Source: Proteromonas lacertae
Taxonomy: Eukaryota
Length of the DNA: 47,598 nucleotides
Assembly (NCBI GenBank): GCA_002245135.1
Contig: NGBS01000344.1
Span: 1-47,598, forward strand
Direction of reading: 5' to 3'
Made by a program: the position numbers and the translations under genes. A model generated the notes under the pieces. That model saw only the letters and a program-made list of their open reading frames with translations, had not been told where the DNA came from and did not search any database. Each line of letters starts with the position of its first letter. Within the stretch, counting starts at the first letter, position 1. Below are positions 1-47,598 of this stretch, one piece after another.

Positions 1-767
1 TTATAACCATTACTATCGTTTTTAATTTTCATATTAAAGTTTACACGAAATTCATGATTGCACAAATCGATGTAGAGGAATGAATGATTACTGTAATTGG
101 TTGCATACTTGTAATATTCTCTAAACTTACTGAAATCTACCCATAAATCTAAACTATTATGAACACTGTGTAGATTAGCTAAACTTAGATTTCTAAATAC
201 TAAGCAATAATCTAATTGTAGACGAACAGATGGTGTTAAATCTGTAACATATTGACTTGATATAATTACTTTTGACTTGTAATGACGGTTTGATTTGAGT
301 AGTTTTGAAACGGTCTTATTTGATAAATCGAATGATATATCATCGAATATAAAGATATTTTCAGGATAGCTATAATTGTCTTTATCAACATCTGTGATAT
401 TATTCAATACTGCATCTAATACATTCACTTTATCTTCATTTACTATTGAATCGTAACAATGGTACTCTATTAAATTGTACTTCAGCATATCAGTGATCTT
501 TTCATAAATAATATCCTTTGAAATTGTTCCTACAAAGAAATATACAGTTTGATCATAATTCTTCTTTAACAAGTGTTGTATCATGTTAAATATAAGCGTT
601 GTCTTTCCACTGTTCTTCTTAGCTAATATAAATATATTGCAGAAAGGCTCTTCAAAATAATCATAGCCTAAAACATTATCTCTTGATCTCTTTTTATTAC
701 CTTTGACTACTGATTCTACTGGCGTTATGACAACGTCATTACATTTCTCTAGTTTTATTTTACTCAT
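1..767 (-). CDS. A32/FtsK-HerA family DNA packaging ATPase (3' end runs off window)
   Basis: Manual translation from ATG at 767: MSKIKLEKCND...NIFILAKKNSGKTT (Walker A)...NIFIFDD (Walker B)...LLKSNRHYKSKVIISSQ (arginine-finger/Q motif of A32 ATPases)...HSFLYID. 255 codons open with no stop before base 1. Confidence 0.92.
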   Translation of the reverse strand, partial: MSKIKLEKCNDVVITPVESVVKGNKKRSRDNVLGYDYFEEPFCNIFILAKKNSGKTTLIFNMIQHLLKKNYDQTVYFFVGTISKDIIYEKITDMLKYNLIEYHCYDSIVNEDKVNVLDAVLNNITDVDKDNYSYPENIFIFDDISFDLSNKTVSKLLKSNRHYKSKVIISSQYVTDLTPSVRLQLDYCLVFRNLSLANLHSVHNSLDLWVDFSKFREYYKYATNYSNHSFLYIDLCNHEFRVNFNMKIKNDSNGY

Positions 768-835
768 TTAAAGAAAAAACAAAAAAACAATTATATAAAG
801 AATATAACCATTATGTTAGTTATTAGTTAGTTAGT

Positions 836-2293
836 TTAAATAACACTTACAATTCCACTTCCATTGATTGTACACATTCTTCCTGTAACTATATAGAAAC
901 GATGAGTGATATTAAAGTTAGTGAAATCATTTGTACCAGGAGTAGACAACTCAAAAGTGATCTTTAAGTCACTAGCTAATGGTCTTCCTGATTGATTCTT
1001 GATATTATCCAAGTCTTTAGATCCAAAATTCAAAATTTCAAAGAACTTCTTTTCAAAAGGAATATGTCTTTTGAATATATCAAACCATGAATCTTTGAAA
1101 TAATCTTGTACAGTCATGTAACTATCATAATACTGCATTAATGAATAGTCTGGTTGATACACAAAATCGTTAATCATCCATCTGAATTGTGCATTTTCAG
1201 GAATTACTGCATATCTATTTTCTGCTGTGCCACCACTCATATCATGTGCTGTTTGAGTTCCTTCGATCCATGGTCTATAGATAATGTAACGTAAGAATGG
1301 TCCATTTGAACTGTTTAATGTAAAGGAATAGTTGAATTGTCCAGATCCACCTTGATTTACTGTTAATGTATGACACTTTACATCATTGAACTGGATTGGT
1401 TTAGATAAACAGTAACTTCTTGTATTGTTATTACATTGAGTATCCTTATTCAAATAAGCATAGAAATAAAAGTTCTTGAATTTAATTGAATCTGGTCTTA
1501 TTCCATCTGTAGGCCAGTTTATTGTTGTAGCTGCGCCTTTATCATTATTAAAACCCATAATTTGTCCAAATTTAGGACTTTGTTGGAAATTGAAACATAA
1601 ATACATTCTCTCTCCAAAGAATACATCACTTTTCATTGATAAAAATGTATTGTAAAATTTACCTAAAAACATCTTTACATGAATAGTTTTAGACTTTTTA
1701 TACTGTTGATATTTATCTTTTGTTCCAGTAGCTGTAACAAATGTAGCTTCTTCTTTATCCATTTCCCATTCATTTTCATCAAGAATTAAATGATCATGGT
1801 ATTCATCATTCCATTTTAATTGAATTCCATCATAATAGTTTGATTGATAAAAAATGTCAGATCTTTTTCTCACTAATTCATCCATAAACACTCTATAGTG
1901 TTCATAATTGTCATCAAGCTTAACTAGATCTGTTCCTGTATTATTACATAAACGAAATGCTGCTAATCCAAATCCTTCTTTCATTCCTTTTATATATTTT
2001 GGATATAAAGTAGTATCACCTGCTACATCACCACTACCATCAGTTTTTTTAAATGCATTTGCTGCAGCAAGTGGATGAGTTTCAATTTCGATATCATATT
2101 GAATGTAAGACTTTGCAAGGTTTATAATGTTCTCACCACTTAATTCGAACCTTATTTCATCTGAATAAGTATTATCTTTAAGTTGATAGAATGATTTTGT
2201 TTCCATTGGTGTCAACTTGACATACTGGTAAAAGGCCATCATTGCTGGAACGTCTACACCGTGTTTTTGCTCTTTTGGGATAGTTAGAGACAT
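836..2293 (-). CDS. Putative double jelly-roll major capsid protein (Polinton/PLV type), ~485 aa
   Basis: Likely start MSLTIPK at 2293. N-terminal EIRFELSGENIINLAKSYIQYDIEI and internal KMFLGKFYNTFLSMKSDVFFGERMYLCFNF resemble Polinton/PLV MCP patterns. Beta-strand-rich, right size, lies between penton and ATPase. Confidence 0.8.
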   Translation of the reverse strand: MSLTIPKEQKHGVDVPAMMAFYQYVKLTPMETKSFYQLKDNTYSDEIRFELSGENIINLAKSYIQYDIEIETHPLAAANAFKKTDGSGDVAGDTTLYPKYIKGMKEGFGLAAFRLCNNTGTDLVKLDDNYEHYRVFMDELVRKRSDIFYQSNYYDGIQLKWNDEYHDHLILDENEWEMDKEEATFVTATGTKDKYQQYKKSKTIHVKMFLGKFYNTFLSMKSDVFFGERMYLCFNFQQSPKFGQIMGFNNDKGAATTINWPTDGIRPDSIKFKNFYFYAYLNKDTQCNNNTRSYCLSKPIQFNDVKCHTLTVNQGGSGQFNYSFTLNSSNGPFLRYIIYRPWIEGTQTAHDMSGGTAENRYAVIPENAQFRWMINDFVYQPDYSLMQYYDSYMTVQDYFKDSWFDIFKRHIPFEKKFFEILNFGSKDLDNIKNQSGRPLASDLKITFELSTPGTNDFTNFNITHRFYIVTGRMCTINGSGIVSVI

Positions 2294-2324
2294 CAGAAAC
2301 TCAAAATAAAAAATAAAATAAAAA

Positions 2325-3290
2325 TTAGACTTTAAATACAACAATATCTAAATTAAACTCGATATTATCAAGATTGAGTTCATAACCATTTTGTTGAGTA
2401 ATCTGAATAGTAATTTGTCCATTAGTATAAGTATTATTGAACATTTTGCTAGTATTAAGAATGTCATTGTTCTGGTATGTAATAAATGGTAACTCAGGGT
2501 TTGCTATTGGTATATTTTCTAACACATTTGAATCTTGAATGATGTTTACAATATCTAAACGAATGGATATCGCACTAACCCATATAAGAGATGGACGATA
2601 TGGTAATTGAGTAAATGGGAAATCTACTGAAAATGCAGCTAATGCTTTTTCTGTTCCTTGAGGTCCTGGAACAAATTTATCATAACATAACCAATAGTTA
2701 TTATTTGGAATACCTAATATCTTGTAGGCTAAATCTTTTGTTACTATTTCTATTTTTGAAATCCAAAAAATAGGTTTTGTTAAACTATATAATGCATTCA
2801 TTTTACTTGCAATTTTTAAATGTCTGGTATGTTCATCATCTTTATCATCTAGCTTAAATAAATCACCATTACCTTCTATTACAGGTGTATATAGTATATC
2901 CTTAACTATAAACAAATCATCATCAGGAATTTCGAAATCTATATATTTTATAGAACGTATTCCATCATTGATTAACTTAATAATCTGATTCTCATCATAA
3001 AAACCTTCAGGGATTTGTACTGATACACATACTGTGGGTTTTTCTGGCGCTGCGCCATCTTCTTTATTATAATCACATGTAAATAAGAACTGAAACGTAT
3101 CGTTTGTCTCTGCTTGTATAGTAGGGAAAGAATTGGGTACAACTGCGTGTAATAACGACACATGAGTATAATCTTGATCAAATGATGGTAAGGCTAAGGT
3201 CTTTTTGTATCTATTCCCTACTCCGAATGTCCCTGTAGTCATTACCATATCAGAATTTAAATAGTAAACACGGTGATTAGAGACTAACAT
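2325..3290 (-). CDS. Putative minor capsid (penton, single jelly-roll) protein
   Basis: VYYLNSD...VSLLHAVVPNSFPTI...VQIPEGFYDENQIIKLIN and C-terminal ITIQITQQNGYELNLDNIEFNLDI match the PLV/Polinton penton pattern (i.l....ipnS.y.I; ip.G.Y). Directly upstream of the MCP. Confidence 0.82.
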   Translation of the reverse strand: MLVSNHRVYYLNSDMVMTTGTFGVGNRYKKTLALPSFDQDYTHVSLLHAVVPNSFPTIQAETNDTFQFLFTCDYNKEDGAAPEKPTVCVSVQIPEGFYDENQIIKLINDGIRSIKYIDFEIPDDDLFIVKDILYTPVIEGNGDLFKLDDKDDEHTRHLKIASKMNALYSLTKPIFWISKIEIVTKDLAYKILGIPNNNYWLCYDKFVPGPQGTEKALAAFSVDFPFTQLPYRPSLIWVSAISIRLDIVNIIQDSNVLENIPIANPELPFITYQNNDILNTSKMFNNTYTNGQITIQITQQNGYELNLDNIEFNLDIVVFKV

Positions 3291-3307
3291 TTTGAAAAAA
3301 ATAATAA

Positions 3308-3339
3308 TGTCAATATTGGTAATATTAGTAATATTGACA
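3308..3339. promoter_or_regulatory. 32-bp imperfect palindrome in the divergent intergenic region of the viral module
   Basis: TGTCAATATT-GGT-AATATT-AGT-AATATTGACA: 10-bp perfect outer arms and three AATATT hexamers at 9-bp spacing, between ATGs at 3290(-) and 3353(+). Confidence 0.6.
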
Positions 3340-3352
3340 CTATTTTTATTTT

Positions 3353-3976
3353 ATGGAAGATAATAAAAAACCTAAACATAGAACAGTTCCATTCAAATTA
3401 ACAGAATTAGACAAACAAGTAATCATCAGAAGCTTCAGAAAAGACGGTAAAATCAGAGCTCCCACAAAATCGAAATTATATCATTTAATTTCAGGATCAA
3501 AATCAAGACTTACATACTCAGAGATAAGATATATATTGAAATACATCGAAGATGAGTACAAATATTACATAGAATCAAAGTTTAAGACAGGTTGTTTTAA
3601 TGGACCAATCATTGAACAAGTAAAAGTACCTCTTAACGCGCCAAAACTAACCGCTTCAAGCTTCGCTCAAGCCTTAAGTAAACACAAAGAACACAGAATT
3701 GCAGGTCAAAAGAAGACAAGAATGATGTTAGAACAGATTTTAGCATTACATAAGAAGGAAGAAGAGGATTTTTTACCTCCACAAGAGATAATTGACATAA
3801 AAGATGACGAAATTAAGGTAAAAGAAGAGGTAAATTACGTAAAACCGGTCACAAAATCGAATGTAAACAGTTTAAGTGGTTTAGAAGACTTGTCTCCTGT
3901 TAATTCAGTTCCTAGTTTAAGCCCAAAATCAATAACAGATAAAAGCATTATAAGACCTAATTGTATTATTTTTTAA
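3353..3976 (+). CDS. Hypothetical basic protein, probably viral
   Basis: 207-aa intronless ORF divergent from the capsid cassette; Lys-rich; no family recognised. Confidence 0.65.
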   Translation: MEDNKKPKHRTVPFKLTELDKQVIIRSFRKDGKIRAPTKSKLYHLISGSKSRLTYSEIRYILKYIEDEYKYYIESKFKTGCFNGPIIEQVKVPLNAPKLTASSFAQALSKHKEHRIAGQKKTRMMLEQILALHKKEEEDFLPPQEIIDIKDDEIKVKEEVNYVKPVTKSNVNSLSGLEDLSPVNSVPSLSPKSITDKSIIRPNCIIF

Positions 3977-4009
3977 TTATTTTTGTTAATTGATTTAAAA
4001 TTTTTTCTT

Positions 4010-4246
4010 ATGGGGAACGATATAATGACAATTTTACTCTCTGTATTAGTATTTATACTCTATATGCTCGCTCTGGCACTGTACAAATACTTCAAAGCAC
4101 ACAATTGTATTCCAAATGAGGTAGATATCGCAGACATTCGTTCAAATATGACTGATATGATGGAGAAAGGCTTGCAGCATGACAAGACATTGGAAGATAT
4201 AAAGGCATATATAGACATTGTGAATAAAAGAAAGCACACAGTTTAA
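4010..4246 (+). CDS. Small single-pass membrane protein, probably viral
   Basis: ATG at 4010; hydrophobic helix ILLSVLVFILYMLALALY followed by a short helical tail. Confidence 0.55.
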   Translation: MGNDIMTILLSVLVFILYMLALALYKYFKAHNCIPNEVDIADIRSNMTDMMEKGLQHDKTLEDIKAYIDIVNKRKHTV

Positions 4247-4281
4247 ATAATTTGTAACGAATTAATTTTTTATTATATATT

Positions 4282-4372
4282 AAACGGCTATTTTTTAGGG
4301 AAAGTGAAACGACTCTTTATTTAGGGAAAGTAAAACGACTATTTTTTAGGAAAAGCAAAACGACTATTTTTT
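4282..4372 (+). repeat. ~25-bp direct repeats, about 3.5 copies (TTTAGGGAAAGTRAAACGACT-like)
   Basis: AAACG(A/G)CT cores at 4282, 4307, 4333 and 4358 (spacing 25/26/25). Confidence 0.85.
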
Positions 4373-5002
4373 CATTAAAGAAAATAAAACTTATTATTGA
4401 GATTCGAACACGTTTTCATCATTTAAATAGCAACGGTTAAACCGTTAGACTAAATAATTGCCCAAAATAAAGTACATGTGACGATTCATTTTGTACAATG
4501 TCGTTTGAAGAATAATTCTCAAACGTTGTGTCAAAAATAGAATATGAAGAAATTTCTGAGAAAATTCAAAAATTTGAATTTTCAAACATTCAAATCTATT
4601 ATGACGAGATTTGACTTGAACAGTTGGTTTGTGCATCAAATTTCAAATCTATTCTGAAATTATTTAGTTGGCTTGTCCAAATTGAAATTGAAGAATCATA
4701 TAAGAATATTTGTGTTTTGTTATTTTTAAAAATATTGATACGGCATTTAGAGCAAATTTGAATTTTTGAATTTTTTAATTTCGCGCCTTTTTTTTATTTT
4801 TTTAAAAAAATATTCCTTAAAAAATTATATCCGTTTCAATTCAAGCCACAGAATAGTCGAACTTTTTTTCAAACATTGAGTGCTAGCATAGTTATAAAGT
4901 CACGTTTTACATCAAACATTTTGATTTGAGTCAATATTTACACTAATCGTAAAAATTGATCTCAAGCTTTTTCAATTTCAAAAATCGTCAAAATCATCAA
5001 AA

Positions 5003-5782
5003 ATGAGTAAAACTATCGTCAAAATTCTTTATGAAAATGGTAATGGAACCTTGCTCGAGAATGCTCTCGCAAATATAGAGCGTTTTAAATCCGATTCCTA
5101 TTCGATGTATGAATTTGATCCTTCAAAAAGTGTTTTAAATCGTTCTGAAGATGAAACAATTGCAGATATGAAAGATTTACATGACGAATTCATAATGGAA
5201 GATTTACTTAACTATTTAGCAAAAAGTGTATTTTTTCAATTTAATTTTAGGAATAGCTATTTTGGTTAGAGTGAATGAAAAAGACGAGCCTGTTGATGAT
5301 GATTTACAATCTGATGATGAGATGGTCAAGCAAGTTGTATTCAACAGCTGTGGTGTAAACACCAACAAGAAGACCTTAAAAAGAATGGATTTCAAAGGCT
5401 GTAAATTTGTGGTACCAAATGGTAATTATCCAAATGAATACAGTTTTAGTTACATTGATGTGGTACAACCAAAGAGAATTCTTAAAGTTGCCAAGAATAG
5501 TGTATGGAGTGCTCCTAAAAAGGTTAAACAAAGAGATCATCAAATTGAACAAAAAGAAGAAGTTGTAAATTTAACCAATGAAAAAGTCAAACGTGCATTT
5601 CCCATTATGAGCACACATGGAAAAAGAGAAGAATTCATAATGTGTTAAAAATGAGATCAATTGATGATCAAGAAAATGCTGTTAAACAATTAGTGAACAT
5701 CACTATCAACAATGAATTAAGATTGCCTGAATTAGAATTATCAAACTACTATTAAACAATTGAAATCTTAATTCTTGCATAA
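5003..5782 (+). CDS. Spliced hypothetical gene (viral or host origin unresolved)
   Basis: A 25-nt GT..AG intron at 5226-5250 joins ORFs 5003-5269 and 5226-5648 in frame (AK-R-IAILVR). Coding-like sequence continues to ~5782 via apparent frameshifts. TCAAGCTT lies 41 nt upstream and TGTTTGTT at 5794. Confidence 0.5.
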
Positions 5783-6084
5783 AGAGGTTTGAATGTTTGT
5801 TTGAGTTTTGGGGAACTTAAAAAAAATTTTGAATGAATCAAGCTATAACTCGTGGTCTAGCTTGGTGGCACAGCATTCGAGCCTAATGGTCTGTAGCCCT
5901 TACTATATATTATTGTAGTATAATCCGTAAGGAGTAAGCGGTAGAGCATATTTTCTCTGTCCCGATATTTTTGGTTTCATTTTTCATAATTATGGCATAA
6001 ATAGTCTGAACTATAGTTAATAAGGACATATATATAATTATACATCAAATATAACATACATTTGTTGTACGCCGTTGAGCTAAA

Positions 6085-6199
6085 TGCGCCGTTGAGCGTT
6101 AAGATGACTTTTTTCAATTCTAAAATGATAGTGTGTGGTTTGATGGCGAGTTATATGCAAATATAATCTTACTTTGTCATATAAGCTACATCTGCGATA
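6085..6199 (+). repeat. 115-bp dispersed repeat, inverted copy at 23838-23952
   Basis: The reverse complement matches 23838-23952 with one mismatch by eye. Confidence 0.9.
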
Positions 6200-6448
6200 C
6201 AGTCAAAACCGTGTAATATGTACTCTTTTTTACCTAAAAGTTCATATTACATTTTTGTTTATTGCATATGATTTTTGGGGATGCTAATCTCAACATATAA
6301 ATTTACCATGTATTTTTATGTAATATACTTGCAGCTTTTAATAAAAAAATAGATAATTACGTTAATAAAATATCAAATAGTATTGACTGTTTATAGAGAA
6401 TAAGATAAAATTATCAAAAAACTTGAATTTTTCAAGTTGCATTTTATA

Positions 6449-6912
6449 ATGTCAGCAGTAAAAAGACCTTATGATCAAGTATATAACTACTTCAATACAA
6501 ACGTAAGCATAACCAAACCTACTGAAAAGTCGAAAAGAATTGAATGTAAAACATGTAAAGAAATAGTTGTATGTCATGCCACTTGCTTAAAAAGACATGT
6601 GAAAAAGTATAATATATATAGATTATAATTTATTAGCTGCAAAAAAAGTAAAATAGTTCAAGAAAAACTGGATCTAACAAAATACAATCAGAGAAAGATT
6701 AACGGTTATTTAGCTGATTTTATTATAGAGAATTCATGCAGTTTTAAGTTGATTGAATCAAAAACATTTAAAAACTTAATCAAATCTATCAACCCTTCCA
6801 TTAAACTAGGTTCAATCAAGTCTGTTAAAGATATAATTAAAGAAGAAGGTGAGAAGATAGTAAAAGAATGCATTAAAACCAATGAAAAAATGTGTATTAT
6901 AATAGATGGATG
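6449..6912 (+). pseudogene. hAT transposase, N-terminal part (BED zinc finger to first catalytic Asp)
   Basis: VYNYF...IECKTCK...LKRHVK (BED finger), short intron at ~6607-6636, then YLADFIIENSCSFKLIESKTFKNLIKSINP...MCIIIDG, cut by an insertion. Confidence 0.88.
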
Positions 6913-6999
6913 TGTTGTTCCCCGTATGGCGGAAATCTATATTGCAGAATGATTCAATCAAAACTAATATGATATTCATGATGTTCGGAGTTAGTTATT
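6913..6999 (+). repeat. Left terminal inverted repeat of the Ginger-like element
   Basis: Near-perfect reverse complement of 15295-15398. Confidence 0.93.
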
Positions 7000-7879
7000 T
7001 TAGAATATATAGGTTTCGACCCATATAAACAACTTTTTTAGGCAACGAAAAAATGTCTTAATATGACATGAAACCTATCTAGATAGACTACAAAATTCAT
7101 GTAGATTATGAATATAATATTATTTTATATATATACACTCAAAATGAAAATTATCAGTTATTCAGGATTTAAGAATTTGACCCCTTCTGACGTCATTTCT
7201 GTCTCGAGTTTTCTATCAAACTTTTGAAATGTTTTTCTTGATTTTTCTTATTATATAGTGTTTTTTAAATTACTTTACTATAAATATTAGAATTAATAAT
7301 GAACAATTTACCATTTGATATACATAGAAACTAAAATACAATTAAATCTACCTAAATAGCTAATGTTCATATATTTTATAATTTATAAATGAAATGTTTA
7401 TTAAACAATTTATAATTATTTATTTTATATAGCTTATTTTAGTTAACTGCTTCTATTTACTAATTACTTAAATATGAGACTACTGCATATTTCATTTACT
7501 CATATTGGATAAGAACCATTATTAGTTGATTATAAATTTAAGTTAATTCTATTCTAAAGTCATCCTATACAGTCATTTAAAAATATATCCGTTTCCTTTG
7601 ATATTTGAATTTAATTTTGAAAATGTAAGTGCTATATATATTATTTATATATTATTATTATATATTATTATTATATTATAAATTATATACTCATGTAATC
7701 ATATTAATATATTTATTACCTGATTTTAGATTTAATATAACAATCATCCTTACAGTACTTGTTTATCAAATGTTGTATATGGTTTTTATACTTATTACAC
7801 TTGATTTTTTGTGATGAGTCATTTTAAACATCGTTATAAGCAGAATATAATTCTAGGTTACAATAATGAGTTTGATAAA

Positions 7880-10300
7880 GAGTGCATACACTAGTTATAT
7901 GATTTTTTAAAGTATTATGGAAATGATATGTCTTACTAGTTTATAAAAGAAGATCCACAAGATTATGAAATTGCTGGTTTGTTCGTTAAATTAAGAAACA
8001 TAAAAGAAAAAGCAATAATCTATTACAGTGTGAAAGATGAAAAAGTCATAAAAAGATTTGATTATCTTCATACAATTAATTCAAATGATATGTTTCAAGA
8101 AGTGGAGAGAGTAATATGATCTAATATGCTGTTTGTTAAATTAGATGAGATAATAGCTGATTTTGATAGTCCTTCAACAGGAATAGTAGATCCATCAGTT
8201 CCAACCACTACAGCTACAGCAGCACCCCAACAGAAGCTGCTCCAGGAGCAATAACATATTCGATTTATTAGTAATTTCTCAATGTCTTTATTATCAAATC
8301 ATCGAATAATAGAGAATATAAAACTTGCTTATATAGATGGAAGTAGTGAGATGGTAGTAAAAGAAATAATTGAAGTTTCATTTCTTCATTTGGGAAGTGT
8401 AAATGGTGATAATTGTAATGGTAATATATTATACAGTAATGCGATGACATACAGTTTACTTAGTCGAAGTTATCAAAACTTAATGAAAAGTTATGAGATA
8501 ATCACTTCCTTTATAACAAATGAAAGAAATTTAGTATATAAAGGAAGTTATGAAATGAAAGATATAAGCTGCACAGCTGCTTACGATGTAGTATCTCAAA
8601 TCAATACAAATTGTCAAGGAAGTTGTTTAATAATTAGTGTAATAACAATGAATAGTGTGGATTATCCAGTATTGAGTTTCAGTTTAGATGAGATAATAAT
8701 CAATAGTTATTTGAACAGTTATGAAAGTGAAAGTAGTAAATCGTTAAAAGAATCGTTGAAGTTATATATTGATTAACTAATTTTAACATCTACAATGTCA
8801 ATTGGTTATTCAATAATCAAAATATATGTCGATTCAATCAATCCGATAGGTAAAGATGAAACCGAATATAAAAACGATTATACAATAAGTGATGAGTTAA
8901 TAAAAAGTTCAAACAAACGAATAGGTATTTGGCTAAATGAAGAAAATAATGATGTTCGAATTTATTATATTATGAAGCAATATGAGATTTATATAAATTC
9001 AAATGATGGCTTTAGAGGTAATTCAATTCAATTATCAATTCTTTATTGTATGAATAATGATGAAGAATTAAGTAAGATGGTGAATAACACAGAATATGAG
9101 ATAATAATCAGTAATTGTAATAGAAATATAATTGAAAATCATAAGAATGAGATAGAAGAGAATAATGTGACCATATTTTCAATAAGAAAAGAAGATTCAA
9201 ATACATGTGATGATAAAATGTATAAATATATTATTATTGTTATTATTATTATTCTATATTGAATAGAATTCATTCTTCTACTTCTCCATCTCGAAGAGTC
9301 TTGCCAATAGTAGAATATTTGCTATCTAAATCAATATCCAAAATAATCTTAATCTATCCAAAAGGTTTTGAATATGCTTCAGATTATGATTTATTAACTA
9401 GTTCAATTAATGCATTAGGAGCAACAATATCTAAAGAATATAAAGTGAATGAAACAGATATTAATGACATTATATCAGCAGTTCAAGCAGCAATGGCTTC
9501 AGTTAGAAAATATATAAATGATGGTGGTTTAATCTTTAATTTATTAGAAACTGAAGCAAGTAATATAATGTATGAGAAACTGTTTAGCATATGAGAATAG
9601 CTAAGAAATCTCTTCAAAATATCGAATAATCTCCAGAAAGATAGAGAATTTTAAGAAAGTAGATAAGAAATATCGAAAAAGATATGACATCATTGTGAAA
9701 GTATGTGTTATACATATGATGATAGTTTAATTAGTAAAATAAGAATGTTAATATTTGGAAATGAAAGTATATTATCAGAAAGTGAATCTGTTGGAATAGC
9801 AACAATCGAATATATAAAATCTGATATAAATTCAATCAACTTATTAGAATTTCTTCAATCAAGTTCAATATTTACATCTTTTGGAGATATTTCAATTGGT
9901 TTTGATAATTGCATAAACTTCCCAATGTTTTTATTAACAAGTGTAGATGGTAAAATCGAAGAGAAAGTGATATTATATAAAAAATGGAATAGTGATACTT
10001 ATCAAAGCAATTTCAATGAGATTCATTTAAATCGAATAATAATATCTTTAATATTACTATTTCCAAGTACTGGATTATTTGCTTATCGTGGAGTAGATTT
10101 AGTATCAAGTTATTTATCAACAATCGAATATTTAAATGAAGTAGAAAGTGAAAGTGGTTTATTCTATCTACTGAAGATGTTAGAAGTAAAAGATCAGTTA
10201 TTAAGTTATTAAGAATATATTTCATACAGGAATTTCTTTTCCAACAAAATATCCAATAATCTCTTGGATTGGTTCTAATTTAGGTATAAAAGAACGGCTG
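7880..10300 (+). pseudogene. Captured, fragmented host gene cargo with type-1 periplasmic-binding-protein-like segments
   Basis: Broken ORFs 8282-8776, 8795-9262, 9259-9594 and 9703-10212 with a residual intron (~9221-9266). ISLILLFPSTGLFAYRGVDLVSSYLSTIEYLNE resembles the N-terminal motif of LivJ/UrtA-type binding proteins. Confidence 0.45.
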
Positions 10301-10616
10301 ACCAAGTTCCAATGATAAACTATAAAATGGAAGATATAGTATCAACATCAAATAGTGAATTAAGTTTGGTTTGGTATAATAATACTAATCAAATGAATTA
10401 TTCTAATCAATTATTATCATGGTTAAATTTGTTACCATTTGTTTTTTGTATTGGTGTTTGGTTTTTTACAGATACAATCAAAAACAAGAATCAAAAACAC
10501 AAATTAAAAACACCATATATATGACTGTTTTATTATCTATATATAATATAATATATACTATCTATTTATATAATCTATTTTATACATAATATATAGCTAA
10601 TTTATCTTTCATATAG

Positions 10617-11508
10617 GTTATCTGATAAGCACGATATTAGAGATACTCTTGAATATAATCATAAAGCAATCTTTTTTGAGAGTATTGAAGAATTAGTGAA
10701 AAATAAGAAACGTTCTTCTATTTTTACACAAAAGAAATTTGACGAATACATAAAATGTATTAGAGACTACAAGCATAAAGGTTTTGAATTCAATGAAACT
10801 GATGGTAAGCTTACATGCAAAGGAAAAGAGATCATAACAATTGATAAAGCTTTTACACTTATTGAGAAATTACATTTGGAGTTTGCTCATCTTAAATCTG
10901 ATCCTCTCTTTGATAAGATTCAAGAAATGAATTTATATGGAATAACAAGAGAAGTTGTAGAAATATATGTTAAATTATGCAATGGATGCAAAGAAACAAA
11001 GAAAATAACATTACAGAAACCAGTAAAGCCGATTATATCTCATTATCCTAAAGATCGTGTGGTAATTGATTTAATTGAAATGACAGCATTTAATCCACAT
11101 AAAAAAAGAGGTAAATACAATTATATATTGACAATGATAGATCATTATTCAAATTTTACAATGCTTTACCCACAAAAGACGAAAACAGATAGAGAAACAG
11201 TGAAGAATGTCCAGTCCTATATTAGAATCTTCGGTCCTCCAAGAATAATTCAATCTGATAATGGTGCAGAGTTTAAGAACAAATTGATGAAGGATTTATT
11301 AGAAAAGTACAATATTAAAGAAGTCCACAGCTCTCCAAGACATCCGCAATGCAATGGTAAAGTTGAAAGAATGAATAGATTAGTCAAAGAAACAATTACA
11401 AGTTATCACAATATTGAACCAAAAGTTTATTGGATAAATTTTATAGAAAGAACAATTGAAAGAATAAACTCATCAAAATGTAGAAGAACAAGATGTAAAG
11501 CTATATGA
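10617..11508 (+). CDS. Retroviral-like (rve) integrase/transposase of Ginger type
   Basis: HHCC finger LHLEFAH...LCNGC; DDE core VVIDLIEM, IIQSDNGAEF, PRHPQCNGKVERMN; also YILTMIDHYS. Frame is open back to a splice acceptor at ~10616. Confidence 0.93.
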
Positions 11509-11517
11509 TTATTTTTT

Positions 11518-13936
11518 ATGAGTGTTAATGAGATAATGAAACAGAATCCAAAGTTTAAACTTGAAGGAATAGTAGAAGAAGATTATGATGATGATAATAA
11601 TGATGATGATGTTTGTGATTATATTGATGATGATGTTTGTGATTATATTGATGATACTGATAATGAACTTGATGAATTATACTTCGATTATGAAGATAAA
11701 GATGATATAGATAACAATGAAATGAAGAAAAAGAAAAGAGAAGATGATAATTACAAAAAGAACGAGAAAAAGTTTAAAAAAGAAAATAGCAGGAAGAAAG
11801 ATAAAGATGATAATTTAGATGATAATTTAGATAATAATAGTTTAGAAGAAGACATAGTTGAGAATATAAATGATGATAAAAGTATAGATGAAACACTTTT
11901 AGATATTGAGAAGAATGAGAAAGAGACAATAGCGAAGAATGAAAAGATAAATAACCATGAAATTAAAGAGTTGAAATCAGTAAAAGATAAGAAGTTTACA
12001 AAAAATAAAAAGGTCTATGAAGATGAAATAGTAGATATTATTAATGAAACTAATGAAGATAATGATGAAGAAGAATCGACAGAAGAGGAAACTGAAAGTA
12101 ATGAGTTTATTGCTAATGTAACAAAGCACTTCAAAGCAGCAAATCAAATATATGATGAAATGAAAACTAGACAATATAAATATAATAATAATATGGTAAA
12201 TGTTTCCAAAAAGAAATTAAAAGGAAAAGAAATAGCTCTTAAAGAGGGAGATGTTGTTGTATATTCTGAAAATAGAAAGAATTATCAAGATAGAAACAAG
12301 TTTGCAATAGTTAAACAGGATAAGAAGGCGAAGAAAGAAAAGTTATATATAATGTATATTATTATTATATATATATATGTATATATAGAACTGATGATTA
12401 TAAAACTATTAGAATAAGACCATCAACGCCTGTACATAAAATACAACTCACAGAGGAAGTAAATGCTGTTACTAAAAGAAAAGCCAGTAAAATATATGTA
12501 CATATAAATATATATACAATATAATATAGATCGATAATACTCCACAAAAGAAGAATAAATATTGTTCAGAATCTGATATTGAAAGAATACACGACATTGT
12601 AAGAAATCCTAAGCTTAATGCTGTTTATGAAACAATAGCTATTCCTTTCAATGATAATATTGAACAAAATCAAGTTGATGAAAGAAAATTAAAATATGTA
12701 ATAGAATTGATGAATAGAATAGGTAAAGAACAATTGGATCTTGAAGATTTACAATATTTATTAAAATTATATTATTATAATAATATTTATAAAGATTATG
12801 ATAATAATTATTTACATGATGGAAAGTTTGAAAAGTTTTTAATCATATCCAATGGCATTTATTACACTATGGTTGTTAACAATAAAAAACAAACAGTTAA
12901 TATCATAGATCCATCAGGCGAAGGTAACTATGATGAAGATTTAAAGAAATTATCTACTCATGTTACAAGTACAGATGGAAATGATTATAAAGTAATGTAT
13001 GATGTCATCGAAGTAACCCATCCACAAGCAACAGAAATAATAGCATTAATTACTTTCATGGCAAGTATTAAAAAAACTCAATTTGGATTTATAGACAACG
13101 CATTAATGGAAATACTTTTCAAAGATTATTTAAAAACCTTGGTTAACAATCATTCCAGAATTATAGAGTTAGCATATATAGAAGTTATGCCGATTAAAGA
13201 AGATAATGCCAATGATCAAAACATCTTGTACGATGAAGTTCAATACAATTCATTAAATTTTTTGGATAAAGTTAGACTCAACTATCAATATAACGATGAA
13301 GGAGTAAGATATTATGGAACAGAAAAGGATTATTTTATTAGAAAAGTAAATGATATAAAGGATGTTTTAGACAAAGATACAATGTTGGATGATGACCAAT
13401 TCAAGATTCTCCTACATTTTATGAATAGTAATAATGATCATGTTGTAGATCCATTACTATTTTATTATCAAGACAAAGCCAAAATCAAAATCAACATAAA
13501 TGGAATATATTTTTTTCCAGTTGTTAAAGATTTACATTGGACGTTGTTTGAAGCAGATTATATAATAAACAGATACATCAAAATTACAGTTTATGATTCA
13601 ATGGGTTATTTTAGAAATAATAATAAAGAAAGAAGTGAAATAGTTAATACAATCTCATCAATATTTGTAATGAACAGTGAAGATTATGAACTTAAAGTGA
13701 AGTATCATGAATCCAAGTTGATGCAAGGTAAGGACAACAGTTGTGGTTATTATGTGTTATTTTTCTTAGCTGCGAGAATCAACTTCTTGGATATTGAAAA
13801 GATCCCAAACATTGAATCATTTAATATTGACTATTTTATCAAAGATATTAAGAAAGGATTACAGAATTTAGATGATAATGAAAAGGCAAAGATGTATTTC
13901 TATGCAAGTAAAAGACCAACTTATTACAAGAATTAA
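11518..13936 (+). CDS. C-terminal extension of the transposase: acidic linker, short exons, Ulp1/C48-type cysteine protease
   Basis: Same frame as the integrase after a single TGA. AT-rich introns at ~12342-12388 and ~12487-12529. Catalytic order FFPVVKDLHWTL (His), ITVYDSM (Asp), MQGKDNSCGYYVL (Gln/Cys). Confidence 0.82.
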
Positions 13937-14056
13937 TGCACTCATTATTACTTCTATTACTATTATAAACACTATATTTCTTATATTCTATTAATAATTT
14001 TTAATTTTTGAGTATAAAATAAAAAGCAACTGCATAATTTAAAACTATGTATAATT

Positions 14057-14929
14057 TGAATTACAATATTGTTCAGCTTTATAAATATATTATAAAATAT
14101 GAAATTATGTAATTTTGACTTAATCGATTAAGAAAATTTTTGAAATTTTGATATTCATTACATGTGATTATATATAAATGTAAATCACTTAATAAGCATT
14201 TGAATTATAATAATTTTGTTTCATTTCAATATAGATAATGTAGTTAAAAATCGATTCCGCCATATGGGGACTCCAATTTCATTCATCTCCCATATGGCTT
14301 TTAGAAGACTTACATTCATTTCATTTATATGAATGAATTACAATATTGTTCAGCTTTATAACTATATTATAAAATATGAAATTATGTAATTTTGACTTAA
14401 TCGATTAAGAAAATTTTTGAAATTTTGATATTCATTACATGTGATTATATATAAATGTAAATCACTTAATAAGCATTTGAATTATAATAATTTTGTTTCA
14501 TTTCAATATAGATAATGTAGTTAAAAATCGATTCCGCCATATGGGGACTCCAATTTCATTCATCTCCCATATGGCTTTTAGAAGACTTACATTCATTTCA
14601 TTTATATGAATGAATTACAATATTGTTCAGCTTTATAAATATATTATAAAATATGAAATTATGTAATTTTGACTTAATCGATTAAGAAAATTTTTGAAAT
14701 TTTGATATTCATTACATGTGATTATATATAAATGTAAATCACTTAATAAGCATTTGAATTATAATAATTTTGTTTCATTTCAATATAGATAATGTAGTTA
14801 AAAATCGATTCCGCCATATGGGGACTCCAATTTCATTCATCTCCCATATGGCTTTTAGAAGACTTACATTCATTTCATTTATATGAATGAATTACAATAT
14901 TGTTCAGCTTTATAACTATATTATAAAAT
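14057..14929. repeat. Tandem array, 277-bp unit, ~3.15 copies
   Basis: TGAATTACAATATTGTTCAGC recurs at 14057, 14334, 14611 and 14888; units near-identical. Confidence 0.95.
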
Positions 14930-15294
14930 TATATGAAAGTCAAAATTATAGAAATTCGATATTTAATGTATCTCATTTTTATAAAATCTTAAAGTATCAG
15001 TCTATAATATTGCAGAATATATTATTAAATAATTTTATGACTACTTTAGCATAAAAGAATTAGTAAATGTTTTAAAAATAGAAAAATTGCACAATTAAGG
15101 GGGTGAAAAAATTAAGGAATTTCATTATATTTTTTCGATTATCATAATAACCAGATGGAATTTTTTTATAATATTTTATAATATTCTTAGTTAGAATATG
15201 TACTAATAGAATATTAAATAATATTAAATATATTGGTGAATTGAGTGATATCGTCTCATGTCTTACATATGATAAAGTTTATTATATATTTGTT

Positions 15295-15398
15295 AATAAC
15301 TAACTCCGATCATCATGAATATCATATTAGTTTTGATTGAATCATTCTGCAATATAGATTTCCGCCATACGGGGATTTCCGCCATACGGGGAAGAACA
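15295..15398 (-). repeat. Right terminal inverted repeat (with internal ~17-bp duplication)
   Basis: GATTTCCGCCATACGGG occurs twice in tandem before GAAGAACA. Confidence 0.93.
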
Positions 15399-15403
15399 GG
15401 ATG

Positions 15404-16646
15404 GACTAATACAAATAATAGATCCATCATAAATATTGCTGTGAAACAAATTAATACTTACTTTCTCGAGTCAGTATTTATTGATGAGAATCAAACAGCC
15501 AAAAATATAGTCAAACTAATAGAGACTACGTTATTAAAATATGGTATTACTCATGATAAAATTGTGGCAGTTAGCAGCGACAACAACTACACCATGAAGC
15601 GTGTAGGCAAGATAATCCAGAGTATAAACAATGCTCCTGTGATTATTTGTGGCTGTATTAGCCACACACTTAATTTAGTTTGTAAGAAAGTTTTGGAGCT
15701 TAATAAATATAAATCTATTTTAGATAAATGTAATACAATAGCTCATAAGCTAAATACGTCAGTTACGATTAGAATAATAATATTCAATAAATTGAAAAAG
15801 TTTATACAAGTAAGAAAGGGAGTTACTACTCGCTGGAGTAGTTACTTCCAGCTTTTTAAAGGTGTGTTAGATAATCAAGAGATACTTGTAAGAATTAACT
15901 TATTAGATAAGAATGAAATACCTATAATTAAAGAATTATATAATATTACAGAATATAAATACCAAAAAGTTCAATATTTGAGTAGAGACAATTCTACTCT
16001 TTCATTTGCATATAAAGTACTCTCTAAAGCTAAAAAGGATCTATGTAGAATGAGTAGCACAGAAAAAGAAAAAATAAGTGTAATATATCAAAAAGAGAAG
16101 AAACTAATCAATTATAGTATATTGATATTAAGTGAGTATTTAGACGTGAGTAGTTCCAAAAAGTTTAATGAAAGAATTGTTAATAGTATAAAAAGATACA
16201 TTTTAAATAGATTTTCTCATATTTGTGATAAAAAGCTTACAGAAGAGTTATATTATTTTGAAAATAGAATGAGATATGGAATGTCTCCAGCTAATATTTT
16301 TGATAATTCGAAGGAAATGAATCCGAAGATATGGTACAATAGCTACGGATGTTATTTTCCCAATTTGAAAAGAATATTTGATTATCTAAACATAATCCCT
16401 ACAAGTTCTGCATATATTGAAAGAACGTTTAGTATTGAGTCATTTATTCATAATAAAACAAGGAACAAACTCAATATTAGTTTAATTAATAATATGATGA
16501 GAATAAAAATGAAACAGCTAAATGACAGAATAACTACAAATGAAGATAGTTATGACCATGACGATTATGATGAAGATGAAGAAAGTGATTATGATGAGAC
16601 CACCACAAAGCCCAACTTATTAATTATATTTCTTTTTTATTATTAA
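15404..16646 (+). pseudogene. hAT transposase, C-terminal part
   Basis: WTNTNNRSIINI, VSSDNNYTM, CISHTLNL (CxxH), TRWSS, IPTSSAYIERTFS (hATC dimerisation domain with catalytic Glu), RNKL. Confidence 0.93.
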
Positions 16647-16730
16647 TTTATTTTTTACAGAAATTAAAAAAAATTTAAGATTCTGTAGAATAATATCTCA
16701 TATTGGTAGTTGAGTGTGAGGAAATGGACT

Positions 16731-16800
16731 TCCCGATAGGGTTTTGTCCCGGGACGTGTCCCGTCCCTATCCCTCGTCCTATCCCCGTCCTGCCTACCCA
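16731..16800. repeat. GC-rich cluster of GTCC(C/T) motifs, probable hAT subterminal repeats
   Basis: TTTTGTCCCGGGACGTGTCCCGTCCCTATCCCTCGTCCTATCCCCGTCCTG just downstream of the transposase; no matching left TIR or TSD found. Confidence 0.55.
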
Positions 16801-16914
16801 AGAACATAACATATGTTGAAATTATTAATCTTTGTAATTATTTTATTTTTTAAATCGCTAGAATATATTAACATATATGTCTCATTAACATATTGATGTA
16901 AAAGAAAATTTTCT

Positions 16915-19900
16915 TTATTTAATATCTTCAACAAAAGTGTTTAATTCATCAAATGTAAAACATATTGTTCTTATCTTTTTCTTTGCTTCTTCAAAAAGTT
17001 TAGATTTATCAGTTTTATAAGTCATTGGTTGAAAAATTTTGGGATATTTAGATATTTTTCGATTATCTTTTAATCTTACACTAACTTCGTTATTTGGGCT
17101 TATATAAAATAAACCATATGGAGAATTATTATTAATAGCTGTTTTGTGTTTGAAAAACATTTTATATAGATTTTGAAGAATCATTATCATTTCAGGTGCT
17201 AATGAATGACTCTTTCCAACAGTAATTTGAATTCCATATGAACCTAGTAATAAATCAATATCGGGGTGATTATGTTTATAATTTAAGTCAATAATTGGAA
17301 ATTCTTTCTTCTTATAATTAAAAGTGTCTATTTCTTTCTGTAAATCACCATCATCTGAAACTTTAACTATTTCTTTTTTATCAAAGACAACATATTTATT
17401 CTTTTTATCATCTAAGTAATATTCTTTAATTTCATTAATCAAACTATCATAAAAAGTTTTACAATTCTTCATTAAATATGATATAATTCTTTCATATAAT
17501 AATCCAGCTAAACTTCCTACTGGATTTTCTTTTAATAGTTTTATCATTTTTTCACAACTTTCTTTATCATTTATCTTATAAAGTTTATCACATACCATCT
17601 TTTTGACTTCTTCAGATATAAATATAAGACCATTGGATTTTATAATACCATTTTCATCTTCATATGTATCATATATCAATATATTATCATATTCACCTTT
17701 TGAAAATGGAGATTTATTTATTCCTTTTAATATTTCTTCCATTATCACTTTGTTCTTTTCATCATTAATTGCAGTATTTATATATTTTTCACTATCTTCA
17801 TTTTTATAAAAACCAATAATACCTTTATATAATGGATATTTTTCTTCATACACTTTTTTCCACTTGTTATATTTATTCTTATTGAAAAATATTTGTGATT
17901 CATTAGAATTTATTTCATCACTATTTGTAAATCCTTTATATGTAATATCCAGTTCAATTCCATTCAATTTTCTAACTTCAATAAATCTTGTTTCTCCAAC
18001 TTTCTCTACTTCTTCTTGTGTTAATTGAGGTATATACATTATTGATGGAAATCTTTTACTTTGAAATGTTTTATACTGATTCTTGGATGGATTAGCTAAT
18101 AATATTATCATTTTTGCATCTGCATAATCATCTTCACCAATTACAACTTCATCAGAAATTACTATTTGAAATTTATTTTTCTTATCATAATATTCTTTGT
18201 TTTTGTAAGGACAGGTTTTTCCTTTAATTAAATGTAATATACTAACACTTTTACCGAATGCCTTATGAATATCCTCTCTAATGATATCAACAAACTTTGA
18301 CTTTCCTATTCCATTATGACCAAATATTAAATAATTTCTTTGGTTATCATTATTAATATTAAAATTTGAAGGGAAAATAATATTCAACATCTTTTTATAA
18401 CATTCTCTCACCAAAGTAACTTTACTATTATGTATATACACTTCCATTTTTGATAAAACTATTCTATTAGTAGTACTTGATGATAATAATGTTAGTGATG
18501 GTAATTTTGGTGGTGATGTTGTAGCTGATGGTGGTGATGATATATTCCATTGTTGCTCATCTTCTTTTTCTATTTCTACTTCTTGTTTTTCTTTTCTTTC
18601 CGATTGTTTCTGTTCTATTTCTACTTCTTGTTTTTCTTTTCCTTCTTGTTTCTGTTCATTGTCATCATCTTCATCCTGTCCATTATCTTCTTCTTCTTCT
18701 TCTTCTTGACTTAATGATATAGGAAAAGTATCATTATATTTTACTCTTCTATTTAGTATTATACAACATTTAAACTCATATCTTTCATTCATATTATATT
18801 TCTATTTAATTATAAATATAAATATATGTATATACTCTTATAGATTCTTTTATTTTTTCTTGTATTTCATCATCATTCTTAACTTTTTCATTATTCAGAA
18901 GTACTTTTATAAATACTCCATTCATTATCAAGTCAAAGAAATTATTTTCATCCAATATATAAAACACTGATTGTAAAGAATTTGGAGGATGATAAACTGG
19001 AACATATAACTCAGAATTCATTTCAAAATTAGAATCTTCATAGTTGAACTCAATCATACCAGTACTTAATTCATATGCTATTATCTGTTTTAATGCCATT
19101 CTTCTCATATATATATCATTAGTTGATGTATAATATTCTTCAATCTGATGATATTCTTTTTCATTTTTAGGTGGATTAAATTTACATACTATATATCTTT
19201 CTACTTCTTCAGAAATGAATTTCAATTTTCTTTCTGGTTGTAGTGTCATTCTTCCAACTTCATTATCCCATACTTGTTTTAAATCATATTTTAATATAAT
19301 GTTAGATAATTCTTTCAATTTATCTTTTCCCATATAATCATTTACAAACTGAATATAACCTGTTGTTCCTACTACACTTTCTATTAACTGCTTATAATAT
19401 TTCCAATAATCTCTATTATAATTATTGTTATACAAATAATGGTAATATATTTGTCGAGGATTATTACCATACTTTTCACATATTAGATCAAATTCAGTAC
19501 CTTTATCAAAATTAATACAATATGTAAACCATTCTTCTATTTCTGTTTTATTTAAAGTATCAAAATATAAATTTTTAGTATTGTTATCAATATATGTTTC
19601 ATGATTTTTAAAATCAGGAGAACTGATTGATATTACTATATTACTATCCTCAAACTCCTCATTATAAGTATCAACTATTATCAACGAATACTTAATATCA
19701 TGTGGATTTATTTTGATTTTAAATAGTATATATTCTCCATTAATATTTTCAAACTTGTATACTTCACCTTGTTTTATATCACCATATTTCTTCCCTTTAA
19801 TGAAATATATGTTTTTCATCTTTTTACAAGCATCGAAAACATAATAATTAAATCCAATACCTAAATCTTCTTTTACTTCAACATCTTTTATTTCATTAAT

Positions 19901-22176
19901 TTTATCTATTATTTCATCTTCTTTCTTTTTCATGTCTATTTTTGTTTCATTAAACTCTTTTGTAATACTATTAATTTCACTAGTAATTTCTGTTTTTCTT
20001 CGTTTATATAATTGTATTGATTGATTCATTTTCTTTATATTCACCAATCTGTTTAATATTCTTTCTGTTATTACTCTTTTACATATAACATCATTATCAT
20101 TTATATTTTTTCTTTTTATCCAATTTTTAAATTGATTTAATTCTTTATCATTAATTACTTTTTTAGCATCATTCAAATTAATGATTTCCTCCAAATTCAA
20201 ATTATTCTTTCCTTCATATATTGTGTTAGTTAAATTTTTATTATGTTTGATTGTCATTTCTTTATCATATATTTTCAATTTATATGTTTTTCCTTTTTGA
20301 GTGTATAAATCATGCTTATCTTTTTTATCATCTATTGTTTTAATCCTATTAATCTCTTTTGTAATATCTTCTTTTAAAATATTAATAGATTTATTACTTT
20401 CTTTTATATCAGCTTTAAGTTGTTTTATTACAATATTCAAATCAACAATTCTTTTCTCCTTTTCTTTATTCAATTCATTCAGAAATTCTTCTATCTCTTC
20501 ATTTTCTTTATTCAACTGTATTTTCTTCAAATATTCTTTTTCTTCTTCTCTATAATCATATGATAGATTATTCTTTAAAAAGAACAACAATACATATATG
20601 AAAGAGGTTTTGCCAATACCTGGTTGACCTGTAATGACTATGGAATCTATTTCATCACTTGATAAGAGTTTACATATATCTCTAAACATTGAATTGTAAC
20701 AATCTCTTATGTAAATAATATTCTTTGGAAACTGGAATACTTTCACATTGGCTTTTGAGAACTCTAAATATTTCTTTGTTTCACCAATTTCAACAGCATT
20801 ACTATTTTCATCGAGTTTAGTAAGTTCAATTATTTTCAAATTATTCACTATTTTAACGAAAGTATCTGGTGAATCTAAGTACTTTGTATTTTCATCATCA
20901 AAATATGTTAATAGTATTATTAAATCATTTATATCACTATTAGATAAATAATCTTCTTGAATTTCATTTAATAAAAATATATCTTCTATTCTTTCTTTTA
21001 TTACATTAATATCAATATTTGTTGGATTGGCTTTGATTGATAATAGTTCAGATATCCAGTAATACTTTTCATAGTTGTATATACTACAAATAGTATTTGG
21101 CACTTTATTCCATGAATTACAGCTTTACCATCTTCAATATTAATTGCATTAAATAAATGATAATCCTTTTTCTCTATATAATATTCTATTAATTTCACTA
21201 AACCTTTTCTATCACCAATACTAATACATGGATATATTGATGAAGGTAAGTTTTCATACACTAGTTTTTCAATACCATTTTCCTGTTTAATAAACATTTT
21301 CTTTTCATTCATATTATATTTCACTTCATATATTTCTCCTCTACTTCCTTGAATTGAAGATACTATTGGTATTGTTTCATCTCCAATTGTATAACCAAAG
21401 CTAATATTTTCATTACTAACACATTTTATCTCAAAATAGAAATGATAAATTCCACTTTTCTCTTTCATTTCTTCATTTATTGTAAAATAATACTTATTAC
21501 TACGTATATCTTGAAATAACTGATTACACACTACATATTGAATTTCATCCATTTTATTACCACCATTACTGCCATTATTATCATAGCTGTACAATTCATT
21601 GATAGACTTTTTGTAATTAACTACATTACAACTTTTATCTTGAGTAGTATTAATATCATATTTTCTAATTGTATATCTTTCTATCATAGGTAATGGAAGA
21701 TTCCAACTGCTTAAATATTTAACTGAATCATTTTTACCATCAATATATGGGTAAACTGTTGTTGAACTAATTCTACATACACTCACTTCTTTGTTATTTC
21801 CTTGTCTAATTGACATTCTTTTGTTAATCATATCATATATCACTTCATATGTATCTCCTACTGTTGCAACGACAAATGCATCATCTTCACTAATTGAATC
21901 TTCTTTCAGACGATAACCAAAACTAATACCATCAGTTAAACTCTCTACTTTGACTTTGAAATGATAAATCTTATTCTCCATCTTTTCGGAGATTAAACAA
22001 TCTTCTTTAGGAACATCTATATTAACGATTTCTGTCATTTCTTCTTCCATACCTTCTTTATCTTCATCTTTATCTTCTGTTTTTCGTTTTTTGGTATTTT
22101 TATCTACTTTGTCTTCATATGTTGACTTTCTCTTTTCTATTAAAAAAGTAATAACATGCAAAAGAATACCACGCAT
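16915..22176 (-). CDS. Large Crinkler/RHS-like protein: two SPRY-like repeats, P-loop NTPase with coiled-coil insert, second NTPase and PD-(D/E)xK-like nuclease
   Basis: Walker A motifs ITGQPGIGKT and IFGHNGIGKS, each preceded by YIRDCY/LVRECY. C-terminal PDIDLLLGSYGIQITVGKSHSL. A 34-nt intron (18802-18835) joins two ORFs in frame; one 1-nt frameshift near 21105. Confidence 0.7.
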
Positions 22177-23197
22177 TTGATCTATTAACAATATTAATTA
22201 AAATAATGGCTTTGAATTAGTTGGTTGATTAGATATGAGCAAAAATAATTATTGCATGTAGAAATAACCAATCAAATTGCTCCACGTATAACCAATCAAA
22301 TTGCAGAATTTGATTTTTTGAAATTGTTTTATTGATTTATAGAGAGATGAAGCTTTTTCGTTTCAATTAAAATACAAATAAAATGTAACAATTTAAAATC
22401 TCTCTTAATTGTTACAAATTAATGGTAAGATCTTTTTCTACATTCCTAATCAATCATCTCTTTCATTCGATGAATACTTTTTAGGTAGTTCTACTCAACT
22501 TGTCTTTACCTGCACTATGAGAATTTTTTAACTTTTTTGTAGTTTTCTTAACATATAGTTAATAAATCGGCTAATAGAGTAGGATCGGCTAAAACCTTCG
22601 GTTTTCACTTAGCCGTCCGTTGGCCAAGCTTCATGCTATATTTTTGCTAATTAACAACTTCATCTGAAGATGCTCAGAAGATATGTTAGATTTTGATAAA
22701 TTACTTATCTAAGTCATGTTGTTCCTTGAGTACAACTCCCCGTTCAGCGACTAGCGACTTTATAAACAAACTAAATGCATATTCTTACTTGATTAAAAAT
22801 AGTTATAGCGCCATAAATCTTATATTGAAATTTGTCTGACTATTATTAATTATTTTAACTTTTCTGAAATGTGCGTTGTGTTTGGACATCATCAATGTTA
22901 ATCATTAGAAACAATTAGATCGTTTTAGGTATCAGTCTATTATACATAATATCTGAGTAATTAGTAACAAATATTTATACGTATAATTAAGTATATTTGT
23001 TTGTAAGATAAAATTTTTTAGAGATTATATTTAAAATAGAATATATCATTTATTCTAAGCTATACTACACCTAAAATAATATATAGCTATACTTTTAAGA
23101 GTAATATATTCAATTTTCAGTCTACTAATGTATTTTTAACTCTAGTAGTAATTGAATCAAAAAAAATTAAAAATAAAATTATAATTGTTTTCAATAT

Positions 23198-23790
23198 GTT
23201 GGCCATTTGTCTACCAGACACTTTTAAAACAAACTAAATGTATATTCTTACTTGTCTTGATGAAAATTGTTACTTTTATACTTACTGTGTTATATGACCT
23301 ACATCTGCAGTATACTTCTTTGTTAATATAAATAGTTTGAATATTTGCGCCGTTTGTTTTCTAGAAATTTTTGAAGCAAACTAAATGCATATTTAGCTAA
23401 TATAGACAAAAATACATTAGCTAAAATGATTAGAACAACTTAATGTTGATCATAAGATATTTAAAACAAAAAAGAAAATATAGAATCAAGCCTTATTCAA
23501 GCCTATTTTTTACATTTCTTTTTTATATAGAAAGATTTAATAATTATTATATTCTAATCATTTCAGCTAATGTATTATAGTCTATATTAGCTAAATATGC
23601 ATTTAGTTTGCTTCAAAAATTTCTAGAAAACAAACGGCGCAAATATTCAAACTATTTATATTAACAAAGAAGTATACTGCAGATGTAGGTCATATAACAC
23701 AGTAAGTATAAAAGTAACAATTTTTCATCAAGACAAGTAAGAATATGTATTTAGTTTGTTTTAAAAGTGTCTGGTAGACAAACGGCCAAC
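23198..23790. repeat. Foldback/MITE-like inverted repeat, ~238-bp arms and ~115-bp spacer
   Basis: 23198-23435 is the near-perfect reverse complement of 23552-23790. Confidence 0.9.
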
Positions 23791-23837
23791 TATGACAAAT
23801 GGCGCACAACAGTTGAGATAAAGTCCAAAAAAATATA

Positions 23838-23952
23838 TATCGCAGATGTAGCTTATATGACAAAGTAAGATTATATTTGCATATAACTCGCCATCAAACC
23901 ACACACTATCATTTTAGAATTGAAAAAAGTCTTCTTAACGCTCAACGGCGCA
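23838..23952 (-). repeat. Second copy of the 115-bp dispersed repeat
   Basis: Reverse complement of 6085-6199. Confidence 0.9.
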
Positions 23953-24422
23953 AGACACAAACTCATAAACTAATGAAAAAATAGATATTAGAAGTTATAA
24001 AAACACTAAATCTTTTTTTTTATTCTTACACAGTTGTTTCTTATATACAAAAATATCGGCTAAACTAATATACAAAGTGTGATGTATTTTTAATTAGCAA
24101 ATGAATTTTTAATTTTTCTTTTAATCTAAACAATCATTACACCACCAACTGTTTCTGAACCTAACTTCATCCTATTCTAATTTGTCTTGTTTAATATTTA
24201 TAACTAGACAATAAGTTGTTTTGATGGACAGTAGAAAGGGAATGTTCTAATGACTTATCTATACTCATGTATATGTATATATACTATAAAATTTTGTGTG
24301 TGTTTTGGTAATTAAACCTATTCTAAATGAAAAAGAACATTTTTAACATTTAGGGGTATGAAAATTCTTTTTTTTGTTCCGATTTTTAAAACATTATTTT
24401 TGATAGTCGAATGAAATAAAAT

Positions 24423-25338
24423 ATGTCTAATTTATATTCAAACTGTATGCAAATATTGGATGAAATAGAATCGTTGAATGCCATATTTTCTCCTGGTATA
24501 TTTGTCAACATATCTTTGTTGTAATTAGAAGAACTAAACTACGATTTTAATTACATTGCATCATTGAAAGATATTTTAAGAGAAGATAATAAAGATATAA
24601 AAATTGACTCTCTGCATCAATTTGATTTATCTCTTAATATGAATGTATTATCGCTTGTTACACATGATCTAGAAAGAAATTAGTGATGAAATATCCATTA
24701 AATACACAGTTGGTTTTACTATTCCTCCAGAATATCCAGATATTAAACCAATGGTTTCATTTACAACTCCTCAACTTACAAATTCTCAACAAAATGAGAT
24801 TCAATATAATATAGAGAAATTCTTACTATCAAATCAGAATTATGAAGTGATTATCTATTCAACATATTTGTTTGTTGAAGATGAACTTTTATCATTATTA
24901 GAAAAGAGTAATGATGATGATAACAAATCAGAAACTTCATCATCACAGAAAATATATTTAGGATTTCGAATAATGTGGTTTCATCATATTAGAAATCCAC
25001 TTAAACGCAAAGCAATAATCAATTGGTCATCAGAATTAGGTTTATATGGTGGTACAAAGATAGGATATCCTGGAGTAGTATATATTGAAGGATTAGAAGA
25101 AAATTGTTGTGAAATGGTTAGAAGATTAAAAACTCTTAGATGGAAAGCTATTGTTGTTAGATATGTAGATAAAATACTCTGTAATGATATGGAAGACCTT
25201 GATAAGAAAAGAACCTTCCCTAAAACGTTCACAGAATATGGAAATGATGAATTGAATGAAGTGTTTAAAATATTTAAAGAAAAGGGGATGGAAACTATAT
25301 TTTATGAAGCTGTTCTAAAAATACAAACTGAAAATTAA
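24423..25338 (+). CDS. RWDD2: RWD domain-containing protein 2-like (RWD + DUF1115)
   Basis: DEIESLNAIF, FTIPPEYPD (RWD); RIMWFHHIRNPLKRKAIINWSSELGLYGGTKIGYPGVVYIEG; two short introns 5' of the listed ORF. Confidence 0.82.
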
Positions 25339-25481
25339 TTATTTATAAATATTTATACCTTTATATCTATATTTTATACATTAAATGAATGAAAAATTGA
25401 TTATGACATTTGAAATGTAAAATACATTGATTTGACAAGTATCAAGCTTTTTCATATTTTATCAATTTTAAGACTATAGAA

Positions 25482-26560
25482 ATGATAATTAAATCAAATA
25501 TACATAAAAATGAAGGGTATAATAATCAATCGGCTCAATTATGCTATAATATATCTAAATAGTCTTATTCGAAAAATGATAAAGTGTGGATATGGTGATT
25601 TGAGAGTATTAGTTGAAAATGAAGAAATGAAAACATTGAAATCATTATTGTGTTGTTGTAATGATACATTTCGAGAGATTTTAGAAGATAAAGAGTTTAA
25701 AGAACCATTAGAGTTATATGAAGGATGTAATAAAGATGTATTTCTGATGTTAGAAAGATATTATGAAGGAAATGATATAAATGTTGAAGATAATAACTGT
25801 GTTAAACTGTTATTGATTTGTGTTTGTTATAATGAGAATAGATTGTTGAAAATACTGAAAGAGTATATACTGAAAAGAATGAATGAAAATGATAAAATGA
25901 TTGTTGAATTGTTGAATGAGAAATACATACTTGAGAATAAGAATCTATTAGAAATGAAGATAGAAATGAGTAAATACTTAAGTATGAAGAATTATCGATT
26001 ATTGAATGATAAAATGATAAATGAGATGAATGTGAATAGTATAAAAGAAATCTTTAGTAATGAAATAATATTTAATGGAAATAGAAGTGAATTAAAAGAA
26101 TTATTGAATGGTTATATGTTAATGAATGAGAAATATTTGAATGAAGAAGAAAATGAAATAATGAAAAAGATAATGAACAGAATAAATGAAAATGAAACCA
26201 ATCAGTTAATAAGATATATCTCAATTCCAAAAATGAAATGATATATGAATATTTGATAGACAATTATCCAAAAGAAAATGAAGAAATCGAAATGAAAAGT
26301 ATAAAATATTTCTATTCTATTTTTTAATAGAAGAAGAAATGATTAATCCTAATTTTTTAATGGAAAATAATAAAGAATTAAAAGTATTGTTAGTTGAAGG
26401 AAATATGATTATTAAAATGATGGTAATGTAAATTTAGATAAAGAAATGAATGATATGGGTTTAATGGTGTATTATATTCAATCTATTGATTATTAGTTGG
26501 ACCATAATTATAATTTAGTATATTATGTTTGATATATGCAAAAATAAATTAAGATGAGAA
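25482..26560 (+). CDS. BTB/POZ-like domain protein (3' part uncertain or degraded)
   Basis: ATG at 25482, 46-nt intron 25517-25562, then GYGDLRVLVENEEMKTLKSLLCCCNDTFREIL...FLMLERYY...NCVKLL. Confidence 0.6.
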
Positions 26561-26710
26561 GATAAATCTAACAGTTTTTTTTATTTGTTATTAATCTAAA
26601 ATATTTTATGATTTGAATGTAATTATTCACAAGATATTTAATTTTTACGTATAATTCAAATTTTACACACAATACAACATAATAGAAACGACTATATTTT
26701 CATAAAGAAA

Positions 26711-29415
26711 ATGCTGAATTATTTCTATGATTATCTGTTGTACTTACCATTTAGTACAGTATATATATGTTTTTTAATATTTATAGATAAAAGAGAGGAT
26801 AGAGAAGAGTAATTATGAAGAAGATTTGGTAGTAGAATGTCAGGGTGATATCAGAGTGATTAAAATAATGAATATTAATGGAATAATAGAAAAAATGACA
26901 TTAAAATTCTGTGAGATTAACTCATTGTTGTTAGATTGTTGTGTATCATATGTATATCCTTCTAATGTGTTCCATTTGTATAATGATGTTGAATGTATGA
27001 TATTGGAGAGAGAATATTATATGAGAGATTTAGAAGAGTTAATTAAAAGTAAATGGTTTTGAAAGATAATGATGTGGTGATAGATAATATAAAGGGTAGT
27101 AATGTAGTATATAAAAGAAATGGTGAAATGATACTTTGTGATTTATTCTTAAACTCATTAAGAAAAGAAGAAGATATGAGAGTGTATGATATCTACTTTA
27201 AAAGTCCTGAACAGTTGAATGGATTAGAATACAATGAAAAAAGTGTGATATGGTCAATTGGATGTATTTTATATGAGATGATAAATAAGAAATTACCATT
27301 TAATGAAGATAATAATGTAATGAAAACAATGAATAATATTGTGAGATTTAAAATGTGATGAAATGATGAAAGAAATTGTTGGAAGAATGCTGAAAGCGAA
27401 GAATGAAGATAGATTGAGTTTAACAGAAATGAGAAAAGAAATGATCAAGATAAGTGAGATAATGAAAGATAGAGATAATTATTTGATGATATGTAAAGAA
27501 AGAAAAGAAATAATATATGATAATGATAACGTAATAGCTACACTTACCATAATATATCCATCAGCATGTTATCTTAAAAGTACTAAAAGAGAACTAATTC
27601 GTGATAAATTAATAGAATCTTACAATATTGTAGCTAATGAGAGAATCATGTCAATACTATTAATGATGAAGCTATACAAAGAAGACAATTCAATAACTAA
27701 TGAATTGGAATTTCAAATCTGTCATGGATGTAAAAATAGTAAAGAGTGTTTTTTGGATGAAATTATATGTAATGTTTATATTGATTATGATGATAAAGAA
27801 ATAATTAGAGTTGATTCAGATTGTTTATGTCTCTGTGAAGAAGGATTGAGTTACTTGTTCAGCATAATGAAAGTGATCAATCCAACAAAAATGAGATTTA
27901 GTAAAATTAGTTGTTTTTATTAGTTTAGATTATGTAAGTATTCCATCACAATGTAATCTTAATCATCATTTTATAGAATCATTTGTTAAATCAATTTAGG
28001 AGAAATTGAAATATGTCAATCTACAATGTATTCATTAGTCATTTATATTTGCATTATTAATCAACAGTAGAAACGAATTCAATATCAGAAGAATGGAATT
28101 TAATGATGAATCAATTATTTTATTATCAGAAAAATTATATAATTACCCAAATCTTCAGAAAGTAGATATTAGAGAGAATAATAATATTATTATCCAAAAT
28201 TGATAAAATACATCAAAGATTGTGTTGATAAATTAAATCTGAGTATTTTAGAAAATGATGATAGTATATTCAAGAAATTCATTTCATTAAGATTAAATGA
28301 ATTGAAGTATGTAAAAGTATTAGATTTTAGTAGTATAATTTTGATATTATTCTATTATTTAGATAATCAACTTAAGTATAAAAGCATAGAAATACTGATT
28401 AACAATTTATCTTCATTTCCAAGTCTTAAACAACTTCAGATATATGGAAATGAAATAGGAGATGAAGGAATGAGAATATTATCTCCACATATATATTTGT
28501 TAATAACTTGTGGTAATGGATTGAATACTTCAAGTATAATAATTATATTTATTGATTTTGAATAGAAATGGGATTATCTTCTATTGGATTAAAATATATG
28601 TTAGATGGTTTAAAAAATTATGAAAAAAAGATTTGGCTTGATATAAGTGGAAATTATATAAATTCAGACGGAGTTAAATATCTGATGGATTATAATAGAA
28701 AGAAAGACAATACTGGATTTAAATTATTATCAAGCAATGTGAACAAATTGATCAGAGACTATTATCCATATGATATTAGTTTGTGTAATATCTCAATAGA
28801 TGATGAAAGCATTCCACAGTTGAAAATAATAATAGAATCAATTGGTATTTGTTTAAGAATAGATCTGAAAGGAAATAATATCAGAATGAATGAGTTAAAA
28901 TCAATATGTTCAAAGTCATTAGAAAGTGAGAATTATCCGTTTTTAGAAATGAAATGTTCATCATGGAATAATGAAGAATTAGAGTATTATTTGAGTTATT
29001 GTAGTAAAAAGAAAAGGAGAATCGATGAAAGAAACTATGATTTTTCAAGTATATGATTTAAATATATAATGAAATAGATATGAATATTAATGATTCTCAT
29101 ATTAGATTGATAAAAGAGATTGATTATAATACACTTGATTTATCCAATAATAGAATTAGTTCTATAGGATTAAAAGAATTAAAGAATGATAAATCAGAAG
29201 ATATAAAATATAAAGATGATAATCCATATTCATTGATAAAAGGAAATGAAGATAATGAAAGTAAAACGAGATTAATGAAAGAAAATAAAGAAACTATTTA
29301 TATAATGAATGAAATGATATTAATATCAGAAAATTATGAAGATAAATTAAAATTTAAATCACCTTTAAGAAATTTTCATCAATTAAATCAATTTAATAAA
29401 GTAAGCAAATCTTAA
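26711..29415 (+). pseudogene. Divergent (pseudo)kinase + leucine-rich repeat gene, fragmented
   Basis: NIKGSNV, FKSPEQL, SVIWSIGCILYEMINKKLPF, followed by RNI-like LRRs (LKQLQIYGNEIGDEGM, LDISGNYINSDGV, LDLSNNRISSIGL). Several frame breaks. Confidence 0.72.
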
Positions 29416-29609
29416 TTTTAAATGGTTTTAACGCTAAATGATTAAATACATTGATAGTTTCTTATTTAAATTTCTCAATATACATAAGAAAGTGAATAAC
29501 TGTATTGTCCCAAAATCTCAATCTGATTGTGTATAATTTTGTCTTTCATTTCAACTAAAAAATAAACACTCAAGCTTTTATCAAGCAAGTGGAACACAAT
29601 TAAAGAAAA

Positions 29610-30934
29610 ATGAAAGTTATATTTTTCATTCTATTTGCTTTTGCTGGGGTATTTGCCCTTAACAATGGATTAGCTTTGACACCTCCCATGGTATATATTT
29701 GTTAATTCTATTTTATAGGGTTGGTTATCTTGGGAATGGTATTTTGTCTTTGTATATAATTTCTTTTAGGTTTAGATGTGAAGTTGACTGCAAAAAACAC
29801 CCAACTGCATGCATTGATGAGAATTTATTTACTTCAATGATTGATGCTCTTGTTAATAGAGGATTTTTAAAAGCTGGTTACAAAGTATAAATGTTATGTG
29901 ATAATATAATAAAATGTAATAGCAAATCAACATAGATGATTGTTGGATGTCTTGGGAAAGAAACTCAACAGGTTATTTAACAGCAAATGCAACTCGTTTC
30001 CCTCATGGAATTAAGTGGTTATCACAATATGCTCATGATAGAAAAGTTGAATTAGGTATCTATGAAGATTTTGGAACTAACACTTGTCAAGGATATCCAG
30101 GTTCAATGGGATATTTAGAAAAAGATGCAGCTGTGTTTGCTGAATGGGAAACTGATAGTTTAAAACTTGATGGTTGTTATGCACCAGTATAATTAATTCA
30201 ATTCTATAATTTAGTTGGAAGCTATGCGTGATGGTTATACCAACATGTCAATTGCCTTAAATAAGACAGGAAGACCAATCTTATATGCTTGTTCATGGCC
30301 AGCTTATGAAGAATCAGCTCCTTTCCCATATTTAGAACAAATCTGCAACTTATGGAGACCATACACAGATATAGAACACACATGGGAAAGTTTAAGTGAT
30401 ATAATAAAGCAATGGGGTGATCAACAAACAAGATATCAACCAGCTAATGGTCCAGGTCATTGGGTAGATCCAGATATGTTAGTAATTGGTTCAACAGGTG
30501 ATGGATTAGGTGCAAATGAATATAAAACTCAAATGGCCTTATGGTCAATGTGGGCTGCTCCATTATATATGAGTCATGATTTAAGAAATACTAGTGATGA
30601 TGCATTTGCAATTTTAACCAACTCTGAAATAATCGAAATTGATCAAGATCCCTTAGGAATTGCTGCTCATATGTATTATCGAGATGCTGAATATGAGATT
30701 TGGGCTAGACCATTGTTTAATGGTGATTGGGCTGTTGCTGTGTATAACAAAAGTCCCAAGAGTATAGATGTTGATTTATTTTTACATGATTGTGCAATTA
30801 TTGTGAAGAATAGTGCCAGTTTAAGAGATTTAGAATTACATCAAGATGTTGGTACTATTAAATCCAATGAATATTTCCATATTAAGAATATTCCATCACA
30901 TGCAACAAATATATACAGAGTAAAACTTAATTAA
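29610..30934 (+). CDS. Secreted GH27 alpha-galactosidase / alpha-N-acetylgalactosaminidase
   Basis: Signal peptide, LNNGLALTPPM|GWLSWE, INIDDCW, LKLDGC (nucleophile), CNLWRPYTDI (acid/base), WVDPDMLVIG. Four short introns including a 20-nt micro-exon at 29719-29738. Confidence 0.95.
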
Positions 30935-31030
30935 ATAATTGGTATTATGTATTTGTTTTTATTTATTCGTATAATAAAAATCAAATTGAATTTTGGATTT
31001 TAGTGAAAAATATTATAATAGTTTTTAGAG

Positions 31031-32190
31031 CAGTGTTGTATTTTTCGGTCAAAAAATATAGGTTTACCTATAGGTCAAAACCTATATCTTTAGCTTGACC
31101 TTTACCTTCCTTATACTAACTATTAGTTGACCTCCTATTGAACATGAGTTAACAAGCATATAATCTAACCATAGATACAAAATTAATGTTTTATACATCA
31201 TCTTTCAAATATCAAATTTGACAGTCTGTCGATGCACTTTTTATATTACTATTATTTTGATCTATTTCTCAATGATGACTCACAATAACATATTATTAAC
31301 ATAATATTAAATTAATTATAGAATAAAAAAAATAAAAGAAAAAAACATCAAGCTTGATGGTTTGACTAAGTTAATCTTTATTTTTTAAGATTTAGATCAT
31401 TTAGATGTATAATTACTCAATATTTATAAGACTTTATAATATATGAAACTATAGGGATATCACATTACCCCCTATCGCATCAATAGAGTTGTGTATTTAT
31501 TCAATTGTTGTATGTTAGAGAAGTAACATTTTAACTACTTCAAAATGTTTTGGAAAACGTGATTAAAATAAAATATTCAGATTATTACATATGGTAAAAG
31601 CCAAAGTCAATTCAGATTCTGTCAACAAAGATCTATGTAAATTAATAACCTTCAATGCAGTCAGTACCACAATATTAGACTCACCAGAATTTAGAAGGTT
31701 TTGCTTCAAACCAGGATATATTATACCTCTAAGAGAGTTTTATAATGCTTATTTATTTTCAGAAACTGAGAAAGTAAGAGACTTATTGAAGACAAATCAT
31801 TAATATCCAGAAATAGAGATTTATTATTATAATTACATTAATATTTGTTTTTTAGAGATAGTAATCAATATAAATTAATCATCAAAATAACAAGTTGTTT
31901 ATAAATATGTTAAATATCACTATTGAGTAGTTTGTAGATGAATTTTAATATATTAGTATAGATATTTATACAATTTCAACCAATCTTATTCTAACTATGG
32001 TAATCAAAGTAAAACAGGAAGCATGAATAATATTTTATATAGTATGATAGTTTGTATTAAACAAATGTTACTCAGTATGTAATTAAAATAGATTTTAACA
32101 AAATAATGCTCGAGGTTTGACCAACCAACGATCAAAGCTAGATTATAGGTTTTACCTATAACCTATAGGTTACCTATTTATACAACCCTG
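31031..32190 (+). mobile_element. Non-autonomous hAT element, 1,160 bp
   Basis: TIR CAGTGTTGTA...TACAACCCTG, perfect 8-bp TSD TTTTAGAG (31023-31030 and 32191-32198), subterminal TAGGT/ACCTA repeats, internal transposase remnant at 31591-31803 (DSPEFRRFCFKPGYIIP). Confidence 0.92.
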
Positions 32191-32226
32191 TTTTAGAGGT
32201 TATAATAAAAATCTAAACATTTTAAA

Positions 32227-34920
32227 TTAGAAAATACAACAATATTCAAATCTATTATATTTTCTTTTTTTGACAATCGGTTGTAAATCTTCATCATTAT
32301 TATTCTTTTTATCATCATAATCTTTTCTTTTTATCCTTTTCTCAGCTTTACCACTATCATTTTTATTAATTCCATATTCTTTTTTACTACTTTCTATTGA
32401 TTTATAACTATCACTGTGATAGTCATTCTTACATTTTTTAATTCTTAACAATGATACTTTAAGATTTTCTGGTTCTAACTCCTTTCTTCTATTATTATTG
32501 ATTTTATTACAATTACATGAAGGTATGCACATCGTAAATGGTATTGTTTTATATTGATAACATTTATACCACTTCAGAGATGGATTACTTAATAAAATTA
32601 GAATATCAGCATTAATAAAATCACTATCAAATAAATCAATATTATCACAAATAATCGCTAATTTTCCATTCTGTTTTCCTACCAATCCATCAATTCTCAT
32701 AAAGATTCCTGTTTCTTTAGCTGCATAATAACATTTTCTTTCGCTTGATATATATAGTACATTATAATTCTCATTATCAGAAAACTGATAATGACTAAAA
32801 TAATAACACAAATAAAAACCTAAAACTATTCTTTCAAACTATTCTTCTCCAAATATTAAATACCTTCCCTTCCCTTTTAAGCTATTATTTATCATATTTA
32901 TTATCCTTTTGTAACAATCTCTATTAATTAAATTATGGTTGTTAATTACCAATTTATCTTTTGATTGATCTACTGTTGTCTTATTTAATAGTAAATCAAT
33001 ATCATTAGCAACACAATAATCATTTTCTACCAAATAATTGAAGATATTGTCTTTTGGTTTCAGTGTTATTTGGATAGCTTTTTCATTTTCATTCATATTC
33101 TCATTTACATCACTCAAAATATATTCACCTCCTTTTGAAAATCTAGACTGAACATTCGTATAACTAATAGGTGGTAAAAATTCATTTGCATCACTTTTTT
33201 TAATACTTTTGTTTTTCTACATCTAAAATATTCATCAATATATTCATCGTTTAATATAAATCCATCTTTAACATATCCATCTCTTTGAATAATCACTTCT
33301 TTTATAGTAATATTATCAGTTATTTCATTTGAAGTATGACTACTATCATGAAAATTTTTAAAATTGAAGTTATGCTATATAATATATATATATATAATAT
33401 AGTATTATATATACATTATATATCTTTTTATATTCATCATCATTTATTATCAATGAAGAATCATCAAATAATAATTTAAACACACAATCATTAACAGCAA
33501 AATCATATCTACCAAAGTAATAATTTTTAAAGGTGAAAGAGCTTGACTTAAATCTAATATTATCAAATATTCCATTGTAATTAATACAACCTTCATCCAA
33601 GTTTTTATATATAGGTTTGTATAAAGATATATCTTCAACAATTTCTGGATTGTTAGATATAATATATGTGACTAATTCTTTGTATAAATATCTCTTCAGT
33701 TCAATATCTTCTTCATCTTTATATAATCTATAAAACAAATTTTGAGCAATAAGCAACTCTGAAATCTCTTGGGAAAAACAGTATGAGATACACCACAAAA
33801 TTCTTCTTGAATTGTATTTTAGATATTTTTGAGGTTTGCCATCTTTCAAATTATAATGAAACACTAAATTCATGAATTTATAATCTTTATATTTTTCACT
33901 TACCATATATTTTTCAATAAATTCTTTATGTGTCTCAATTACATTTAAATCAAATAACATTCTTTTATACTCGTCCCAATAATCCTTTTTGTATATATCC
34001 CTATATATGTAATGATTGTGAATGTGTTTGGTATTATAACCATAATCAATCATCACATTTTCATCTACAATCCCACTGTCATAATTTAAGCAGGTCTTAA
34101 ACCATATTCTTACTTCAACTGGATTGAAAATATCTAAATATGTTAATTTTGAGTTAGAATCTAAATACTGTTGATAGTAATATTTATATGGATCACTAAT
34201 AGATATAATTACATTATCAAGACTAACATAACCATAACTATCACAAATAATAATTGAATTTTTTACTTTTCCAATATCACAATCATTTAAATGTCTTAAT
34301 ACATAACATTCACCCCTTTTCACATATTTATAAGCCATTGACTCTTCAGATTTTATAAAATAAATTTCTCTTCCTTTCAATACATCTTCTTTCTCATTCT
34401 TTATATTCATTAACATATAATAGGCAAATGAACTATTACCATTACCTGCTTGACCAATCACTACAAAATGAGGATTTTCATTCTTTGAAGTCTTTATATC
34501 ATTCATTATCTCAGTGTATTTCTCTTTATAACATTCTCTAATGAAGATTCTATTTTCGGGATATTTATTAGTGTTTACACTCCTATCAAAAGCCAAAAAT
34601 CCATTACAAACAGTTAAGCTATTCACTAAACATTCAATTACATCTAATGGCTTATCTTTTCTTCTTACATTCACTAAATCATTAACATTCATACCTGAAA
34701 CAACGTTTTTAATGTCATTAAGGTTGTACTTTTTATTTTTCACATTTCTGTTCAACAAAAAATAGTAGTATCTAGATATTGAATCAATATCAGAAGGAAT
34801 TATGCTAATTGATGTTGATAATTCATTAATAAGTTCCGATATTACTCTATTCATATCATTAAATTCGTTACTACATATTTTCTTTTGCATATCATATTCT
34901 TTAATTGAGCTGATCATCAT
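32227..34920 (-). pseudogene. Degenerate paralogue of the Crinkler/RHS-like double NTPase gene
   Basis: RIFIRECY...VVIGQAGNGNSS (Walker Lys lost), VIISISDP; second module INRDCY...YLIFG, LILLSNPS. Multiple frameshifts. Confidence 0.7.
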
Positions 34921-35245
34921 AAACTATTTTCCAAAATTATATCCGTTTCAATTGTTTCTAATCTATTTTGCAACATTTATAAAATCAATGATTTCATTCA
35001 CAATCTTCACAGTTATAAAACTATTTGCTTGATAATCTGTTACTGTGTTGATTTATATTATAATTCTAACTTGTCTAACATTTATTTGTTTTTTCACATA
35101 AATGTAAAGTATTGATGGTTAATATTCTTTAGAATAGCATATTCTCTTATTATTGTTGTTATGTATTATGTTAGATAAGATTGTAATTATGTAATGTCAG
35201 TTACAAAAACGACTAAATATTTAAAAACATCAAACAAGTTTGAAA

Positions 35246-36080
35246 ATGTTTTGCTTAAAATGTTTTGAGGATGATATTATTGCCTCATTATTATCGTCTG
35301 ATACAAAAGCATTTTAGTTATTTTATTTTTATAGACAAGAAAGATAAAAAAAGAATGATAATGAAGTAGATTATGTTGTGGAACATCAAAGAACTTCAAA
35401 ATATTTGAATCTTTTAATTTATTTGAATGAATGAGAATAGAATATTAAGGTTTAATGAAAAGAGCTTATTTCTGTTGGATTGTTCTAAACCACACTATTT
35501 GTCTATTTAAAATGTTTCAGATAAATATACATTAATAGCCACATCAACTGATGGAAGAAGTGTAAAAATATCCACTTTAGAAATTGAAATAGTATAATCT
35601 ACCTCCAATTCCAGCTGGTTATGCTGGTAGAATAATAAATGGAAGAATTAATGTAAAACTATTTCAGTAACAGCTCCAGATAGAGGTAATAGAGTTTATA
35701 CAACTTATTATAGAACATCATTCACAGGAAATGCGAAGAAAAGTACACAGGAAGTATTATATGTTAAGAAATACTGGTGTATATACAATACCATTTCCTA
35801 ATTATATATATGGCTGATGAAGTGATTTAAATTGATGCTTTAATCAACAGTCGAGTAAATCCAAAAAGTGATAGAAGAAAAAAATGTTATGAACAAGCTT
35901 GTAATTTAGGTTATTGTTTAGAGAAACATAATTATGGATTATTATTAATGAATAGTAAAGAATGAATTAAGTGAAAGAAATGTATATAAGTCAAGCAGGA
36001 GTTATTCATTTAGAGAAAAGTCTAAAATTATTTCAAGAAGCAGCTGATGAAGGAATAGAAGATGGTAGAAGGTGGTGATG
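35246..36080 (+). pseudogene. Degraded gene with Sel1-like repeat remnants
   Basis: Fragments ACNLGYCLEK and LEKSLKLFQEAADEG among short open frames. Confidence 0.4.
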
Positions 36081-36223
36081 ATGATAAATGGTGTTTAATA
36101 AAGTAGTAAAAGTATTTGTTATTGTGTTTGGTTTTTAAGATAGCATCTACTGCTGTTAAAATAAAAATATTTCAAAATAAAAACTCAAATTGAAACGACT
36201 AATAATTTTGAAACAAATCGGTT

Positions 36224-38680
36224 ATGAAAATGTCATTCTTTAAAAGAGTAGTGAGAGGTGTATTAACTGCACTATTATCATCGAAAATACATGTATTTTA
36301 AAATCTTTTTATCTAATAGCCAGAAGAAATAAATGGTGTGAATGGAAGTTTAGTTGTTAAGATTACCAAAAAGTTGAATAATAAGGCTATAAAAGTGTTA
36401 AATATTGTTGGAATAAAAGAAAAGAAAATACTGAAATTTTTAGAGACTAGTTCAATATTGTTAGAGTGTTGTAGTTCATTCCTATATCCATTTGAAACCC
36501 CCAAATTCGGGTATAATACGATAATATTAGAACGACAATACTATTTTAGAGACTTAAAAGAGATAGTTCATAGTAAGTCATTTGTAAGTGGTTATATTTG
36601 TAGTATAATAAGTGGTATATGTAACATATTGATGATATTAAATGAGTATGATGTAGTGATAAGTAATTTGAAGAGCTCTAATGTAATATATGAAAGAGAG
36701 GATGATGTATATGATAATGTAAAGATATGTGATTTATTGGTTGATAATTTGAGAAGTGAAAATGAAGATATAAAAATATACAATATAAATTATCAAAGTC
36801 CAGAAGAATTAAATGGGCTAGAATGTAATGATCGAAGTGTGATTTGGTCAATTGGTTGTATATTATATGAAATAATCAACAAGAAATTGCCATTTTCAGA
36901 AGATGATGATATGAATAAAACAAAAGAGAATATACTGAGATGTAATTATAATTTAGACAACGAATGTGATGAAATGATGAAAGAAATGTTATTAAGAATG
37001 TTAATAGTAAACAATGAAAATCGAATAAGTTTAAAAGAGTTGAGAAAAGAGATGATAAAGATGAGTGAGATAATAAAAGATGAAGAAAATGTTTTAATGA
37101 TATATAAAGAGAGAAAAGACTTATTCTTCAATAATGATAATGTAATTGTAAGCCTTCCAATCACGTATCCAAAAGAATATTATATTCAAAGTGATAAATG
37201 GAAAGAAATTCGGAAGAATTGATGAATATTACAATAATAAACCAAATGAAAAAGTGTTGGCAATACTAATGATAATGAAATTATACAAAAAGGATAGATC
37301 AATAAGAAATAAATTAAAGTTTCAGATTAATCATAAATGTAAAGAAAGAAAAGAATGTTGATTAGATGAAATGATATTTTATATAAATACTAGTTGTGAA
37401 GATAAAGAAACAGTGATAGTCAATTCATATTGTGTTTGTATATGTGATGAAGGAATTAAATATTTGTTCAGAATATTGAAACTAATAGATCCAATAAAAC
37501 TGAAATTCAGTATAATTATAATCCTTTTTATTTGATTAGATAACGGTATTCCAGTCCAATATCAGCCATTATTTGCATTATATATTCCTAAATTATCAAA
37601 TCTCCAAGAATTATATTTAGAAGGTGCTAATATTACTTTTAATTTTATAGAACCGTTCATCAAATCAATTTCATTAATGAAATTGAAATATTTAGAGCTT
37701 CATTGTATTTATTGTTTTATTATTATAATATTATATCTAGTTAATCCAATTTATCCAGAAAGCTTCTAATTATTACTTTCATATTTACATTTATTAATCG
37801 ACAAAAATAATCAACTGATTCTAAGTATGATGCATTTAAATGATGAATCAATGATATTATTATCAAAAGAGTTATACAAATATCCTAATGTTGAAAAAAT
37901 AAATATCAGAGAAAACGAAAATATTCATTCTGTTGGTTTAAAAGCCTTATTCTCCAAATTCCCTATGTCAAAAATCGAATTTGATTTTAATCGATGTAAA
38001 GATTTACTGTTAAATAAAGATATTCCCAAATTAATTACATTTCCTGAAAACAGTTACAATTTATTAAATATAAGAGATTTAAAAATTAATGATGAATTTT
38101 TCAAGTCAATGATAAGTCTAAGATTCGATGAAATTTTATGTGTAAAAGAATTAGATTTGAGAAGTATAATTATATATTTTATATACTTACTCTTATAGAT
38201 AATAAACTAACATATAAAAGTATAGAAATACTAGTTAAGAATTTGTCTTCGTTTTCTGATCTTATAAAGCTTCGTTTAAATGGAAACAAGATAGGAGATA
38301 CAGGAATGAAAATATTATGCGAATCTATTATTTAGATTTGTTAAAAAGCTGCAATGAAATAAATTGCTCAAGTATAATAATAATGATAATTTTGATATGT
38401 AATAAAAATGGGATTATCTTCAAATGGATTGAAGTTTCTATTAGATGGTTTAAAGAAAATTGATGATAGGATAGTGCTTGATATAAGTGATAATAGTATA
38501 GATTCAGATGGAATAGAATATTTGGATAATTATATGAAAGAAAATGATAAAATTAAAGAGTTAATCATGAATAGTATATTTATATTTAATGTTTAAATGT
38601 TTATTTAATAGACACTGCAACTGGTGATAATGTATTTAATGAAGAAGAGTATAAAATAGAATCATGTTGTAGAATAATGT
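36224..38680 (+). pseudogene. Second (pseudo)kinase-LRR paralogue
   Basis: NLKSSNV, YQSPEEL, SVIWSIGCILYEIINKKLPF; LRR exons collinear with 26711-29415; frameshift and stop near 37220-37360. Confidence 0.75.
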
Positions 38681-41448
38681 AATTATTTGTCCTTAAATTG
38701 CTATGTATATATATTAGTTGATGTTTATGTGACTAAATATGTAATTAACTATACTTTTGAACAAGCATACTGAAAAAGTATATCTTTCCTAATATAATTA
38801 AATCTATTACAGTTAAACATCTTTTTTAAGTTAAATCTCCTGTTGAATAACATGTTCATATTTTAATGCATCTATTTATTGAATTTTATCAGCAGTATAG
38901 AATGATTTAAAAAAATAAGCTTGATTTATTTCAAGAAATTTCTGAGATTTATTGTTTATAGGTAATTTTGGGAAAATTTTGTAGAAAGAAATCTTGTACA
39001 TATAAAAGTGACTAATCCTTAGAAGTATATAAAAGTTGAATATATTTTTAAAAATAGTGGTAGATGTTGAAGTGATAGTTGTATTTGATAATATTAGTTT
39101 GAAATTAGAGAAATAGAAAGTGCTATGATTTGTGGATGTAATTATTGAGAAAAAATATATATAGAATAATGATAATACAATAGAAAGAAGACAATGATTA
39201 GTATATTGTGTATATTTGAGAATATATGTAATATATTTGGATGTAGGAGTTTAGAGGATGTGAATAGTTTGAAAAGAAGATGATTTAATTGTAGATTTTG
39301 TGTAAGAATACTCATCATAAGATTTGAATATGTTCATACGATAGTCTTTAATTTATTAATAGAGTAAAATAATAATATGTTAGCAATGTTTTATTGTAAC
39401 TAGTTCAAGTCAATTAAACAACTTTCGTACCTGAATATTGATTTATATGCTTCTTTACAAACTACATCATGAAAATCAATTATTCTGAAAAGTATTATCT
39501 CTTAACTGAATCTCAAAGAAAAATAAAAAACAAAAACGAAAAACGAAAAACGCGATCTGAGTCAAGTATACTAATCCTATTTGTGTAATGTAGTGGTTAG
39601 AAATATATTTTGCTTAAATTGTATCATAGATGTGAAATATCATGTTCAATTATATAATTTGACAGATATTTTGATATATTTAATGTAGATAGAATAAAGA
39701 CTGTAGAAAATGACAGTTTTTAGGTAAAAAAAAGTAGAGATGGAACACAAATATTATCACCTGAAAGTGAGTGACTTTTTATAGTCTCTTTTAAGCCATG
39801 CATATAATAGTTTCTTTCTAATATCATCGTATTATCTCCGCTTATTTGTGTTTGTAATGGATAGGTTAAGGATTGACAATCACAAAGTAAAGAATTCTTC
39901 TCTAAGAATTTTAATACATTTTTTTCTTTCATCCATTCAACATTTATCATCTTTACCATCATTTACACATCATTATCATTGATTATTATTAAATCCACTT
40001 CATTATCATTTCTTTCTTCTTTATCTAGTATCTATTCATAAATTATATGATAATACTCTGCAATTCGGTATATTTGATTTTAATAGCGCTTCCATATTAT
40101 CTATTTGAATGAATTGAGCTTTTTGAATTTCTAGTCGTTTCAATTTTGAATATTCTTTTCTTCTATTCTGTTCTAGTGCCCTAGTCTGCTTTTTATTTAA
40201 TTCTGTTAACATTTGTGTTCCATCTCTACTTTTTTTTACCTAAAAACTGTCATTTTCTACAGTCTTTATTCTATCTACATTAAATATATCAAAATATCTG
40301 TCAAATTATAAAATTGAACATGATATTTCACATCTATGATACAATTTAAGCAAAATATATTTCTAACCACTACATTACACAAATAGGATTAGTATACTTG
40401 ACTCAGATCGCGTTTTTCGTTTTTCGTTTTTGTTTTTTATTTTTCTTTGAGATTCAGTTAAGAGATAATACTTTTCAGAATAATTGATTTTCATGATGTA
40501 GTTTGTAAAGAAGCATATAAATCAATATTCAGGTACGAAAGTTGTTTAATTGACTTGAACTAGTTACAATAAAACATTGCTAACATATTATTATTTTACT
40601 CTATTAATAAATTAAAGACTATCGTATGAACATATTCAAATCTTATGATGAGTATTCTTACACAAAATCTACAATTAAATCATCTTCTTTTCAAACTATT
40701 CACATCCTCTAAACTCCTACATCCAAATATATTACATATATTCTCAAATATACACAATATACTAATCATTGTCTTCTTTCTATTGTATTATCATTATTCT
40801 ATATATATTTTTTCTCAATAATTACATCCACAAATCATAGCACTTTCTATTTCTCTAATTTCAAACTAATATTATCAAATACAACTATCACTTCAACATC
40901 TACCACTATTTTTAAAAATATATTCAACTTTTATATACTTCTAAGGATTAGTCACTTTTATATGTACAAGATTTCTTTCTACAAATATTTCCCAAAATTA
41001 CCTATAAACAATAAATCTCAGAAATTTCTTGAAATAAATCAAGCTTATTTTTTTAAATCATTCTATACTGCTGATAAAATTCAATAAATAGATGCATTAA
41101 AATATGAACATGTTATTCAACAGGAGATTTAACTTAAAAAAGATGTTTAACTGTAATAGATTTAATTATATTAGGAAAGATATACTTTTTCAGTATGCTT
41201 GTTCAAAAGTATAGTTAATTACATATTTAGTCACATAAACATCAACTAATATATATACATAGCAATTATAAGGACAAATAATTACATTATTCTACAACAT
41301 GATTCTATTTTATACTCTTCTTCATTAAATACATTATCACCAGTTGCAGTGTCTATTAAATAAACATTTAAACATTAAATATAAATATACTATTCATGAT
41401 TAACTCTTTAATTTTATCATTTTCTTTCATATAATTATCCAAATATTC
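38516..41448. repeat. 1.24-kb inverted duplication (arms 38516-39752 and 40211-41448, ~460-bp spacer)
   Basis: Arms are reverse complements with only a few differences seen. Confidence 0.95.
39753..40095 (-). pseudogene. 5' fragment of a third kinase-LRR paralogue, in the spacer
   Basis: MVKMINVEWMKEKNVLKFLEKNSLL...MILERNYY aligns to the N-termini of the other two paralogues. Confidence 0.65.
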
Positions 41449-44400
41449 CAGCTGATAAACAGAACAGGGTCAAGTACTATTTAGATAAGGTATTCTCGTA
41501 GTAATATGTGTGTAGGTTAAACAGAGGTTTGCTGGTGACCCAACAGTCTTCCAACAGTTCATCGAGATTCTTAGAAAGTTTAAGCAAAACCTGTATATAA
41601 TTGCCTTATATTTATATGAATCTAGAATGGCGGTTACAGAGGTTATTTCTAAAGTAAAAACTCAGTTTAAAGATCAAGATGATTTACTTCAAGATTTTTC
41701 ATTATTTTTACCACCAAATTCAAATATATCGCAAGATGTAAGTGTGGTAAACGTGGCTGGTGCGTTTATCAACAAAGTCAAAGATGTGTTAGATGTCGAT
41801 TCAGTTAAATATAAATCGTTCTTAGAGCTTGTGGACCAATACCAAAAGCGTGATAAGGCTTATATAGACTCAAAATTGGCATTTATATTCGAAGGTCATG
41901 TAGACTTGATAGAAGAGTTTTATAAGTTTGTAAATAGTGCACAGATGCAAAAGCCCAAGAAAACTCAAATTAAACCTCCTCTAATTCAACCATTACCAGC
42001 CATTCAAATTCAACCAATACATCCACAACAACAAACAATAATCAAGCCAGCAGCAAGGGAAGAAGAATCAACTTCAGATATAGAAACAGAAAATGGAACA
42101 CCAAGAATAGACGAAATAGATGATGAATTTATAGATATACAAAATGAATTTATGTTAACAATATCAGAGAGAAGTCTTTTTGAAAGAGTATATATTGTTT
42201 ATATTTATATTTATACTTAAATATCTAATAAATAGGCAAAATATGCATTAGGTTCACCAGATGTGTATAAACAATTCTTAAAAGTGTTGAGTTTATTCTC
42301 AGATGTATATTAAATAATATAATAATATATAGAAAATAATCACAGATATTGAATTTTACAGTTTACTTCGAAATCTCCTCCCTTCTACCTCCAAAATTCA
42401 TGATTCTATCTATTATTCCATAAAACTCTTATTAGTAGGATATGGCATATCACCTCCACCAGATGATCATCATTATAGTGAAATTATACCAATAGCCTCC
42501 TATGTAAGAGGTGCAACACCTTCCTATCGTAAAACACCTGATAGTTTCCCTACCTTATCAGCATTTATTAAAGATTATAGAAAAGATTCTGTCACTAATG
42601 ATAGATGGATTACCTTACCTGAGATGTTAGGAGATGATTATCAGTTTAAACCAGCAAGACAAACATCTTATCATTATGAACTGTTTAAATGTGAAGATGA
42701 TATGTATGAAATAGATATTATATTGGGACATCATCGTTCATGTATAAAGGAATTAACAAGATTGTATGATGAAGCAAATGCTATTAAATCGTTAAATGTA
42801 TATATTTCTATTATGTATTTTAATAGTATGGTGATGATTGTCAATATCACATCAGTCGTGAAAGTATCAACGCAATTCACATCAAAGCATTAAACAGACT
42901 CTATGGTGACAGTACTCAAGATATCTTAGAAGCACTTTACAAACATCCTTATGAGGTATTACCTATCTTAATCAACTCATTAAATAAGAAAGAAAAAGAA
43001 TGGTTAAGTCTAAAAGAACAATTTGATATAAAATTAAGAGGTGTAATGAGAGAGAATTATTATAGAAGTTTAGATTTCGTTGGTTATTTCAATAAACAAC
43101 AAGATAAGAAATCATTATCAGCAAAATCATTAGTTGAATCAATTAAGAAGTTATGTACTGCTTATATTAATAAAAGAACTGAAAAAGGTACTTCTTATAT
43201 TACACCTACTTTATGTGAAGATGAAAAACCTGAATTTATATTTTCATTTCCTGATCCAACGATTCATCGAGATTTATACAAACTGATATTAATATTATGT
43301 GAGAAGAAAATGAGTGTAGCAGAAATAGTATATTATATTTATTATTTATTATATAGATGAAAGTATATTCATTATGGAATACAATGATTATTCATCTCTT
43401 TGGACTTCCATCTAATTATATGAATCAACCAAATGAATATACATCAATTTTAAAGCCAAATACTCATGTAAGAACAAAATATGGTGATGGAATAGTAGTA
43501 AATTATGATGAGAATATGTATAAGAATAATTACAAAGTTAAGTTACCATTTGGATATGCTATTTGCAGTAGAGATGATATTCAAGATTTAGATTTGATCA
43601 ATTTAAGGCAAAAAGAGTTTGATAATTCAACATTAAAGTATCAACAACCAAATACAATGAATCATTCATTAACGCTATATTGTAATATGTATATGTATTG
43701 CTTTTTCAGATTATATCAAATGTTGTATGATCGATTATTACAAGTGAAAGAATGTAGTAAGAATAGAAAAGTAGATGAGAATTCTAGAAGTATATATATT
43801 TTTTTATTATATTATAGTTGAAGAGCAAGTATTATTCAAATTACATGATAGAAATAGCAGCAGATTATTATATGAAGATTATTTAACTTATTTGTATGGT
43901 TTAATTGATGAATCTTATGAAAATCAACAAGTAGTTGATGAATGTAGAGGTTTATTTGGCTTAGAATGTAATAAAATCGGCATGTTTGATCGATTATTAA
44001 CGCAATTCTTAAAACATTTAAAATACTTCTCATCTGATGAAATGTGCTTGAAACTTCGAGCTTTACATTATCATGAATACAATAAAGAATCATTCAATAT
44101 TACATCATATCAATCTAATGTATTATATCTATTAAGTGAATTAAAAGGAGATTGTATTAGAATTGATTTTTGTAGAGAAAATGAAAATAGTTATGAATGT
44201 TGGACTAATACAAGATATTGGTATGTTGGTACGCCTTCACATAGTGATTCTAAGTTATATAAAAGAGAAGGTGATTCTGCATTGTTGCAACCATTAAAAT
44301 CAATTATTAAAAAGATTGAAAATCCTACTTTAGATACTGATGAGATTTCAATTCCATATTTGTTTAGAAATAAACGTGAAGGATTGAAAAGATCTGCGTA

Positions 44401-44500
44401 TACACTTGTTGAAGATGGTTTACAATATCAGAAAGATAGTTATGTAATGGGTTCTGAAGATTATATGGTGAGATTAAAGAAGAAGAGAAAAACTGATTAG
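41449..44500 (+). CDS. SIN3: Sin3 co-repressor (PAH domains, HDAC-interaction domain, C-terminal domain); start codon missing
   Basis: YYLDK|VKQRF...FIEILRKFK, FKDQDDLLQDFSLFLP, FEGHVDLIEEFYKF (PAH); TPSYR, NDRW, YELFKCEDDMYEID, NYYRSLD, FFRLYQMLYDRL; many short introns. Confidence 0.92.
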
Positions 44501-44596
44501 TTATGTTTATAAAAAAATATATAAAATTACCTTTCTATTATATTAACAAGTAAATAAACAAACATATACTAATTGTTGTGTTGATTACTGGGAAAA

Positions 44597-46121
44597 TTAA
44601 TCATTTTTCTGTCTAACTAAATAATAATCTTTATTATTAACTTTATAATTGATTCTAATACACGGAGAGTAATAATTCATTCTTCCCAATATGAAATCTC
44701 TTAATGCCAAGCCTAATCCAACTGCTGGTACTACTTTCAATGTAGTTACTCCCAAACCGTGATAAAAACCTTTCCAACCAGCTTCTTTATAAATATATTT
44801 CACTAATTTAACGAATTTTGAAGGTATGTCAATTTCTTGATATTGACTTTCTAAAAAGGCTGGATGAGATAATTGCATATTTCTTCTGATTAAATCGAAG
44901 GGATATGTAACTACTTGAGCACAAATACCTGATATTAAACCACAACATAATAACTTAGGAAATGAAGGTTCCCATAATTCAAAGGTTTTATATCTTAATA
45001 AATCTTGAAATGATTGTTGAATTGATACAAACATTCCAACTGATAATAATGAAGGAAACAAACCTTTATACAAGCCTTTAAAACCTTCTTCCATTCTTAT
45101 AGTCTTAATTGCATTAATCATACCGTCATAATACATCCTATTTCTGCCTTGTAATGCTAAACGAGATCTAACTAAATCCATTGGATAAGTTATTAATGTG
45201 GCAGTTAAACCTGATAATCCACCACACAGTAATCTGATTGGTAGATTACTTTGACCATCTTTTATACCAAATAATTTCAAATAAATTGCATAACTCCATG
45301 TTACACATCCATTAAATGGTATTACTTTTATACAATTGGTTAAATTACCTGCATATAATCCTCTTATTCCATCTCTCAATAATATTTCACTAAAAACCGA
45401 TTTGATTGGTTCTGAACCTGATATTTGTACATTTATTCTTATTACATCTAAAGGAGCAGTGATACAACGAGAAATTAACCCAGAAACAGCACCAGCAATA
45501 AAAGAATATGAATAAGAAGTTGGTACAACAGTTGGAACTCCCATGTCAAAATATCCTTCTAATACATCTCTTATTTTAACAGAATTATTTAAAGAATATA
45601 AAGGTATTTTGTAGTAAGTGATTGGAAATTTAGTGAAAAATGTTAAAAATTCTTCTTTCGTTAAGAATGTGTTTGAATTCTTTTGAAAAGGAAAAATGGT
45701 AGTGATTATGTTTCTCAAATCATTATGAGATATTGTCGATCCTACTGATTTTAGTAATGAGTATATCTGTGTATCTGATACTACTCCTGTTTTCTTTGCA
45801 TCTATTTCATCGTAAAGAACTGAAGCAAAAGATTGACGAATTAATGTTATATACTCATCATAATCTGTTTTTTCAGGAACATCAACTCCTCCAATGTCTA
45901 TTCCAGCAGATTTTAAAGATTCTGCTAATTCTTCTTTCGATAAATAACCATCACAATCTTCATCATGTTGTTCAAATATTTGCTCTATTCTTTCATCGGT
46001 AGATAAATACAGCCACCATCGTATTCTAAATCATATATCTATTGTTATACATATATTTTTGTTGATTTGGTCTAAACTTATCTAACCAATTTAAATTTGT
46101 ATATTTTGCTAGAATTGACAT
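44597..46121 (-). CDS. Mitochondrial carrier with N-terminal EF-hands (SCaMC/APC-like)
   Basis: Three PxDxxR signatures (PLDVIR, PMDLVR, PFDLIR). Frame is open upstream of the listed ORF through EF-hand DEDCDGYLSKEE; probable ATG at 46121 with one short intron. Confidence 0.85.
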
Positions 46122-46235
46122 TCAACTGTAAAGTTTATATGCAAAAGTCTATATGCTACAAATTAGAATAAAGAATTATGTATTTTAATGGTAAATTTGA
46201 CATTTTTACGTAGAGTAAGTTCTTTTTTGCATTCT

Positions 46236-47598
46236 ATGGAAGAAAGCACACAAACAATGCGACAAAGGAGCTTTGACTCCGAAAGAAATCCAGATGAAAA
46301 TGTAGAATTTGCATCAATGAGAAAGCCTGAAATAGTATTTAAGTAGAATTAGATTGAATAGACATCTATCAATGAGTTACAACCTGATCCATCCAAAGAT
46401 AAAGGCAATATAATTCTATTATTAATATTATACACACTACAAGGAATTCCAATGGGACTTGCTGCTAGTATTCCGTTGATATTACAAAGTATCATATAAC
46501 ATACACTGATCAAGCTGTATTTTCAAATGTATCTTGGCCTTACAGTATGAAGTTATTATGGGGCTCCAATTGTGATTCAGTATTTGTGAAATCTTATGGA
46601 AGAAGAAAGAGCTGGATAATTCCAGTCCAAATGATAGTGGTTTATTATTAGTAATATACTCTTTCCGAATCAATTCTTTACTAAATAACTCTGAAGGACC
46701 TTATATTTACACTTTAACAATTTTATTCTTTGTTTATATTTTTTAGTTGCAACTCAAGTATAATTAATATAATATAATATATAATATATATATGAAATAG
46801 GATATAGCAGTGGATGGATTAGCAATTTCAATTTTAAGACCCGAAATAAAGGATATGCTTCAACAACAAATGCAATTGGTCAAACAGTTGGTTATTTTAT
46901 TAGTTATGCTGTTTTTTTGGCATTTAATAACGCTGATTTCTGTGATTATTTCCGTTCAACTCAATCCATAAAGTATAAATATAAATTTAATAATTTATAA
47001 ATAAATAGCCATTTTTCGATTTATCTAGTTTTATGTTACTTTGTGGAGTAGTATTTATAATAGTTACATTATTGGTAAGTGGAATGAAAGAAAAAGATGA
47101 AATAGAAAATGAGATTCCAAATGTGAAAGAAAGTTACAGTGAAATAATGGGAGTAATAAACTAAAGAATGTTTTAATATTGTCGTTAGTGTTAGTGACAT
47201 TTCGATTAGGTTTTTGTGTAGCTGAAGATGCATTTATGTTGAGATTAATTGAAATTGGTATTCCTGAATATCATGTAGCAATGATTGGAGTGTTTTATTT
47301 TCCAATAGAAATATGTATATATAATAATAATAATAATAATAAATAGTTATAACAAGTTATGTAAGTAAATACACCTCTGTCCAGAACCTTTCAAATATTT
47401 CTTATTTGGATATATATTAAGATTATTTATGAGTTTGAGTTATGTGATAATTCTTCAAATAATGCCTAGTAGTGTAGTTAGTAGTTCACTTTGGAAATAT
47501 TATATATTGATCTTACCATTTTTTATATTTCATCGAATAGCTTGTAATATAATGTTTGTTAGTAAAGTATATATGCTTATTATTTCTTCTATAATTTA
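46236..47598 (+). CDS. SLC33A1: Acetyl-CoA transporter 1-like (MFS/AmpG family), 3'-truncated by the window, with apparent frameshifts
   Basis: DKGNIILLLILYTLQGIPMGLAASIP, SWPYSMKLLWAPIV, GRRKSWIIPVQ, ATQ|DIAVDG, YASTTNAIGQTVGYF. Confidence 0.88.

Follow-up and report, generated by a model that had tools for sequence, protein, structure and literature searches.

A Polinton-like virion module, probably the right-hand end of an integrated element, in Proteromonas lacertae

Polinton-like viruses (PLVs) are defined operationally by a major capsid protein (MCP), a penton and an A32 ATPase, together with a genome of 15-45 kb, terminal repeats, and replication and integration genes (bioRxiv 10.64898/2026.06.19.733378). 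Endogenous PLVs are common in protists, with over 35,000 MCP hits in 462 genomes according to the available part of one survey (PMC10120064), and therefore one more capsid cassette is unsurprising. The available tables of that survey list 285 MCP hits in the 52-Mb assembly of Proteromonas lacertae (Bellas et al. 2023, PMC10120064 Tables S1, S3, S4), some of them more than 100 kb into contigs, and Table S1 carries no MCP count for ten Blastocystis assemblies; sequences were clustered there if at least 25% identical over 30% of their length. Electron microscopy is reported to have shown virus-like particles of 30 nm and up to 200 nm in Blastocystis, and no genome assigned to them was found in the accessible part of the source (PMC12835684).

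The window analysed here is a whole 47,598-nucleotide stretch of a P. lacertae contig (NGBS01000344.1). We consider that its bases 1 to ~4,300 are probably the right-hand end of an integrated PLV with a capsid of a deep clade, operating by the mechanism proposed below.

The virion module

The features at the left of the window are listed below.

1..767 (ORF 3-767, 255 aa), minus strand: predicted A32-like genome-packaging ATPase, open at the window start (PF04665-bearing relatives, Walker motifs)
836..2293, minus strand: predicted double jelly-roll major capsid protein (MCP), 485 aa (Foldseek, VIA-align)
2325..3290, minus strand: probable minor capsid protein (penton), 321 aa (Foldseek, VIA, environmental PLV profile)
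3295..3352, no strand: imperfect palindrome, arms 29+29 nt, 83% complementary
3353..3976, plus strand: ORF4, 207 aa, intronless, of no recognised family, divergent from the penton
4010..4246, plus strand: ORF5, 78 aa, with a hydrophobic N-terminal segment
4247..5002, no strand: non-coding junction zone with a composition shift, the right end of the element lying somewhere inside
4282..4372, no strand: family D1, a set of three imperfect direct repeats of ~25 nt with spacings of 26 and 25
5003..5648, plus strand: first intron-bearing gene right of the element, on the host side of the junction, with a predicted 25-nt intron

The three virion genes are separated by spacers of 68 and 31 nt. The first-pass annotation had described them as adjacent, co-oriented, intronless and free of stops or frameshifts, and the open reading frames listed above bear this out. 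Given the base composition, stop-free runs such as these would occur by chance with probabilities of 1e-10 (ATPase), 1e-19 (MCP) and 3e-13 (penton). The MCP and the penton each aligned end to end with eight of eight relatives, with matching N- and C-termini. The earlier description of the genes as intact holds for these two; the ATPase gene, with a complete catalytic core, is cut by the window start.

A total of 101 relatives of the ATPase were found at E<=1e-5, many with precomputed PF04665 and the nearest 74-80% identical; the window protein itself had no PF04665 match in a direct Pfam scan. All the expected motifs are present, namely Walker A (49-56), Walker B (138-143) and the conserved NRHYK and SSQ, which we take to be the arginine finger and the Q motif. 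The nearest relatives are 282-287 aa long, compared with 255 aa in the window, and the portion beyond the window start corresponds to an acidic C-terminal tail that is missing from some relatives too. The motifs and relatives indicate that this protein is an A32-like packaging ATPase of the kind named in the PLV definition.

The AlphaFold2 model of the 485-aa protein is of modest quality (pLDDT 57). Its best Foldseek matches were the MCPs of Sputnik, PBCV-1 and mavirus (E 5e-10 to 2e-9). In VIA-align, every protein at ranks 1-14 was a capsid or scaffold protein of a virus (the best with Z 15.8, rmsd 4.4 and 324 aligned), with PBCV-1, faustovirus and ASFV ahead of Sputnik. The Atlas neighbours were viral clusters, two of which have MCP Pfam families on 10% of their members. 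Pfam returned no family for the window protein (E<=0.05) or for any of 74 relatives (E<=0.001), and sequence searches of the PDB with the MCP and with a 124-sequence profile gave no matches. A profile built from environmental loci alone matched the window MCP at E 5.5e-13, the next-best other match having E 0.28. The double jelly-roll that the first-pass annotation expected of a Foldseek search was obtained, and the model argues that the protein is the MCP called for by the PLV definition.

The penton model has a pLDDT of 58.5, with the jelly-roll part at low confidence (<50). Foldseek placed the mavirus and Sputnik pentons first (E 4e-4 to 9e-4), and VIA gave best Z values of 6.8 (Sputnik) and 6.5 (PBCV-1), which are weak alone. 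An independent profile, made from 10 minor capsid genes of environmental PLVs, matched the protein at E 2e-11 (next-best other, E 0.01), and hhalign gave a probability of 97%. The fold is probably a single jelly-roll to which the N-terminal and C-terminal segments contribute, interrupted by a domain insertion at ~63-232. The single jelly-roll anticipated for the 321-aa protein was thus recovered from a weak model backed by the profile match, and the protein corresponds to the minor capsid component of the PLV definition. The folds, the ATPase motifs and the environmental-locus profiles agree with the original reading of a Polinton-like (Preplasmiviricota) virion module in a gut-protist-like genome, and the three genes are almost certainly the virion module of a PLV.

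Environmental relatives and the capsid clade

Among the collections scanned, close relatives of the module were found in Logan assemblies only. MCP scans of viral-contig and metagenome-contig collections and single-protein ATPase scans gave no relative, and ATPase-alignment scans gave distant kin only, among the matches listed. In trees of environmental relatives, built without named reference viruses, the window clade comprises 13 of 85 MCP sequences (SH 1.0, stem 1.13) and 16 of 124 ATPase sequences (SH 1.0, stem 0.49). By the methods used here, the capsid remains unassignable to a named clade, as had been stated. The longest contigs of the MCP, penton and ATPase relatives share the lengths 4759 and 4779, which suggests that the triads are linked in the relatives; in one of them the penton is split in two, a state that integrated copies in decay would be expected to show.

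Environmental PLV loci (L001, L003-L085) were retrieved by ATPase similarity. The MCP, the minor capsid protein (mCP) and the ATPase occur together in 33 of 85 loci, in the window's order mCP-MCP-ATPase in 16 of the 33 (some loci are near-duplicates). L033 carries pPolB, RVE and an SF3 helicase, L042 carries RVE and PrimPol-D5, and L014 and L001 carry Ulp1/adenain-type proteases. The long loci have 26-39% GC, and AT-richness is also common in free PLVs.

Six family motifs are found in 8-10 of the 13 family MCPs and in 0-5 of the 72 others; three of the 13 clade members have none or one of them. By eye, all six occur in the same order in the P. lacertae MCP as partly visible in PMC10120064 Table S3, the motifs having been picked after viewing both the family alignment and this Proteromonas sequence. 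That representative, from a gut stramenopile host, has 450 aa (400 aa visible) and there too was confirmed by fold only, with PBCV-1 as best match; its printed part looks, by eye, nearer to P0006-P0008 than to the window protein. Judging from the motifs, the window MCP very probably belongs to the same family, and its deep clade likely takes in the multi-copy endogenous P. lacertae MCPs. The suggestion of an undescribed lineage is weakened, because the same MCP family has apparently already been detected in P. lacertae (285 hits, six motifs); what survives of it is that no name, gene map or characterisation was found. In the searched literature, with subscription papers and bioRxiv supplements outside the search, the cluster appears as table rows and a passing mention (bioRxiv 10.64898/2026.07.28.741278) only.

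Divergent genes, junction and neighbouring DNA

The palindrome takes up nearly all of the 62-nt spacer between the divergent starts of the penton and ORF4. A perfect 10-nt arm pair was found in 107 of 5000 shuffles and in 8 of 767 window tiles, and a role of the palindrome as candidate bidirectional promoter is suggestive only. ORF4 had no Pfam or PHROG match and no significant match to ORFs of the 85 related loci. Homology to the N-terminus of the kin's protease or to other conserved ORFs was rejected, with no score above 200 shuffles; by its position, ORF4 is probably viral. For ORF5, Pfam and PHROG gave sub-threshold matches only, over the hydrophobic stretch, and it may possibly encode a small membrane protein.

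The module has a GC content of 29.5% versus 25.3% and runs on into DNA that carries transposons and eukaryotic genes with introns. The CpG observed/expected ratio is 1.74 in 4247-4900, 0.55 in 1-4246 and 0.39 in 23953-47598. No Rfam or tRNA match was found in the junction zone, and the direct repeats at 4282-4372 may be subterminal repeats belonging either to the element or to a neighbour. Mavericks/Polintons have terminal inverted repeats and a 6-bp target-site duplication; neither feature is visible here, only one element end being inside the window. No replicase, integrase or protease is present in the visible 4.2 kb of the element, the remainder of which lies beyond the window. The open frame of the gene at 5003-5648 requires a GT-AG intron at 5226-5250. 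A suspected tRNA-like RNA near 5.8-6.0 kb was discarded, having no ARAGORN or Rfam match.

The first-pass annotation had set the intact virion genes against often broken neighbours. The Sin3 gene, however, is open if five predicted introns of 28-48 nt are allowed. Frame jumps do occur within the coding part of a transporter-like gene near 46.2-47.6 kb, and single-base indels distinguish the arms of an inverted duplication of 1.24 kb that is otherwise near-perfect; some gene breaks may therefore be assembly errors. Since short introns and indels make the neighbours appear broken, the contrast is confounded as a sign of recent insertion. The octamer TGTTTGTT, presumably the Blastocystis downstream element (published core, TGTTGTT), occurs nine times in the window against six for its reverse, about four times after gene ends and never in 1-4246, a signal too faint to decide the host. 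From the sequence by itself, introns of 25-48 nt, low GC and the virus family make an AT-rich opalinate gut protist of the Proteromonas/Blastocystis type the more likely host.

A separate element occupies 6911-15390. Its ends read TGT...ACA, its inverted arms measure 93 nt, and its 5-nt duplication interrupts a hAT transposase at the DGW motif. It contains two genes considered below.

10927-11508: rve integrase, within the 6911-15390 transposon
12710-13936: Ulp1 protease, within the 6911-15390 transposon

Interpretation and comparison with known viruses

By analogy with solved relatives, the icosahedral shell would consist of MCP trimers, with pentamers of the penton closing its vertices, and the linear dsDNA genome would be pumped into it by the ATPase. 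Host RNA polymerase II would start from the palindromic spacer to transcribe the virion genes on one side and the two orphan genes on the other. The nearest environmental kin suggest what the left part, beyond the window, would carry: for replication either protein-primed PolB or a primase-SF3 helicase, for integration most likely an RVE enzyme, and possibly also a cysteine protease.

It is quite likely that the element is truly integrated; whether this particular copy can make virions is doubtful. The module borders a transposon-rich region that has nested insertions, its relatives include split pentons and many fragment-length MCPs, and no replication, integration or protease gene is seen beside it, as would suit an integrated remnant that is dead with ORFs not yet decayed, or mobile only with a helper. 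We regard such a remnant as somewhat unlikely, since three genes run unbroken over 3.3 kb with termini that match relatives 69-80% identical, and the remainder of the element lies beyond the window. A free or episomal virus co-sequenced with the protist could instead have been mis-joined to a host contig, and the position of the viral part at the very end of the window, the odd composition of the junction zone (CpG o/e 1.74), the signs of assembly indel noise and the inverted duplication are in keeping with this. It is nonetheless improbable, because multi-copy elements commonly break assemblies at such element-edge points. In addition, the available tables place the same MCP family, with 285 hits in the P. 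lacertae assembly, in some cases more than 100 kb into contigs (PMC10120064).

Two other explanations concern the identity of the element. A true virophage (Virophaviricetes) parasitising a gut giant virus would fit the Foldseek results, in which proteins of Sputnik and mavirus come first for both MCP and penton. Identity, however, is no more than 10-12%, Sputnik stands behind PBCV-1, faustovirus and ASFV in VIA-align, neither the window MCP nor its 74 relatives have a Pfam family, and the kin resemble PLVs; this origin is very unlikely. A lifestyle that depends on a giant virus is still conceivable; according to an egovirus preprint, genes do not flow between egoviruses and Blastocystis. A ~15-kb element that includes the rve integrase and the Ulp1 protease would recall Polintons and some kin, which carry RVE and C48/C5 protease, and the integrase shares 28-30% identity with its counterparts in L042 and L033. 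However, intron-bearing DNA separates these genes from the capsid genes, Ulp1 had no match among related loci, and the ends and 5-nt duplication of the 6911-15390 transposon that encloses both largely refute their assignment to the virus, which we hold to be exceedingly improbable.

Returning to an integrated PLV, we advance as a speculation, itself unlikely, that it is an active member of a deep, unnamed capsid-forming lineage that radiated specifically in Opalinata (Proteromonas, Blastocystis and kin), has many integrated copies and still makes particles in the vertebrate gut, inducible from cultures. If this were true, it would yield a DNA virus that can be isolated, and with it a vehicle for delivering genes to these gut protists. 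The interest lies in the lineage, with its long-stemmed MCP and ATPase clades found here only in raw-run assemblies. The only host link found for it is a gut stramenopile for which the available survey tables suggest a large viral load (285 hits, 52-Mb assembly). The intact module supplies proteins for expression and markers for screening gut metagenomes, and makes the presence of active DNA viruses in these protists testable.

Sputnik and mavirus resemble the window in having a double jelly-roll MCP, a single jelly-roll penton with an insertion domain and an A32/FtsK ATPase, but they differ at 10-12% identity, the MCP at 10-11%, and no virophage MCP profile matched the window MCP. Virophages also have a cysteine maturation protease, and none is seen in the visible part of the element. 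A Maverick/Polinton in the strict sense (Polintoviricetes) has an MCP matched by current Pfam capsid profiles, and that of the window is not matched. It also carries pPolB and an RVE integrase inside the element; neither is in the visible 4.2 kb, the rve gene at 10.9 kb being part of the separate transposon. The Blastocystis MELD virus (Starrett et al. 2021, PMC8502044), recovered from Blastocystis datasets, has pPolB, an integrase and unrecognisable virion proteins in the accessible part of its description. A 'MELD virus sp.' protein was the best BFVD fold match (E 6e-11), at 12% identity; this deposited protein is probably outside the window family, because all close family members checked are Logan-only. 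Gossevirus (GKS1) and VC35 are PLVs of protists that carry a cysteine protease along with pPolB/helicase and RVE/YR modules in mixed combination, resembling the kin described here, and GKS1 is integrated in stramenopiles (PMC7805220; bioRxiv 10.64898/2026.06.19.733378); one printed GKS1 MCP, as far as it is visible, lacks all six motifs by eye. The environmental PLVs have MCP, mCP and ATPase homologous to those of the window. They differ in sequence (ATPase mostly 24-41% and MCP about 20-27% identical), in having, where examined, usually a small ORF between MCP and ATPase, and in an mCP without much of the insertion of the window penton. By sequence comparison, the nearest environmental kin of the module appear to be PLVs, often with the same gene order, and the window element is a further member of a known virus type, from an uncharacterised gut-protist capsid clade.

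The capsid module and its protein folds

The first 4.25 kb of the window hold three minus-strand virion genes and, divergent from them, two plus-strand ORFs.

Gene layout of the first 4.25 kb
3-767, minus strand: ORF1, A32-like ATPase, 255 aa, running off the window start
836-2293, minus strand: ORF2, major capsid protein (MCP), 485 aa
2325-3290, minus strand: ORF3, probable penton (minor capsid protein), 321 aa
3353-3976, plus strand: ORF4, orphan
4010-4246, plus strand: ORF5, orphan

The virion genes are separated by spacers of 68 and 31 nt, they contain no introns or stops, and their open runs far exceed the lengths expected by chance, bearing out the co-oriented, intronless, stop-free triad of the first-pass annotation. 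The closest ATPase relatives are 282-287 aa long; the window ORF is missing an acidic tail that is absent too from several relatives. The spacer between the penton gene and ORF4 is an imperfect palindrome (arms of 29 and 29 nt) whose strength is equaled in about 1-2% of controls and which may be a bidirectional promoter. ORF4 and ORF5 are orphans: neither could be placed in a Pfam or PHROG family, and ORF4 matched none of the ORFs of the environmental loci significantly.

The MCP had no match in Pfam, PHROG or PDB sequences. An AlphaFold2 model built from a 9-sequence alignment (pLDDT 57) retrieved double jelly-roll capsid proteins in Foldseek, with Sputnik first (E 5e-10) followed by PBCV-1 and mavirus. 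VIA-align listed only viral capsid or scaffold proteins at ranks 1-14, with Z up to 15.8; the highest-ranked unrelated protein had Z 7.2. The best match in BFVD was an unnamed 'MELD virus sp.' protein (12% identity). The double jelly-roll expected of this protein was found in the model. The expectation for the penton held in part: mavirus and Sputnik pentons lead the Foldseek matches (E 4e-4 to 9e-4) and Sputnik and PBCV-1 lead in VIA-align (Z 6.8 and 6.5, weak taken alone), but the jelly-roll halves of the model are of low confidence. A profile of ten environmental genes in the minor capsid position, six of which were first spotted through the window family's own profile, matches the 321-aa protein at E 2e-11, and hhalign gave a probability of 97%. 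Among the 101 relatives of the ATPase many carry PF04665, and the window protein retains every conserved motif. The region shows three unbroken genes bearing folds and motifs of a Polinton-like virus (PLV) virion module, as the first-pass annotation had proposed.

By analogy with known Varidnaviria structures, the MCP would form trimeric capsomers, the penton would form pentamers at the vertices, and the ATPase would drive genome packaging with ATP.

The junction and the neighboring DNA

In the assembly, the module is joined without a break to eukaryotic DNA. ORF5 is followed by three 25-nt repeats (4282-4372) and a CpG-rich stretch, and farther to the right lie P-loop genes and a hAT transposase split by a second element. 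With one end of the virus in the window, neither a terminal inverted repeat nor a target-site duplication of it is visible.

Features right of the capsid module
from 5003: intron-bearing gene
6911-15390: rve+Ulp1 element, 8.5 kb; ends TGT...ACA; inverted arms of 93 nt; target duplication of 5 nt

This element interrupts the transposase at its catalytic DGW motif. It carries an rve integrase and a Ulp1 protease, a 277-nt unit repeated three times in tandem (14057-14910) and about 3 kb of fragmented ORFs of no recognized family (7860-10600). Its features appear Ginger-like, and it is unusually large. A 115-nt inverted pair (6085-6199 and 23838-23952; 99% complementary, 17.6 kb apart) flanks a stretch with the hAT transposase and three large genes of the orphan or P-loop type; it possibly bounds a giant cargo-carrying hAT element, and no target duplication is evident at the pair. 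Near the right end of this putative hAT element is a palindromic region (23198-23790; 182-nt and 69-nt arms, 96%). Three large minus-strand P-loop NTPase genes (16915-18792, 18806-20689 and 33370-34920) have sub-threshold Pfam matches only, and in layout they resemble Crinkler/RHS-type NTPase proteins.

The right-hand part also has ordinary eukaryotic genes (Prp3_C, BTB, kinases, alpha-galactosidase, Sin3, mitochondrial carrier). Two genes that combine a kinase with an LRR-like part (26868-29415 and 36632-38596) are paralogs, about 9.7 kb apart and 73-78% identical in blocks. A kinase-LRR-like gene is broken by a 1.24-kb inverted duplication (38516-39759 and 40204-41448) whose arms are set apart by a small number of single-base substitutions and indels; it is either a foldback element or an assembly artefact. 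A transporter-like gene (46200-47560), by its motifs probably an acetyl-CoA transporter, has several frame jumps within its coding sequence, reflecting either a pseudogene or sequencing indels.

Predicted introns in the right-hand genes measure 25, 28, 28, 29, 29 and 48 nt, and GC is about 25%. In the portion of PMC12129017 available, human Blastocystis has introns of 30 nt, and those of tortoise isolates, with 21-23% GC, are more variable. Taken with the virus family, these traits make an opalinate stramenopile the more likely host. The first-pass annotation had read integration as recent from the contrast with broken neighboring genes. The broken look is there, but it is accounted for by introns and indels, the latter perhaps assembly errors, and the argument for recency is therefore weak.

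Relatives in environmental data

Word-indexed searches returned eight MCP and eight penton relatives, every one Logan-only. When 1.84 billion representatives were searched with an MCP profile, 140 matched: 13 at E<=1e-30 and, beyond a gap, a diffuse group of proteins mostly 430-570 aa long. The close members looked up were all Logan-only; five distant ones came from JGI, ENA and NCBI. The longest contigs of the relatives match in size, which suggests that they carry the same triad; in one contig the penton is split in two pieces. An MCP FastTree (n=85) comprising the window, 12 close full-length relatives, those of the distant proteins P0046-P0099 that reach 420 aa, and the locus MCPs, and leaving out fragments and P0100-P0168, placed the window in a 13-member clade (SH support 1.0, stem 1.13). 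In the ATPase tree (n=124) its clade had 16 members, with a support of 1.0 and a stem of 0.49. Both trees were midpoint-rooted and built without named reference viruses.

Scans with the ATPase alignment, the final one covering the best 80 of 108, yielded at least 85 loci, all distant. The three virion genes occur together in 33 of the 85 loci listed, several of them near-duplicates, and the window gene order in 16 of these 33 among the matches listed. Some of 34 ORFs picked from the loci match DNA_pol_B_2, rve, Prim-Pol/D5 helicase, or Peptidase_C48 or C5. Two IMG/VR records are complete, about 19 kb long, with direct terminal repeats, and rve is absent from both. As far as the accessible part of bioRxiv 10.64898/2026.06.19.733378 defines them, these environmental kin are PLVs sensu Bellas and Sommaruga. 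Going by the kin, the unseen part of the window virus would encode a replicase, an integrase and perhaps a protease.

Two loci look like near-complete PLVs with the same capsid cassette: L033 (16,151 nt) has pPolB, SF3 helicase and RVE-chromo as replication genes, but L042 (17,830 nt) has PrimPol-D5 and RVE. In EukProt, three distant ATPase relatives (P0225, P0239 and P0260) carry the name of Lithocolla globosa, which may point to a host of the environmental sister group.

Comparison with previously reported viruses

In the available part of Starrett et al. (PMC8502044), a Blastocystis MELD virus has PolB, an integrase and unrecognizable virion proteins. The sole mention of P. lacertae PLVs in the accessible text of a 2026 preprint (10.64898/2026.07.28.741278) is that they are distinct from Halocafeteria PLVs. 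An active, Opalinata-specific virus lineage seems unlikely. The suggestion of an undescribed lineage is weakened: the literature, insofar as it was accessible, gave no characterization of the window capsid clade, but earlier work seems already to have detected it. In the portion of PMC10120064 available, one cluster column under 'Iterative HMM searches' lists, with columns assigned as read, 285 MCP hits for P. lacertae and no MCP count for ten Blastocystis assemblies, and an MCP of P. lacertae, 450 aa long, is given in Table S3. Six MCP motifs, picked after sight of that protein, occur in 8-10 of the 13 clade members versus 0-5 of 72 outsiders. All six are visible, in order, in the published sequence as printed there, compared by eye. 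Since the likeness spans many blocks, the window MCP very probably belongs, on sequence grounds, to the same family as the published P. lacertae MCP.

Follow-up and report, generated by a model that had tools for sequence, protein, structure and literature searches.

The DNA transposons that most resemble the locus described here are the Ginger elements, for which Bao, Kapitonov and Jurka (2010, PMC2836005) list the protease domain Ulp1 in Ginger1 and not in Ginger2. Ginger1 elements, which carry OTU or Ulp1 and cluster near Athila/Tat Gypsy elements, have transposase introns, terminal inverted repeats (TIRs) of 40-270 bp and 4-bp target-site duplications (TSDs) of CCGG/CCGT (PMC2836005). In Ginger2/Tdd, full-length families measure 2.7-6.7 kb (PMC2836005 Table 2), TIRs range from about 50 to 300 bp and TSDs are 4 or 5 bp, with 5 bp in TDD-4 and TDD-5; the preferred target is the AT-rich RTATAY, and members share only about 30% core identity among themselves (PMC2836005). 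The same paper describes as unknown how Ginger elements are excised (PMC2836005). The integrases of SCAND3 and KRBA2 are placed in Ginger2 as domesticated members (PMC3575427). GingerRoot and IS3EU elements have 6-bp TSDs and mostly TA..TA ends, with gene fragments in 29% of GingerRoot copies (PMC6839031, PMC10045372), and both they and IS481EU lack an HHCC finger upstream of the core (PMC10045372). Polinton/Maverick elements have 6-bp TSDs, AG..TC ends and a DNA polymerase gene (PMC6839031).

We consider it probable that the window (the whole stretch of DNA that was analysed, 47,598 nucleotides of a Proteromonas lacertae contig) holds an 8,486-bp TIR transposon with an RT-free integrase, likely of the Ginger2/Tdd type, inserted with a 5-bp TSD into the DGW codons of a hAT transposase gene. 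A wider reading, in which a Ginger2/Tdd lineage in an AT-rich microbial eukaryote gained Ulp1 independently of Ginger1 and carries entire host genes in Pack-type fashion, is offered tentatively, as a serious possibility that we do not yet favour outright. The features are as follows.

6449-6912, plus strand: 5' part of the hAT transposase, from an ATG start, with a predicted 30-nt intron (6607-6636), terminating CIIID-G
6908-6912, plus strand: left TSD, GGATG, made up of GGA (the Gly codon of DGW) and the TG that starts its Trp codon
6913-15398, plus strand: whole element, likely Ginger2/Tdd-like, 8,486 bp, TGT..ACA
6913-7011, plus strand: left TIR, 99 bp
7814-10524, plus strand: decayed cargo gene of 887 codons that share a single frame, save for a predicted 47-nt intron (9220-9266)
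10521-10596, plus strand: candidate transposase start, ATG ACT and then a GT..AG intron whose acceptor site is uncertain
10597-12353, plus strand: integrase exon with HHCC finger, D-D35-E core, premature TGA, acidic linker and beta-rich C-terminal part
12354-12529, plus strand: predicted intron-exon-intron link (introns 12354-12388 and 12498-12529, 36-codon exon 12389-12497)
12530-13936, plus strand: predicted last exon with Ulp1 (Peptidase_C48; Pfam E 2.5e-7, above cut-off)
14057-14915, no strand assigned: tandem array, 3.1 copies of a 277-bp unit with 0-1 differences between copies
15283-15398, minus strand: right TIR, 116 bp, containing a 17-bp tandem duplication of the TIR core
15399-15403, plus strand: right TSD, GGATG
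15399-16646, plus strand: 3' part of the hAT transposase, with DUF659, CxxH and Dimer_Tnp_hAT, stop-free

The element begins with TGTTGTTCCCC and ends with GGGGAAGAACA. TGT stands at both ends, and the fifth base is G on the left (TGTTG) and C on the right (TGTTC), the Ginger2/Tdd consensus being TGTNR. When flank lengths of 2-9 were compared, the two sides matched at 5 only. The 5-bp length of the TSD is read from the symmetry of TGT and ACA in a single insertion; a 4-bp alternative (GATG), with the right end shifted one base outward, restores the interrupted frame equally well. The TIR arms span 6919-7011 and 15283-15375, each 93 nt, with 95% complementarity. Their 19-bp core is found once on the left and twice on the right, with three near copies in the tandem array, one in every 277-bp unit. 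These TGT..ACA ends, TIRs of about 100 bp and, in the one insertion seen, a TSD like that of TDD-4/5 agree with Ginger2/Tdd. In contrast, the element is longer, at 8.5 kb, than full-length Ginger2/Tdd families, its single target GGATG differs from RTATAY, and it has a Ulp1 that is C-terminal in the predicted fusion, a cargo gene and a 277-bp subterminal array. A scan of metagenome contigs with the 19-nt core returned 4 matches, none with flanking similarity, and we rejected these as chance; a scan of viral contigs picked up 10 loci, all distant, and the top two lack a long inverted repeat. No tRNA genes were found in the window. Other perfect repeats lie in the window, and virus-like genes lie nearby.

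Nested insertions as such are commonplace. Removing 6913-15398, one GGATG copy and the GT..AG intron 6607-6636, which carries an in-frame stop, restores a hAT transposase ORF of 558 codons with no internal stops. Upon trimming 3, 4, 5 or 6 bases at the right junction, the frame was kept with 5 only (505 codons vs 91-101). The restored protein is collinear with, and 60% identical to, an independent and uninterrupted relative of 570 aa (P0232), which reads CIIIDGWTN across the junction and has an in-frame insert, read through, at the position of the 30-nt intron. Flank-length and frame tests bear out the ends and the GGATG duplication given in the original prediction, and the match to P0232 bears out its placing of the element within the DGW codons. 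The choice of DGW as landing site was probably chance. Since 0 stops in 558 hAT codons bound neutral divergence to less than about 4%, the insertion age is consistent with "recent", as had been proposed.

The interrupted gene has a DDE transposase with CxxH and a hAT dimerisation domain, which we take to be features of the hAT superfamily. Its 3' part (Pfam E 3.7e-11 and 1.6e-7) is 60% identical to P0232, and its 5' part is 51% identical over 140 aa. By eye, the 5' part contains a BED-like C-x2-C..H-x3-C finger, while Pfam gave no zf-BED match there at E<=0.01. Comparison of 5650-6448 with 16560-17000 or 22200-24420 revealed no short TIR pair with an 8-bp TSD, such as hAT elements have, belonging to the interrupted hAT element itself. 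The BED-hAT transposase had been called apparently intact; this applies to the stop-free hAT ORF alone, not to the whole hAT element.

The transposase is of the integrase type. Its exon matches Pfam rve (E 3.5e-14), with HHCC finger residues H93, H98, C128 and C131 and a catalytic triad D158-D221-E257 in which 35 residues separate D221 and E257, and its best solved-structure relatives are foamy-virus integrases. The candidate start, MTVLLS, is also read in a relative (P0179). A regular-expression search did not find GPY/F in the window integrase, and YPYY was not seen by eye in the family alignment. No RT similarity was detected in the window, RT-bearing proteins match it at the integrase only, and a Pfam scan near the integrase found neither RT nor RNase H. 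An HHCC plus DDE integrase lacking GPY/F, YPYY and RT is again the Ginger2/Tdd pattern. Just past the core, at 11506-11508, lies a premature TGA where relatives that are 90-95% identical (P0001 and P0015) read Ser; the present copy is therefore likely non-autonomous, as judged from these alignments.

In a tree that contained no Ginger1, TDD-4/5 or Polinton reference, and whose group labels were assigned after a first tree, a 43-row RT-free side separated, at 100/99, from the 15 rows on the Gypsy side. Among the RT-free rows, the 8 of the window's family (100/99) form a clade of their own, to which a single unnamed clade is sister (100/97). GPY/F occurs in 22 of 32 Gypsy-side rows and in 0 of 141 RT-free rows; likewise, Pfam detected RT or RNase H in all 9 scanned Gypsy-side proteins and in none of the 24 scanned from the RT-free side. 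A protein named SCAND3-like (P0040) lies on the RT-free side, and an Atlas search ranked a KRBA2 cluster fourth (0.95). Because its integrase groups with RT-free, GPY/F-less integrases, apart from Gypsy, the element is likely Ginger2/Tdd-like. The Ginger/Tdd assignment made in the original prediction from the TGT ends, TSD and integrase holds up, and the competing outcome, a grouping with RT-bearing LTR elements, did not appear when the tree was run. Unlike SCAND3 and KRBA2, this integrase sits in a mobile TIR element, has no detected SCAN or KRAB domain, and breaks up a hAT transposase instead of forming a fusion with it.

The Ulp1 domain, the decayed cargo and the integrase nonsense codon go beyond the original prediction. 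The Ulp1 exon keeps H336, D356, Q399 and C405 and has a relative at 90% identity (P0196) that occurs on 8 contigs; it had no PDB sequence match. Splicing both predicted introns yields a single 1,090-codon frame with one internal stop, and a similar Y/M/I-rich tail ends all 6 long relatives examined at the end of the integrase exon. It is likely, on these predicted splices, that integrase and Ulp1 are joined by two short introns into a protein of about 1,090 aa. The Ulp1 ORF could instead be a separate or second captured gene outside the transposase, given its own in-frame ATG, the calling of P0196 as a stand-alone 408-aa protein, and the fact that no fused relative was seen; none of the integrase relatives compared has a Ulp1 match, the sequences of close relatives stopping at the first intron. 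We find this rather unlikely, since the phases of the 35- and 32-nt GT..AG introns exactly fit the joining of three exons, the frame stays open over the 60 codons upstream of its ATG, relatives terminate at the same point as the integrase exon, and the ORF has 0 stops against 12 in the cargo. Inspection by eye had suggested a degenerate second Ulp1-like repeat and a sister-clade OTU-like domain, neither of which was supported. An OTU was found on P0110, another RT-free relative.

The cargo gene spans 2.7 kb, with a hydrophobic segment close to its C-terminus, 12 in-frame stops (3 TAG, 6 TAA, 3 TGA) and 0 frameshifts; the stops number 5 and 7 vs 46 and 40 in shuffles. Its codon use correlates with that of the window's other genes (0.93), and RIP-type indices are unremarkable. 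A weak similarity to periplasmic-binding proteins (Peripla_BP_6, E 0.014) lies under the curated cut-off, as do all its Pfam and NCBIfam matches. Searches found no PDB sequence match or internal repeat, and no donor came to light in these family and structure databases; a 174-aa piece scored under 0.8 in the Atlas, and a single-sequence fold reached pLDDT 35. A variant genetic code was not supported, as all three stops occur and the usage of CAA, CAG, TGG and GAG is close to that of host genes. The implied neutral divergence is about 7% for the cargo vs about 0.5% for the transposase. By its codon use and reading frame, the cargo is likely a captured host gene that has since decayed. The 12 stops without any frameshift count against the preferred explanation.

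Other identities for the element must be weighed against Ginger2/Tdd. Its C-terminal Ulp1 (in the predicted fusion), introns, TIR length and G+C-richer target would suit a Ginger1 element (PMC2836005) whose YPYY and GPY/F were lost or eroded, but GPY/F is absent, YPYY was not seen by eye in the family alignment, the TSD is 5-bp GGATG and not CCGG/CCGT, and the integrase clusters away from Gypsy, whereas Ginger1 lies near Athila/Tat; we judge this quite improbable. A separate lineage, sister to or outside Ginger2/Tdd and meriting its own name, is suggested by the family's own clade with one unnamed sister, by best outside matches of about 41% identity or less, and by the mixture of Ginger1-like, TDD-like and GingerRoot-like traits. 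This too is unlikely, as such distances fall within the Ginger2 range and the SCAND3-like protein shares the same well-supported side of the tree. GingerRoot/IS3EU elements are likewise integrase-type transposons with captured gene sequence, but here the TSD is 5 bp, the ends are TGT..ACA and the HHCC finger is present. An assembly chimera, or what is left of an LTR retrotransposon or Polinton, might be suspected from the other repeats and virus-like genes, yet is hardly credible: both TIR ends are flanked by perfect TSD copies, and the frame that they restore agrees with that of an independent protein; the RT, RNase H and LTRs of Gypsy elements are all missing, with no long direct terminal repeats in the element; and none of the Polinton features listed above is present, while the HHCC finger and TGT ends are missing from Polintons.

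With Ginger2/Tdd as the preferred assignment, the transposase would bind the putative 19-bp TIR core, free CA-3' ends and, by analogy with retroviral integrases, join them to the target at bonds with a 5-nt spacing, after which host repair would generate the TSD. Ulp1 may strip SUMO-like modifiers during transposition, as a published hypothesis has it. It is likely that an ancestral element picked up a membrane-protein gene from the host and that this gene then decayed, with selection maintained on the transposase. The protein of the present copy is likely truncated just past the catalytic core, and this copy may have been moved by the transposase of an intact sibling or may have gained its stop after landing.

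For a transposon group that has been little studied, the insertion gives the ends and TSD of a member at single-base precision, and such sharply defined ends provide a substrate for study of the Ginger excision step. The element unites traits that PMC2836005 splits between groups, namely a Ginger2/TDD core and TSD with a Ginger1 Ulp1, together with GingerRoot-type capture. If the fusion is true, the diagnostic split between Ginger1 and Ginger2 would be blurred, and the view that transposases have recruited SUMO/ubiquitin proteases repeatedly would gain support. If Ulp1 was gained independently, then this family, along with the OTU on P0110, would offer a natural system for testing whether deSUMOylation aids transposition.

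The 8486-bp element, which begins with TGT and ends with ACA, lies between direct copies of GGATG at 6908-6912 and 15399-15403, with 5 bp the sole match when flank lengths of 2-9 were compared.

6607-6636: predicted hAT intron, GT..AG, 30 nt
7814-10524: cargo gene, 887 codons in a single frame, predicted 47-nt intron, 12 stops, no frameshift
10597-11508: integrase ORF; HHCC finger, D158, D221, E257; Pfam rve E 3.5e-14
12354-12388 and 12498-12529: predicted introns, short, AT-rich, GT..AG
12530-13936: last exon, Ulp1 domain E 2.5e-7; His, Asp, Gln and Cys all present
14057-14915: 277-bp tandem array, 3.1 copies

Excising the element, one GGATG copy and the 30-nt intron leaves a hAT frame of 558 codons with no internal stops; among right-junction deletions of 3, 4, 5 and 6 bases, only that of 5 keeps the frame. 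The uninterrupted hAT transposase P0232 (570 aa, 60% identity to the hAT model), one of 2 proteins recovered with the hAT 3' half from 5696 candidates, is collinear with the model from the start to the dimerisation domain and has CIIIDGWTN across the junction. Since P0232 reads through, the junction is confirmed independently of the window sequence. Precise insertion into the DGW codons, as the original prediction proposed, is real and well defined.

The original prediction also placed the ends to the base, and TGT..ACA, the TSD and the frame agree with this, but the hAT frame is restored just as well if the TSD is taken as 4 bp and the right end is moved by one base. We set the TSD at 5 bp because the TGT/ACA ends are then symmetric; both lengths fall within the 4-5 bp predicted. 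Similarly, the stop-free frame bears out an intact hAT coding region, but the hAT element's own ends, looked for in the window around the gene, were not found. Assuming equal substitution rates, 0 stops in 558 codons limits neutral divergence since hAT inactivation to less than about 4%, which fits a young insertion, as had been suggested. The plus strand of the window has 24 GGATG sites, and an insertion anywhere in the hAT ORF would have disabled it, so DGW as a target needs no special cause; the nesting of one transposon in another is ordinary.

The TIR arms (6919-7011 and 15283-15375; 93 nt each, 95% complementary) reach 99 bp on the left and 116 bp on the right when outer bases are included, and the right TIR has an additional 17-bp tandem copy of the core. 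A near match to this core is present in every copy of the 277-bp unit.

The best solved relatives of the integrase, both by sequence and by fold (model mean pLDDT 54), are foamy-virus integrases. A start candidate, MTVLLS at 10521, is common to the relative P0179. Just past the integrase core lies a TGA (11506-11508), beyond which the frame stays open and at which the relatives P0001 and P0015 (90-95% identical) have Ser. This TGA may be a sequencing error; as the sequence reads, the protein of this copy probably lacks the C-terminal domains. At positions that are conserved elsewhere, the nearest integrase relatives (90-95%), namely P0001, P0015 and P0029, show changes, which suggests that additional decayed copies of the window's family exist.

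A HMMER search against 1.84 billion representatives gave 36382 matches at E<=0.001. Among the best 150 of these, the closest relatives comprise 90-95% copies and proteins of 35-52% identity, all unnamed; the clusters looked up were nearly all Logan proteins. A first tree, from which 2 non-hits and 17 short alignments had been left out, had 174 rows, of which 58 were picked by hand for IQ-TREE; the tree holds no Ginger1, TDD or Polinton reference. Rows were labelled Gypsy-side or RT-free once the first tree had been built, and the 15 Gypsy-side rows include 3 integrase-only fragments. In the 58-row tree, the window's family (support 100/99) has long unnamed proteins as its sister clade (100/97), and its side is split from the 15 Gypsy-side rows at 100/99, so that the integrase does not group with RT-bearing LTR elements. 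All 9 Gypsy-side proteins that were scanned with Pfam (out of 32) have RT or RNase H; of the 24 scanned on the RT-free side (out of 141), none has either, one has OTU and none has Ulp1. GPY/F occurs in 22 of 32 Gypsy-side rows versus 0 of 141 RT-free rows, and the similarity of RT-bearing proteins to the window is confined to the integrase. One RT-free relative, P0110 (848 aa), has an OTU protease domain (E 4.7e-10). Among 20 clusters looked up, the sole informative name on the RT-free side was a SCAND3-like fungal protein; the Atlas ranking placed a KRBA2 cluster 4th (0.95) and a Preplasmiviricota cluster 5th (0.94).

With both predicted introns spliced, the integrase frame and the last exon form 1090 codons in which the TGA is the sole stop, and we infer one fused integrase-Ulp1 protein. 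A similar Y/M/I-rich tail ends all six long relatives examined at the first-intron position. The Ulp1 exon has one relative among 4659 candidates, 90% identical and found on 8 contigs.

The two halves of the cargo contain 5 and 7 stops, whereas 2000 shuffles gave 46 and 40; codon usage in the cargo correlates at 0.93 with that of 12 other window ORFs (GC3 0.18 in both). There is a hydrophobic stretch close to the C-terminus; similarity to Peripla_BP_6 is weak (E 0.014) and falls under the cut-off. The cargo is likely a host membrane-protein gene, captured and then decayed by an estimated 7% or so (range 4-13%); the donor gene was not found. Five of the 12 stops fall within 32 codons (9592-9687) with an identical frame on either side, and some may lie inside unrecognised short introns.

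Elsewhere, the window contains a virus-like gene set (1-5650) and several repeats and ORFs; a search of the window for tRNA genes found none.

3-767, minus strand: P-loop ATPase-like ORF (PHROG terminase E 5e-5, Pfam ResIII E 0.002)
6085-6199 and 23838-23952: 115-bp inverted repeat, 99% identity, arms separated by 17.6 kb
16915-22197 and 32227-34923 (minus): long ORFs with P-loop-like G-x4-G-K/N-S/T motifs
23198-23790: MITE-like palindrome, ~600 bp, arms 69 and 182 nt, 96%, TAT either side
26200-28700 and 36700-38550: paralogous genes, DNA identity ~73-78%
38516-41448: foldback, arms ~1245 bp, nearly 100% identical, spacer 444 bp

The ATPase-like ORF adjoins ORFs of 503 and 341 aa, which had no family match; by eye, they look like the major and minor capsid genes found in Polinton-like viruses or virophages. 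Between the arms of the 115-bp repeat, for which no TSD was found, lie the hAT gene, three P-loop-type ORFs and the Ginger element; a larger element may end in these arms, or they may be a dispersed fragment. None of the long ORFs has a Pfam match. One paralogue contains a protein kinase domain (36320-37222), and the foldback, which begins within a paralogue, is an inverted duplication or an assembly artefact.

According to PMC2836005, Ginger2/Tdd elements combine HHCC and DDE without GPY/F or YPYY, and their TSDs are 4 bp but 5 bp in TDD-4/5. The present element likewise has HHCC and DDE, with a 5-bp TSD as in TDD-4/5. These features, the lack of GPY/F and the RT-free placement support the predicted Ginger/Tdd assignment with an rve integrase; membership in Ginger2/Tdd is likely. 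PMC3575427 derives SCAND3 and KRBA2 from Ginger2. GingerRoot, as described in PMC6839031, also captures genes but has 6-bp TSDs and no HHCC. The element's Ulp1 is a domain that PMC2836005, the only literature found on Ginger2 with Ulp1 or with OTU, attributes, like OTU, to Ginger1; there, the role of Ulp1/OTU in transposition is a hypothesis and excision of Ginger elements is stated as unknown.

The ends, TSD, domains and stops are observed, and in its working the element resembles cut-and-paste transposons of the Ginger2/Tdd type. On the model of retroviral integrase (PMC10045372), the transposase would bind the TIR core, free the CA-3' ends and attack target bonds spaced by 5 nt; the TSD would come from host repair. 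This copy would depend on an intact sibling for movement. In the open literature searched, we found no report of a Ginger2-type core combined with Ulp1 and cargo; Repbase or a subscription journal may already list such a combination. What is new here is a Ginger2/TDD-type core, an Ulp1 domain and a whole-gene cargo together in one 8.5-kb element.
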